In this document: piece after piece, positions 1-64,000 of the stretch
How the letters are laid out: each line of letters starts with the position of its first letter
How positions within the stretch are numbered: the stretch's first letter is position 1
Assembly: GCA_032718475.1 (NCBI GenBank)
Contig: JAUCBJ010007108.1
Location: 21,406 to 85,405, forward strand
Origin: Nemertoderma westbladi
Lineage: Eukaryota; Animalia; Xenacoelomorpha
Direction: 5' to 3'
Length of the DNA: 64,000 bases
The notes under the pieces: generated by a model
What the model saw: the letters and a program-made list of their open reading frames with translations, nothing else
Databases searched by the model: none
Told to the model about the DNA's origin: nothing
Program-made: the position numbers and the translations under genes

Positions 1-285
1 ACAAGCGATGTTTCGAATTATTGCTGGAAATCGTTTCTTCCGCAGAGTCGACAACAGGTAGTTGTGACCTAGTACCTCGTTCGCTCTCTAGTTTAGCCGG
101 TTGTTCGCTATTGACCCGATGGCTGTCTGGTATAGCCACTCCAGTAAACCGTCGTTGACACACACAAACGGAGCCTTTAATCTCGTCTATTAAACTCGGA
201 TACCCTAACGCCAGCGAGGTACCCGATGGCTCAGAGGACTCGATGACCGATCGCCCACCCGGGATTAGAGAATCGTCCGACAGTC

Positions 286-402
286 CTGCCCCCTGACCCT
301 GTACATCCGAACGACCTGCCCCCTGACCCTGTACATCCGAACGACCTGCCTCCAGTCCCCGCCCCTGACCCTGTACATCCGAACGACCTGCCTCCAGTCC
401 CC
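286..402. repeat. Short tandem repeat, ~30-42 bp unit (CCTGCCCCCTGACCCTGTACATCCGAACGA), 3 copies
   Basis: Unit visibly repeated at ~286, ~316 and ~361. Confidence 0.8.
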
Positions 403-1139
403 GTATATCCTCCTCCCTCCCTATGCTAGACGGCTCTGTCTCCAATCTCTCAGCAGTTTCCATTCCCCCCTTTCCGTAAACATTGCACCGCAGTTGTAGC
501 TCCTCTGGCAATGTCATCAACGGACTCAATTCAGATTTCTATAATTGTAAAAAATATCCTGTCACTGCGAGAGATATGTTAGTTCTAGAACAGATATTGG
601 TTTTCTATAACATTTTTTGTCAAGAAAAAAATAAAACTGGAGCGTATATAAATCCAGGGATCGTTATACCGATTGTAAAAATGTATTTCTTTTAGAGACT
701 AATAATATAACACTAGGTAACATGATAATGAGGTTGATTTCTAACACTCCCATCCGACTCCCATCCGGACCCATCCGACTCCCATCCGGACACAAAGTAA
801 TTAGTTATATTTTATTTAATTATTTACATTCTATTTTAATTTAATTTAAATTAAATTTCAAATTTTTAAATCTTAATCACATTGCTTGGAATTTGAAACA
901 CATTTTTTATAAGATTTAAGATTTTTATAAGATTTTTAAAAAATTATCTTTTGCGAAATCGCACTCACTGATCGTGGCCATTCTTCACATTAGTCGTATT
1001 TTTTTTTCATATCAATAGAAAGCTTGCGTTGCAAGGATTTCAATTATGTAACAATGTCTGAATTTCGTTGAGAAACAGCTGAGCCTGAGATGTATGCGTT
1101 CAAATTTGCGAGAATTATTGTTCACCCAAGGCCATTTAT

Positions 1140-2742
1140 TGGACGGATCCATCATGCTTGTCCTTATTTTTGGACGGATCCATCATGGATGTCCTTATTT
1201 TTGGACGGATCCATCATGGATGTCCTTATTTTTGGACGGATCCCTCATGGATGTCCTTATTTTTGGACGGATCCATCATGGATGTCCTTATTTTTGGACG
1301 GATCCCTCATGGATGTCCTTATTTTTGGACGGATCCATCATGGATGTTGGACGGATCCATCATGTATGTCCTTATTTTTGAACGGATCCATAATGGATGT
1401 CCTTATTTTTGGACGGATCCATCATGGATGTTGGACGGATCCATCATGGATGTCCTTATTTTTGGACGGAACCATCATGGATGTCCTTATCTTTGGACGG
1501 ATCCATCATGGATGTCCTTATTTTTGGACGGATCCATCATGGATGTTAGACGGATCCATGATGGATGTCCGTATTTTTGGACGGATCCATCATTGATGTT
1601 GGACGGATCCATCATGGATGTCCTTATTTTTGGACGGATCCATCATGGATGTTGTACGGATCCATCATGGATGTCCTCAGTTTTGGACGGATCCATCATT
1701 GATTTTGGACGGATCCATCATGGATGTCCTTATTTTTGGACGGATCCATCATGGATGTTGGACGGATCCATGATGGATGTCCGTATTTTTGGACGGATCC
1801 ATCATTGATGTTGGACGGATACATCATGGATGTCTTTATTTTTAGAAGGATCCATCATGGATGTTGGACGGATCCATCATGGATGTCTTTATTTTTGGAC
1901 GGATCCACCATGGATGTTGGACGGATCCATCATGGATGTCCTTATTTTTGGACGTATCCATCATGGATGTTGGACGGATACATCATGGATGTCCTTAGTT
2001 TTGGACGGATCCATCATGGATGTTGGACGGATCCACCATGGATGTCCTTATTTTTGGACGGATCCATCATGGATGTTGGACGGATCCATCATGGATGTCC
2101 TTATTTTTAGACGGATCCATCATGGATGTTGGACGGATCCATGATGGATGTCCTTATTTTTGGACGGATCCATCATGGATGTCCTTAGTTTTGGACGGAT
2201 CCATCATGGATGTTGGACGGATCCATCATGGATGTTGGACGGATCCATCATGGATGTTGGACGGATCCATCATGGATGTTGGACGGATCCATGATGGATG
2301 TCCTTATTTTTGGACGGATCCATCATGGATGTTGGACGGATCCATGATGGATGTCCTTATTTTTGGACGGATCCATGATGGATGTCCTTATTTTTGGACG
2401 GATCCATCATGGATGTTGTACGGATCCATCATGGATGTCCTTATTTTGGACGGATCCATCATGGATGTTGGACGGATCCATGATGGATGTCCTTATTTTT
2501 GGACGGATCTATCATGGATGTTGGACGGATCCATGATGGATGTCCTTATTTTTGGACGCATCCATCATGGATGTTGGACGGATCTATGATGGATGTCCTT
2601 ATTTTTGGACGGATCCATGACGGATGTCCTTATTTTTGGACGGATCCATCATGGATGTTGGACGGATCCATCATGGATGTCCTTAGTTTTGGACGGATCC
2701 ATCATGGATGTCCTTATTTTTGGACGCATCCATCATGGATGT
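1140..2742. repeat. Satellite of mixed 31-bp (GGACGGATCCATCATGGATGTCCTTATTTTT) and 22-bp (GGACGGATCCATCATGGATGTT) monomers; resumes at 21384-21480
   Basis: Directly visible tandem array with an internal palindrome ATCCAT-C-ATGGAT. It continues in phase on the far side of the LTR element. Confidence 0.95.
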
Positions 2743-3912
2743 TGTTTGCGCTTTTAAGACCTTTGACAGTTTAACCTGCCAAAATTAGAATGTCTTTTGG
2801 ATGATAGATAGTCTTTAGCCTATGACGAGTATTTGATACACTACATTAGCTGAAGCCAGTCTATGCGCAATCATTCACCCGCTGGATATACCCGGGAGAC
2901 TGAATTCGGAAGCTTAATGATTGATGGTGTAAGCCTACTGTATTATTCGACTGATCGTAATATATAATCTCTGACAAATATTATTCACTTTCGGGAAATA
3001 TTAACAGTTCCTTTAGGACGTGGCGCTCTAAATATGTAAACAGAGTTATGACTTAAACTAGACACAACGAAAAGGCTATAGATTCACGTATATGGCGCAT
3101 TCTTTAGGAGATGCTTTGTTATCAGTTACACTCATACACAATGCTGCACAATACTGCACACTAATCTGCCGACCTTCACTAAATTTGGTCACGTATAAAG
3201 AGAGCAACATACAATTTATGTCGGGCATATGAAATAGCATTAGATTCACTTCAAACCACCGTCGCAATCGTTTATCTGTAACCGGTCTCTCTAACCTTTA
3301 GTATATCAAGAAGATTGGGATGTCGGACTATTGATCAGTATTCCGATATAATATTTCATCAACAAATATAACGAATAACCGACAGTAAAAGCAGTAAAGT
3401 TAAGGTATAAATGATTATTAAGTGAGTGAATTAACTCGGTAACTCGTTTGCATTGGTATGGTTAGGTTAGATAACAGATATACGTTCTATAATTAAGCCT
3501 ACTAATGTAAGACTAAAGACTGAAACACGGAGGTGCCAAAAGCCGGTGTTCTTAGGCTCTGGGCAAAAACATAACACTGAATTCCTGAGTTTCTGTATCC
3601 ACCTCCAACACAGAGACAAAAAACGCTCTGATTGGTCGACCGAACAACGAGAGAACAAAGAAACAAAGAAATGTCGACGTGGCAATATCAGCTGTTAGAT
3701 CATCATGGTAGCGACACTGTTTTCAAGAGTATCGAGCTTATTGCGTCCCGAAATTGCGGATTATGTCCTCTAAAGTACAAATACAGAAGAAATGGCTTTT
3801 ATGTCCTCTAAAACACCAGTACAGTAAGGACACGGCCTTTTTATGCCCAGTAAACCAACTACAGAGTACTTTACGGGGAAAATAACCGGCTAATTACGCA
3901 AAAGCTTTTACA
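2743..3912 (-). repeat. 3' LTR (1170 bp)
   Basis: Matches 20204-21383 except four substitutions and two small indel/replacements. A short purine-rich PPT-like GGGAGCGG precedes it on the minus strand (3913-3920). Confidence 0.95.
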
Positions 3913-3990
3913 CCGCTCCCAGAAAATGGGATTTAAGTCTATAAAATATAACAAATCACAGTTTCTAAAATATAAAGATACTCTAAACAG

Positions 3991-6822
3991 TTAGTCTTTC
4001 TTACGCGGACGGCGTTTACGCAGTTTTTTGAGGCTAGTAAGAGTCCTTTTCTCTTTGGGGCGAGCCACTTTACTAGGAGGGCTGTAACTCCTGGGTGAAG
4101 GGTGCAATACAATTGCATCAGAAGGTTTCGGATTGCGATCGGTGTATCCGCCGGTCGAGGTACCTGGTTGATCGATATCAACTTCCGTGGAGCGAGGTCT
4201 AACAGCCTTTAGGGCGCGCCTCAGGACAGCAGCTCCTACGGGTCCTTGACGGGTTGTCTGGGCAATGGCGGTAGGTGGACCGTGAGTGGTGAGAAACTTC
4301 CTTGGTTTAATAGTTCTTTCCAACTCGCGTTCTCGGGCTCGATATTCGTAGGGCCGTCGAGATACTTCCTGTAACTCAGGGTGCGAGTTGATAAATAAAT
4401 CGCCATACTCAGGGTCTTGACGGATATAATTGATCAAATGGTATGAAGTAATATCGTTAGGATTGACGTTCCTAAGGTATCTTCTAACAAATTTAGTGGA
4501 AATACACTCACCAACACGCTTCATTAGCTCGTAACTCGGTATGCGTGTTTTTTGTTCCACAGACGCTAATAAATAAGGATGGAACGCGTAAACTCCCTCG
4601 TAAGAGCGTCCAGGGTAGTATCGATGACGGGACTCACAGTGTAAATCCGCGTTAGCTTCCCAAGCTCGGATGTAGCGCAGGGTAATCATTTCATCTACGC
4701 TCTCTAAATCGTGATTAAAGGGGCAATTATAACTGGCATGTCCTTTAAGTTGACAGTGGTGGCATTGAGTCATAAATTGGGGGCAGACTGCAAAAATATG
4801 AGAGTTATTAAGTCTGCAATACGCACAATATATCTCCATCATTGGTTGTTCGTGGAAATAGGAACAGGGTACGTCTGAGTCCATAGGAGTGAAATGGTCT
4901 CTCGATGCGCATAATCGACAACGTTTTCGAGAAACATAGTTAGCGTGTCGATAATCGTATGCGGTGAGACATTGTGGACCTTGATACCACTCTAAGACGT
5001 AGTCGTTATCGCTGCTCCGGGGCGCTGTAGGCTGAATCGCTTCAGCTTCTAAGCATATTGGTTCATCTTCCAATTGCATAGCTGAGGTAGGTGCGGCTGT
5101 CTCCGCAAGCGGACCCACTGTCTGAACTTCGACGACAGAATAACCCGTGGGTATTCGGGGTCTTTGTATAACAGATGAGTGCAAGTTCTGTATACAAACG
5201 TCCTGAAAAAGGGCAAATCCCGCGCTGTTTAGCTTCTCCGCCGCTGAGTCTCTCAGGCTGAGTTTGGTCAGAGCGCGGTCCTTGAACTGACTATCAACGT
5301 TACGGAACGGAGTCAGAAAGCGCCTGAAACATTCAAAGCGGATGAATTTATTGTGTTCATCTAACTTGGCGAGTTTGGTTCCAAGTATTAAGGGATGGGC
5401 GCGTATGGTACGACTGCACACATCGGCTAGCCAACCCGCAAGTGCTGCGTTTTCAAAGATCGTGTATATAGCTAAGGAGGGACGAAGTGGAACACTCATA
5501 AAGCTATACACGGCTCCAGGTGCGGTCAATGGTCCATCAAAGTATAAACGAGAATAATGATCTCCGTATACTTGTTGGTAATTTATAGGATTTCCAACCT
5601 TGAAATTACTTTGAAAGGCAAGATGTCCGATGGAGGTTCGTTGTACTTTGGTAATTCCGCTGGGTGTATTGGCATACATAGTGCGGAAGAAACCTCGGCC
5701 TTCTGCCCAAGGAGCAATCAGCTGAGTATCAACGAAGGGGTATAGAATGTTCTCCATATTCCGAAAGTCGTTCTGTAGGTCTCCATAAACAGCTGAGCCG
5801 ATTTTAAGGATTCCTTCGTTAAACAGCATCTCGAGCACGGGTTGGGGTAACATCGATCCATCGATACCCATGGCCGGCTTGCGCTCGGTGTCGGTGACGT
5901 AACGCTGCGCGAGTTCAAATTGTCCATGTCGGAGTTTCTTTTGTGTCTCAGTAAGAGTTTCAAAAGAATAATCAATAACGTCGGAACACGCTCGAGTAAA
6001 TACGTGGGTAGAACCAGCGAGTCCTCGTATGTGTATCATCCGCGTAGTTCCAAGTTCTCCAACCGGAACGCTACCTTCGTTATCGTAAGTGACAACTCCA
6101 TACATCTCGATAACGTTAAGAGTTTCGTTCCACTCTTTAGTGGCGTTTTCGAGTGTCATTCCCACAGGATGCCACAAGGTAGCACATTCGCTAGCATTAT
6201 GCAGGTCTTTATACTTTAAATATTGTGTGGTATATGTTTCCACATCTCCATATCGTTGTATTCTTTCCTCCTCGAATAACACATCAAGATTCCAGTGCAC
6301 TAAACGAGTTTTGATGAATCCATCAAGATTATACGGAGGTATTGTTTCTTTCTCTATTCTGGAAACATTATATGGTTTTCGAAATGAGTTTACTTTAACT
6401 AACTGATCCAGATGTTTCTGCAGTTGTTCGAGTTCGACAAGATCGAGAGGATTTATTAACGGTAGAAACTTCGGACTATGTGTAGGATCTTCCGGTTTTA
6501 CCATGTAATATTGTTTTAGATTGACGTAATAAGGGTGATCTTTGATCCCATAAAACGAGTCCGGTAAAGGTCTAGCGCGTATGTTTACATCGTGTACCAT
6601 GCGACGGACAAGATCTGCTCTATTGTCCGGAGGTTCAACGAGTATACCATCGACACGAGCGGATTCGATGGGCGGACGCTGCAACAGAGGAGCGTCGGCG
6701 ATAAGATCGCGAGATCTTAGGTTGATATCAACCGGTTGGGGTTGTGCCGTCGCAAAAAGTTTGTCTCCGAAATGGGGAACCATCGAGGGATGAAGAATGG
6801 TTTTAGAGTAGAGATCCGTCAT
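3991..6822 (-). CDS. Accessory retrotransposon ORF (943 aa): putative WRN/EXD2-like DEDDy 3'-5' exonuclease, CCHC zinc knuckles, basic C-terminus
   Basis: ExoI-like VVTYDNEG; ExoII-like LPQPVLEMLFNEGILKIGSAVYGDL..FVDTQLIA; ExoIII-like PLRPSLAIYTIFE. Knuckles CAYCRLNNSHIFAVC and CHHCQLKGHASYNC. Tail KKLRKRRPRKKD. Confidence 0.7.
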   Translation of the reverse strand: MTDLYSKTILHPSMVPHFGDKLFATAQPQPVDINLRSRDLIADAPLLQRPPIESARVDGILVEPPDNRADLVRRMVHDVNIRARPLPDSFYGIKDHPYYVNLKQYYMVKPEDPTHSPKFLPLINPLDLVELEQLQKHLDQLVKVNSFRKPYNVSRIEKETIPPYNLDGFIKTRLVHWNLDVLFEEERIQRYGDVETYTTQYLKYKDLHNASECATLWHPVGMTLENATKEWNETLNVIEMYGVVTYDNEGSVPVGELGTTRMIHIRGLAGSTHVFTRACSDVIDYSFETLTETQKKLRHGQFELAQRYVTDTERKPAMGIDGSMLPQPVLEMLFNEGILKIGSAVYGDLQNDFRNMENILYPFVDTQLIAPWAEGRGFFRTMYANTPSGITKVQRTSIGHLAFQSNFKVGNPINYQQVYGDHYSRLYFDGPLTAPGAVYSFMSVPLRPSLAIYTIFENAALAGWLADVCSRTIRAHPLILGTKLAKLDEHNKFIRFECFRRFLTPFRNVDSQFKDRALTKLSLRDSAAEKLNSAGFALFQDVCIQNLHSSVIQRPRIPTGYSVVEVQTVGPLAETAAPTSAMQLEDEPICLEAEAIQPTAPRSSDNDYVLEWYQGPQCLTAYDYRHANYVSRKRCRLCASRDHFTPMDSDVPCSYFHEQPMMEIYCAYCRLNNSHIFAVCPQFMTQCHHCQLKGHASYNCPFNHDLESVDEMITLRYIRAWEANADLHCESRHRYYPGRSYEGVYAFHPYLLASVEQKTRIPSYELMKRVGECISTKFVRRYLRNVNPNDITSYHLINYIRQDPEYGDLFINSHPELQEVSRRPYEYRARERELERTIKPRKFLTTHGPPTAIAQTTRQGPVGAAVLRRALKAVRPRSTEVDIDQPGTSTGGYTDRNPKPSDAIVLHPSPRSYSPPSKVARPKEKRTLTSLKKLRKRRPRKKD

Positions 6823-6954
6823 AAGGATTTGCGCTTCGGGTTGAGCTAAAGCCGCTTCTTCTCTCTCATCCAGTTCTATATGTCTCTCCTCGAGCTGATT
6901 CTCCTCCGCTTGTTGTTGTAGACGCTCATCTAGAAACTCTTGTAAAGAGTAGGT

Positions 6955-8235
6955 TCATCCACGTTCGATGTCCTCCTCGAGATTTTGTATTTCTCTATCG
7001 AACTGGGGTAAAGCTAATTCCTTCACCGCTTGGACTTGTTGCTGCAATTTACGCTTCTCCAAACAATCGTACGTTCCCTTTCCGATTTTCTGCCGAATAG
7101 CGTCTAATGCGTTTCGTACGACGCTCTCTTCGACTTCCGTAACGGGTTGGATAGAGGTGAAGCCGGGACGGTTGTATGGGTTAAACGGCGATATGAGATG
7201 ACCACGTCCCAATCCAGCTAGGTAGGGTTGGCGAATGTCTCGTGAGCCTACTACCGGAGTGCCACCGATCAACTGTTCGGGTAACACTAGATCTTTGAAC
7301 AGTGAGTACAGTTCGGGAGGATCCGTGATACTATTAGGGTCAAGAGTTTGAGGTCTAACTGAGGAATGCGGAGGTCTGACCGAGTATTCCGGAACTCTGA
7401 TCATCGGTTTGTTCAAGGATCGCTTGAGTCGAGCGACCGCAGGGGACACGTCGAACAGGTTTCGCTCGAAACTCCCGTAAGTATATCGTGTAAAACTGTG
7501 TTTAGCGCAACGTATCCGCGGATGTTTATGTCTTTCCGTTTGCTGATTGGGTCTAGGGCATTCGTCGCAGTAATACCAAAGACGCATGTCCTGCAGAGGA
7601 AACGCGGGTGATCGTTCTCCAGTTTTACAATATTCCTCCATCTGTTCGAAGCTATCCGGGACGACAGGTAGCGGTCGATCGGCGGTAAGATACATCATAG
7701 TGAAATAGAGTCGTTTGAGTTCTATCATAGGATCATGATGTATACCTTGAGGATATCGAGTTTCGAGATTTTGTTGACTGGCAATATTGAGGTATGTTTC
7801 TCTCAAGAATTCCAGATAATCGTTGAAGTCGTTGCGTTTATCCGGCTCTTCAACGTCTTCTCTCTCGAGTCTGTTTCGAATAGAGTTCTCGTGTTCTATT
7901 CTTGGCTTATCGTTCCGATTCCGCTGGGTATGATATTTAAATAAAACCATTTCCCTTTCGGTATCCACATCGTCCGTGTCGTGTAAATCGATAGGATGGC
8001 CGGTAGTTAAGAAGTCCATATACGTACCATTACGATGCGTATAACGAGCGGTGAACTTTCTATAGTCCAATTCACGCGTAAGTTGCTCCGGGGACATCGG
8101 CGGTTCGATATAACGACCATCATCCTCCGTAGTAGTTGGACCAGCGTCGCCGTGTATCAAGCTATCGACAAACGCTTGTAAAGGTAGAGTATATCGCTCC
8201 CTGATACCAAGATCATCTTCTATCAACTCAGTCAT
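6955..8235 (-). CDS. N-terminal part (426 aa) of the accessory ORF, unknown function; in frame with the 943-aa ORF across one TGA
   Basis: Long open frame with ATG. The 44 codons between the TGA (6955-6957) and the ATG at 6822 are open and in frame (TYSLQEFLDERLQQQAEE...). Confidence 0.7.
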   Translation of the reverse strand: MTELIEDDLGIRERYTLPLQAFVDSLIHGDAGPTTTEDDGRYIEPPMSPEQLTRELDYRKFTARYTHRNGTYMDFLTTGHPIDLHDTDDVDTEREMVLFKYHTQRNRNDKPRIEHENSIRNRLEREDVEEPDKRNDFNDYLEFLRETYLNIASQQNLETRYPQGIHHDPMIELKRLYFTMMYLTADRPLPVVPDSFEQMEEYCKTGERSPAFPLQDMRLWYYCDECPRPNQQTERHKHPRIRCAKHSFTRYTYGSFERNLFDVSPAVARLKRSLNKPMIRVPEYSVRPPHSSVRPQTLDPNSITDPPELYSLFKDLVLPEQLIGGTPVVGSRDIRQPYLAGLGRGHLISPFNPYNRPGFTSIQPVTEVEESVVRNALDAIRQKIGKGTYDCLEKRKLQQQVQAVKELALPQFDREIQNLEEDIERG

Positions 8236-9954
8236 ATCTGCTATGAGTTTATCAATATTATAATGAGTTTATATATATATTAGGCTAGCGGGCGTCGCTG
8301 CCTACCCCTCTTTTGCCCCCGGACAGTGTAAGATCCTCAGCGCCGATGTACCGTCGTCGCTGTGCTTTCGCCAACGATGTAGCTACACAACGACAACGAT
8401 AACCGGCACAAGTCACTTCACTGTCCGTCCCAAAGGCTTAGATGTACTGCAGGTTCTTCTTGGAGAGTTAGGGTTACTTTCACAATTGCGACTCGCTACT
8501 GTAAACACACCTTAGTAGTAACATTCACCTACAAACGCACAAATTCAACACAACTGCAACAAACTGCACACATTCGGGCCATTTGTCCGTTAGTCAGTAC
8601 CTTCCAGAATGTCACTGTATTTATTATATATCCTTGGATACTAGCGGTGTGCTATTTATTCCCTATGCTATTCAATGGGGCATGCCTTCTATTGTTCTTT
8701 TAACTCACTTCTAATTCTAGCGTGGTTGTTGCCATGGTGACATTATGGAAAGCTAGCGGTAGAATTAGGGTAATTCTCATGCATACAGATCTGGGATGCT
8801 ATTTAATAGTAATTCTTTAATGGTCAATATCCCCTTTATACATGATTCTATGAATTTTATCGGCTATTGACTATACATTAGAGATTCTCGCACACAAATA
8901 CACTTAATAGAGTGAATCTCCGCTCCCATGATCTATTAATTAATGGAATTTTGGGAATGTTATAAATTGTATAAAATGACAATTTATTAAATTCATTGAA
9001 ATATCTGAATTTAAATTTATTCCCGTAAATTTTATTATTTAATGTTAAATAGACACAATTTTATTCCAGAACGTGTCTGGGGACTGGGATCCTTGATTCT
9101 AGGAATTTTGTCCTTTTAAGAGTATCGGTAAGTGCTACGATATCTTAATCGACTAGAATTTTAAAGGATCTGATATTTGACAGATTTTTGTAAATATTAA
9201 TAATTAATATTTAGGATGGGCACCAGTTTATTCCAGAACTTGTCTGGGGACGTTAACCATTGATTCTAGAAATTTGTCTTTCAAGTATATCGGTGGGTGC
9301 CGCGATATCTTAATCGACTAGAATTACAGATGGTCAAAGGGTTTAACAGATTTATTTTGCGTTATACGCTACTGTTAAAGGGACATCACGCTACTATATG
9401 TATTATTTAATATACGGTATGAGAGCAATATCGCACGAAGCAATGTCAGTGTGAAGAGGCAAGTCGTTTCCAAGGTCTACCCAGAGCTTGGTTTAGCCGA
9501 GACACGAGGATCTGAACTTTGCATTCCTAATACTCTGCCTACCAATAATACTTGAATATAGTAGTGGCTTTATTGTACTTTAATAAGTACGAAGATTTCA
9601 TCTTACTGTAGTCACGTATTGATAATGTAATACGGGCAGTAAGGAAAGAGAAAAAGAATTATTTCTCGCCGTCGCACTAAATATATAATATACGTAATTA
9701 AATAATAAACGCGAATATATATTGCACTAATCTACTAAATAATCTCTAAAATACCATACTACTAAATAAAATTAAATAAAACGATTAAAATAAAATTACA
9801 TAATAATACATACATAAATATAAAAATAAAACAAATACAAATATAAAGTAATATGGTCACACACCCACTCCAGCCGTTGTTAAGTTGGGGAGTCCCTAGA
9901 TGTTTGTTGGATTAGGGAGGTGGTCGTGGGAAGAGTATCTTGTCTCCCATAGTT

Positions 9955-11675
9955 TCAGGAGAGTTCTCTGTCTCTTTCCAGTAAACATAAACGTCCCACT
10001 GGGCGATTGAGCTGCTGCGTCTCGAAGACAATTCCCGGTTTCTTGAAGTTACGTCGCATGACGACGAGTTCTACCGATCGCACCAAACCGTCATCCGAGA
10101 TGTGCGTCTCGATTATACGACCTGTCTGCCACCGCTTACGTGGAAGATCCACATCCACAATAAGCACCATGTCTCCAGCGCTGACGTTTTCTTGCTGCGC
10201 AAACCACTTAGTTCGAAGTTGTAGCGTGGGCAGATAATGTTTTTCGAAATGGTCAGCGAAACGACGGGATAACAACTGCATGAGTTGCCAAGTTTGTAGA
10301 CAGTATTCGTCTCCGTCTGTGATTTCCGATTGTGGGAGCATGGCTACAGGTTTCTTCAGTAGGAAGTGCGCGGGTGTTAGCGCTTCCAGGGAATCGGGAC
10401 TCGATGAGACTGGCATAAGCGGTCTCTCGTTGAGATAGGCGGCGATTTCTTCCATTAACGTCCGCAAAAGTTCGTCGGTGAGATAAGCGCGGCAAGGCAC
10501 TATAAAATGAAATGCTGTCTTCACACTTCTTATTAATCTCTCCCAACTTCCTCCCCACCAAGGGGCGTCGGCGGCGTTGAAGGTCCAACTAGACGCTGTT
10601 ACTCGTAGTTGGTCGTCCACCTGTCTTTGGTTCCAATCTTTGACGTAAGCTTTGATTTCATTGTTGGCACCAATGAAGTTTGTTCCCTTATCAGATCTCA
10701 TCGTGTTACTAGTGCCAAAGCGAGCGATCTGTCGTCGTAAGCTTAATAGAAAGCTGTTGGTAGATAAATCGTTCACCATATCGAGATGGATGGCTCTACA
10801 AGTCATACAAACAAAGATTACACACCATCTCTTGACTATAGTCCTAGCACGATATACTTCAATAGGGCCAAATAAATCCACACCGGTATTAGTAAAGGGT
10901 GGTTCATAAAAGCTTACTCATTCCCTAGGTAATTCTGCCTCTCGCTGTGTTAAAGGCCTACTGAATGCTTTCCTACAGGGTATACAGTTCCTAAGAACTT
11001 GGTTCAGAGCTCTACGGGGTTTATAAAAATAATAGCGAGTTCGAATTTCGCTAAGAACTCGTTCTCTACCAGCATGATAAAGCTTACTGTGAACATCTAC
11101 AATCATCTTGACTTGTATTTCAAGATTTCTAATGAGTATGGGGAACTTAGTATCAAAGGATAATGGGGCATTCGTTAACCTTCCTCCAACACGTATCAAC
11201 CCATCTATCATTGTGCTAGAGAAACGATCCCTTAAGCGCATCTGTGGATTTCTCAACAACAGGAAATACTTATCGGAATCTTCATAGCATTGTAAGAGTC
11301 TCAGCATCTGTTTGTTGGTTTCTTCATGCTCCTGATAACTGATCTTCTCCTTCAGAAACCTGTCGGGTATCTTATATGGGGGAAGATCTTTAATAACATG
11401 GACCTGCACTGATGTGATTGGAGCGGTATCACCCTTTGTTTTCATCCCAGAGTAGTGATGGTGAAAACATCTCTTTAAATATGTAACGGCCTTACAAAGC
11501 CGATTCCAGGAACTGTAGTGATGCATCGCTCTCTGCAGAAGAGGTGAGAGTCCTTGCGAGACGTCTGGTATGCCAGATTTCCAATCTTTATCACGGATTT
11601 CCACAATGGGTTTATTTGTGGCTGTGGGTTTCTGATCCAAAGCGTCGTCTCCGGAAGTATGTAGTACAGACAGAT
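9955..11675 (-). pseudogene. BEL/Pao integrase region (HHCC + DDE + DUF5641-like tail) with one nonsense codon
   Basis: VHSKLYHAG...CIPC; LPRE*VSFYEPPFTNTGVDLFGP (in-frame TGA at 10918-10920 where Arg is expected); SDKGTNF; WERLIRSVK; YLPTLQLRTKW...DGLVRSV. Joined to RT/RH by a frameshift at ~11680-11735. Confidence 0.92.
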
Positions 11676-14600
11676 CTACTGTGGGTTTGAATAACTTCGA
11701 TTTACTCGCCTGAGTTTTAGGCTTGACTTTGCCTGTCTAATTTCTGCTGTAGTAAGATGAGGAGGCCATTCTTCTTCTTCTTTGTAGAGGAAGTCGGGTC
11801 CACCTAACCAGTCTGGAGTATCTACCAGTTCTTGTGGAGTTGCTCCCCTGGAAGCGATGTCTGCTGGATTAATCGTTCCGGGGCAATGTCTCCATTGATC
11901 CATCGTCGTGCGACTGAGTATAATAGCTACTCTGTTGGTAACGAAGACACTGAACTGACAGACTTCATTGGTTATATACTCCAACACGAGTAAAGCGTCG
12001 GTCCAATAGACAGTTTTCTCCAGGGGATAGTCTATCTGTTCTGTTACATTCCGGCCGATGGCTGTAGCGTATAGAGCCGCTTTTAACTCCGCTCGAGGAA
12101 CTTTCAACTTGTTGTTTATCAATGCCTTAGAGGTAACCAAGGCGACTTTGATTCCGTCCGGAGTTTCCACCCTTAGGTAGGCTACTATACCGATTCCCAT
12201 ATCGCTGGCGTCTCCAAACACATGGAGTTGATATGAATACGTAGGGAGAACATGACCAAAATATGAACGGGAAATTATAAAGTTTTCGATGGCTGGTAGA
12301 GAATCTTCCCATTTCATCCACTTCTTTAATAATTCTCCCTTAAGTGGATCGTCCCATGAGTGGTTTTCAAGCCACATTTGTTGTACTAAACTCCGAGCAA
12401 TCAATATAACTGGGCTAATAAATCCCAATGGATCGAAATAAGTGCTCAGGATACTTAAACAAATCCGTTTAGTCCGAACTGGATTATCTCGCTGTTTTAA
12501 TTGGAAAAACAGGATATCTCTTTCTGTGTCCCATTTCAAACCAAGGGTCTTAGTTTCTGGGAGATCATCCTTTATTAGATCTAGGTCTTTTGTTCCTCGA
12601 TCTTCTACCGGGATCGACTCCAGAAACTCACGGGAGTTGCTAGTGAATTTAGTTAATCGAAATCCTCCTTTCTTTAAGCATTCTACCGTTCCTTTAGCGA
12701 CCTCAATGGCTTCTTCGACTGATGGAAGGGACTTCAGATTATCGTCCATGTAGATGTCTCGTTTGATATTGTCGATCACTTCTTTAGAGAAGGCGCCTCG
12801 GTTGTCATCCGCAGTGGTGCGCACCACGGAACAGGCGTTTGAAGGGCTCGAGATTATACCAAAGGCTTGGATGGTCATCCAGTACTCAACAGGTTTCTTA
12901 TTGAGGTCTCCTTCAGGCCACCACAAAAATCGTAGGCTATCTCGATCCCTATCCAGCGCTTTGACTTGTAAGAACATGCCTTCTATATCTGAGGCGAAAG
13001 CAATGGAGTATTGTCTTAATCTTAATAGTATTCCCAACAAGGATTGGAGTAAGTTGGGTCCGGGTAACAATTCAGAATTAAGAGATTGACCCATATAAAG
13101 GGCGGAACCGTCAAACACCACTCGTACTTCATGGGGTTTACCGGGTTTGGGAATGTAATGGTGAGTTAAGTAATACGTTCTCTCAGTTATAGGGGTTTCT
13201 TCCGGTACTAGCTCCGCATATCCCTTGCTAATAAACTTCTTCAACTGTGTTTGATACATTTCTTTAGCTGAAGAATTTGCCGTAAGGCGTCGATGTAGTT
13301 GAGCAATTCTTTTCTCTGCCAAAGGTCTGTTGTTAATGAACTTTGGTTCTCGCTTTCGGAAAGGAAGACCGATCTCATATCTACCTTGATCTTTAAGAAA
13401 ACGAGTAGTTGTCGCTTGGATCTGCTTGGCTCTTTCTTCCTCCACTGATAGGGCCTTATCGTAGGAGTTGGGCTCTACAACCTCTTGAGTAAAGAATCTT
13501 ACGGCGTGTTCATCCCGAGTCTTGGCATTATAACGTTCAATGACGTCATTAAGCTCGTCGTTATAGTCGTCTCGCTCGGATGGGAGAAGTAGTTGGCATA
13601 AGTTCACTTGATTTTGCCAAGTCTCGCTTTCCTTAAGGAGATCGATGGCATTCTCCTCATCGAAGAGTTGATGTATATCGTCGTTGTCTGAGGAGTATGG
13701 AGTTCCCTCAGTTGGATCGTCGAACTCACTGTTCTCAACTTCCCATTCTCGCACTTGATATACCTGATCTTTAGGTAATCTTTCCATGAGAGTTCTACGG
13801 GAAGGGCCAGTAAAGTACCAACCTACTCTAGTTCTTACCGCATAGGTTTGTAGTGGCTGCGGTTGAGCAGGCCGTTTCTCCAATGTCTCGAGCGCCTCAT
13901 GCGCGTTTTGGCCGATGAGTATTTGTACTCCAGGATAATCAGTCTGGAATCGAGGTATCTTAAGATGTTGGATGCTCTCATCCTCGTCCCAATTATAAAG
14001 GTCTGCTTGAGTAGTAGCGAAGTTCTTTATAGCCACCATTTTCACTGACCTTATACTATGTTCTCCTAGTTCGTCCTGGGGGGTGGACAACGCACCTACA
14101 TAATAATCCGCTGTTACTGTAGATTTCCAAACCTGCATAATTCCTGACATGTTTAGCTTAGTTCGGAACTTGGGTTGTCCAGCGAATATGTCTTCGGCTA
14201 GCTCTTTGTCGATGAATGTTCCTGTACTACCGGAGTCAAGGAGGGCGTTCACTAGATAACTCCTTTTTGGTCCGTGGACCCTTACCTGTACCACAGGAAA
14301 TTCTCTAATCCCTACATTGGAAGTTGGCGCTTTCCAAGATGGTTGTCGATCAGAAGTAGTTAGAGCGAGGTCAATGTCTGTATCTTTTTCATAAATGAGT
14401 GCTCGATACACTGTGGTATTTATCATGTAACAGGATTCGTTTTCGTCGGAGAACTCGTCCGTATAGAATCCTTCCATCTCAGATTGATCAGTGTCGTTCA
14501 CATCACTGAATTGGACATGTAGTTCGGAATCACTTACCTGACTCGGACTATTTCGCTCAAATTCAGTGTGCAACAAGATATGATGTTTCGCACCGCACTT

Positions 14601-16157
14601 GGCACATCTTGTGTCAGAGTAACAGGTTCGCCGTTGGTGTCCATGTCTGAGGCAATTATAACACAACCGCTTATCCCACATGACTTCACGTCTCTCAGTT
14701 AATGATTTCTTTAGAAATTCATCACACATATTTAAGCGATGGGTCCCATCACATAGCGCACATTTCGGTTTGATGTTACTTACCTTACTCTGAGTAATAT
14801 TGTGTACACTTGTCTTTTCTTCTGGCTTTCTCACCTGAATTCTCTTGGGAGACGTAGGAGGAGTTTTTCTTACCTGTTCTCTCCTGTCATTGGTTCGAGA
14901 CTTGAATTTACTTACCTGATCTTTAGGCATTTTATTGACATAATAAGATCTGTCAGTGTCTTTCCCGCTATCCTCTCCTTGAGAAGTCTGGCTTTCGCCG
15001 TCGTCTGTATAACACACTGGTGTTACCTTTCTCCTAGAGACGGGTTTTTCACTTACCTTGTTTTCCGGTGTCTTCTCTCTGGACAGTTTCAGGAGCTGTA
15101 ATTTCACTTCTCCATCTAGGAATGACATGAGATCAGCCATGGTAGGGTCTCGTCGTTGTTGTTCCATCATATATAACACTTTCTTATCCCAGCGTGTACC
15201 TACTCCACCCTTCGGTAAAGTAGAAGCCACTGCTCTAATAACCATAGCACTCTGATACTCATGAGACTTACCTAGCCAATCTAATTGTCTGCAGATCTCC
15301 TGAATCTCATCGGAAAACTCTATAATTCCGCTGCTAATAAACTTTCGGGGCGCTACTAACTTTGCATACAAATACCCAGCTATGTTATTCCTATTACCAT
15401 ACCTGATGTTTAGTGTATCCCAAACTTGTCTTAATCCGTCTGGATGTCCAATAAACTTTAACGCCATTAACTTGGGAGATCCTTCCAAGCACTCGATGAG
15501 GAATCTAAGTTTCTCTCCATTAGAAAGTACAGAGTTCTGTATGTTATCTTTGTAATATTCATTAAAAGGTAACCATTTCATCTCATCTCCATTGAACTTG
15601 ACGATCTCTCCCACCTTTACCGCTTGCCGGGCTTCGGTTCTAGCCATTTGACGCGTAAAACTTTCTTGGGCCATCGTGTTATTTAATATCGAGTTATCGG
15701 TATATAAATTTCTCGGATTATGATCCGTTCTATAGGGAATATCATTATCAACAGGTCTATAATTACCCTTAATAGGGTTCACTATAGGAGTTTCTACCTC
15801 GCTAGCAGTATAGATGCGTGTAGGCTCCACACCTTGCGCATGAGATACTTCAGACCTAACAGGTTGACACATTGTTACAGGGGGTGGTGATATACCCCTT
15901 TGTGTATTTACTAATTTATCGCGTTCTAGCGCGATACTTTGCTGCACTTCTTGCAACTCTAACCTACTTTCCCTTACTGTGCCCTTGAATTGCTGAACAG
16001 TCTCCTGCATCTGTCCGAGCAGGAGATCCATCCCCCGTCGTCTCTCATCCACCCATTCGACCGCCGAAGCGGGATTCGCCAACGTTGTAGCGGGAGGACG
16101 AGGGACAACGGGCGACAAATCTTGAATATTTCGCTGTTGTGCTGTTCTGCTGGGCAC
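11676..16157 (-). CDS. BEL/Pao Gag-protease-RT-RNase H polyprotein (1493 aa)
   Basis: KFNGDEMKWLPF...EKLRFL (DUF1759-like); CALCDGTHRLNMC, CYNCLRHGHQRRTC, CAKCGAKHH; protease LLDSGS; RT SDIEGMFLQV...YMDD; RNase H LHVFGDAS...PRAEL...YWTD...NPADIASRG. Confidence 0.95.
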   Translation of the reverse strand: MPSRTAQQRNIQDLSPVVPRPPATTLANPASAVEWVDERRRGMDLLLGQMQETVQQFKGTVRESRLELQEVQQSIALERDKLVNTQRGISPPPVTMCQPVRSEVSHAQGVEPTRIYTASEVETPIVNPIKGNYRPVDNDIPYRTDHNPRNLYTDNSILNNTMAQESFTRQMARTEARQAVKVGEIVKFNGDEMKWLPFNEYYKDNIQNSVLSNGEKLRFLIECLEGSPKLMALKFIGHPDGLRQVWDTLNIRYGNRNNIAGYLYAKLVAPRKFISSGIIEFSDEIQEICRQLDWLGKSHEYQSAMVIRAVASTLPKGGVGTRWDKKVLYMMEQQRRDPTMADLMSFLDGEVKLQLLKLSREKTPENKVSEKPVSRRKVTPVCYTDDGESQTSQGEDSGKDTDRSYYVNKMPKDQVSKFKSRTNDRREQVRKTPPTSPKRIQVRKPEEKTSVHNITQSKVSNIKPKCALCDGTHRLNMCDEFLKKSLTERREVMWDKRLCYNCLRHGHQRRTCYSDTRCAKCGAKHHILLHTEFERNSPSQVSDSELHVQFSDVNDTDQSEMEGFYTDEFSDENESCYMINTTVYRALIYEKDTDIDLALTTSDRQPSWKAPTSNVGIREFPVVQVRVHGPKRSYLVNALLDSGSTGTFIDKELAEDIFAGQPKFRTKLNMSGIMQVWKSTVTADYYVGALSTPQDELGEHSIRSVKMVAIKNFATTQADLYNWDEDESIQHLKIPRFQTDYPGVQILIGQNAHEALETLEKRPAQPQPLQTYAVRTRVGWYFTGPSRRTLMERLPKDQVYQVREWEVENSEFDDPTEGTPYSSDNDDIHQLFDEENAIDLLKESETWQNQVNLCQLLLPSERDDYNDELNDVIERYNAKTRDEHAVRFFTQEVVEPNSYDKALSVEEERAKQIQATTTRFLKDQGRYEIGLPFRKREPKFINNRPLAEKRIAQLHRRLTANSSAKEMYQTQLKKFISKGYAELVPEETPITERTYYLTHHYIPKPGKPHEVRVVFDGSALYMGQSLNSELLPGPNLLQSLLGILLRLRQYSIAFASDIEGMFLQVKALDRDRDSLRFLWWPEGDLNKKPVEYWMTIQAFGIISSPSNACSVVRTTADDNRGAFSKEVIDNIKRDIYMDDNLKSLPSVEEAIEVAKGTVECLKKGGFRLTKFTSNSREFLESIPVEDRGTKDLDLIKDDLPETKTLGLKWDTERDILFFQLKQRDNPVRTKRICLSILSTYFDPLGFISPVILIARSLVQQMWLENHSWDDPLKGELLKKWMKWEDSLPAIENFIISRSYFGHVLPTYSYQLHVFGDASDMGIGIVAYLRVETPDGIKVALVTSKALINNKLKVPRAELKAALYATAIGRNVTEQIDYPLEKTVYWTDALLVLEYITNEVCQFSVFVTNRVAIILSRTTMDQWRHCPGTINPADIASRGATPQELVDTPDWLGGPDFLYKEEEEWPPHLTTAEIRQAKSSLKLRRVNRSYSNPQ

Positions 16158-18022
16158 AGGTAGCTTGGACTGTGCAATGGGAATTTAGAGGTAGGTTCAG
16201 GGAGTACAGGTGTCTCTACCACCGAAAGGGTGGCTTCGGGAACAGGCCTAATTATTTCAGGCTCATCTACTATAGTAGGGAGTCTTTCTATTGTAATTAT
16301 TTGGTCTGTGGGTTCTGTACTACCTACGTTGGTGTTATTTAGTTGCCTTCTAACAGCTGGGGGCAAATCAGGCAATTTCTGACGGTGGGCCATTCTTTTA
16401 CGTCTGCTTAGGCGAGATCGATTTCCTCCGCCTTCAGTGTCGGTGGTATCGCCTTCCTCAGATGATGTATAACCTTGTCTTTTGGGAGTAGATCGATTCA
16501 TCATCTGCATATTACTAGCTGTTAACTGTTTATTAAAGTTGTCTTGTCTCTCTTGAAGATTTTCCAACTCTAGTTGGGTTGTCTCTTCAGATGCCCTCCG
16601 TTCTGCTTCTGCCACTGCTATTTTTCTTTCCGCTTCGGCCGCCTTTCTTTCCGCTTCTGCTGCTGCCACTTTTCTTTCCGCTTCGGCCGCCTTTCTTTCG
16701 GCTTCTACTGCTGCAGCTGCCGCTTTTGCCTCTGCCGCTGCCACTTTTGCCTCTGCCGCTGCCTCTGCCGCTTTTCTATCCACTTCTGCCGCTTTTCGTT
16801 CCGCTTCTGCCGCTGCCACTGCCGCTGCTGCTGTCTTTCTATCTTCTATACGTTTTTTCTTTACTTGTTCTTCTTGAACCTTAGCGATGCGGATGCTTTC
16901 ATTGAATTTAGCTTGGTTCGCAGCTAACCTATCCACATCGATTGTGTCCAACACACTCTGGGCTCCTTCACTATTAGGGCTAAGTCCATCTAACCTTCTC
17001 CTCAACTCTTCATCACCTAAAAAACGTTGATAGTCTGACAGATAGATGTCAATGGCATCCCTCTTATGCGGCTTCTCTGCCGTCGCTTCACTTTCCACTT
17101 GGGAAAAAGTAGCGTCTGTTGATTCTCCATGGGTTGAGCGCTCCTCCAGCTGAGCTTTCCACTGAGCCGTTCCTTGAACCTGGAGACTCACCCGTTGAAA
17201 CCAAGTCTTTACGGCAACTTGCAACGACGTGTCTTGTCTTCTTTTAGAAGCCTCCTCAAAGGCCGATAAGATTAGCCTAATTCGCAGAATTCTTTCTCTA
17301 ACTTGATAAAGCAGTTGTCCCTGCTCTTGAGGTCCTTGAGGTTGTTGAAACAGTTGTTCTTTTACTCGCTCCATAGAGTTGAAGAATCCCTGGGCGTATC
17401 CGGCTGCGGACCTCTTCCATACAGCTGGATCGATGGTTTCCTTGGCTACTCCCATCCGGTGTATGTCTTCCCAGGCAGCTTCTGATAAATCAAACGGGAG
17501 TCCGGGTCCGGGGAAGTTCCATTGCGACTCGACCATAGACTTCAGTTCTTCCCTTGTGTATCCCTCATAACTATCTTTAGTTGATCGCTTACTTCTCGCC
17601 CAATCGATCTGGTGTTCTTCCACCGCAATCAATAACCTAGTGAGTACGGCTGCAGGAAGGATGAGAAGGGGATCCGAATAAACTGCATCCGTCATCCTTG
17701 CTTCGCGCTTGGGTGTCAGCTCTACAGTATCCTCACTACTGGAGCTGTCGGGCCGCTGAGAAATAAGTTCTTGGCTCGCGGGTTGTTGCTGTTCCGCTGC
17801 TTCTTGGTCCCGCTTGACCTGGGCTCGAGTGCCTATGATAGACCTATGATGTTGGACCAGCCTCGGTTCTGTTATTACTACTGGAGGGATGACTTTCCTA
17901 ACAGTGGGAGGTGAACTGAACTTAGGTGTAGACGGTTCTACACCCTTATCTGAGTCGCAGATAGTTACATCTAATAAACTGTCTGACATGTTCTGCTTAG
18001 TATCAGACATGTTTGTTTGCAC
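15974..18022 (-). CDS. Upstream Gag extension (682 aa) with Ala/Glu/Lys coiled-coil repeats, overlapping gag-pol in another frame
   Basis: Long ORF inside the element with AAEAERK repeats. The gag-pol frame (-1) opens after a TAA at ~16187, so the two frames overlap by ~200 nt. Confidence 0.7.
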   Translation of the reverse strand: MQTNMSDTKQNMSDSLLDVTICDSDKGVEPSTPKFSSPPTVRKVIPPVVITEPRLVQHHRSIIGTRAQVKRDQEAAEQQQPASQELISQRPDSSSSEDTVELTPKREARMTDAVYSDPLLILPAAVLTRLLIAVEEHQIDWARSKRSTKDSYEGYTREELKSMVESQWNFPGPGLPFDLSEAAWEDIHRMGVAKETIDPAVWKRSAAGYAQGFFNSMERVKEQLFQQPQGPQEQGQLLYQVRERILRIRLILSAFEEASKRRQDTSLQVAVKTWFQRVSLQVQGTAQWKAQLEERSTHGESTDATFSQVESEATAEKPHKRDAIDIYLSDYQRFLGDEELRRRLDGLSPNSEGAQSVLDTIDVDRLAANQAKFNESIRIAKVQEEQVKKKRIEDRKTAAAAVAAAEAERKAAEVDRKAAEAAAEAKVAAAEAKAAAAAVEAERKAAEAERKVAAAEAERKAAEAERKIAVAEAERRASEETTQLELENLQERQDNFNKQLTASNMQMMNRSTPKRQGYTSSEEGDTTDTEGGGNRSRLSRRKRMAHRQKLPDLPPAVRRQLNNTNVGSTEPTDQIITIERLPTIVDEPEIIRPVPEATLSVVETPVLPEPTSKFPLHSPSYLCPAEQHNSEIFKICRPLSLVLPLQRWRIPLRRSNGWMRDDGGWISCSDRCRRLFSNSRAQ

Positions 18023-20203
18023 AGTTGAATGCCTACTGCTATATTACAGTCCAAGCAAGTCTAGTAATTCAGTATTAACTGCTAGCCTAGTAATTAATTA
18101 CCGATACTGCTACTCAGTGTAGCGTGATATATATAATATTAGAATACCGGTATGCTTATGGTATATATAAGTATTATTACAGACTAGGTTTTTCACAGAA
18201 ACCGGTATATAATTTTAGCACAAATATATATAAATATATAATAGGCCTATCGTGGATACCGGTATGCAGTTTACACTTATAGTATATATAAGTATAATTA
18301 TTAACTAGAATTAATTACAGAATACCGGTATGATTTCAGCCTAAGTTTATGAAATAAATATAATAAGCCTATTGTAAATACCGGTATGTCAATTATTTTA
18401 GAATAATTGAATTTCTGAATTTTAAGGGTTACTTGGTTACTTTAACTTACTTTATTACCGTTATTTGAGCAGTAGTCCAACTGATATTGAGACCTAATTG
18501 TTATATGGCAGGCCTACTATTTATAAATCGTTTGAGTTGATTTATAATATATATATACCCGTTTAATGGGTTTTGTCAATGTTTGAAATAAATGTTATTA
18601 TTTCTGGGGGAGTCACTACACATAAGCAGTGCGCTCTCAGTGGAGCGCTACTTGTTAGACACTAAAACAAATAATTCTAATTTACCTAAGTTACTTAATA
18701 CTACAAATTACATACAATTCGGGTTGAGATTACAATCTCTAAATAAACACAAAATTTTAATGACAAATACACAAATACGAAATTTTTAGGGTAATTTTAC
18801 AAGAAGTCTACTAACCAGCCTAACAAAGGGTTAGAATATCTGGTTATTACAACGGACAGGTTACTACGGTATTTGAAAATAATAAGTAGTAGTAAATATA
18901 CTGCGCTGTCCAGATAGGAAAAATACCACCGCCTGACGACCTATAACCGTATCGCTATAGGTACTACGTTATGTATCACGGAGTGTCCCTACCTAGAAGT
19001 TAATTACCGCGGTCTACCAGAACCAACGTGCCTATTAACCACTTTACAACACAAATACACTGCCTACACACTAATTGCTTTCGGAAAGCACTGTACACTA
19101 AACCCTAAATTAGGTACAAGTACTTGTATAACAAATAATCAGTAGTTAAAAATACTTGAACAGCCAAAAGAACCACGGTATCTGCCGGAGTGACCAAAGC
19201 ACAAAATCTCCAGTCTTTACCTACGCCGAGCAGCCCTGATGTAGTACCGGGGTTAGTTTAACTATAACGGTATGTATAACAAACACAATTACTGTAGGAA
19301 TAAACTTGGGGAATGAATGTTGCGAATAATAGCATAAACTCTGAATAATAAATATTACGCTACGCGTACAAACTACTCAAACAAAATGCAGACCAAATAC
19401 TGACAGACTACTATCAAGCCTAAACAAACTACGGTATATGCAGACTCCGAAATGATTAGTTAGTATGCGTTCTAACCCAGTAGTACGACTTATTCTTTCA
19501 CAGGGGGTTTACCTCACAGCGCTTGAAGCCCCTACTTTCCTAACTTAGCACTTTATCGCACAGATGCTCTACACACACCGAAATTTCCTCAAACCCAACA
19601 ACAGCCAGACAACTATCCAGCCTACAAATTATCTAAATAAAATTATACGCTACCCGTACAGACTACACAAACAAAGTACAGAGCAAACGCTGGCGGACTC
19701 CTATCAAGCCTAAATAAACCACAGGACATGCAGTCTCCGAAATGGTTAAGTAGTATGCGTTCTAACCCAGTAGTACGACTTATTCTTTAGATGGGGGTTT
19801 ACCTTACAGCTATGGCTGCCCCTACTTCCTAACCGTTCTTTATCAGACATACACTCTACATGCACTGCAATCCGTTCAGACCTAATCAACAGTTAGCCAA
19901 CAGTCAAGCCTTCAAATTATCTGTACAATCTGAGCAGGCTTACACGCCTTCTGCTCAATACTGGCCTACAAATAAATAAAACTGACAGAAATAAGTAAGC
20001 TCCAAAAGAAACAAGGGGTGTACAGTCCCTAATCTCTTAAACAGCCTACCGGTATACAATACCACAATCGAATAATACTGTTGTACCTGTACTGTAAGTA
20101 AGTACCGGTCCGGATGATCAGGCAGTCAGGCCTACTGGTTACCGGTCGACCGGTACTTTCGACTAGATTGCTTACACCGCAATCCAGAAGCAATATCTGT
20201 TAT

Positions 20204-21383
20204 TGTTTGCGCTTTTAAGACCTTTGACAGTTTAACCTGCCAAAATTAGAATGTCTTTTGGATGATAGATAGTCTTTAGCCTATGACGAGTATTTGATAC
20301 ACTACATTAGCCGAAGCCAGTCTATGCGCAATCATTCACCCGCTGGATATACCCGGGAGACTGAATTCGGAAGCTTAATGATTGATGGTGTAAGCCTACT
20401 GTATTATTCGACTGATCGTAATATATAATCTCTGACAAATATTATTCACTTTCGGGAAATATTAACAGTTCCTTTAGGACGTGGCGCTCTAAATATGTAA
20501 ACAGAGTTATGACTTAAACTAGACACAACGAAAAGGCTATAGATTCACGTATATGGCGCATTCTTTAGGAGATGCTTTGTTATCAGTTACACTCATACAC
20601 AATGCTGCACAATACTGCACACTAATCTGCCGACCTTCACTAAATTTGGTCACGTATAAAGAGAGCAACATACAATTTATGTTGGGCATATGAAATAGCA
20701 TTAGATTCACTTCAAACCACTTAACATAGGTCGCAATCGTTTATCTGTAACCGGTCTCTCTAACCTTTAGTATATCAAGAAGATTGGGATGTCGGACTAT
20801 TGATCAGTATTCCGATATAATATTTCATCAACAAATATAACGAATAACCGACAGTAAAAGCAGTAAAGTTAAGGTATAAATGATTATTAAGTGAGTGAAT
20901 TAACTCGGTAACTCGTTTGCATTGGTATGGTTAGGTTAGATAACAGATATACGTTCTATAATTAAGCCTACTAATGTAAGACTAAAGACTGAAACACGGA
21001 GGTGCCAAAAGCCGGTGTTCTTAGGCTCTGGGCAAAAACATAACACTGAATTCCTGAGTTTCTGTATCCACCTCCAACACAGAGACAAAAAACGCTCTGA
21101 TTGGTCGACCGAACAACGAGAGAACAAAGAAACAAAGAAATGTCGACATGGCAATATCAGCTGTTAGCCGTCGTCATGGTAGCGACACTGTTTTCAAGAG
21201 TATCGAGCTTATTGCGTCCCGAAATTGCGGATTATGTCCTCTAAAGTACAAATACAGAAGAAATGGCTTTTATGTCCTCTAAAACACCAGTACAGTAAGG
21301 ACACGGCCTTTTTATGCCCAGTAAACCAACTACAGAGTACTTTACGGGGAAAATAACCGGCTAATTACGCAAAAGCTTTTACA
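20204..21383 (-). repeat. 5' LTR (1180 bp)
   Basis: Direct repeat of 2743-3912. Minus strand has CCAAT at ~21100 and an Inr-like TCAGT at ~20990. Confidence 0.95.
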
Positions 21384-22130
21384 GATATCCTTAGTTTTGG
21401 ATGGATCCATCATGGATGTTGGACGGATCCATCATGGATGTCCTTATTTTCAGACGGATCCATCATGGATGTCCTTATTTCTCACGCGTGTTTGTTTGTT
21501 TGTTTGATTGTTTGTTTGTACACACAACTTGTTCCACTTCATGTTGATGGAATTGGATGAAACTTTGATGATAGGTTCATTATCGGACCTAGTTGTGAAT
21601 GCAAGGTTTTGGTTGCTAGGGACCTGTTGGTTGCGTAGCAACAGTTAATTAATTATAGAATGACCGATCATAATCGTAGAATTCACTCAATCAAATTTCT
21701 GTCGACACCCCATAGGGAGCATCTATTGGACATGCTTTCTGCAAAATTTCGCTTTATTTCGTTCCGAATTGTAGGAGAAGATACATTTCTTACAAACAGT
21801 GTTTTTTTTTACATACAATATATACTACTATATTGTGTACTTCGCCCAATGTTTCGATTTTCGTTATTAGGCTGCCCTGTATAGGCGCGTAATTTATTAC
21901 AACAATATTGGTAGCAATGGATCCGTCCATTATTGCCAGCTCTCGGCTGGCAAGCTTGTTATTATATTTAATAAATACAAAATATTCTGAAACATTTTAT
22001 TTATGTATGATTAGCTACGCAATAGAAATAGGCAAAGGCATACCGCTGTTGACCACATACTCATGAAATAAATAACTCGTTCTAGAATTAAATTCAAAGT
22101 TAAGTTCTAGTATTAAATATAATAAATGTA

Positions 22131-22517
22131 CTGATTGCGGCCAATTATTTCCAGTTTTTAATGTTTTTCACCCGGGTGAAAACATCTATCACCCGGGTGA
22201 AAAATATTTAAATGTTTAACTATTGACTTTCGTTTATTGTTTTGGTTAGAATAACATGCCATTGTAACCTGATCCTTTCCCTAAATGGATTAATAAGATT
22301 GGTCGAGATATTAATTCACCAAGAGTGGATTTGGATCCAAATGAGCTTTTGATATTATTTACAAGGAAACTAACTACATGTGTTCATAGTTCTGATGTTT
22401 TTCACCCGGGTGATAAATGTTTTTCACCCGGGTGATAAATATTTTTCACCCGGGTGATAAATATTTTTCACCCGGGTGAAAAATAATTTAAAAAATGGAA
22501 TAATTGGCCGCAATCAG
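22131..22517. mobile_element. MITE-like element with TIRs and internal palindromic TTCACCCGGGTGAA repeats
   Basis: CTGATTGCGGCCAATTATT at 22131 is inverted as AATAATTGGCCGCAATCAG ending at 22517. No clear TSD. Confidence 0.65.
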
Positions 22518-25490
22518 CCACCGTATAAATGGCCTTCAGCGAAAGATAATTCTTGCAATCTTTGAACGCCCCATTGTTACATAATTGGAATCCTTGCAAC
22601 ACAAGTCTTCTAATATGAAAGTTCTATATGATAGTTCTTCTATATGAAAACAATTACGACTAAAGTGTCAATACAAATGAATCTAAACAATCAACGGTAA
22701 AATCAACTACTATTTAATAAATTTCACACATAATTAACTAAATTAATGAAGCAATAGTTACATCTCAATCCTACCGTAAAGTCGTCTTCGTTAGCTGAGC
22801 AGTACTCATCTTCCTCCGAGGATATATCGTTGGCGTTGTCGATATATCGTTGTCGAATTTTCCATGTGTCCGAAATATCCGAATAGGGGCAATTAGTTTG
22901 TGAGCCGAGTGAACTGTGTACTGTGGAGTCATTATTAGATAGGCCAACTTGAAGCATTTGTGGAGTGCGGACTTCTGTGTACACCTTACTAGTAAGTGTA
23001 GGTGGGTTGCATTAATTTGAGATGGTCCTGTTGTTGAACTGAACCCTCATTGGCTCGGCCACACCATTAGGATGTATCGCATGCTGGACCCACAACTACA
23101 CTACACACCTCCACAGCTCGTGTTCAGCTATATTATCCCCGATTTATCCGCAGTATCCTGACCGGTGTCATTAAGTAGACCTTTCTGGGATGTCAATGGC
23201 TGACCACGATAATTACTATGGGGAAGCGGTAATGGTGAACAATAATGGTCTACAATACCTTACCCAAGGCTACACAGGCCCTTAGGATTTAGTAGAAGGC
23301 TGTAGGCGTACTAAGTCCATTTTATATTTTAAAAAATTCATGTGGCTTATTTAAATATTATTATTTATTTCTATAATTTATTTCACATGCTTCTTCCGTT
23401 TCACATGTTTCAATAATTCCGATATTTTCCAACTGAAGTATTTCAATGCAATAAAAATAAAATGTTAACGAACTGAAGCCATTTATTTGTGTCATAAAAA
23501 AGCTACAGCTAACATAAGGTCGTTCTAGAAAAAAATAGTTGATATTTTGAAAAACACATAAAATTTTAAAGTTTATAAGTTATGATGAAGGTTAATTTAA
23601 TAACTTGAATTTCATAAAACCATAGGAAAACATTCAAAGGAATTTAAGATTTAAAAATATATTCAGTAACTAAGATATTGGGTGCAATTGTCCGGGGGGG
23701 GGGGGGGGGGGGGCAATTGTCCGGGGAGCAATAATTGTCCGGCGGGCAATTGTCCGGTCTCCTAAATATAGGCCTAGTCTTGTGTAGAACGAAAAATATA
23801 GACAGACCAATCAATATCATGCAATAAAAATAAAAATGTATACGATATTTCGAGTCTGCGTGACTCTTATTCATGTATTATTTTTATATAGCTATATATG
23901 TACATATATATTATGTTGAATACATATATAAATTATATAACCCTAAATCTTGTGGTGATGTTAGTGAAAAAAAAAATGGGGCCCCAGGCCACACTTAATG
24001 CCGAGTAAACAACCCTCGTTGCGCTCGCTCGGTACATAAATATACATTCTGGTCATAACGCTATAAAGTACCGGTACTAGGCTTACTTTTCACACTACAG
24101 TATGATGTAAATAAATATTGCTTGTGTCATATAAGATTGGCTTTACGAAAATAATAACTCCTCAGTACTGTAGTTCATTTCTACCTTGTTCTTCGAGCTC
24201 CATTAGGCCTACTCAACAAATTATAAATATGGGCGATGAATATTTAGTAATAGGCCCTAATGTATATCGGTTTATTTGTAATTTATCATGTAACATGTAT
24301 CAATTTGTTGTAGGCCTACTGTTGTATGCCACGCTGTAAAGTACAGGTAGTATCCTAAATAAAATGAGCTACTGTAGGCTAATTAGCTAGCTAATTGGTG
24401 AGATAATTTTATTTTAGAATATCACAATGCAGTAGTATGAAGTAGTTTCTTTAGTAACACCAGTCAGTGATTTTACATAGTCAATTTTGTTTACATTAGG
24501 CAGCAGCTTATTTCTGACCATAACTTCGCGAGTTTTGATCGTAGGGAGCAGATTTGGGGTTCATTCTGTTCGGAATATAACAACTTTATTCAAATCCATT
24601 TCCAATTTTATAATAATATAGATACAGGAATAGAAAAAATACATTTTTTTAATAATTGTGTTTCAACATTCGAGATTTTTAACTCCAATAGAGCAATAAT
24701 TGCTGGTTCGGTTTAAAAATATATGGGTTTTTAGAGGTTTTTATTTCGCAGCATTGTGATAATTACGCCTCAAATGCATCCAAATCGTTGTTTTTGTGTA
24801 ATTCAAAAAAACATGAAGATTATGGAATCTTTATTTGAAACACTTAACGGAAACCACTGGCTAAAAACCGCGAGTATAACGTAGCCTACACTGTACAACA
24901 CTCTTTATATACAGTATATGCCTACGTCTTATTATTTGCTTTACCACCTTAACTTCGGTTTATTCCCGTTGTTATGTGGTTTTGGGCTACTTTGGACGAA
25001 CATCCATCGGGGATAATTGATCCGGGACCGGGATAATGTTCCAGAGGTTGTGTGGTTTCGAGCCCTAGAAGTGGACCGGGGAAGTATTCGTCTCAGCACG
25101 GAAGCTGCTGTTAAGGGCTAGCCAGATCCCATTCCTACTGTACCTTACATCCACAAATGTTCGTCTAATTTGTACCAGTTTCCACGGGGGTTTACCCTGT
25201 ACAGTATGTGTAGGCCTAAACTGTGGTTCTGGTTGAGGGTGGACCGCACTGGAAATCATTTTGTCTGACCTTTGTATATATTTTGTATCTCTGTATCTAT
25301 TTTGTATATGTATACAGATTTTCACCCCGTTTTACTACATTCAGTGCTTATTGGAAACACCTAGGTGTAATTGTGCCACATTAATTACAATAATATTGTA
25401 TAATATATTAACTTGAATATCATTACAATAAAGTCGGAATGTAATAATAATAAATGAATTGTTGTGGGGTGAGTGACGGTGAATTAAATA

Positions 25491-25650
25491 TATAATGTAG
25501 ATAGGACAATATGATAATGCTCTCCATAGCGAAAAATATCAACCGACCCTGTTGGGGCTCGAAACCTAGGTACCGGGTTCGAGCCCCAACAGGGTCGGTT
25601 GATATTTTTCGCTATGGAGAGCATTATCATATTGTCCTATCTACATTATA
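25491..25650. repeat. Perfect 73-bp inverted repeat with 14-nt spacer and tRNA B-box-like GGTTCGAGCCC
   Basis: Arms 25491-25563 and 25578-25650 are exact reverse complements. Confidence 0.9.
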
Positions 25651-25884
25651 AAGTCGGAATGTATTAAACATGACATCATGAAATATTATTCAGGGCCACC
25701 TGTTGTCTGCTGCTTCAATTGCTTCTGGATTTACTTATACCAGCGGTGGTTGCCATAAGTCCGTATTGTGTTGCATCCTAACCCGTTATTTACAGTATTG
25801 TCTTATTTTATATTTATTATTAATCTTGCAATGGGACATTAGACTAATTGTTTCTTTCATTGTTAGTAACTATAACAACAAAAC

Positions 25885-25939
25885 ATGTCTGAAAGTGGAA
25901 GCATTACCAATCCCCAACCTCGACAGACAACTACCGGTC
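25885..25939 (+). CDS. SCAMP: SCAMP coding exon 1 ([18 protein letters not shown])
   Basis: ATG in AAACATG context, in-frame TAA at 25873, donor GTAAGT at 25940; phase 1 matches exon 2. Confidence 0.65.
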
Positions 25940-28900
25940 GTAAGTATATTACCGTAATAATTTAGAACCTTTAAAATTGGAGAGAACTGGGGGAAAATGG
26001 ACGCAAATCCAATATCGACAAATTAATTAATATTAAATTATATTAATTAAATGAAAGGAGCAGGTTGCAATGGTACATTACTCTCACCAAAAGAGTAAAC
26101 GAAATTTAATAGGTATATTTTTGCAAGTAAATCAGCTGTCATTTGCTTCGATTTTCCTTTGGAGAGGAATTAATTATGATTGCGTCCAGAGTCCCTCCCC
26201 CCGTATCCGTTCAAGTGCTATCGGGAGTTTCCCAAGGCGTCCTTTAATACGGCTTGGAGTTTCCACATCAATTAATTACATTCTAAAAAATACATAGGGC
26301 TACAGTACTGTAACTTAATGTTCTATACAAACTGACTATAATTTCAAGGTAGATTTAACTTTGGATTAAATATTTAAGTCGTGGAAAAGTTCCTGAATTT
26401 TTTTGTGTATACCATGAACTACAGTAGGATATAATACACTGCAGTATATTCCAGTACATGGTGTGGGTGTTAATTAAACATAATTAACGTTTATTAGGTC
26501 GAATGAACAACTTTCCGCCGCTCCCAAAATGTTTCCCATGTGGTCCCTGTTTCTATCAAGATATCAATCTCGAAATACCCCAGAACAACCAACGTTTAGT
26601 CAGATACATGTATTACTTATGGATTTGTAAGTTGAGGATTGCAGTATTATTATATGTTTTACAAATTATGCAGTCGTCATGGTTACAGATTTCGAATAAA
26701 TCAGATACAAAACTCTCATTTCGTGTCAATCATCATCGTTCGCAAAGGTAAAATATAGTTTCATTTTCGGAATTAAAATAAAAAAAGACAATCTTCTTAT
26801 CTCAAAATTTGTTTACTCTAAATGTGGAAGATGTTATTCTTATTTTATTATATCACGTATTCTAGCCTATTACGATTATCACAATTTATTTTTACTGTAT
26901 TAGAAGACAATGATTACTGTAGGCCTACAAGTACAATACATAAACACTGTACTGTGTAGGTGTAGTCCTACTCACTGGACAGTAGATAATCCATGGTCTT
27001 TTTGTTATAATTAATAGTTTATTCCGTGACGCTACTGTGTAATGTTGTTGGGGCCCTGTTGTATCTGGTCCTGGCCCCTAGCTCGGCCTCTCACACTGGA
27101 ACCATGATGGCTATCGCAGTGGTGTTCGCCTTTCTATTCACACCAGCTTCTTATCTCTGTTGGTTCCGCCCAATATATAAAGCTTTCAGGTTAGTTCTTT
27201 GGAAGCGCGCCTATTTATTTAACTTAAAAGTTAAAACGCTTTGTAAGATATTGAGACCTGCTTGTGTATGATCTTGGGCTGTGGCGGCCTCATGGGGCTG
27301 CAATAGTAGGCCCGTAAGGGTAGTGCTAGGCTAGGATACAGCAGCAGTAGGCCCCTAAGGGTAGTGCTAGGCTAGGATACAGCAGCAGTAGGCCCCTAAG
27401 GGTAGTGCTAGGCTAGGATACAGCAGCAGTAGGCCCCTAAGGGTAGTGCTAGGCTAGGATACAGCAGCAGTAGGCCCCTAAGGGTAGTGCTAGGCTAGGA
27501 TACAGCAGCAGTAGGCTCCTAAGGGTAGTGCTAGAGTAGGATACTGCAGCAGAGTAGGCCCCTAAGGGTAGTGCTAGGCTAGGATACTGCAGCAGTAGGC
27601 CCCTAAGGGTAGTGCTAGGCTAGGATACAGCAGCAGTAGGCCCCTAAGGGTAGTGCTAGGCTAGGATACTGCAGCAGTAGGCCCCTAAAGGTAGTGCTAG
27701 GCTAGGATACAGCAGCAGTAGGCCTCTAAGGGCAGTGCTAGGCTAGGATTCAGCAGCAGTAGGCCCCTAAGGGTACTGCTAGGCAAGGATACTGCAGCAG
27801 TAGCCTCCCTTAGTGTATCAGTGAATTTATATTTCGCGAAGGTATATTTGAAATTAAACGGCAATATTTGAATTATAACCTCTAACTTTTTTGTTTATGA
27901 ATACTATCGAACGCTGAACTTGCGAAATGTGCCCCCTATCATTGAAAGCTTTCATCCTTACTTTAACCTTTTTGATAATATAACTTTCGCATAACCTTCG
28001 GTAGCTTTCGTTGGGTAATTGTCTTCTTTCAGAACTATCCTGAACAGCATTAACTTTTTTTTAATGAAGCTGCTTAATGCCGGACTTATACGTTTTTGAA
28101 TATAAAATTTTAATACAAACATTTTAGTTAACTCGTTCATTCATATCACCATGATGGGTATAAATGGCATGGGGAGTGTAACTATCCCTATATTCATCCG
28201 ATTACACTACCTCGGCCTACTACTGTAATTTAGTTGGCTGCTGCAGCTTGTCAGGCTGCAACACAATACAGCAACTGCAACACAATACAGCAACTGCAAC
28301 ACAATACAGCAACTGCAACACAATACAGCAACTGCAACACAATACAGCAACTGCAACACAATACAGCAACTGCAACACAATACAGCAACTGCAACACAAT
28401 ACAGCAACTGCAACACAATACAGCAACTGCAACACAATACATCAACTGCAACACAATACAGCAACTGCAACACAATACAGCAACTGCAACACAATACAGC
28501 AACTGCAACACAAACAGCAACTGCAACACAATACAGCAACTGCAACACAATACAGCAACTGCAACACAATACATCAACTGCAACACAAACAGCAACTGCA
28601 ACACAATACAGCAACTGCAACACAATACAGCAACTGCAACACAATACAGCAACTGCAACACAATACATCAACTGCAACACAATACAGCAACTGCAACACA
28701 ATACAGCAACTGCAACACAATACAGCAACTGCAACACAAACAGCAACTGCAACACAAACAGCAACTGCAACACAATACAGCAACTGCAACACAATACAGC
28801 AACTGCAACACAATACAGCAACTGCAACACAATACAGCAACTGCAACACAATACAGCAACTGCAACACAATACAGCAACTGCAACACAATACAGCAACTG

Positions 28901-31900
28901 CAACACAAACAGCAACTGCAACACAATACAGCAACTGCAACACAATACAGCAACTGCAACAAATGTTTCAATATTAAATTTCAGATCTGATAGCTCCTTC
29001 AATTTCTTTCTCTTCTTCTTTATATTTTTTGTTCAAATTGTTGTCAACATTGTTGAAGCGGTTGGTGTTGCTCAATTCGGCTCGTGGTAAGTGAACTAAT
29101 TTAATTACATTAGGCCTATATCTTTATATGTTTTATTAAGTTTATCCGTCAGATGTACAAGCGGGAACAGTAACTAATGTACAGTAACACGTTCGTGGGG
29201 GCTTCCGTAGAGGTAGGCCTACAATTAGTGGACGTAGTCATTCGCCCCCTGCCTAACGGTGGACAGATGAATTATAGAAGACTGTCTTTGTGTAGAATTT
29301 CTAAACATTTATAGACTACAATGTGTACCTTGTTTGGTTCCATTTCATCAAAGATTGACCGACGTATTTTCGACAACGGCGGCGGGTGGACCCACTACTT
29401 ATACCCCTACGCTAAGGCACAACTAAAGCTCGCCCCACATGATCCAAGCTGTAAAAGCTCTGTTTATGACTATGTGTCCCCTTGCATCTACATGAAGGTG
29501 AAATGTCAGTGTAGGCCTATACATACTTGATATGCAGTAGTACAACGTGGGTGCAAAAGGTACGATATTTCAATTTGGCGTGTCGTTTCAGCCTATGGAA
29601 GATTTCTGGGCTTCTAATTGGCTGTTCTGCAAATAAGCTCACCTCATTGGCTAACACCCTCCCTTAGCAAAAAGGGGTTTCGGTTGAGCGTAATTTGCCA
29701 AAAGGGGTTTTGCTTGGGGTAAATGACTGTTTTATAGTGAAATACGGGCATTACTGCACTAAACCTTGGGTACCCATAGTTTGACTAAATCTTTTCATAT
29801 TACTCTTTTCATATATTTCAAGGCTTTTATCATGAGGATTTTTTCTAGAACAAATATTTCACCTTCTGACAGTAGGTTGATATTTTTTCCAAAAAATGTT
29901 CTAAAAAAAATGTGTTCTAGAACAAAAATAATCATCAAAATTTATAGCTAACACGTGTTCGGTATTACTACACCTTGGGTCACACCAGACAAATGTTTTA
30001 TAGTGTTTTAAGCGTACTGTAACAATAGTAATTGAATTCTAGAATGTTTTATATTTATTATAACCACTTGCACAAAGTGCATAACTGTCGAATAACAGTA
30101 CTTTGTCGCTATGAGTGATGTTTCACGTCATTCACATTTAAGATTGTCGAATGATTTAAATATAAAGTAAATTGGTGCAAAATTATGCTCTGAAGAGAAT
30201 GCAATTAACTATGCACAGTCATCCGGATTGTTACCTTCTGCAAACGCTGAATCAACATGTAAGTCAGAAGGATGTACTTATAGTGCATACATTTGGAGGA
30301 GAATGAGATATGGATTTCCTAGGTTGACCTGGCGCTGTAGGGGACCTCACAAACATCAAAGATCAGCTCGTGAAGGTACGTGGTTCAGTTCGAGTTCTAA
30401 TTTGCTTGTGGAGCAAATTTTCTGGATCATGTTCTTTTTTATAATCAACATGTCCGCTAGAGTCACACTACGATTGCTTGATGGACTGGTAGGAAAGTCT
30501 ATGACTAAGATAGTGGATTGGCAAAATTACATTAGAGAGCTGTTCGCAAAAGACAAAGATAACGCTGAGCTAATGGGGGGAGTTGGGGAAACAGTACAAA
30601 TCGACGAATCATTGTTTCGTGGAAGAAGAAAATATAAACGTGGGCGAAGACTTCTAGGAGATGTACTGTACCTTTCAAAAAGCGTAATCGAAAGATAAAA
30701 CATAAGGTTGTAGGAACTAGATCTAACAATTATGGTACTATGGTTGTTGGACCCTGGATTTTTGGCATAGCTTGGAAGCGACCGGATCGAGAAGTAGACG
30801 TTAGAATGTTCATAGTTAAAAGAAGGAACATGAGAACCTTGCGTCCGATTCTAGAGAGCAATGTCAAAGGTGGTACAACGATATTTAGCGACGAATGGGC
30901 TGCATACTGCGGCAAAACTGTTGGGATAACTAGCAAACGTTTTCCATGGAAAGCCTGTGACGGTAGCGGTAAATACTTCCACAAACACGTAAACCACAGT
31001 AAGAAGGGGCGTGGTAGATTCGTAGACCAGATCACCGGAGCGAACACGCAACTTATAGAAGGATTATGGGGACATGCCAAACTTATGATAATGTAGCAAC
31101 GGAAAGGCACTAGATTGAATTTACTTCAAAGTCACCTAGATGAGTATCGGTGGAGGATGCTTCACAAACGTTCACCGTTTAACGACCTTATTGAATTAGT
31201 AAAGCAAGAGTATCCAATTAACTAACTGTTAATATACATTCTAGAACAATTATCTATTTATTAATATACATTGTAGAACAATATTAGTATTCTTAAATAA
31301 CCTATTTATGTATTAAAAAAAAATTTCGTAGGTGTGACCCAAGGTGTAGTAATACCCACGTGTTCTAACATTTATAAAAAAAGTAGAAAAAAACTAGCTA
31401 ACTATAGTATAAAAAATATAAAATTTGTAAAAAGATTTATCAAAATTGACAACTAACACGTGTTCTATAACATATTATAAAAAAAGGTAGAAAAATCTAG
31501 CTAGTATAAAAAATGTGTTCTAGAACAACAAAAAATGTGTTCTAGAACAACAAAAACTGTGTTCTAGAACAAATATATTTTTTCAAAATTGATAGCTAAC
31601 ACGTGTTCTTTATAACAGATACATCAGCCACCTTAATCGACAACATATTAACTAACTTATCAGGTTCAATGAACTCCGGCGTTTTAGTATCTGCAATTTC
31701 TGACCACCTCCCTATATTTCTGCATGTAGACAGATGTGCCAAAATCAACAAAATCAAAAATTAAACAAATTTACACACGAAAATGAAATGATAGTAAGAA
31801 AAAAGAAGCATTTTTATCACAAGTTCAGGCTACGAACTGGGAAGACATCTACTTTTATACTAACCTCAATAACGCTTATGATGTGTTTATAAATCGCTAC

Positions 31901-34900
31901 AGGAAATCTATAACCAGAATTTCCCCCTTTGGTTGACTGAATGACTTATAAATGCGACAAAAAAACGTGATTGTTTATATGCAAAATACTTAAAAAACCC
32001 AAACTCAGAAAGATTATCAATATACACTAAATACCGTAATGCTTTAAAGTCCATCATACGTAATGCAAAAAAGGAATACTTTAGTATACAATTAGACTGT
32101 AAAAAATCAAATATTAATTTAATCATGGACCATTTAATCAATTTATCATTACCAATTTTTCCGTTTTACTAAAATTGTAAGTAAGTAAGTAAGTAAGTTG
32201 TAAAAATCTTAGTAAAATTGGCGATACCATTATCATGAAATTATACGAAATAATTATTATTTGGTAAATCACAATCACATTTAATAGTGTCTCGGGGATA
32301 CAATCATAAGAGATAGTCAGTCACGTATAGTGGGGTCGCTTAAGGTGAAAATCGTTAATTGCCGGACAAAAGCATGAAAATATGACTATATATGTAAAAA
32401 AATGTGTAGATTAATCTGAGCCTGTGTACCAAAAAAATTGACTACTTCCCTAGCAACAGAGTGACTTTTACATAGCAACCGGGTAAAATTGGTCATTTCT
32501 GTTATTGAAACTCACCATATACAAAAATTACGATTATATAACTGGTTTAGTTTATAATATAAGTCTGTAGACGTTTCCATAGCAACAAGGAGACCTTTAC
32601 CTAGCAACCGCTCTATATTTAATGGAATTATGATTGAAACTTGGGATAATCAACCTGACTAGCAATAGAAGATGGTTAGTGATGACATAGGCGCTGATAC
32701 ACGTTTCCTTAGTAACCGGGGACCTTTCCCTAGCAACCGCTGTATATTTAATGAAATTATGATTGAAACTTGGGATAATCAACCTGTCTAGCAATATAAG
32801 ATTGTTAGTAATAACATTGGCGCTGATACACGTGTCCATAGCAACAAGGTGACCTTTCCCTAGGAACTGCCTGAAATTTAGTGTAATTAATATTGGAACT
32901 GGAGATAAACAGCATTTATAGCAATATAAGATGGTTAGTAGTTATATTGGAGCTGTGATGCACGTTTCCATAGAAACAAAAGGTGAATCATATGTGATCA
33001 ATAACAAGAGCAAGTGCATGTGCATAATTCTGTGCATTTAAACCCAGCCTTCCCACACTTGCAGTTTGTGCAATTGCGCTTTTTGGATGCGCATTTAATG
33101 AGTTCGTGGCACATCGTTGCAGCATCTGGCAGTGAGCTCCAGACGGGATTCCATTGAGTATTAAATACCCAACCGAAATCTGCTGGTGAAGGGAGTATCG
33201 GTTTGTCCTGTGTGCAGACTGCCCAAACGCTGGCTTGATATGTAGCCCGCATCACATGTTGGTAAAGGGCGTGTTGAGTTGGTGGCAAGCGATCAATCAC
33301 GCAGTTGCGTTTGGTGAATAGATCCCATCCCGTCTTGTATTATTTATACTCGTTCTGTTTGATTTTTTGTCATGCATACGTATAATAAATTTTTCCAACG
33401 CTTTGAATTCTACACTTTCGATTCCATATGGGAAGGGATTAAATGGCTGATCGTATACTGCCTTGAAAGTTGATGTGATTTCTGGCATGGCCAACCAAGT
33501 TTTCCAAGCAGTTATTTTGCCAATATTTCTGAAGTGGGACACGGTGTCACAGCCACTAAGGACATGGAACATCAATAAACCCTTTGATTTGTCCTCACCT
33601 AACTTTTGGGATATATTATTCACATTAAAATATTTAAAATGTTTTCCAGAACCGAATGCTAACCATATGTTCAGACTGGGATGATTGGATATTAAATAGA
33701 AGTGAACTCCGATCAGTATTACTAAAACGTCTGTATCACCTGTGCGCACAATGATATTTGTAGCCCCCATTGACAATGCATGCTGTATGTGTATTATAAT
33801 GCGGGTGTCAGCTTCTTCGTGTGAGCAATTTCCCATAATGGTGCCTCGACTATCCTGACAGAGCACATCTTCTTCCAATGTTGAGTAAATATATTTCCCT
33901 TCTGGGTATTTTTCTAGAATAATTGATTTGGATAAGTAGTTGAACAACTCGTTTTTATTATTAGAGTTCCTTAAGAAATCCATCCAATTTGCTGGAATTT
34001 TGGTTTTATCCTTAATGTTAACTTGGTTTCCACTACCACGTAAGTTTCTGATACCCATTTTCAAGCTTTCATGGCAGTATCTGTCAAAAACAAAGTCAAC
34101 CCTGTCAGAATTGTTCAATTCGTGCTTTATATGAGGTATTATTTTATTAGTTAAATAGTCTTGTATGGTGGAACATCCTATAGGTCGAAGGCAATGAACT
34201 ATGAAAGGTGCATCAAAGACTTTAGCATGGAAATACTCAGGGACATCAACACTATATGTTATATCAAAAACCTTTAATATGTCAGATTTAGTCCCATAAT
34301 TGATGTCACCATACTGTAAAAGAGAAGGTGGATAAGGGTGGTTCTCATGAGCAAAGAAGACAGACGGATCTCCTTTTCGGGTTTGATTTGCAATAAAGAG
34401 TTTTCCAAACAATGATGCGTCGGATCGAACCTCAGACATGCGTTTGTTCTTTACATTAGAGAGTCTAGGCGATTTAAAAGTTGGAAACGAGTTGGATTTA
34501 ATGACATCTTTGAACGGCCTTACATTATTAACTAAAACATCAGTTACAAAATTAGTATATTGTTTCTTGCCACATGCTTCAATTTTACTTATGGTATTAA
34601 CTACAGAGTCAGCAGCATATGCTTGACTTGGTATCAATATGAGTTTGTCAGATTTTGAAATAAATGGGTTACCGTGTTCCTTAATGGTAATTACCAGATT
34701 ATTGACATCATTTTGAAATGACTTTTGGAAAGCTATCGTTTCTTCATGGTGTTTTTTATCTGTGAGTTACAGATTTGTTCTTGACTCTATTGTTGTCTCG
34801 AATTTGCCAATCAATCTAGCAAATTCTGGTCCGGCTAAGAGCCACCTTCGAAATCCTGCTTCATTCTCAGTAAGATCAATCACACCACCACCACCACCAC

Positions 34901-37900
34901 CACCACTACCTTTAACTTTTTCATTTTCCTGTTCATGAGCTTGGTCGAAGGGAATAGCTGAGAAACGTCGACTTGACTTCGATGCAACCCAATTTCCTTT
35001 ATTAAACACTTCGAATATGGTTTGTGGGAGAGACTTCATATCTAACAGAAATACACTTACCCATTGACTGTAGTGGTAATGGTCTAAACTAAAAAAGTAA
35101 ACAACTAGAGTCTCTAAACAACTTATGAATAGTTGGAAATTTTTCTCTCTGTGAGCTCGAATAAATACTAGAAATAGCCTCTGAATTCTCAAAATGAAGT
35201 CGTAGAACTGAAAGGTTGGATGCTCTGTTGCCATTAAGTCTCTCCAGTCTGAAAATGAATAACTATCAATGTGATTTGTATTACCATAGCTGGGTTGTCC
35301 GAAACATTGTAAGCATGGATACTATTGAGGGATTGGAAACATGGCCTCTGTTCATGGATGCATGATGTGCAGCCCATGAAACTGCTTGCTCTTTTGAGGT
35401 AATTTCACTTTCTAGAAGATTCTTAACCTCATGTATCCAAGTTTAATTGTCTTATATTGCATTTGTTAACAGATCGGGTGGAAAAATATGATTTGTTAGC
35501 ATGTTTCTACATCTATTTACAGAAGTATTCAAATTCAATGCAGGGAGAACTGTAAATGAAGTGGGAAGTTCTGGTTTTGTGGTTCTAGTTATACGTACTT
35601 CATCAACATGACGTGCCGCTCCTGCATTATTTTCATTTGGAAATTGAGTGATGGAGAGGCCAGTTCCATGAAATGATGACTTTGCTGTGGTTGATGATAG
35701 ATTCACATCAATATTGTCAAATGCTCCAGTTGTAAATAATCCATTACGTAAATTGATAGGGCAAACAATATCATCAATTTGTGCTCGTTCAGCAACAGTA
35801 CATGCAATAGAGTTTTCTATTTGCAATATTCGATCATATGATGAACATATCCCAAGTGAATGCATTTGGTCTATCAATACTTTGAGCCGGGTGGTGCTAT
35901 GAATTTTTAATCCAATATATTGGGGTAATGCTGGTTCCCTCTTTGTACAATGCCGAACATGGAGACCTCCAACTGACTGTGTCCTAGATTGTTTATAATT
36001 ATAAGTGATTAACTGAGAAATTGTGAGTCCTTCCTGTAAAATCTCAGCATCAGTATTAATACCAGAACCATACAAGAGCATTGATATTAGAAGTTGGAGA
36101 TAACGAGGAGATCCATCTATTTGGCATGAATCGGAAAAGGTGTCAGAAAATGATGGAACTTCATGTTGCAATAAATGATATCGACATAGATTTGCAGCTT
36201 TTGACAATATGGATAGATCAGCATCAACATCACGTACTGAAAATGCCGCCATGGTCATTTCTTTCATCGATTCTGGAAACACCAAAATTACATTTTTCCT
36301 ATCAGAAACAACCTGAACATTATATTGTTTGAAATGTTGAATAATGTCATCCTTTAGGTGAGTTTTATTCACTGAGACATAGTATCATTTGACAATAACA
36401 TTTGCGTAACATTTGTAACACGTAACATTTGAAAATCATTCATATCATTTGCCATGTTTGTCAAATTTTGCTGTGCATTTAGCGTGGAATAGTCATGTAA
36501 GTCGCCAGAGTCACCTTCACAAAAGATACAAGCTTTATTATTATGTAACTGGGTTCTTTTCTGCCGCTTAACATCATCATATATATTATTATCGTTTGAA
36601 CTCGCTATACTTTGTGAAGGACGCTGCAATGCTTTCGTTTGTTTAATTTACGTTCCAGTTTGTTATTGCAAAAAACCAACCGACAAGAATGGTGCCACTT
36701 GGCAACATTTCTCAGCAGATAAAATGCCTTGGTTTCTGCACTGAAACTTAATTCGATTGGTAACATTCCAATGTCTCTAAATTGATTGACATTGTCAAGA
36801 AAACGCTCATATATTCCGATGATTTCTTCAGAAGCTGGTGTATTGCACGGGTTATTAAGTTTTTCCGCGGAAGTTTTCTGACATATAATACATTTACTAA
36901 AGTCTAGAAGGGTCTCCATTGATTTACAAATTCGAGGTTTTAGGTTCAACTACTAGTAAACTATTCTCACCAAATTTATAGTATCATGTTTGTAGGTAAA
37001 TGGTAATGAATGTTAAGAATGTTAATGTTAAGAATGTTAATGTTAAGAATGTTAATGTTAAGAATGTCACATTGGTAGTAGTGTAGCGCGTTTCAATATT
37101 ATTCTGCTATTTTTAAAAGCTGTTTTAAAGCTAATACCTTTTGGAGGTATTACGTGGCCTTTTTTGAAATTATAAAAAATTTTATTTTATTTTATAGATT
37201 ATTATAATAATGCTTTAATAATTATAATATGCTTTTTTGGTATTGGTGAAAAAAGAATTTCTAGAACATTTAGTAGATATCAATATTGATGATATTATAA
37301 CAGTTTATAGTGTAATTAAACATCATTTGAGATTATTTGAACATCGTGTGGCGGTACAGTTTTATGAGTCTAAATTCAGCAAAGTGTCGCTGGAAAGAAT
37401 AATAAAATAAAACCCATAAAAAATATAGGGTTGTTTACCAACCAACCACACCTATAAATAACGTAACATTAAAAAAATCCGTTTGAAAGATTTTAAATAC
37501 TTACTATTACTAGCTACTGTAGTAAAAAATCCACTACCTTCATAAAAACGCAAGCTAATTAATAATGTTAACAAAAATTTTTTTTTTATTTTCAAAAAAT
37601 GCTAGCTAGTAAAAAAAACGCAGCTGCTATTAAAAAAAATATCTACTTAAGGTCCTAGAACATTCACCATTACCAAAAAAAACATTGAAAAACACAAAAA
37701 AATTAATGGTTAAAAAAATTGACAGAGACTGTCGACAGGGCGAAGTAGTGCCAATAAATAATAAACCAAAACAAAAGTTACATAATGTGAATTTCGAGGG
37801 AATAAGCAATAACCAGCTCACTAGTACCAGGATGTACTATTCTGTATCATAATTATAATTCTAGAATCGCAAAATGACTGTGACTATTATATTACACTCT

Positions 37901-40900
37901 GATTATTGACCATTTTCCTACACGAATAAAATACAACAGCAGCTACCGGTAGTATTGGTATTATATTTATCTGTGTTTGTTTTCATTATATGCGAAACAT
38001 TCTAGAACGATTTAAGTTATTGCCAAGGATATCTTGTTCCTCTGGCCTCCTTTCTGTGCATGACGATGTTCTAAAACCGTATTACATCTGGGCCTGGCAG
38101 GTGAAATAGTAAAAAAATTTTTGAAGTTGGAAGTACAGTAGTTCTTACAGATTTTTTAGAGAGATATATCCATATTGTATTATAATATTATTATTATTAT
38201 GGGGTCAGCTCCCCGCGTGGCTACATTTTTGGATTTTTAACTGTACTTTTACACTGTAGTTTTATAAACACACATTATTCCCATAAAGTTAAATATTTTT
38301 ATGGAAACGTGTATCAATCAGCTCTAATATAACTACAAATAATCTTATATTCGCCCATGCCGCACGTTAAGAATACCAGGATTTCACTTTTCGGTCGACT
38401 TTTTATTGGAATTTTATATATGACTATTTTTTATTTTTTTAAATTTATCTTTTTTAAGTGTTTTATAGCGCTTATTTATGTCTTATAACCTGTACATATA
38501 CTAATTCGTTTATTGTTTTGGTTTGATTCAGCCCTTCTGTAACTTGTGGTTTTGGTGAAAACCTGGTATACTTCACAAGGGAGTAACTGCAAAGTGAAAT
38601 ATAACAGCAGAAAGTATTGCTATATATTATATATATGCTATTTATATGCATATATTGCTATACAGGTTGGTTATCCCAACATGATCCCAAGATTCAATCA
38701 GAATTGCAGGCAGTTGCTAGGGAAAGGTCACCTTGTTGCTAAGGAAACGTGTATCAGCGCCGATGTCACTAATAACCATCTTCTATTGCTAGACATGTTG
38801 TTTATCCCAAGTTTCAATCAAAATTTCAATAAATATACAGCGGTTGCTAGGGAAAGGTCACCCTGTTGCCAAGGAAAAGTGTATCAGCGCAAATGTCACT
38901 ATTAACCATCTTCTATTTCTAGACAGGTTGTTTATCCCAAGTTTCAATCATAATTACATTACATATACAACAGTTGCTATGAAAAAGTCACCCTGTTGCT
39001 AGGGAAGTAGTCAATTTTTTTGGTACACAGGCTCAGATTAATCTACACATTTTTTTACATATATAGTCACATTTTCATGCTTTTGTCCGGCAATTAACGA
39101 TTTTGCTATATTTCAGCCTTAAGCGACCCCACTAGTAGGGTTATGTGAACTTTAAATGCTCATGACCTTTGAAGTAAAAGGTTAAGAATGACATTATCTC
39201 TAAGTAATCCTCTAAGTTACTAGTAACTTAATTTACTAAAATGCACAAATTTTGGAAAAATGTTGAAAATTAATTTTTTGATGATTATGATGTTAAATTT
39301 AACGGAGATTTCAAATCAGAAAATGGCTTAGCAGTAGCTCTTTTAGTTTTCGAGTTATGACACTTTTAATATACTGTGAACAATAATTTTGGTGCCAATT
39401 GTTTAACTGCAATTTTCCCGGAATCTTTTTTCCAGATTTTAGCAAATTCAAATCCCTACTAGGCCCCCTACTAGGCCCCCTACATCAACAATTATGTGAA
39501 AATTATCTGAAATGATCACTGAATTAATCTAAGACATTATCGTAGAGGATTATTGACTATTATTTACTAGGTACTTAAATTAAATTAATTTTTACTAAGA
39601 TAATAATTTCATGGTAATTTAATCATTTAATCATTTGTATAATGGCCCGTATGCATAAATCAGTGTGGAAATCAATCTCAGTGAACCTCAGTGTGGAAAT
39701 CAATCAATTTGCTTATACGAAGAACTGTTCAACCATCTGTACCGTCACTTATATCAGATAACTCGCGCATATACTCCAATGAAAAAGAAATTGCCAATGC
39801 ATTCAATAATTATTATTTGCACATAGGGAAAAATCTTGACTCGAAAATTCCGGCTAGTGCCGAATCACCAATTGACTATTTAACACCATTACCAAATATT
39901 AAAAAGCTGCTCCAATTTAATCTAATCACACCTGGGAATGTTATAGATATATGCAAAAGTCTAAGTTCTAAAACAAGTGCTGGGCATGACAATCTACCTG
40001 CTTCCATAGTTAAACCCACTGTTGCTGCAATCGCCAACCCAATGGCACACATTATCAACCCATCACTAATTACTGATATTGTCCCCAACAGCATGAAAGT
40101 AGCAAAAGTAATCCCAGTATACAAGGGAATCGTTCCCTAGTTCAAAACTACAGGCCAATAAGTATTTTTAAATATTTTTAAATAAATTAAAAATTTAAAT
40201 AAATATTTTTCTAAAATTATAGAAAAAATAGTGTATCAGCAGCTTATTGATCATTTCAATAACCAGATGCTGCTATCCTCATCACAATATGGTTTTAGAC
40301 GTAAACGATCAAAACAGTTGGCATTACTGGGTGTGGTTGAAAATATCACTAATGCAACGGATAATTCTCAATTGGGGTATCAGTCGATTTGTCAAAAGCT
40401 TTTGACACAGTCAACCACGAAATTTGATAAAAAACTACATCACTATGGGGTCAATGGCACTGCGCTAGCGTGGCTTAAAAATTATTTAGAAAATCGCACC
40501 CAATATGTCCAAAAGGATCTGGTAAATCTGTGATCTGGCTACAATCTCGGTGGGAGTTCCTCAAGGTTATATTTTGGGTCCTTTGCTGTTTATAATAAAA
40601 ATGTAATGATAGAGTCAATGTTTCTAATATTCTGCACTTTATTTTGCTTGCTGATGACACAAATATCCTAATATCAAGTAAAGATTTAGCTCACATAATA
40701 GACATAACGAATATTGAATTGGCTAAACTGTCCAGCTGGTTTCAGGTAAATAGGCTCTCACTAAATGTTAAAAAAACTAACTACATAATATTATTTTCAA
40801 CACCAAATACACTATCTAAAACAAGTAGTATTGCGACCATAGCCTACTATGCGGCCTAACATGTTGTCGATTTGGCCTTAAAAAAAGGGGCCAGTTTTTT

Positions 40901-43900
40901 TTTAACATTAAACAATTCATTGGAACAACGATATTGATGTCAATTATCCGTTTGCCAAGTACGAGAGCCTACTGGTCTAAGAATCTTCGCATTTCGCTAA
41001 TTGCCGATATACTGAACTGAATGTTAATCGATGGGAGGATACACAACCTTCACTTTAACGATAGCTCACAAATTGACAAAGATAACATAGACCGACTTTT
41101 CAAATTCCGCCTAATTCTAGAATCAGTTCAGAAAACGTTTCTTGCGCTTCCTAAGGAATCTGAATTATCCCGTGACGAACAAGTAATACCATTCAAGGGC
41201 CGAAGTACTTTGAAGAAGTACAATCCGAAGAATCCACATAAATGGGGATATGTAATGTATGTTCTTTGTGGGAGTTCCGGAATGGCTATGTATTAGAGTT
41301 TAGTACAGGACAAGTTACGATGGCTACAGATGAGCCAAACATAGGGGCCAGCTCCAGTTACTATGGCTCCTGGTGAGCCAAACATAGGGGCCAGCTCCAG
41401 TTACTATGGCTCCTGAAGAGCCAAACATAGGGGCCAGCTCCAAAACAATGGCTCCATATGAGCCAAACATAGGGGCCAGCTCCAGGTACTATGGCTTCTG
41501 ATGAGCCAAACATAGGGGCTAGCTCCAGTTACTATGGCTCCTGATGAGCCAAACATAGGGGCCAGCTCCAGTTACTATGGCTCCTGATGAGCCAAACATA
41601 GGGGCCAGCTCCAGTTACGATGGCTACAGATGAGCTAAACATAGGGGCCAGCTCCAGTTACTATGGCTCCTGATGAGCCAAACATAGGGGCCAGCTCCAG
41701 TTACTATGGCTCCTGATGAGCCAAACATAGGGGCCAGCTCCAGTTACTATGGCTCCTGATGAGCCAAACATAGGGGCCAGCTCCAGTTACTATGGCTCCT
41801 GATGAGCCAAACATAGGGGCCAGCTCCAGTTACTATGGCTCCTGATGAGCCAAACATAGGGGCCAGCTCCAGTTACTATGGCTCCTGATGAGCCAAACAT
41901 AGGGGCCAGCTCCAGTTACTATGGCTCCTGATGAGCCAAACATAGGGGCCAGCTCCAGTTACTATGGCTCCTGATGAGCCAAACATAGGGGCCAGCTCCA
42001 GTTACTATGGCTCCTGATGAGCCAAACATAGGGGCCAGCTCCAGTTACTATGGCTCCTGATGAGCCAAACATAGGGGCCAGCTCCAGTTACTATGGCTCC
42101 TGATGAGCCAAACATAGGGGCCAGCTCCAGTTACTATGGCTCCTGATGAGCCAAACATAGGGGCCAGCTCCAGTTACTATGGCTCCTGATGAGCCAAACA
42201 TAGGGGCCAGCTCCAATATTATAATTCGATTATGCAGATCCGTTCCACGTCACATGAATCATGGAGTATACTTTGATAATTATTTTACTTCCATCGATTT
42301 ACAAGTTTCACTGAGTTATTCGGAGAACTAGCATTGGGTACAGCGCGATCTAACAGACTGAGGGGCTGAGGGGGTGAGGGGCTGCATGATGAGAGAGGAC
42401 AATGAGATGAAGAAGAGAGGATCTTATGATGAACGGGTTTGTACCGTTGATGGGCAGGAACTTAGTTGTGTCAAGTGGCATTCTATCTTTTCTCCATCTT
42501 CGTTGGAAGCCAACCCGTTGGAACTGTGAAACGTTAAAGTCCTAACGAGTAAATTAGACGTAGATTGTCCCGCAGTAATCAAAGTTTACAATCGACACAC
42601 AGGTGGAGTAAATCTATTAGATTCTCTAATAGGATTGTACAGGAACCGCTTGAGATCCAAGAAGTATTACTTGCGGATTTTTTTCACATTGTTGACCTTG
42701 TAATTGTGGTTGTTACATAGGCGAATATCCAAACAATTAGGTGTTGACCCTGAGTTTGACAACCAAATGGATTTTAAGGTTAGCCTTGTTCGGACGGCAA
42801 ATCAACTGTAACGAAGAGAGGTCAGGTCGCCTTAGTGGAAGCTCACTCGAACCTGTCCTCAAAAGAAAGAAGAGGGGACCAGCTCTTTGTCTGCCTCCAA
42901 AAGAAGTTCGGTTAGACCGTGTTGATCATTGGGCACGGCAATATTGGATGAAGAGAAGAAGAGCCGTGGACGTTGCAAGCTTCCAGGATGTTCTCAGTTC
43001 ACCCCCTTGCTATGTTTGAAGTGCGTCCATTTGTGTCTAAACATGTCTCGCAATTGTTTCCTCAAATTCCGCACAGATTAGTTTGATCCGCCGACCCAAT
43101 TGTGGACTTTATTATTCTTAATGTCTTTTATATACAACTACAACTAGTGAATAAATAAAGATTAATAAATACTGTAATTGTAGCAAATACTGTATGCTAC
43201 AAGGTGTTACAAAACAAATTACATATTGTAGCGAATATGCTACAAGGTGTTACAAAACAAATTACATATTGTAGCGAATATGCTACAAGGTGTTACAAAA
43301 CAAATTACATATTGTAGCGAATATGCTACAAGGTGTTACAAAACAAATTACATATTGTAGAGAATATGCTACAAGGTGTTACAAAACAAATTACATATTG
43401 TAGCGAATATGCTACAAGGTGTTACAAAACAAATTACATATTGTAGCAAATATGCTACAAGGTGTTACAAAACAAATTACATATTGTAGCGAATATGCTA
43501 CAAGGTGTTACAAAACAAATTACATATTGTAGCGAATATGCTACAAGGTGTTACAAAACAAATTACATATTGTAGCAAATATGCTACAAGGTGTTACAAA
43601 ACAAATTACATATGTAGCGAATATGCTACAAGGTGTTACAAAACAAATTACATATTGTAGCGAATATGTTACAAGGTGTTACAAAACAAATTACATATTG
43701 TAGCAAATATGCTACAAGGTGTTACAAAACAAATTACATATTGTAGCAAATATGCTACAAGGTGTTACAAAACAAATTACATATTGTAGCGAATATGCTA
43801 CAAGGTGTTACAAAACAAATTACATATTGTAGCAAATATGCTACAAGGAGTTACAAAACAAATTACATATTGTAGCGAATATGCTACAAGGTGTTACAAA

Positions 43901-46900
43901 ACAAATTACATATTGTAGCAAATATGCTACAAGGTGTTACAAAGCAAATTACATATTGTAGCGAATATGCTACAAGGTGTTACAAAACAAATTACATATT
44001 GTAGCAAATATGCTACAAGGTGTTACAAAACAAATTACATATTGTAGCGAATATGCTACAAGGTGTTACAAAACAAATTACATATTGTACCGAATATGAT
44101 TCAAATATAAATATTGATCTAAAATATAATATTTCGACATTTTATCATTCCATGGTATTGTTTGGCTCATTTATTATCCAAATTACGAAAAAAAATTATT
44201 TGTTCTCTCAAATTCGAAAATCATGCAGTAGAGGGTATGCAGTATTTTTTTATAAAAAAAAACTAGCAAAAACTAGTAAAAACTAGCTAGCTAGTATTAT
44301 AAATTATCCATTTAATCTATAATCTACTTAAATGCAATTTTACTGTATTTAATGTCATGGAAACATTACATTACATTAACATTTGTTGACCATAAAGTAT
44401 TCTTTACTTTTTCGCTCGAATATACCCCAGAATAGGGAGAAAAAGTTTAATTTTTTTCCCTAGGGAAAAAAAGTAACCCATAGGATTGCATTGATTTTAC
44501 TTTTTTCCCGGCGAAAAAAGTAAAGTAAAATATTTTTGGCGGAATTTCTCAAATTTTTTTACATATATTGAAAGAGCATCGACATAGAAAAGGTTTGCAA
44601 GTAATTTGATCAAAATTCATTCACACACTCATAAGTTATTACAACTTTAGTGTCTGCGTGGCGTACTCCAAAACGGAACTCAATACCCAATATTGGTTAT
44701 GTTGTTAAGCGGCTCTCTAATACACGTAATAAATATTCGAGAACACTAAATTATTTAACATTGAGTGATGCAGCATCGGGAGTTGAAGAATACAATAATT
44801 TGAATTTCAGTAACTATGGAAGCAATATAGTTAAATACTACAGTTCAATTAATTTGTAACACTACTGTACTGTATTTTATTAGAGAATTTAGCAACAAAC
44901 CAGTACCAATTTAAGAATAAAATTACGTATTACACGGGAAAAAAAACGTAGAACATTTTTTATTCAATGTTCTCTCGATCCCTTTTTAACCTCGCTGGCG
45001 CTCGGTAAATAAAATGTCTCGATAATAATGAAAAAAATATTCTACTTTTTTCCCCATGTAATTATTATTTGTTGTAAGTCGCTTTTTTTTTTGTCAAAGT
45101 CGTTAACAAGTTTAACAAAAAAGAGCACTTTTTGTGTGAACAAAAAAAGAAATGTTGAATTAAATTTCTAAGTAATAAATAAAACGACGTAAGTGGTGGC
45201 AAAAAGTAACATTTTTTCTCACATTGTTTCTTATTTGTCTCGCTACGCTCGCTAAATAATATCGTTAAATCTATAAAAACAAAAAAAGCCTACTTTTTAT
45301 AAGTCTACTTAAATATTTATTAATTTATTCGCAGCGGATGGATTGTGACACTCACGATGTATAAAGTCAATATCTTTGCAGCGGTCTTTATGACATTCGT
45401 GTCTATAATGTTTACGGTGAATGCAGTCTGCAGCATTCTGCTTATGAGCAAGGTTGGTTATCTTAAGTTATGTTATATAAAATATAAAAAATACAAGGTT
45501 TTTTAAATTCAATAATTGATATGGGGGGGACGAATTAATATATATCAATTTTGAATGGCCTCATCCAAAATGGGGAGAAAATATCGAACTTGCCTACCGC
45601 CTTACAGGTTGTTTTGAAGGACAATTTAATGAAGGATCCTATTGGTGAGCCTTTTCGAAACGTTTGACCTCCCGACTTCATCTTAGGTGATTCAGTATAA
45701 TTAATTCGCTTGCAATCTTTAGCCACAAGCATTTAACAAGCATTTAACAAGCATTTGACAATTTCACAAGCATACTGTAGGCCCTAGGTCTCTCTATGAA
45801 GAGTTATTCTTAAACTCTTAATTAAGTAAACTGTAATTTGATTGTGTCGTTGACATGGTGACGTGAAAAGGATTCAAAATCTGTAACAACATCTAAACTT
45901 GTTTGGAAATAGGTGAGATTGGTTGTTAAAAAGTTGCAACATCTGGTGTAATATCGACTTGTACATAGGCCGGCGATGCCACGGATTGATTCACACTTTA
46001 ATTCTTATTATAATTATTATTTACTAGAATTATCATTTACTTAAGAATTATTTTCTAGTGCACGTGCAGTAATAATGTACAGTATGAGTGTGTGGAGAAA
46101 TGTGTGGCAGATTGAAGAACTGCATACGGAACAGACACCATAAAATAAAACACCGCCCTCATAGGAGATAACTGCCAAGTTTCAACTTCAGCGGATTGTA
46201 CAGTAAATAACAAAATTTTCGAGAAAATGTTCACTTTCAGACATTTCACCCTCTAGAGGTAGACTGGGGAACTGTAGACGATGCTGCAGCTCAATAAAGA
46301 TTGAGCACATGTTGTAGTAGATACCTACCAAGTTTCAATCTAAACGGATTGTAAATAACAAAGTTAGAGAAGATGTTAACTTTCAGACATTTCGCCATCT
46401 AGCGGTAGACTGGGCAGACGACTCTGCGACTTCTTAAAGATACTGCCTATGCAGTAGTAGATAGCTGCCAAGTTTCAGCTCAAAAGCATTAAAAATAACC
46501 AAATAAGATCAAGTTTTTACTATCTCTAGCGGCAGACAGGTGAATTGTAGACGACTCTGCGGGATAGTACTTAAAGTCATATCTGAAAATTCCAATAAAA
46601 AGTCAACCGAAAAGTGAAATCCTGGGTATTCTTCACATGGGCGAAAATAGCTGTATCGGTCAACTGAAGTAGGCCTACACAGTAGATTAGTTGTTTTAAT
46701 ACGACTGGTAGGTGATTCGAGTTTTAAGAAAAATATGTTTACCTTTGTTTTCACTTTGTATCCACATACTGTATTTTGTAGCATTGTACTGTAGCAATAA
46801 AATAGGCCTACTACATTACTATCTTTATTCCTGAAAAAAGTATGATTTTACTTTATAGATTCACGGAGTTTACCGACAATCAGGAGCCAGTTTAACGAAA

Positions 46901-46978
46901 GCTCAACAGGAAATGACGACAGGAGCTATAAATAGTCCAGCCGTCCAAGCTGGTATCAGTCAGGCCTTGTCCAAATAG
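25885..46978 (+). CDS. SCAMP: Secretory carrier-associated membrane protein, short SCAMP4/5-like form, 6 coding exons, ~231 aa
   Basis: Exons 25885-25939, 26498-26626, 27018-27189, 28985-29086, 45335-45452 and 46859-46978 all have GT/AG boundaries with compatible phases (696 nt total). Hallmark motifs [52 protein letters not shown]. Confidence 0.92.
26498..26626 (+). CDS. SCAMP: SCAMP exon 2
   Basis: [42 protein letters not shown]; TAG acceptor, GTAAGT donor. Confidence 0.93.
27018..27189 (+). CDS. SCAMP: SCAMP exon 3 (TM1 end, TM2, E-peptide)
   Basis: [14 protein letters not shown]...[18 protein letters not shown]; TAG acceptor, GTTAGT donor. Confidence 0.93.
27305..27802. repeat. 41-bp minisatellite, ~12 copies (AGTAGGCCCCTAAGGGTAGTGCTAGGCTAGGATACAGCAGC)
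   Basis: Direct inspection; lies in SCAMP intron 3. Confidence 0.95.
28256..28961. repeat. 19-bp minisatellite, ~37 copies (CAACACAATACAGCAACTG)
   Basis: Direct inspection; occasional shorter or variant units. Confidence 0.95.
28985..29086 (+). CDS. SCAMP: SCAMP exon 4 (TM3)
   Basis: [33 protein letters not shown]; TTTCAG acceptor, GTAAGT donor. Confidence 0.93.
29961..31356 (+). mobile_element. Merlin (IS1595/ISXO2-like) DNA transposon with frameshifted transposase
   Basis: 26-bp perfect TIRs GGTATTACTACACCTTGGGTCACACC; 9-bp TSD CACGTGTTC (29952-29960 / 31357-31365). Motifs [44 protein letters not shown]. Confidence 0.93.
31615..32115 (+). pseudogene. CR1/L2-type LINE ORF2 fragment (end of endonuclease / linker)
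   Basis: Degenerate TLIDNILT...ISDHLPIF and [18 protein letters not shown]; continues at ~39690. Confidence 0.7.
32328..39134 (-). mobile_element. Academ-type DNA transposon (~6.8 kb), degraded, encoding transposase + XPG/PIN-like domain + Cys-rich C-terminus
   Basis: TAGTGGGGTCGCTTAAGG...CCTTAAGCGACCCCACTA termini, ~130-bp TIRs with subterminal repeats, 3-bp TSD GTA. ORF pieces 36949-32998 contain [38 protein letters not shown] and a Cys8-like cluster. Confidence 0.85.
39691..40800 (+). pseudogene. CR1/L2-type LINE reverse transcriptase fragment
   Basis: [46 protein letters not shown] with stops and frameshifts. Confidence 0.88.
40900..43080 (+). pseudogene. piggyBac (PGBD3-like) transposase remnant
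   Basis: LHFND...DRLFK...[25 protein letters not shown]; YFDNYFTS at ~42268; YN.H.GGV..LD at ~42587; Cys-rich C-terminus. TIRs not identified. Confidence 0.85.
41314..42214. repeat. 43-bp minisatellite, ~21 copies, inside the piggyBac transposase
   Basis: Unit GTTACTATGGCTCCTGATGAGCCAAACATAGGGGCCAGCTCCA; corresponds to transposase residues [14 protein letters not shown]. Confidence 0.95.
43178..44095. repeat. 43-bp minisatellite, ~21 copies, with internal hairpin TTGTAGC-N6-GCTACAA
   Basis: Unit TTGTAGCGAATATGCTACAAGGTGTTACAAAACAAATTACATA. Confidence 0.95.
45335..45452 (+). CDS. SCAMP: SCAMP exon 5 (TM4)
   Basis: (C)[39 protein letters not shown]; CGCAG acceptor, GTTGGT donor; phases fit exons 4 and 6. 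Confidence 0.88.
46859..46978 (+). CDS. SCAMP: SCAMP exon 6 (last coding exon)
   Basis: [39 protein letters not shown]; AATAAA at 47179. Confidence 0.9.
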   Translation: MHGVYRQSGASLTKAQQEMTTGAINSPAVQAGISQALSK

Positions 46979-47280
46979 TGCTCACATTCCTTAATGGGTT
47001 TTATTTATTACTTTACAGTATAAATCGTTACTGTAATTGTAATACACTACTGTAATTATGTGTTGGATAATTCAATGTAATGATGGTGTTACATAACATC
47101 TTTTGTTATACAAAGGCATTCTTGATTAGCGCGAATAGTACTACGCATACTATATACAGTTTATAAGGACATTAAGAAAATAAAGAAATTAATGATAAAA
47201 TTGTTGTTTTCTTATATACTGTATAAATTTTTTCAATTTTTTTCAATGTTTTTTATATAATATTGTTTTATTCTTGTGCC

Positions 47281-47707
47281 GTAAGTATGAGACGCCGTTT
47301 AAGGCAAAAGTTTAAAATAAAATAAATTTCACGCTTACAAAATATATTGAGATTACAAATTTTTTAGATACCTTGGACAAATTGTTAGTTTTCGGCCGAA
47401 AAATTAATTTTATTTTTAAATTTCCAAATTAATTTAATTAAATTAATAAATTTATTTATTGAAAAATTAATTTTATTTTTAAATTTCCACCGAAATATTT
47501 GAGATGAAAAAAATTTCATCCGAAAAAATAAAAATTTCTGAAGAAAAATTTTATTACAGTACTTTTTTTATGACATACACTAAAGTCTTTTTTGTACCGA
47601 TGCAATTATATATGTTTTTTGTAATCCGAATTTTTTTTGCATCTCAATAATTTGTAAACCTAATATTTTTTCTAACCTTTTAGCTTCGACGGCGCCTTAT
47701 ACATACA
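47281..47707. mobile_element. Probable MITE with imperfect TIRs
   Basis: GTAAGTATGAGACGCCGT... is imperfectly inverted as ...ACGGCGCCTTATACATAC. Confidence 0.4.
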
Positions 47708-48303
47708 TACCTAGTCTGTGTAGGGCTTATGGTGTTTTAGCTTGAATGTTTATTGTATTTCTTTGGGTTGTGTTGTAATAAGCTTCCTATTATTAGTCTT
47801 TGTTGTTAAAAAATACAGACAAGGCCTACAGTATGTGCGCACCCCACAACACAACTAGAAAGCCAGCAAGCTGGCTATAAGAAGACTGTCTATAAGACAA
47901 CAAAATCGAAAAACTAAATGATAATCTAATCCCCAATCAAATATCAATCGCAATCAATATATAAACCCCTCCCACCCTCCATGCAAGCCTTGGAGAAAGC
48001 AGAATTAATGTCATGACCAGTTCGGAGTTCTCCATAGACAACCCACCCCAACCATTGGATTTACTGAGACACACTCAACACTCCGGCCAGCTTGCCACCT
48101 GTCTTCCCAGCTAGCCAGACTAGATTATAGACAGACAGACAGATAGAGAGACAGACAGACAGATTATACAACGTTGCTATGATACAGAGAAAATCCTTCC
48201 CTATTCGCTACCATAGGCAAAGTTCAGGCTGCGTGAGGGAATATTACATATTTATACACTATTTTATTTTCAATCAATAAATAATCATACATCTTTATAT
48301 TAA

Positions 48304-48975
48304 TGTGACGGGATTGAGTTCAATGATCCCGACCGTGTAAGGCTGTACGCGTCACTTAGTTGCTGGTCTGCTGGGCTGGTATCTTTGGCCGAAGGCCGTC
48401 GGGAAAAATAACAGAGTTTTGGTTTCTCGGTATTAATCTCAGCGATAATAGCACAGTCGGATTAATGAACAATATAGATTGTAATATAAATGATCACAGC
48501 AACAATACAGTAATCGTAGTATAAGTTACAAAGGCTATAAAATGACGGTCAAAACTATTGCCGGTCCGCAACTGCGTAATAATGAACTGACCGGTAAATC
48601 AGTAATCAGAGTAAATATATGATTGATACATATTGGTTTCACCTCTACATTACTGTGGCCTTTGATACCCAATGGATGCCCTCCTGTCCTTCCCCACGTG
48701 CTTCCCTGCCCGCTATTGGCTTATATACTAATTGTCACTTCGGCACTCCCTGTAGGTGTTACTCCCTGGTGCTAGCCTCGCTAGCTGGGTTTTCCCTCTG
48801 AGGTGGTTTGACCTCTCACCTCTCTCTGTGGCTTAGGGCGTGTGTCGCCCCCCCCCCCCCGAGTTGGTTATGAGGCGAGATTATTTATTGGTAATCTCGC
48901 ATCGCCAACTATATTGGTAAAATGCCACTGGTCCCATTTTAGGGTGGAGAATGAAGGGAATTGAATCCGCTTACA
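48304..48975. mobile_element. Solo LTR (672 bp) of an unrelated family
   Basis: TGTGACGGGATT...AATCCGCTTACA termini with 5-bp TSD ATTAA on both sides. Confidence 0.8.
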
Positions 48976-49730
48976 ATTAAACACTCGAATATAATAAAAA
49001 CTTTGTGAAAATGGGACACGGCAAATGGACCTGTGCTATTTTTATACAGCAAGAGCTTAATTTTACCCGCTTAAATAATTAATAACCGAAATAACAACCC
49101 AAATAATCGATACATTTCTTTGTATATTTGGCCATGAAGTAGAGCACTTCTTACCCTTCCAAGCCAATATCAATGTTCACAAACATACAGACAAACACAC
49201 AGACGTTTTTTTTATTACAGCAAGAAGCCCTGACGGTCTTCTAATAAATGTTATAACTCAATGGCATGGGGGTTGGAGACTCCTGATCCCGCAGGACTAT
49301 ATCCAAACTCGTAAAAACAAGTCTTTAGATCCCTGGGACTTTAGATTGTGGGGGCATTATATTATACTGTGTGTATATCCCACTACACACCCACTTTATC
49401 AAATTACTGCTACTGGAGTAGCGGCTCAAACCCTAATTAAAATTGTCATTTAACCTCTAAGACATTTAGCGGAATTTTTGTATTATTGCAAAGGCCCAAA
49501 GGGGAAGGGCCGTGACGGCAATTAGACCACCACTGAAACCTGCTCCTTTCCATCAATCACTAAATCGAGTAATTTATTAATGTATACGGACCAAAAAAAG
49601 GTTTGATTCTGAATCTCCAAAAACATGCCAGGGTTTGTTTGGGGCGGCATCTCCCAAAAAGAGGGTGTGTTTGGGGAGGGCCCCGCGCGGCAGCCCCCCT
49701 GTAAACTCTGATCATAAATCAAATTCTATC

Positions 49731-51351
49731 TACTACTACTAGGATCGGCATGCTGCATTGCAGCTGCATTTTTAAGAATGCTGTGCCGGCTTGTCGACAA
49801 AATTGCGCCGCCACAACTCCCTATCACCCATGACATTTGCTAGATCATCCGCATCTTCAAAGCCAGTGTCCTTTAAGATGCGTCTCAAAAAAGTCATGGG
49901 CTGTCCACCATGCTTATTCACTCCATGAGGCTGCCAATGTACAAGGTTATGCACTGGCTGGTCCTCACGGCGAAAGCAATGACCTGCAAAGCGGAGGCGA
50001 TTTTGTTCTGGTGTCAAGCTTGGGGGAACCAATGAGACACCTCCAATGTTATAGTGTTTGGTTGGAGATGTGTGCATTGTACTTGACACAATGAACCCGG
50101 CGTAGCATTCTTGTGAATGTGCCATCCAGAGATTTGGTGTCCTCAGCAGTTAGAGCCCAGCATGGATTCCCATAGAGGAGTACTGGAACTATTGCTGCTC
50201 TAAATAATTGGACCTTAAGTTTCCGATTAATTCTCGGTGACTTCCAAATCCTGGAAAGCCTATTCAAGGATGCCCATGCCTTTCCCTTACGTATTCGAAG
50301 GTCTTCACCTGACTTCCGGATCCATGATCCCAGGTAACAGAAGTCATCCACATGCTCAAGCATACCATCCTTTGAGCTTATGCTCATCCGATCAGAGACT
50401 TGCTGAGGACTTTCAAAGTTAACTGTCAAAATTTTGGTCTTTCTGGAGTTAATAAAAGACCAACACTAGAAGAAGCATGTTCTAATGAGCTGCGGAGCCG
50501 TTGGGCTCCCTCTAGTGATTCTGAGAGTACTCATAAGTCATTGGCAAAGTCTAGATCAGTTAGGTATTTGGCAGGATTTCCTCGACTTCTGGAGCCAGTA
50601 GGTGGAGTTATCATCACCCCGTCATCATTATGATGATCTAAGGACATGCTTAGAACATAGTCAACCACAATTATGAACAAGAATGGTGCAAGTGTGTCTC
50701 CCTGGAAGACGCCCCATAACACTTCAAATGGTTCTGTGTCACCGTCAACAGTAGACACAAATGTTGTCGAACCATCGTATACTGATCTGATTGCTGCAAT
50801 AATTTCATCAGGAATCCCATGTAATGAAAGTATGCTGAACATACGTGAGCGAGAGACTGAATCAAAGGCCTTGAAGAAGTCAACAAAGATAACAGCCAGA
50901 TGCCTGCCTTTCTTTTTGATAACTCTTCAATTATCCTTCTAAGTGCCAAAATGGGCTCCATGGTCCCACGACCTTTTCGGAACCCATTCTGATTTCCACG
51001 GAGCAGTCTCTCAATGGGATCCCTGATGCGATGTAATATAATTCTATTGTATAGCTTTGCAGCAATCGAGATCAATGAGATTCCCCGAAAAGAACCATAG
51101 AGTGTTAGGTTGCCCTTCTTGGGAACTGGCACCAACTTATTTGTTTTCATTTCTTGTGGGACTCTTGATGTTCGGTACATGTCTACTATTATGGGATAGA
51201 TGAGCTTTAAACACTCAGGTATTTTAAAGACCTCAGGAGGAACACCATCTACTCCACTGGCACGATTGGTCTTAATGCTCTTTGCAGCAGCCTTCACTTC
51301 TGCAAAGGAGATATCGCCAATGGGAATATCTGGGAGTACAGACTCAGACAC
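49731..51351 (-). mobile_element. 5'-truncated RTE-clade LINE, copy 1 (frameshifted RT)
   Basis: QNGFRKGR, GVFQGDTLAPFLF, LDFANDL, RLRFAGHCFR; (TAG)n tail. Near-identical to 62511-64000. Confidence 0.9.
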
Positions 51352-51399
51352 TTTTACTTCTATAAAGTTATCAAAATCAAAATTGAAAATAAAAAAGAA

Positions 51400-52308
51400 G
51401 TTAAATACTTAGGCTCCAAATTGGATTGTAGTTTATCCGGAGAAAGCATTGTTAAAAATATTATTGCAAAAGTTAATGGCAGACTAAAGTTTCTTTATCG
51501 ACATAAAAATAGCCTAAATTTTAATTCTCGTAGTTTGCTTTTTTCATCTTTAATTCAATGTCATATTGAATATGCAAGTTCATCTTGGTATGAAGGCCTA
51601 ACTAAAAATCTCAAAAATAGGTTGCAAACAGCTCAAAACATGGTAGTACGTTTTATTAATGATTATAAACCACGTCACCATTTATCCCCTGAAGATTTTA
51701 ATCAGTCTGGTTTATTTAAAATAGACAGCAGAGTAAAGCAGCTTCGGCTCAACCATGTACATCAAGTTTTTAATGATAACTGCCCTAAATACTTGAGTCA
51801 AAAATTTACCAAACTGAGTGATACACATTCCTATGGCACATCAAATTTCTATATTCCCAATTGTAAATCCTTTGAAAGCGAAACCTTTTTCTTTAACGGA
51901 ATAAAGAATTGGAATTCCTTACCGAATAACATTAAAAATATTAAAAATGATCATGCATTAAGTCTGCAGTAAAATCCCATCTCCAAGACCAGTGCAAATT
52001 CGTATATAGCAGTATTTAGTTTAGTTCAATATTAAATAGGTGCATGACGTATTTTATATATATCGTATATATTATAATTATATAATTATTCTATATACAG
52101 TAGTTAGTTTAGTTTGTATTGGTAACCAAGTAACTTGAAGGACCTCCTTGGAAATAAGCTGCAAAGCTTTAGGGGTTATCCTTTATGTTATGTTGGACAA
52201 TACTTACTATACATTAATAATTTTATCGAGTTAATGAATTTGTTTCTATTGTTTGCATAATATATAAATAAATCTATCTATCTATGTATCTATATCTATC
52301 TATCTATC
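51400..52308 (+). mobile_element. 3' fragment of an L2/CR1-type LINE with (ATCT)n tail
   Basis: KVNGRLKFLYR...LIQCHIEYASSSWY...LQTAQN...WNSLP (post-RT region); AATAAA then ATCT repeats at ~52270-52308. Confidence 0.8.
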
Positions 52309-52520
52309 AGGCAATAAATACCCTGTCATTATTGAGGAGCTTTTCTATCGGACAAGGGTAGCCTTTAGCCTACATTTGTGTTTTATGCCCTGGTGAAGGG
52401 TTTTGTTTATTATATTTTACTATACCTTAAGTCTACGGCCTAAACTGGCTAAACCTCAAAGAAAATGTACCACAGGTCAGACACAGTTATTAGTAATACT
52501 GCCCTAGTGCCCTGCAAGAT

Positions 52521-54187
52521 GGGTAAATCTTTTGCGTAGAGGTATAGCCTACATAGAGGCTACATGTAGGTATGTGTAGCCTACATGTAGATGCACGTGT
52601 AGGGTGAATGTAGGTAGGTGTAGGTAGGTCTTTAAAAACAACAATGATGAATGAATAGGCCTACACGGGGTACCCGGACCCGAACTTCCTCGATGAGATG
52701 CGAATGCGGCGAACGGGGGTGGTACCCGGAACAACCACGAAGAGATGCGCATATGGCGGGCGGTGGTACCCGAAACAACCAGGAGGAGATGCGAATACGT
52801 CGAATGGGGGTCCCCTGAATACCCACGAGACGGAGCCTATCAATACTACAGTACTGACAAAGGAAAAAACGACTGAACGATATACCGATACATACTGTAG
52901 ATCTTATGATCCTGCGGGTTCAGGCATGGAGGCTAATGACTTTGTATGGGCCGAACGGCCCGAACCTGATGTTTCCAGTCAAGGAGGAATCGACTAACGG
53001 TTAGGGTTAGAGCTCGTCGTCGGTGTCCATGAGGGTCTGAGGATGAGTGGGTAATTCAACAAAACGCTAACAATGATACCGGACTGACTGATTGAACCAG
53101 AGTGGCGATGGTAGTCGCTGATGTTTATATATATTATATATATCATGTATTGATTGTTAGTAGATATTTTTTTATAGTATTTGTTTATTAAATTGTCTTC
53201 AATGTCTATATTGATAATATTGTGTGCTGTGCTGATTTTACTTATTTTTCATTTTATAAATCTTGCTGTGGCCGTTTTAATCTACTAAACTGCCGTATCA
53301 ATTTCATGATATTTTAATGGATATGCAATTTAACTTCTTCTTTCTATTAACTTTCAATGCAATCAAATATAACTGTAAAGCTATTGACTTTCGTGTTATT
53401 GTTTTGCTGTTACTTCGAGATGGGATTTGAATCCCATCGGATTACTGATTAATTCCCATCATCGAGATGGGAATACTTTATAATGAAACAGTGTGGTGGT
53501 CCGCGGGATAGTGGGAAGGGATGGGACTGTTGCTGGTTGGTGGAATGTGACTGCCTGAAAAATTAAAACAAACAAAACTTCCAGACTTCTATATTTTTAC
53601 TTTCAAAACAAAACGTCCAAAACATTTCAATGCTGAAGTACTGTTCAAGTCCCATGGATGTATGGTTGATAAACAGATAAAGAGGGGCAGAGGGGGGTCA
53701 GGGTTTCTGGTAGACTATAATCCCCGCGATGATGGCTGTTATTGTTTAGGTTACTCTTACTCAATAAACATATAAATCAGAACGAGTTAATCTAATGGAA
53801 CGATGCCTTTCGTGGCGTTAGCATACTCAAATTTATTAGGGCATAATATTTATGACGAGTAAGGGACTTTAGTATAATCAGAACGCGATGTTTGATATTT
53901 ATACAGTACTGCAGTATGCAGTAAAACCTGTTGTCTGACAGCAGACAGGTCTGCATGTTGATGTACCGTATTGTACCGTGGAGATCAGAGATTATTGCCA
54001 TACATCCTGATTGACGACCGTGTATCACGTTACTGCAAGTTGACACATAAATTACATTAATATCTATGGGACTACACCTACCTACATTCACCCTACACGT
54101 GCATCTACATGTAGGCTACACATACCTACATGAAGCCTCTATGTAGGCTATACCTCTACGCAAAAGATATACCCAAAAGTTATACCC
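52521..54187. mobile_element. Non-autonomous DNA transposon, Mutator/MULE-like (~100-bp TIRs, 9-bp TSD)
   Basis: TIRs 52521-52623 and 54072-54187; TSD CTGCAAGAT (52512-52520 / 54188-54196); no transposase ORF. Confidence 0.8.
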
Positions 54188-54484
54188 CTGCAAGATTGCA
54201 CTTCCGGGTTGCCTAGCCTTATGATATCCTCTTTCAGTCCATAGACCATTACAGAATTACTGCTGTACTGCCAGACTGTTAACTGTTACAGTGTAAGGTA
54301 CCTTATCAGCATATCTTCTCATACATTCTTCGCGAGGTCTACCGGTAGGGTACTTAATCCATACTCCTGTCCTGCTGTCAGCCTGTAGTCCGTCATGTCA
54401 TGTCAGCATGTACCAGTGTAGGCCTACTGCAGTACTGAACTGACAGACTGATGTCAGGCAGGACAGCAGGATTACACAGACAGA

Positions 54485-55780
54485 CAGAGTCAATGAGAAT
54501 GGAATATTGCTAACTTCAAAAATGTCAGGTTACCATTATTCCAAAGTAATCCTGTAATCAGATAGCCTATTACTGTATTACAGTAGGCCTAATTAAGCAG
54601 TTAAGCTGCTAGTGTTAGTCAGTTAGTACTGTAGTAATCGAGTAAGCCATATAATATTATATTGTACAACAGTACAATACCAGGCATACCAGTAATATAT
54701 GCAAAAAAAATACTGTATATAGCAGTATAGTACAGTAGGCCTAGTATAGGCCTAGGCCTAAGTGGATTAGTTTAATTACTACTGTACTATGTGTACTACA
54801 ATGATGTAAACTGTAAATGAAATATTTATAAGTTAAGTCTGGTTTAGCTGTTTTGTAGCCTAATACTGTAATAAACATACTGCTGTACTGTACAGCTGTA
54901 CTTATCAACTTATACAATATCTCATTGAAGTTATGTAGTAATACATAATATTCAATGTTGGCAAATACAGGATGACAGTGGACAGGTCTCACATATCAGT
55001 TCATCAACCCGAAACTCGTGTTGCGTTTTATTCACACAACTTCAGAACTTTTATGATACCAACCACTTCGTGCAAACGGGGTGTAAATGCTACGCCGTAA
55101 CGCCGACAACCAACTGACCAATGCCGACAACCATCAGACCATTATTAAAGTTAATTAATGTTATTTATTAATTGAGGGAAAGGAACAGATTACAGTGGAA
55201 GGTTAGTCTAACCAAAACAATAAACGAGAGTTACGAACAGGTTACATTTCCATAGGCCTAGGCCTATTTGCTGTTGTCGGCAGTGGTTGCCGGTTGTCGG
55301 CGTAGTGTTTACACGGGTGCAAACGCTACATACATCCTATCCATTAAATTGGTCCAAGGTCTGTCTGTAGCATTCCCGACACGCGAGTAACAAAAAGAAC
55401 AGTGCTGGCAGGCTGGACAGCGTGTAAATGGTTTAGTTTCGCAGTCCGTTATCCTTTTATCAATTTTTTGTTTGTGTCTCGATAATGCAGATAGATATGT
55501 TGTTGTGTACTTTTTATCGCATAAATTACATTCCACTACTTTTTTTAATCGTCTCATTAGCATTACTGCTCCCATGTAACTACTGAACTACCATGAGAAA
55601 GAATAAGGCCCCTTTAAGGCTTAAAGTATTGAATTAACTTCGGTATACCTTGTATAATGAAACAGACAAGGCCAGCAAGGGTAGAATAGGCCTAGTGAAT
55701 ACAGATAGGCCTACTGAGATATGGAATAATGGTAACCTGAACTTTTTCTTGTTAGCGATATTCCATTCTCATTGACTATG
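54485..55780. mobile_element. Possible old non-autonomous DNA element with ~55-bp imperfect TIRs
   Basis: AGTCAATGAGAATGGAATAT...GGTTACCATTATTCCA is inverted at 55722-55777; internal BED-finger-like remnant VECNLCDKKY...LSRH. No TSD seen. Confidence 0.45.
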
Positions 55781-56053
55781 TGTTAAACAGGATTAACGTG
55801 ATTGGTTGCTGCTTAGTAGCAGCTTACTCTAACCATATTACTTGTTTTATACAAAATGGAATAATGTTAACTGGAAAAGCCACGATCTAAGCACCAGTGG
55901 CCTTGCGCAGCTCATCATGTGAGAAAAATTGTTACAGAGTAAAGTATCATACCCTTTGGACGACTTTACCTAAATTATTTCTACAGTTTTAGGAATGCAC
56001 ACAATACAGGGATAGGCAGACAAAGTCTATACCTATATACAACTGTAAAAATC

Positions 56054-59000
56054 ATGTCTGCAATATGTGATTGTCAATCCTTCCCTAGTGGGAAGCAGTT
56101 TGTGTTGTGTAATTGCTATGAAGTCAAGATTGCCTACATTGATGATTCGAAAAGAAACTTAATTTCGGTGGGGGTGAGCTCTACAGAAAGTATTGAGAGC
56201 TGCAGTGTTTCTCCTAATGGACAACTAATCACTGCTTGTACCTTGCAGGGCAGTGTATTTGTATGGAATGTGTCTGGTGAAATGCTTCAGAGCATCCCTC
56301 ATTCCAAAATGCAAACGGGTTCATCGCTAATGGAAGAACGACGTCGTATTATTTTTCATCCCACTAATTCCAGGTTGATCGCCACTTGCTCCTTTGATAA
56401 AACTCTGACTGTAATGTTATTGGGTGATTCTGGTTATAATTCCTTAATTTCATGTATTCATGCGGATCATAAAAGCACAGTGACTGATGTAGCATTTTCT
56501 CCTGATGGCCACTTTTTGGGTACCTGCTGTGGTGATAAAACTGTGCATATGTGGCTTTTCATGGAAACCAATAGTAAATCGCCAGGATTACTTTCCAATA
56601 ACTCATTTGAAGAAACAAACAAAACACTTGGACTTCGTTTAGTTCATATGTGGACTTATGGAAGACGTGAAATGCGTACAACATGGAGTTTGGCATGGTC
56701 GCGTGATTCATCCCTTATTGTTGCTGGAGGTGAGAGTGGTTGCTTTTGTATTAGAGCGTCAAATGGTAGTCCAGTATGGGATCGTTGTGATATCCGTACA
56801 CGTCGAATTGCATTCAGTCCGGTAAATAATGAAATTGCTGTTGTTTGTTGGCAGTCTTTAACCATTAATATCTTGGAAAGAAATACAGGAAAACTGATTC
56901 GTGAAATAACAGCAAAGCCAGGCAATGGTTTGATTCAGTGCATAGGTTACACACCGCCTGGTGATAAGTTGTTTGTTGGCTTTACAGAAGGGGCTTGGAA
57001 GCTGGTGGAACTGGTAGGTCACCAATTTGCAAATCTGCCTCCAAAAGGAGGTACAAACTTAGAGGTACATCTTAGTAACCTGATAGATTCCAGTTTTCAA
57101 TTACTCTCAGAAGAACTTCAACAGCTCTTCTATAACTTGATTTTACAAACTGAATATAAGAACATATTTGATATAGAATATCTGTGTCATCTTTGGAATA
57201 GAGACGAAGTGTACATTAGAAATGTTGTCAACGAATTTGCAAATAGATCATTGATTTATTGTAATCAATATAACAATGAACTATATTTACACCCACTATT
57301 ATCACCATACATTATACAAGGTGCGCATGTAGAAATATTATCCCGTGGACCTGCTGCACTGGCAGCTTATAAATCCGCTGCAGCCAAAGGAATAACAGTA
57401 GTCAAGCGACGTCGTATTATGATTGTTGGCCAAGAATATTCGGGAAAAACAAGTTTGATGAAGGCTTTGACTGGTCAAGATTTTGATGCCAATGAGGGAA
57501 TTACTAATGGAATAAACACAAATACGCATATCAAAATTGATAGTGCGAAATGTACACAGTGGTTATTGCTAAAAGATGGGTCAGCATTTGTGGATGATTT
57601 TGATACAATTTTGGCCAAACAAACAGCTGCAACACTTTTATTACGAAATAAGACACCAGCAAGTGACACTGCATTACTTTCAAAACCGGAGTCAACATTT
57701 AGAGTTACAGATACATATGGGTTATATTCAGTTCAATCAATTGATTCAAATATTCAATCCCATTTGCCCCCTGGAGAATCACTATATGGTGAAGTTGATG
57801 TAATGGAAGAACCCATATACGAAAATATTAATGCCGGTGCACCTGATGTGTATTTTGAAATGAAAGAATGTGATTCGGGGTGTTTCAGCAGCATGCCTGA
57901 TGGAATTAAAAGGAAGTTTGAGAGTATGCTAAAGGCTGCTGGAAGTTACTCAGCATTCTTAGACAGCATAGACACTGAATGTAGAGAACGCAAAGCAACA
58001 ATTTGGGACTTTGGTGGTCAGCAAGTCTACTACACAACTCATCAGTTATTTTTGACGAACCGTGCTGTCTTCATTATAGCGTTTGACATGTCAAAACAAC
58101 TTGATGAACTAACTAAAATACGTTTTAGACCTCATAGCAATGATTGTAGAGAACTTGAATATGTAGAAGAAGATATGAAAAACATAGAGTTTATTGATTT
58201 ATGGCTATCGAGCATTTTTTCAACTTTACCAATGAAGGATGGCCACCCAATTGGTCTTCGTTGTCCAGATGTGTTCATCGTTGGTACACACAAAGGCTAC
58301 TTAGACTCAACTAAAGCAACTTTCGATAACATGAAATCCTACATTTCTGCATTTATTAAAGATAAACCCTACAATAAGTACTTAAATATCAAATACTTTG
58401 CCGTGGAGAATAATCGAATGATGCGACTGCCAGGTGACAATGAGATTGAGAGGTTGCGTGCATGTATTGTTCAGGCAATGGAACATGAACAGTACAGTGA
58501 TATAATTCCTGTTAAATACTCAAAATTTGAACATCTTTTGAACGACCTGATTAGGAACAATCGATTATATTTAACAGTATCTGAATTACGAGATTCTTTG
58601 CATCTAATCGGAGTCGAGTTTAGCAGTGATGGTCTCACCAGAATGCTTAACTTATATCACGATATAGGGTTAATTTTTTATTTTCATGAAGACAATTTGA
58701 CTGAAATTGTTGTATTGCAACCTCAGTTTCTCATCAATGTATTTCGAAGGGTTATTACTGTTAGTGATGTAAAATTGGACGAACATATTCAGTTATGGAA
58801 TGACTTAGATCACAGAGGAATACTGAATGATAAACTTATTGACTACATGTGGTCGGATATTCTAGAACATAAATTATGTTTTCTTAAAATTATGAAGCAT
58901 TTTGATTTACTATGTGAAAGCACACCCCGCACTGGTTCCCCACAAGATGAATTATTCTATTATGTCCCCTGTCGGTTAAAACGTTTCCGCGACCAGACTA

Positions 59001-60166
59001 CCTCTAAGTTTAAACCCAAAAGCGATGTTGAATTTTACCTTATTTTTCATGGATTCCTGCCGCAAGGATTGTACAATAAGCTCGTAAAACGAACCATCGA
59101 ATGGTCGTACAGGGTAGGTGATAATAATTTAGAGCCGCAACTGTTTCACCATGTTGCCTCGATATATTTAGACAAATATCACCAGCTAATCCTTCAATCA
59201 TTTCCAAGATATTCGAGAATTAAAGTTCAAATCATTCGCAAGGTTGCTGAATCACGCAGTAACATTGCTCACAGTGAGACGGCACATACTCCCAAATCCA
59301 CAGTTGTAACGAAGGTTAAGGACATCATGGGGGACAATGTAAGCTCTTTACTGACGGCGTGTAAGATAAGCAACGTATCTTTCGAACTAAAACTACAGTG
59401 TCCTTGCAAATCCCGTTGCAGGCTGCACCCACGTTCTAACAGTTGCCAGGAAGAGGTTTGTCTTCATTTTCTCAACTTGAATGATTGTCTGTTTAACCCA
59501 GATGTATCTTGCGAATATCAAGCACTTATTGACACAGCCCCATTTAAAGCGTGGTTCCGTTGTATAGATGATGCTGATAACCAAGTTGTAGGTAAAGATT
59601 TCAGAGATTTACTTAAATCAAAGCAGCACGAAGTAGCGAATTCAATAGAATTGCCGAAGCTGCTTGTATTCCTAGAAAGTAAAGACATCTTGACTAACCA
59701 AAATGTTGGTTTAATTACTTCTCGCGCGACACCCTTCGAGAAAGGGTCTGAGTTGATAAAATTGATGAAAGATGGATCACAGCATGACTTTGACACTTTC
59801 TGCTGTGGATTGAGAGCAACACAGCAGAACAGCTTAGCTCACTTGCTGAGTGATGGTAGTAATGCTGATGTTGAGAACAATGCTTCGTTCAGGAAACAAT
59901 TAAAACGATGTAAATATTATTTGTGTGAGAATATGGAGAACTACTGTGTAGTGCTAACATACTTGGTGAGTAAATTTGTTCTGTCAGATTTCAATGTTGA
60001 ATCTATTCGGCGAAAAGAAACAACCTTTGAGGTGGTTGGGGAACTTATTAATTCAATCATTAGACGGTCCCACGACGATTTTCTTATATTTCTCGATGCT
60101 TTGAGGAAAACAAACCAAGTTCACTTAGTCAAACTTATAGAAGAGTCTGTTGTAGAAAATGTTTGA
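56054..60166 (+). CDS. ROCO-family protein, 1370 aa: WD40 repeats - APAF-1-like winged helix - Roc GTPase - COR - CARD - CARD
   Basis: WD motifs (SVSPNGQLITAC..VFVWN; HKSTVTDVAFSPDGHFLGTCCGDKTVHMW). Roc G1 GQEYSGKTS, G2 TNGI, G3 WDFGGQQVYYTTHQLFL, G4 VGTHK. COR LYHDIGLIFYF..VVLQPQFLINVF..YYVPCRL. Two CARD-like repeats ending FCCGLRATQQNSLAHLL and FLDALRKTNQVHLVKLI. AATAAA at 60483. Confidence 0.92.
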   Translation: MSAICDCQSFPSGKQFVLCNCYEVKIAYIDDSKRNLISVGVSSTESIESCSVSPNGQLITACTLQGSVFVWNVSGEMLQSIPHSKMQTGSSLMEERRRIIFHPTNSRLIATCSFDKTLTVMLLGDSGYNSLISCIHADHKSTVTDVAFSPDGHFLGTCCGDKTVHMWLFMETNSKSPGLLSNNSFEETNKTLGLRLVHMWTYGRREMRTTWSLAWSRDSSLIVAGGESGCFCIRASNGSPVWDRCDIRTRRIAFSPVNNEIAVVCWQSLTINILERNTGKLIREITAKPGNGLIQCIGYTPPGDKLFVGFTEGAWKLVELVGHQFANLPPKGGTNLEVHLSNLIDSSFQLLSEELQQLFYNLILQTEYKNIFDIEYLCHLWNRDEVYIRNVVNEFANRSLIYCNQYNNELYLHPLLSPYIIQGAHVEILSRGPAALAAYKSAAAKGITVVKRRRIMIVGQEYSGKTSLMKALTGQDFDANEGITNGINTNTHIKIDSAKCTQWLLLKDGSAFVDDFDTILAKQTAATLLLRNKTPASDTALLSKPESTFRVTDTYGLYSVQSIDSNIQSHLPPGESLYGEVDVMEEPIYENINAGAPDVYFEMKECDSGCFSSMPDGIKRKFESMLKAAGSYSAFLDSIDTECRERKATIWDFGGQQVYYTTHQLFLTNRAVFIIAFDMSKQLDELTKIRFRPHSNDCRELEYVEEDMKNIEFIDLWLSSIFSTLPMKDGHPIGLRCPDVFIVGTHKGYLDSTKATFDNMKSYISAFIKDKPYNKYLNIKYFAVENNRMMRLPGDNEIERLRACIVQAMEHEQYSDIIPVKYSKFEHLLNDLIRNNRLYLTVSELRDSLHLIGVEFSSDGLTRMLNLYHDIGLIFYFHEDNLTEIVVLQPQFLINVFRRVITVSDVKLDEHIQLWNDLDHRGILNDKLIDYMWSDILEHKLCFLKIMKHFDLLCESTPRTGSPQDELFYYVPCRLKRFRDQTTSKFKPKSDVEFYLIFHGFLPQGLYNKLVKRTIEWSYRVGDNNLEPQLFHHVASIYLDKYHQLILQSFPRYSRIKVQIIRKVAESRSNIAHSETAHTPKSTVVTKVKDIMGDNVSSLLTACKISNVSFELKLQCPCKSRCRLHPRSNSCQEEVCLHFLNLNDCLFNPDVSCEYQALIDTAPFKAWFRCIDDADNQVVGKDFRDLLKSKQHEVANSIELPKLLVFLESKDILTNQNVGLITSRATPFEKGSELIKLMKDGSQHDFDTFCCGLRATQQNSLAHLLSDGSNADVENNASFRKQLKRCKYYLCENMENYCVVLTYLVSKFVLSDFNVESIRRKETTFEVVGELINSIIRRSHDDFLIFLDALRKTNQVHLVKLIEESVVENV

Positions 60167-61473
60167 TTCTAGTTAAAATATAATAGGAATGCTAGCACTG
60201 CCGTGTGTATATATTGCATTTTGGTGGCCGAAAAATCTATTTTAACTTATACACATCTGGCTGCTTTATTATGAACCAGAACATTGTGATTTTGAACTGT
60301 TTTTATTCTTAAATTGCAACTTTTATTCCCCCACTTCTGTGGACGAGCGTGAAGTAATACTCTTTTCACGCTCACTACTTTATTATCTTTCATTACAATC
60401 AGGTCTCGAAATTTATTATATGTAATAGTTAATATTTTTTTTAATTTCTTATGAATTACATTGAATGAAGAGTGTACCGTACAATAAATAAATATATATA
60501 AACAACTATTTATGAAGAAATCTCAATTTAAGAATAAAAGGACGTACCGGTACCCCACCCAATTGAGAAAAAGGCATGTTTTTTCCACTTCCGCCACTCG
60601 TTACGTTATTCACACTCATGAGGGGCGTTTAAATAAAGTAGTTGTTCCCCGATGGATTGTGTAATTATATTTATTATTGATTTGTATTGTACAATTTTTA
60701 ATGATTAACTTTGCCATTACTTAAATTGTGCTTTATTTCCCACGACTACTCTAAGGAATAGCGTAGACCCTAGGTGGTTTTATATTTCACATTTTATGCG
60801 CTATATAAATAACTTGTAATACTGTAGCAATGGTCTTTACTTTATTTCCGAGAATTAGCCTAAAGTCGAAGTAAACAAGTACTTCAAGGGTTCATAAGTG
60901 ATATAAAGTATTTGTTTTCATGTAATGTTGTTTTATTCTCAAAAATTAACTTTAATGTCGGGTTCCCTGTTAGTTGACAATAGTATTTATTTCTAAAGCA
61001 ATTAATTATATTTCAAACGTCGGTAGTTCATTACCAGGAGTGCGGAGAGCTATTAACCAATAAACCGCTGTATCAGGTAACCCGCGTTCAGGGTATCTGC
61101 GTGCTGGTTGCGCTACGTGTGCGACAAACCCCCGTGGTTCAGCTCGAACAGTCACTAGATATAACTTTATATCCCGGGATTATACAATGAGCTATCTTAC
61201 CGGTATTTCCGGTAACTTTACTTATTAATCGACAAAAAATATAATTTTTAGGAATAAAATGTTTCAATGATATTTTTTTATTATTAACTTATTGTGATGT
61301 TTGTCCAAACAGCGATATATTCTAGAATTGTTTTCTTATTTTTTCTTATTGCACTTTACTTTATTACGTTGTCAATTATTATTTTATTTACCATAAGTTG
61401 TTTTATAAAACCATATGACGTATAGTTGTAGCCTACTGTCATGTATAGCTTGATGGTAATGTTGACTTTATAA

Positions 61474-62013
61474 TAGGGATGTTGCGAATGTCATATTTTT
61501 GGCATCCGCGGATGCGGCAGCGGATGTCCATTAAAACAAACATATTTTTGCCTAGCCTTCCTTCTACATAAAGATTACACCGGCATTTAATATTCTATTA
61601 ATATTAATTCCCAATAATCTAACAAACAAATAAACAAATATTTTTTGTTATAATTATATCACAAATAATTATTGCTACCAGTGCTTATCCTTATTACACC
61701 AGGACCCACTGCGTTTACTTCTGCCAAGTTGTTAACTTGTAAGAAATAAGTTTGATTATTTTATATTTTGATAATTTTAAAGGTAAATAGCAAAAAAATT
61801 TAAGATAAAAAAGTAATTATTATTGAAATTTTTTTAATTGAGTGGTTATTGTTGGATATGCGCAGACACGATGCCCGATGCCTACATAGTGCATGTAACA
61901 TCCGCATGTCACATCCGCATGTCAAGGGTGTGGATGCGGATGCGAATGCGGATGCCAAAAATCTTGCGGATATTCGCGGATATTCGCGGATGCGGACATT
62001 AGCCACATCCCTA
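61474..62013. mobile_element. Non-autonomous hAT element (540 bp)
   Basis: TAGGGATG...CATCCCTA termini, 8-bp TSD CTTTATAA, subterminal GCGGAT repeats. Confidence 0.88.
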
Positions 62014-62425
62014 CTTTATAAAATAATGTTTTTTAATTATTTTATTGAAGGACCATTTTCTCTCACTTCCATAACTTAATGTGCCTCAGTTTTAGTAAAC
62101 ACACATCATGATACCTAATATAATTATAGATCAGAAATTTACCGTTTCCTTTATCAAAATTAGTTAATAACTATAATTACATCAGTGTGAGAAAAGTAAC
62201 ACTTCAGCGCTATAACCCGAAATATAAAGTCACAAACACCGACTACAGTATTGCCTTTTTCACACAATAATGTAATTATTCGGAAACAGTTTTTGATGAG
62301 GGAAATCTTAATAGAATAATGAACGATATCGCCAAAGAAATAATTTTCCACTTCATTTCAAATCAAATTAATATTAAATTAAACAATAACAAATACATAA
62401 TACATAATAAGACACACAGACAAAA

Positions 62426-62465
62426 ACCAACGTTTCAACTCAAAATAGAGCCATCTTCAGGGTAA
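62426..62465 (-). ncRNA. Minimal type-I hammerhead-like motif, probably a Penelope-like remnant
   Basis: Minus strand: ACC-CTGAAGA-T-GGCTC-tatttt-GAGTT-GAAAC-GTT-GGT. Confidence 0.4.
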
Positions 62466-62510
62466 GTAAAAACAACTGCCTATTCTAATACTGGATTAAC
62501 GGTACAACAA

Positions 62511-64000
62511 ATACTACTACTAGGATCGGCATGCTGCATTGCAGCTGCATTTTTAAGAATGCTGTGCCGGCTTGTCAACAAAATTGCACCACCACAACTC
62601 CCTATCACCCATGACATTTGCTAGATCATCCGCATCTTTAAGGCCAGTGTCCTTTAAGATGCGTCTCAAGAAAGTCATGGGCTGTCCACCATGCTTATTC
62701 ACTCCATGAGGCTGCCAAAGTACAAGATTATGCACTGGCTGGTCCTCACGGCGAAAGCAATGTCCTGCAAAGCGGAGGCGATTTTGTTCTAGTGTCAAGC
62801 TTGGGGGAACCAATGAGACACCTCCAATGTTATATAGTGTCTGGTTGGAGATGTGTGCATTGTACTTGACACAATGAACCCGGCGTAGCATTCTTGTGAA
62901 TGTGCCATCCAGATATTTGGTGTCCTCAGCAGTTAGAGCCCAGCATGGACTCCCGTAGAGGAGTACTGGAACTACTGCTGCTCTAAATAATCGGACCTTA
63001 AGTTTCCGATTAATTCTCGGTGACTTCCAAATCCTGGAAAGCCTATTCAAGGCTGCCCATGCCTTTCCCTTACGTATTCGAAGGTCCTCACCTGACTTCC
63101 GGATCCATGATCCCAGGTAACAGAAGTCGTCCACATGCTCAAGCATACCATCCTTTGAGCTTATGCTCATCCGATCAGAGACTTGCTGAGGACTTTCAAA
63201 GTTAACTGTCAGAATTTTGGTCTTTATGGAGTTAATAAAAAGACCAACACTAGAAGCAGCATGTTCTAATGAGCTGAGGAGCCGTTGGGCTCCCTCTAAT
63301 GATTCTGAGAGTACTCCTAAGTCATCAGCAAAGTCTAGATCAGTTAGGTACTTGGCAGGATTTCCTCGACTTCTGGAGCCAGTAGGTGGAGATATCATCA
63401 CCCCATCATCATTATAATGATCTAAGGACATGCGTAGAACATAGTCAACAACAATTATGAACAAGAATGGTGCAAGTGTGCCTCCCTGGAGGACGCCCCA
63501 TAACACTTCAAATGGTTCTGTGTCACCGTCAACAGTAGACACAAATGTTGTCGAACCATCGTATACTGATCTGATTGCTGCAATAATTTCATCAGGAATC
63601 CCATATAATGAAAGTATGCTGAACATACGTGAGCGAGAGACTGAATCAAAGGCCTTGAAGAAGTCAACAAAGATAACAGCCAGATGCCTGTCTTTCTTTT
63701 TTGATAACTCTTCAATTATCCTTCTAAGTGCCAAAATGGGCTCCATGGTCCCACGACCTTTACGGAACCCATTCTGATTTCCACGGAGCAGTCTCTCAAT
63801 GGGATCCCTGATGCGATTTAATAGAATCCTATTGTATAGCTTTGCAGCAATCAAGATCAATGAGATTCCCCGAAAAGAACCATAGAGGTGTTAGGTTGCC
63901 CTTCTTGGGAACTGGCACCAACTTATTTGTTTTCATTTTTTGTGGGACTCTTGTTGTTCGGTACATGTCTACTATGATGGGATAGATGAGCTTTAAACAC
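62511..64000 (-). mobile_element. RTE-clade LINE, copy 2 (435-aa open RT C-terminal ORF 62553-63860; runs off the window)
   Basis: FVDFFKAFDSV, GVLQGGTLAPFLF, LDFADDL, RLRFAGHCFR; same 3' end and (TAG)n tail as copy 1. Confidence 0.92.

Follow-up and report, generated by a model that had tools for sequence, protein, structure and literature searches.

A probable self-priming signal, complementary to its own LTR, in a divergent BEL/Pao retrotransposon of Nemertoderma westbladi

How does an LTR retrotransposon begin minus-strand DNA synthesis when the position next to its 5' LTR does not resemble a tRNA-type primer-binding site (PBS)? The question is raised by a BEL/Pao element on the minus strand of a 64,000-nt stretch of Nemertoderma westbladi DNA, which we analyzed as a whole (hereafter the window; Table 1). 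For the Belpaoviridae, the ICTV profile gives an 18-nt PBS for tRNA-Arg or tRNA-Gly, tRNA priming and genomes of 4.2-10 kb, and describes replication as poorly understood (PMC8742986). The original prediction, made from the letters of the window, proposed that this element instead primes with an 11-nt segment of its own LTR, in the manner of the Schizosaccharomyces pombe element Tf1.

The assignment of the element to BEL/Pao, made in the same prediction, agrees with the Pfam matches, which follow the BEL/Pao order of DUF1759, Peptidase_A17 (4e-36), Integrase_H2C2 and DUF5641. Among the matches listed, all 120 homologues (120/120) carry PF05380 and the best are 38-44% identical to the element protein; those named come from echinoderms, molluscs, cnidarians, a nemertean, a hemichordate and a fish. 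The features that mark BEL/Pao membership are present, namely the protease-RT-RNase H-integrase order, the LTRs, a polypurine tract and a target duplication. As in the ICTV profile (PMC8742986), the element is metazoan-type, with gag ahead of these domains, LTRs of 1.2 kb and a duplication of 5 bp; it departs from the profile in lacking a tRNA PBS, in its 18.6-kb length and in carrying an extra 3' ORF. Because the family is defined by pol phylogeny, the missing 18-nt tRNA PBS would indicate that the profile is incomplete, not that the element is excluded.

Table 1. Features of the element and of its candidate priming signal (window coordinates).
Feature	Position	Strand	Basis or remark
BEL/Pao LTR retrotransposon	21383..2743	-	18.6 kb
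5' LTR, 1180 bp, TGT...ACA (ends ...GCAAACA)	21383..20204	-	alignment with 3' LTR
3' LTR, 1170 bp, TGT...ACA	3912..2743	-	alignment with 5' LTR
5' target-duplication copy, 5 bp, ATATC	21384..21388	-	
Polypurine-tract position GGGAGCGG, before 3' LTR	3913..3920	-	
PBS-position 11-mer ATAACAGATAT, directly abutting 5' LTR, not tRNA-type	20203..20193	-	
Candidate self-primer segment ATATCTGTTAT, exact complement of PBS	20950..20940	-	736 nt upstream of LTR end
Initiator-like TCAGTC, 42 nt upstream of 11-mer	20987..20992	-	motif only
AGAA, could pair with TTCT at 20189-20186	20954..20957	-	possible second helix after 3x3 loop; p about 0.2
Predicted U5 hairpin just upstream of PBS	20217..20257	-	local fold
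Predicted leader hairpin just downstream of PBS	20163..20187	-	local fold
N-terminal gag-like ORF, coiled-coil-like repeats, out of frame with next ORF	15974..18043	-	ORF call
gag-protease-RT-RNase H ORF: DUF1759, weak Asp protease, Peptidase_A17	11676..16184	-	Pfam
Integrase region, two ORFs split by stop (Integrase_H2C2, DUF5641)	9955..11736	-	Pfam
Extra 3' ORF, 437 + 987 aa, one stop	8268..3991	-	about 1425 codons

This copy of the element is young, or recently inserted, but broken. In alignment, the 5' and 3' LTRs are 99.5% alike (6 substitutions and 10 gap columns). The coding region is disrupted by frame changes near 16184/15974 and 11736/11676, the latter leaving the integrase region out of frame with the RT-RNase H ORF, and by a stop near 10918; the RT-RNase H domain itself is an open frame. 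The N-terminal gag-like ORF matched no Pfam family. The non-coding leader (20203-18010) is unusually long, at about 2.2 kb, and contains a 188-nt repeat (19350-19537/19640-19827) and a 121-nt tandem repeat (18155-18388); a 1.7-kb spacer (9954-8269) precedes the extra 3' ORF, and the total length of the element is close to double that stated for the BEL/Pao family. It is inserted in a satellite of 22/31/53-nt units, and its 5-bp target duplication has one mismatch, ATATC on the 5' side and ACATC on the 3' side (2742-2738). The 29 other satellite units counted also read ACATC. On the minus strand, ATATC and the first TGT of the LTR (21388-21381) are identical to the candidate primer over its first 8 nt; the ATATC is probably a chance C-to-T change.

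The extra 3' ORF likely carries a DEDDy-exonuclease-like domain together with CCHC knuckles, an assignment that we treat as a lead only. It had an atlas score of 0.90 with 30/30 hits in PF01612, and one of its homologues gave a weak PF01612 hit. The first acidic residue of the domain appears to be replaced in the alignment. A full scan of 1.84 billion representatives returned only two homologues, both weak, word-index searches returned none, and the AlphaFold model failed to fold (pLDDT 32). In the passages available of PMC5408684, ORF3 of the rotifer LTR elements Juno and Vesta is a DEDDy exonuclease, and the window element would share with them an extra 3' ORF with a domain of this kind; it differs in being a BEL/Pao element, in the joining of the domain to CCHC knuckles and in the standing of the domain as a lead only. 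That the ORF trims RNA ends is speculation. Elsewhere in the window, a 1407-aa open frame (55943-60166, plus strand) with WD40, Roc, COR and CARD domains has on either side a copy of a repeat with a LINE-like RT fragment (about 49731-51214 and 62512-64000). At 33297-36384 on the minus strand, three ORFs in a row, none matching a Pfam family, lie between inverted repeats (about 32348-32955 and 38702-39104) and are possibly a DNA transposon.

As judged by sequence pattern, a tRNA-type PBS is absent next to the 5' LTR. The original prediction had noted that no TGG adjoins the LTR, and the first TGG indeed lies at 20186, 17 nt away, without the T-loop signature expected of a tRNA 3' end. Applied less strictly, the same pattern recovers the LTR-adjacent tRNA-type sites of two relatives (L012 and L027). 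What does adjoin the LTR, with zero gap, is an 11-mer (20203-20193) with an exact complement inside the LTR (20950-20940); the match is exactly 11 nt, as predicted, and the complementary segment has a second copy in the 3' LTR at 3481-3471. For the BEL-like element Cer7 of Caenorhabditis elegans, a self-encoded primer RNA has been proposed, in the form of a separate, internal tRNA-like repeat. The window element is unlike Cer7: at offsets 0-24 no complement longer than 9 nt was found outside the LTR match, and ARAGORN predicted zero tRNAs in the 64,000-nt window. We rejected an element-encoded internal primer because the LTR match was the sole complement of more than 9 nt at these offsets. A splice-junction primer within the window LTR was likewise rejected, since the LTR has no GTRAG donor and the best spliced match was no better than the contiguous one.

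Could an 11-nt match have arisen by chance? The 11-mer was present in 23, 55 and 89 of 20,000 Markov mimics of the LTR (orders 1-3), and the chance of a single-site 11-nt match is about 0.1-0.4%. Throughout the internal region, 5 of 16,281 11-mers had a complement in the LTR, the PBS 11-mer being counted among the five. A looser rule (at least 10 nt, six offsets) was satisfied by 2 of 100 blocks from the leader of the window element and, for this reason, the 11-mer by itself cannot carry the claim of self-priming. The same count favors an alternative in which the match is accidental and the element is primed by a host RNA that a TGG search would miss, such as a tRNA half, an internal tRNA segment or a small RNA. 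Half-tRNA priming is indeed described for copia lineages in passages of PMC6317226. Contigs of one sequencing run (X1, share 0.14) cover the element with diverged copies, at depths too thin for covariation or a start site (PBS bins, 0-2.7; 11-mer bins, 0-4.5).

The evidence that bears most on the question comes from relatives of the element. These were collected by RT-RNase H alignment and are distant, with about 40% RT identity; 80 loci were kept of 547 confirmed in metagenome contigs and 19 more came from genome contigs. Two scans of viral contigs yielded none. The 19 loci in genome contigs (L081-L099) are BEL/Pao elements in contigs of bacterial genome bins, which probably represent contamination with DNA of the host animal. 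We tested the 20 loci in which a direct repeat fixes the 3' end of the 5' LTR, leaving out L097, whose repeat stops before the LTR end is reached, and any locus with a repeat running off the contig. The rule asked whether a site 0-5 nt past the LTR has a complement of at least 10 nt in the LTR of the same element, either contiguous or spliced, the spliced form having a GTRAG or GTACG donor and a pyrimidine-rich YAG acceptor. By this rule 16 of the 20 relatives have a self-complement of 10-15 nt, with letters that differ from those of the window element. Thirteen of the 16 form it only across a splice junction inside the LTR (10-15 nt, introns of 67-451 nt) and the other three are contiguous (10-12 nt), like the window element. 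Under the same rule the controls gave 5/2000 leader blocks, 0/20 reversed sequences and 7/380 cross-family pairs, and four of the seven passing pairs were sister families.

The four relatives that failed were L012, which has a tRNA-type PBS, L037 and L050, with doubtful LTR ends, and L085; if a different CA end is taken, L037 shows a contiguous match of 11 nt. The count is to be read with the history of the rule, which was fixed only after 16 of the 20 loci had been seen; three of the four examined after the pattern was seen pass (L082, L083 and L089) and L085 fails, two of the three being sisters. Several of the 20 loci are likewise sister families, the LTR start is approximated for seven, and L022 and L028 have imperfect LTR ends. 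A de novo scan for further cases also returned evident chance hits; we used its candidates in descriptive sets only and kept them out of the 16/20 count. Between the sister families L082 and L083 the two partners differ by matched changes, with an exon end CAC and a PBS GTG in one and TAA and TTA in the other (L082:1770-1795, L083:1862-1887; introns of 338 and 451 nt). Compensatory change between PBS and LTR, named in the original prediction as a check, is thus seen in this pair, and complementarity is kept in 16 of 20 relatives, all of them distant.

Given the absence of a tRNA-type site, the exact 11-nt complement and the same relation in most testable relatives, we consider it likely (probability roughly 0.7), from the sequences compared, that the element primes minus-strand DNA synthesis with the 11-nt LTR segment of its own RNA and not with a tRNA. 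A local fold (z -3.7) agrees with this reading, its centroid leaving the PBS unpaired between two hairpins. The central claim of the original prediction, self-priming in a BEL/Pao element, is supported mainly by the relatives (the 16 of 20 and the L082/L083 pair), whereas its detail of a Tf1-style primer made of the first 11 nt of the RNA is not. Its notion of an independent or acquired innovation needs revision as well: self-priming would not be a one-off of the window element, the trait being widespread in the marine-type BEL/Pao elements sampled.

How well does the window element fit the pattern of its relatives? In a comparison set of 28 relatives, one per family and including candidates from the de novo scan, the modal paired length is 11 nt (15/28), as in the window element. 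All 28 carry GT at base 1 or 2 of the paired segment (25 GT, 3 AGT), whereas the window PBS starts with AT at offset 0, and the loop between primer and LTR end is 736 nt in the window as opposed to 44-222 nt in the 25 relatives measured; both differences count against self-priming. In an RT-RNase H tree of 39 rows, from which six loci were dropped for short matches, the window RT branches outside the whole tested group (SH-aLRT 91) as a long-branch outgroup with a highest identity of 44%, so that the relatives support self-priming in the window element only by analogy. The window element is atypical, sharing the trait as an outlier in tree position, first bases and loop. The accidental-match alternative draws on the same three differences. 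Set against it are the exact abutment on the LTR, a length equal to the mode of the relatives, the low single-site chance and the occurrence of the trait in 16 of 20 relatives, and we regard priming by a missed host RNA as improbable. Within the tree, the contiguous forms do not group together but occupy four separate branches, interspersed with spliced ones. A tRNA-type branch (L012:55-80, L027:16-45) also lies among the self-complementary families, with modest tree support; it counts against self-priming in the window element and suggests switches between tRNA priming and self-priming.

If the element primes itself, does it do so exactly as Tf1 does? In the strict form of this mechanism, a sub-case of own-RNA priming, transcription would start precisely at 20950 and the primer would be the capped first 11 nt of the RNA. 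The length of exactly 11 nt, the zero offset and the ATAAC start all recall the PBS of Tf1, for which a passage of PMC11042837 gives the ATAAC start cited in the original prediction. The bases at -1/+1 are T/A, a pyrimidine-purine step. The 11-bp helix (-10.5 kcal/mol) forms in one of ten folding windows, the one that begins at 20950 (20950-20150; probability 0.63-0.93). Its probability is at most 0.09 in the other nine, which counts against the pairing, and the result vanishes when 100 nt are added to the folding window. The promoter signals are also unfavorable to a start at 20950. A TATA-like motif is missing at -30, while motifs of the initiator type occur at -42 and -99; the first of these, TCAGTC, is the initiator-like motif that the original prediction had placed about 40 nt upstream of the 11-mer. 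In the 28 relatives, neither TATA nor initiator motifs gave a positional signal, and a search of the window LTR for AATAAA and ATTAAA found neither.

The relatives also point away from the strict Tf1 form. Upstream of the paired segment, a second helix of at least 4 Watson-Crick pairs after a 2-5-nt bulge occurs in 14 of 28 relatives against 1.5 expected, a geometry that was chosen post hoc; an unconstrained free-energy test gave only p 0.068. If real, the second helix would mean that the RNA begins upstream of the primer, unlike that of Tf1. In the window an extended duplex is not significant (p 0.2-0.4) and does not match the geometry of the relatives. Taken together, we find a primer that coincides with the capped RNA end rather unlikely. 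The apparent extension of the pairing into a larger helix in the relatives is also what one would expect if the pairing were selected for RNA folding, as in packaging, dimer formation or a splicing/translation switch, with priming achieved otherwise; the cleavage and extension that self-priming calls for are, moreover, taken from Tf1. A folding role would not account for a paired segment that starts, without exception, where a PBS would lie, 0-5 nt from the end of the LTR, or for the replacement of the tRNA site by the pairing, the tRNA-type L012 being without a self-complement. We therefore consider a purely structural role very unlikely.

For own-RNA priming, we propose the following course, in which the start site, cleavage and extension are all modeled on Tf1. 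Transcription would start at or upstream of 20950. The 11-mer would then anneal to the PBS, predicted to be open between its two hairpins, and close a 736-nt loop. The RNA would be cut 3' of 20940, probably by the RNase H of the element as in Tf1, and the reverse transcriptase would extend the new 3' end directly into U5, producing about 736 nt of strong-stop DNA. Once strand transfer has taken place, the copy in the 3' LTR would serve to restore the primer segment. Most relatives would have to splice out the LTR-internal intron before a primer exists, and would have to retain that intron in the 3' LTR part of the RNA. The contiguous form in the window could be what remains of a junction once its intron was lost, or a sister state that is not spliced. 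Copying of a spliced 3' LTR could generate contiguous forms, which would fit their scattered positions in the tree.

Self-priming has been described for Tf1 and Tf2 of S. pombe and Tj1 of S. japonicus, in the Tf1/sushi group of Ty3/gypsy (passages of PMC7175516, PMC4600332 and PMC11042837), and further passages on self-priming in LTR elements are found in PMC5443660 and PMC3601003. As far as these passages go, the window element has in common with the Tf1/Tf2/Tj1/sushi elements a PBS complementary to its own LTR, a length of 11 nt, the ATAAC start and the absence of a tRNA site. It differs in superfamily, in its 736-nt loop and in that start and cleavage are here proposed. The Tf1/sushi group is defined by a Ty3/gypsy chromovirus pol and the pol of the window element is BEL/Pao; the element is therefore not a member, though like the group in its PBS. 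Its BEL/Pao relatives depart further from Tf1, with primers that mostly span a splice junction and pairing that seems to extend upstream. Since the trait is widespread and mostly of the splice-junction form, the ATAAC start shared with Tf1 more likely reflects convergence or chance.

Self-primers have also been predicted for Tcn1 chromoviruses and for the TAR (Houba, Osr-1) copia elements (PMC6317226, in part). As with the window element, self-priming in these cases was deduced from sequence, and the trait arose in more than one superfamily; they differ in being plant or fungal gypsy or copia elements, and the available passages of that paper name no BEL/Pao case and no splicing. We found no report of BEL/Pao self-priming in the literature searched, which took in few subscription journals or Repbase entries, and term look-ups returned nothing in the text covered of PMC554778, PMC3118150, PMC6238403, PMC2774666, PMC11117352, PMC8220671 and PMC13524379. 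The feature is real and is most likely a self-priming signal in a family not reported to use this mechanism, here in a divergent, intron-less form.

More broadly, it seems reasonably probable that a large branch of marine-animal BEL/Pao elements abandoned tRNA priming and primes itself, usually with a primer that host splicing puts together by removing an intron from the LTR. The 18.6-kb, exonuclease-bearing window element would be a divergent outlier of this kind with a contiguous Tf1-like 11-nt primer, acquired independently of Tf1 or by intron loss. If this is true, self-priming would extend to a third LTR superfamily and would be common in animals, and most relatives would need host splicing before reverse transcription could begin. 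BEL/Pao elements in which no PBS can be detected would be accounted for, and such elements would be annotated differently. It would also become possible to test directly whether RNA-RNA duplexes are cut by the RNase H of BEL/Pao elements, as they are by that of Tf1.

What the first reader, a model, noticed from the sequence alone, without database searches (positions are those of the whole stretch)
56054..60166. ROCO protein resembling an inverted apoptosome scaffold: WD40 - WHD - Roc - COR - CARD - CARD
Seen: N-terminal WD40 repeats (aa ~1-320), an APAF-1-like winged helix (~340-420), Roc with intact G1-G4 motifs, COR, and two tandem CARD-like domains (~1180-1365); no kinase, no LRR. Known: APAF-1 is CARD - NB-ARC(+WHD) - WD40; ROCO proteins dimerise through COR; invertebrate ROCOs show domain shuffling including death-fold domains. 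I do not know this exact combination. Inference: a sensor (WD40) - switch (Roc-COR GTPase in place of the STAND ATPase) - effector (2xCARD) receptor that could recruit caspases or CARD adaptors, i.e. a GTP-driven NLR/apoptosome analogue.
Basis: partly seen in the sequence, partly recalled or inferred. Interest (0 to 1): 0.85.

Follow-up and report, generated by a model that had tools for sequence, protein, structure and literature searches.

The report
Roco GTPase with apoptosome-type parts
An intact animal reading frame joins a seven-bladed propeller, a fragment resembling the cell-death protein APAF-1, an LRRK2-type GTPase module and two caspase-recruitment domains, so it likely encodes an inside-the-cell danger sensor that would gather cell-death proteases; it is an unusual new combination within a large, little-studied invertebrate family that swaps its end domains.

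Summary
The architecture is real. One 1370-codon open frame (56054-60166, +) encodes a seven-bladed WD40 propeller, an APAF-1-like winged helix (the weakest call), Roc, COR and two CARDs, with no kinase, LRR or STAND ATPase. One correction: the G motifs are not all intact. G1-G3 are, but G4 lacks its acidic residue (THKG). The Roc-COR core belongs to a big group of mostly kinase-less Roco proteins of marine and freshwater invertebrates. At least 57 of 151 relatives carry a death-fold domain, 5 a CARD, 5 a caspase, 3 a NACHT. A mussel protein has independently reached propeller-like-Roc-COR-CARD-CARD. None of the 151 has WD40 or the winged helix. The sensor-Roc-COR-effector idea is already in print for bacteria, and Roco-with-CARD for Trichoplax; this scan also noted Roco-CARD and Roco-caspase genes on other DNA. 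Best reading: a nucleotide-gated sensor-scaffold whose tandem CARDs recruit a CARD caspase or adaptor. It is unlikely to form an apoptosome ring, because the ring-forming domain is missing, and GTP breaks up the one bacterial Roco dimer studied in the papers I read. New variant of a known kind; function untested.

The parts
56054..60166 (+). Single open frame, 1370 aa (P0001); no intron inside the coding stretch as read
   Evidence: ATG in an A-rich context; an upstream exon cannot be excluded
55970..55992 (+). Possible 3' splice site (branch-like motif, pyrimidines, AG at 55985-86 or 55991-92); the frame is open from 55943, so a 5' UTR exon or a coding exon could splice in
   Evidence: read from the sequence; inference, untested
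56054..57016 (+). Seven-bladed WD40 propeller, aa 1-321; candidate sensor or bait
57056..57316 (+). APAF-1-type winged-helix domain, aa about 335-421, with no nucleotide-binding domain before it and no HD2 after it; His413 aligns to APAF-1 His438 of the LHD motif, the following Asp is Pro
   Evidence: role of His438 from PMC4691890 passages
57323..57391 (+). Helical linker before Roc (aa 424-446), in the place of the alpha0 hinge of Roco proteins; conserved in the relatives
   Evidence: alpha0 role from PMC11052575 section 6
57407..58489 (+). Roc GTPase domain, aa about 452-812: G1 57428-57451, G2 Thr 57503-57505, G3 58007-58021, G4 58286-58297 (acidic residue replaced by Gly), G5 58400-58411; low-confidence insertion aa 538-603 (57665-57862)
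58508..59569 (+). COR-A (aa about 819-975) and COR-B (aa about 985-1172), ending in a Cys/His cluster (59399-59512) that likely binds zinc
   Evidence: C1116 in 93 of 95, H1138 in 72 of 77, C1153 in 74 of 76 aligned relatives; zinc binding is inferred
59603..59857 (+). CARD 1, aa 1184-1268
   Evidence: Pfam 27.0 bits; CED-3 CARD E 7.6e-4
59894..60148 (+). CARD 2, aa 1281-1365; 32% identical to CARD 1 with no DNA-level likeness left, so an old internal duplication is likely
   Evidence: Pfam 37.4 bits
60483..60637 (+). Three AATAAA motifs (60483, 60533, 60632), candidate polyadenylation signals; weak evidence in AT-rich DNA

Best explanation
This is a kinase-less Roco protein with a WD40 propeller and an APAF-1-like winged helix in front and two CARDs behind, and it likely works as a cytosolic danger sensor whose nucleotide switch would control when the CARDs recruit a CARD-bearing caspase or adaptor. 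Shown: the domains, their order, intact G1-G3, a changed G4, and membership of an invertebrate Roc-COR group whose two ends are swapped freely. Inferred step 1: the propeller plus winged helix sit where the LRR sits in bacterial Roco, ahead of the alpha0 hinge, and bind a microbial ligand, a damage signal or a pathogen effector (possibly as a bait). Inferred step 2: binding and nucleotide exchange swing this front end away and change the Roc-COR monomer-dimer state; by analogy with C. tepidum Roco the GTP form would be an open monomer, so activation may be a release from a closed dimer and not GTP-driven clustering. Inferred step 3: the freed tandem CARDs seed a CARD-CARD assembly with an initiator caspase or a RAIDD-like adaptor; the tandem pair would supply the valency that APAF-1 gets from its ring. 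The winged helix is most likely a relic of a shuffled APAF-1-like gene that now serves as a spacer or packing surface.
For: Domains and folds. Family context: among 151 Roc-COR relatives at least 47 have Death, 7 DED, 5 CARD (57 with any death fold), 18 TIR, 5 caspase, 6 HEPN, 5 GT4, 3 NACHT, and only 2 a kinase and 2 LRRs (tallied; lower bounds, as some rows showed only five families). All 20 relatives looked up by name are invertebrates or invertebrate chordates. Direct caspase fusions after COR (Owenia, Lingula, Exaiptasia) put a caspase in the slot that holds the CARDs here. A mussel protein has a propeller-like N-terminus, Roc-COR and two CARDs (P0095) and lies elsewhere on the tree, which points to repeated arrival at this layout. 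The two-CARD profile ranks CED-3 (E 6.6e-7), CED-4, RAIDD and APAF-1 first. 44 of 47 family-conserved columns are kept on a long branch, as expected under selection. Published parallel: bacterial LRR-AP-GTPase-COR-effector systems (PMC8195603 section 15), including beta-propeller versions in its supplement.
Against: No function has been tested for this group in any paper I found. No ligand or partner is known, and the host genome is not held, so I could not look for its caspases or paralogs. G4 lacks the acidic residue and P-loop position 462 is Tyr, seen in 0 of 116 relatives, so guanine specificity or switching may be altered. No relative closer than 40% identity exists in the collections searched, so the age and conservation of the WD40-WHD fusion are unknown. 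CARDs also serve in non-caspase signalling (BCL10 and ASC are on the same hit list). The hinge and monomer-dimer model comes from one bacterial protein at about 14% structural-alignment identity.
Confidence: 0.5

Rival explanations
1. It is an inhibitor or a nucleotide-insensitive scaffold: the CARDs bind and hold back caspases or adaptors, and the Roc domain no longer switches on GTP.
For: G4 is THKG and the P-loop carries a Tyr found in none of 116 relatives; the winged helix has lost its ATPase and the Asp of the LHD motif. CARD-only inhibitors of caspase-1 exist in mammals (recalled, no call).
Against: P-loop Lys and Thr, the switch I Thr, DxxG and the following Gln are all kept; G4-G5 are described as variable in Roc domains (PMC6337361 passage) and 43 of 143 relatives also lack the Asp.
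Confidence: 0.17
2. It is a signalling scaffold that switches on inflammation-type gene expression or trafficking through a CARD adaptor, without direct caspase activation or cell death.
For: A conserved relative group among the best hits ends in Death plus TIR, like MyD88 (PMC9334734 and PMC5094078 passages). Human Rocos act in trafficking and signalling (PMC4104024 passages). BCL10 and ASC CARDs also match.
Against: The best CARD matches are apoptosome and PIDDosome components, and caspases are fused in the same position in 4 of 151 relatives, with a fifth carrying a caspase piece in front.
Confidence: 0.17
3. It is a true GTP-gated apoptosome analogue in which the winged helix keeps its APAF-1 job, latching the nucleotide site through His413, and release leads to a defined multimeric platform.
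For: His413 aligns to APAF-1 His438, which binds ADP in the autoinhibited state (PMC4691890); the winged helix lies directly before the alpha0 hinge; winged helix and CARDs both have apoptosome proteins as best solved matches.
Against: The NBD, which makes three quarters of the ring interface, is absent, and in APAF-1 the winged helix follows the ATPase; the propeller is not specifically APAF-1-like; the aromatic-His pair may be kept simply as part of the fold (inference); GTP monomerises the bacterial model protein.
Confidence: 0.08
4. It is a young or idle chimera (or an assembly join) made by shuffling in a transposon-rich region, and it has no selected function as a whole.
For: No relative has this front end; the gene is single-copy in the window and surrounded by LINEs and inverted-repeat elements; the coding stretch has no intron while the neighbouring SCAMP gene has many.
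Against: All five junctions are in frame over 1370 codons; seven complete blades; 44 of 47 conserved columns kept (median relative 91%); the CARD pair is an old duplication; no N and no long repeat at the junctions.
Confidence: 0.08

Closest known systems
Invertebrate kinase-less Roc-COR proteins with death-fold or enzymatic ends, e.g. Neuralized-Roc-COR-Death-TIR of Acanthaster, Branchiostoma and oyster (P0002, P0015, P0003); noted in PMC5094078 and PMC9334734 (passages)
   Same: Roc-COR at 30-40% identity, same pre-Roc helix motif, long insertion in Roc, Cys/His cluster after COR-B, C-terminal death fold
   Different: WD40 plus winged helix in front, two CARDs and no TIR behind; long branch with no supported sister
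Sinanodonta woodiana KAL3889163.1 (P0095), unnamed: NHL-like N-terminus, Roc, COR, CARD, CARD
   Same: Propeller-like front, Roc-COR, two C-terminal CARDs
   Different: Front end is related to NHL-repeat paralogs and not to this WD40; no winged helix detected; its CARDs are 65% identical to each other and only 17-27% to these; separate place on the tree
Trichoplax adhaerens ROCO set (Civiero et al. 2014, PMC4104024; passages and figure legend only)
   Same: Roc-COR flanked by CARD, death, TPR, LRR and AAA domains in an early animal
   Different: WD40 is not named in the main text or legend (0 occurrences); the figure itself was not visible, so exact layouts could not be compared
Bacterial AP-GTPase (Roc)-COR counter-invader proteins (Kaur et al. 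2021, PMC8195603; section 15 and supplement searches)
   Same: Repeat sensor, Roc-COR, variable effector including caspase and TIR; beta-propeller+AP-GTPase layouts are listed
   Different: Bacterial; predicted and not tested there; no winged-helix or CARD layout matched my search strings
APAF-1 / CED-4 / Dark apoptosome scaffolds
   Same: Has CARD, a homologous winged helix and WD40 repeats
   Different: No NB-ARC ATPase, HD1 core or HD2; one propeller at the N-terminus; two CARDs at the C-terminus; a GTPase switch
Human ROCO proteins LRRK1, LRRK2, DAPK1, MFHAS1 and C. tepidum Roco
   Same: Roc-COR fold; DAPK1 also ends in a death-fold domain after COR (PMC6337361 passage)
   Different: No kinase, LRR or ankyrin repeats; WD40 is N-terminal here and C-terminal in LRRK2

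Membership tests
ROCO proteins | Roc G-domain with G1, G2 and G3 motifs | tested here: met
   Pfam Roc above cut-off; K465, T466, T484, D652, G655 match the family consensus
ROCO proteins | COR domain directly after Roc | tested here: met
   Pfam COR-A 44.4 bits; model matches LRRK1/2 and C. tepidum Roc-COR
ROCO proteins | Guanine-specifying G4/G5 (variable in Roc domains, so not strictly defining) | tested here: inconclusive
   G4 is THKG without the acidic residue, G5 region fits the relatives; variability noted in PMC6337361
ROCO proteins | GTP binding, hydrolysis and a nucleotide-dependent monomer-dimer cycle | not testable with these tools
   needs purified protein
Invertebrate kinase-less Roc-COR + death-fold group (no formal name found) | Shared pre-Roc helix motif, Roc insertion, COR-B Cys/His cluster, C-terminal death fold or effector | tested here: met
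APAF-1 / CED-4 family (AP-ATPase STAND) | NB-ARC nucleotide-binding domain with HD1 | tested here: not met
   No NB-ARC among the Pfam rows shown; the APAF-1 match starts at APAF-1 residue 340; aa 1-321 are fully taken by the propeller; none in 86 flanking frames
APAF-1 / CED-4 family (AP-ATPase STAND) | Winged-helix domain with the LHD/MHD motif | tested here: inconclusive
   Homology to the APAF-1 winged helix is good by sequence (E 1.3e-5) but below the Pfam cut-off, the model is low-confidence and the motif is LHP
APAF-1 / CED-4 family (AP-ATPase STAND) | Order CARD - NB-ARC - WD40 | tested here: not met
   Order is WD40 - WHD - Roc - COR - CARD - CARD
NLR (NACHT-LRR) | NACHT ATPase and LRRs | tested here: not met
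   Neither among the Pfam rows shown; the domains found cover the chain
LRRK / DAPK1 / MFHAS1 subfamilies | Kinase domain, or N-terminal LRRs | tested here: not met
CARD death-fold domains | Profile match over the whole six-helix domain | tested here: met
   Both repeats match profile positions 1-84 and 2-84 of 85 above the cut-off; not folded here

The most novel reading that the evidence does not exclude
An animal has rebuilt an apoptosome-like caspase activator on a Roco GTPase: an APAF-1-derived winged helix was kept as a working latch between a WD40 sensor and the Roc switch, the Roc site has changed nucleotide preference, and the tandem CARDs fire an initiator caspase. It would be the first death receptor gated by an LRRK2-type switch, and the wider invertebrate Roc-COR group, with its swapped bait-like N-termini, would be a third class of intracellular immune receptors beside NACHT and NB-ARC proteins.
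Probability: 0.15. Interest if true: 0.8.

Novelty: new variant of a known kind. Interest (0 to 1): 0.48.

Why it matters
If the best reading holds, this is a compact, single-frame, kinase-free Roco with an easy read-out (CARD clustering, caspase activity). It makes a standing question testable: what does the Roc-COR nucleotide cycle switch on, the monomer or the dimer, when no kinase is attached? It also adds a case to the view that invertebrates use Roc-COR as an alternative to STAND ATPases in intracellular immunity, and shows a STAND winged helix detached from its ATPase and placed in front of a GTPase. The limits: it is a single sequence with no close relative, the family-level idea is already published for bacteria, and CARD-bearing Rocos are known from Trichoplax and the databases.

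Tried and rejected
No whole genome is held, so paralogs and host caspases could not be sought. Sequencing runs: no RNA holder listed; this says nothing on expression. COR-COR pair prediction (aa 814-1175, two copies): no answer, score 0.00, alignment not used; no evidence either way. Searches for a relative with the same front end found none: 13 hits among 4580 candidates for the whole protein, 0 of 389 for aa 290-480, 78 generic WD40 hits at 19-35% identity apart from one short 51% patch among 5796 shorter candidates, no WD40 or winged-helix match in the 151 Roc-COR relatives; only the best 150 of 4863 hits were visible and the word-based searches are weak at 30% identity, so absence is not shown. 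Metagenome contig scan: 79 pattern matches, none confirmed. ESM Atlas: best scores 0.84 (bacterial WD40-Roc clusters) and 0.87 (unnamed; plant NLR winged helices at 0.82 and 0.79), all under 0.9, leads only. The fold searches of the N-terminal model were filled by the propeller and did not test the winged helix. Idea rejected: all non-Roc parts come from one permuted APAF-1; the propeller ranks APAF-1 about 19th, level with unrelated WD40 proteins. Idea rejected: common descent with the mussel two-CARD protein; AU test p 6e-74, but the pair was named after the tree was seen and a two-row clade is a strict constraint; the tests with P0041 and P0151 did not finish. Idea rejected: nesting in an intron of SCAMP; its last exon ends near 46978. 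Idea not supported: missing exons nearby; 84 of 97 flanking + strand frames of 35 aa or more (13 inside a LINE left out) plus 2 extra frames gave only a SCAMP exon and a weak DUF7234 hit. Literature: nine searches for the architecture or family listed no paper describing WD40-WHD-Roc-COR-CARD-CARD; most subscription papers are not in the library, including the Roco evolution reviews by Marin cited.
Full report
Observation. The window holds one open frame at 56054-60166 on the + strand, 1370 aa, with no stop and no N. An open frame of this length has a chance of about 1e-42 at the local base composition. The contig is animal DNA: a multi-exon SCAMP gene lies at about 26.5-47.0 kb, with Pao and LINE retroelements around it. 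No whole genome is held. The frame stays open back to 55943 and a possible splice acceptor lies at 55970-55992, so an upstream exon cannot be excluded; no Pfam domain that could belong to this gene was found in 86 flanking frames.

Domains. Pfam finds WD40, Roc, COR-A and CARD above their cut-offs and an APAF-1-like winged helix below its cut-off. The N-terminal 321 residues align blade by blade with 37 WD40 proteins and fold as a confident seven-bladed propeller (Z 36.7, rmsd 1.9, 283 aligned to 2ymu). Residues 315-420 match APAF-1 340-445 at E 1.3e-5, and the six best solved matches are all APAF-1; the model of this part had no aligned relatives and is low-confidence, though its helix-hairpin pattern fits a winged helix. 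Residues 420-1175, folded with 67 relatives, give a confident Roc-COR model (pLDDT 83.7, pTM 0.86) that matches LRRK1, C. tepidum Roco and LRRK2. The two C-terminal repeats each pass the CARD cut-off, are 32% identical to each other with no DNA likeness left, and as a pair rank CED-3, CED-4, RAIDD and APAF-1 CARDs first among solved structures. I did not fold the CARDs.

Nucleotide site. In an alignment with 149 relatives (2 of 151 left out for length), the P-loop Lys is shared by 115 of 116, the switch I Thr by 113 of 117, the DxxG Asp by 139 of 141 and the following Gln by 117 of 141. Two places deviate. G4 is THKG, where 100 of 143 relatives have Asp, 17 Asn, 14 Glu and 5 Gly. Position 462 in the P-loop is Tyr, seen in 0 of 116. 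G4 and G5 set guanine specificity and vary in Roc domains (PMC6337361, passages). So 'intact G1-G4' is only partly right: the site probably binds nucleotide, but its specificity is open. Overall the protein keeps 44 of 47 family-conserved columns, against a median of 91% in 129 relatives, while sitting on a long branch (0.94 changes per column, best identity 40%). That fits long-term selection on Roc-COR; it does not date the WD40-WHD fusion.

Family. A full-library search with aa 330-1370 gave 4863 hits at E up to 0.001; the best 150 match through Roc-COR. With one more, 151 proteins were scanned against Pfam. At least 57 carry a death-fold domain (47 Death, 7 DED, 5 CARD), 18 TIR, 5 caspase, 6 HEPN, 5 GT4, 3 NACHT; only 2 show a kinase and 2 LRRs (tally; lower bounds, since larger calls show five families per protein and thresholds were 1e-3 or 1e-4; many records are partial gene models). 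The 20 looked up by name come from echinoderms, amphioxus, a hemichordate, bivalves, an annelid, a brachiopod and cnidarians. Their N-termini vary widely: Neuralized, ankyrin, macro, fn3, NHL, SH2, Ets, TAZ, KIX, OTU, Ras, DED, NACHT. None has WD40 or the winged helix. A C-terminal CARD after COR occurs in Amphiura (P0041), Branchiostoma (P0151) and, doubled and with an NHL-like front end, in the mussel Sinanodonta (P0095). Trees (130 of 150 rows; 50 chosen rows) place the window protein apart from all three with no supported sister, and an AU test rejects pairing it with P0095 (pair named after the tree was seen). The propeller-Roc-COR-2xCARD layout has therefore likely arisen more than once.

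Mechanism. In C. tepidum Roco, GTP binding swings the N-terminal LRR away by about 135 degrees on the alpha0 helix and breaks the dimer (PMC11052575, abstract and section 6; PMC5714945, abstract). The window protein keeps a helical linker in that place, and its propeller and winged helix occupy the LRR's position. I infer a closed resting state, opened by ligand and nucleotide exchange, that frees the two CARDs to seed a CARD-CARD assembly with an initiator caspase or adaptor (0.5). Direct caspase fusions after COR in four relatives support a caspase as the downstream partner. A ring like the apoptosome is unlikely: three quarters of the APAF-1 ring interface is NBD against NBD and the winged helix plays a supporting part (PMC4691890, passages), and there is no NBD here. 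The winged helix keeps the His that binds ADP in autoinhibited APAF-1 but not the Asp after it; a working latch on the Roc site is possible but unlikely (0.08). The other rivals are an inhibitor or non-switching scaffold (0.17), a non-caspase signalling scaffold (0.17) and an idle chimera or assembly join (0.08). The many host-protein pieces in front of Roc-COR in the relatives recall the integrated bait domains of plant NLRs (recalled, no call); the WD40-WHD front end could be such a bait, though some of those records may be gene-model joins.

What is known. Roc-COR with CARD or death domains is reported for Trichoplax (PMC4104024, passages and legend; PMC11378527, passages). Roc-COR-Death-TIR proteins are noted in sea anemones and Aplysia (PMC5094078 and PMC9334734, passages), and a ROC-caspase in Owenia (PMC11463336, passages). 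The reading of LRR-Roc-COR-effector proteins as NLR-like counter-invader systems is published for bacteria (PMC8195603, section 15), and its supplement lists beta-propeller+AP-GTPase layouts (41 string occurrences in one file; one file was cut when stored). PMC6321704 and PMC7159879 (passages) added background only. Nine literature searches listed no paper with this exact layout; subscription papers and the Trichoplax figure were not visible. This scan has noted Roco-CARD and Roco-caspase genes in other genomes and a caspase-APAF-1 fusion in this one; these are unchecked AI notes and are not counted as support.

Verdict. The gene is real as sequence and correctly described apart from G4. It is a ROCO protein, not an APAF-1 or NLR family member. 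It is a new variant of a known kind: the WD40 plus orphan APAF-1 winged helix in front of Roc-COR, with two CARDs behind, was not found elsewhere, but the family swaps its ends freely and a close analogue exists in a mussel. Interest 0.48; 0.8 if the latch and caspase activation were shown.

Noticed in passing
window 26500-46978 (+): Multi-exon SCAMP gene: exon pieces near 26506, 27158, 28980, 45333 and a last exon at about 46860-46978, with transposons in its introns.
   Followed up: partly
window 49731-51214 and 62512-64000 (-): Two copies of a LINE reverse-transcriptase fragment, 96.6% identical and in the same orientation, flank the Roco gene; they could favour duplication or loss of the 11-kb block between them.
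   Followed up: partly
window 52520-54175 and 54484-55781: Two elements with terminal inverted repeats (104 nt at 98%, 60 nt at 88%); the second ends 272 nt before the start codon.
   Followed up: no
window 9955-18043 (-): Pao/BEL retrotransposon frames with DUF1759, Peptidase_A17, integrase zinc finger and DUF5641 matches, broken by stops.
   Followed up: no
window 3991-8268 (-): Two long frames (987 and 437 aa, one stop between them) with no Pfam match, just downstream of the Pao element; unexplained.
   Followed up: no
window 33297-36384 (-) and 30171-31096 (+): Broken transposase-like frames inside the SCAMP intron; the first has only a weak DUF6589 match (E 0.03), the second looks IS1595/Merlin-like by eye (recalled, not scanned).
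   Followed up: no
proteins P0047, P0254, P0247, P0082: Striking unnamed relatives: Bcl-2-Roc-COR-caspase (Owenia), HEPN-ATPase-Roc-COR-caspase (Exaiptasia), NACHT-Roc-COR-Death (Montipora), NACHT-Roc-COR-trypsin (Actinia). Gene models not checked.
   Followed up: partly
proteins P0028, P0105, P0060, P0110, P0103, P0118, P0145, P0024, P0073: Pieces of common host regulators (TAZ, KIX, CREB-binding, Ets, SH2, PARP14 RRM, macro, CAP-Gly) sit in front of Roc-COR in relatives, a pattern like integrated bait domains; some may be gene-model joins.
   Followed up: no
proteins P0095, P0121, P0144, P0117: A clade with a shared NHL-like front end and swapped C-termini (two CARDs, two Death domains, HEPN); the two looked up are from the mussel Sinanodonta.
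   Followed up: partly
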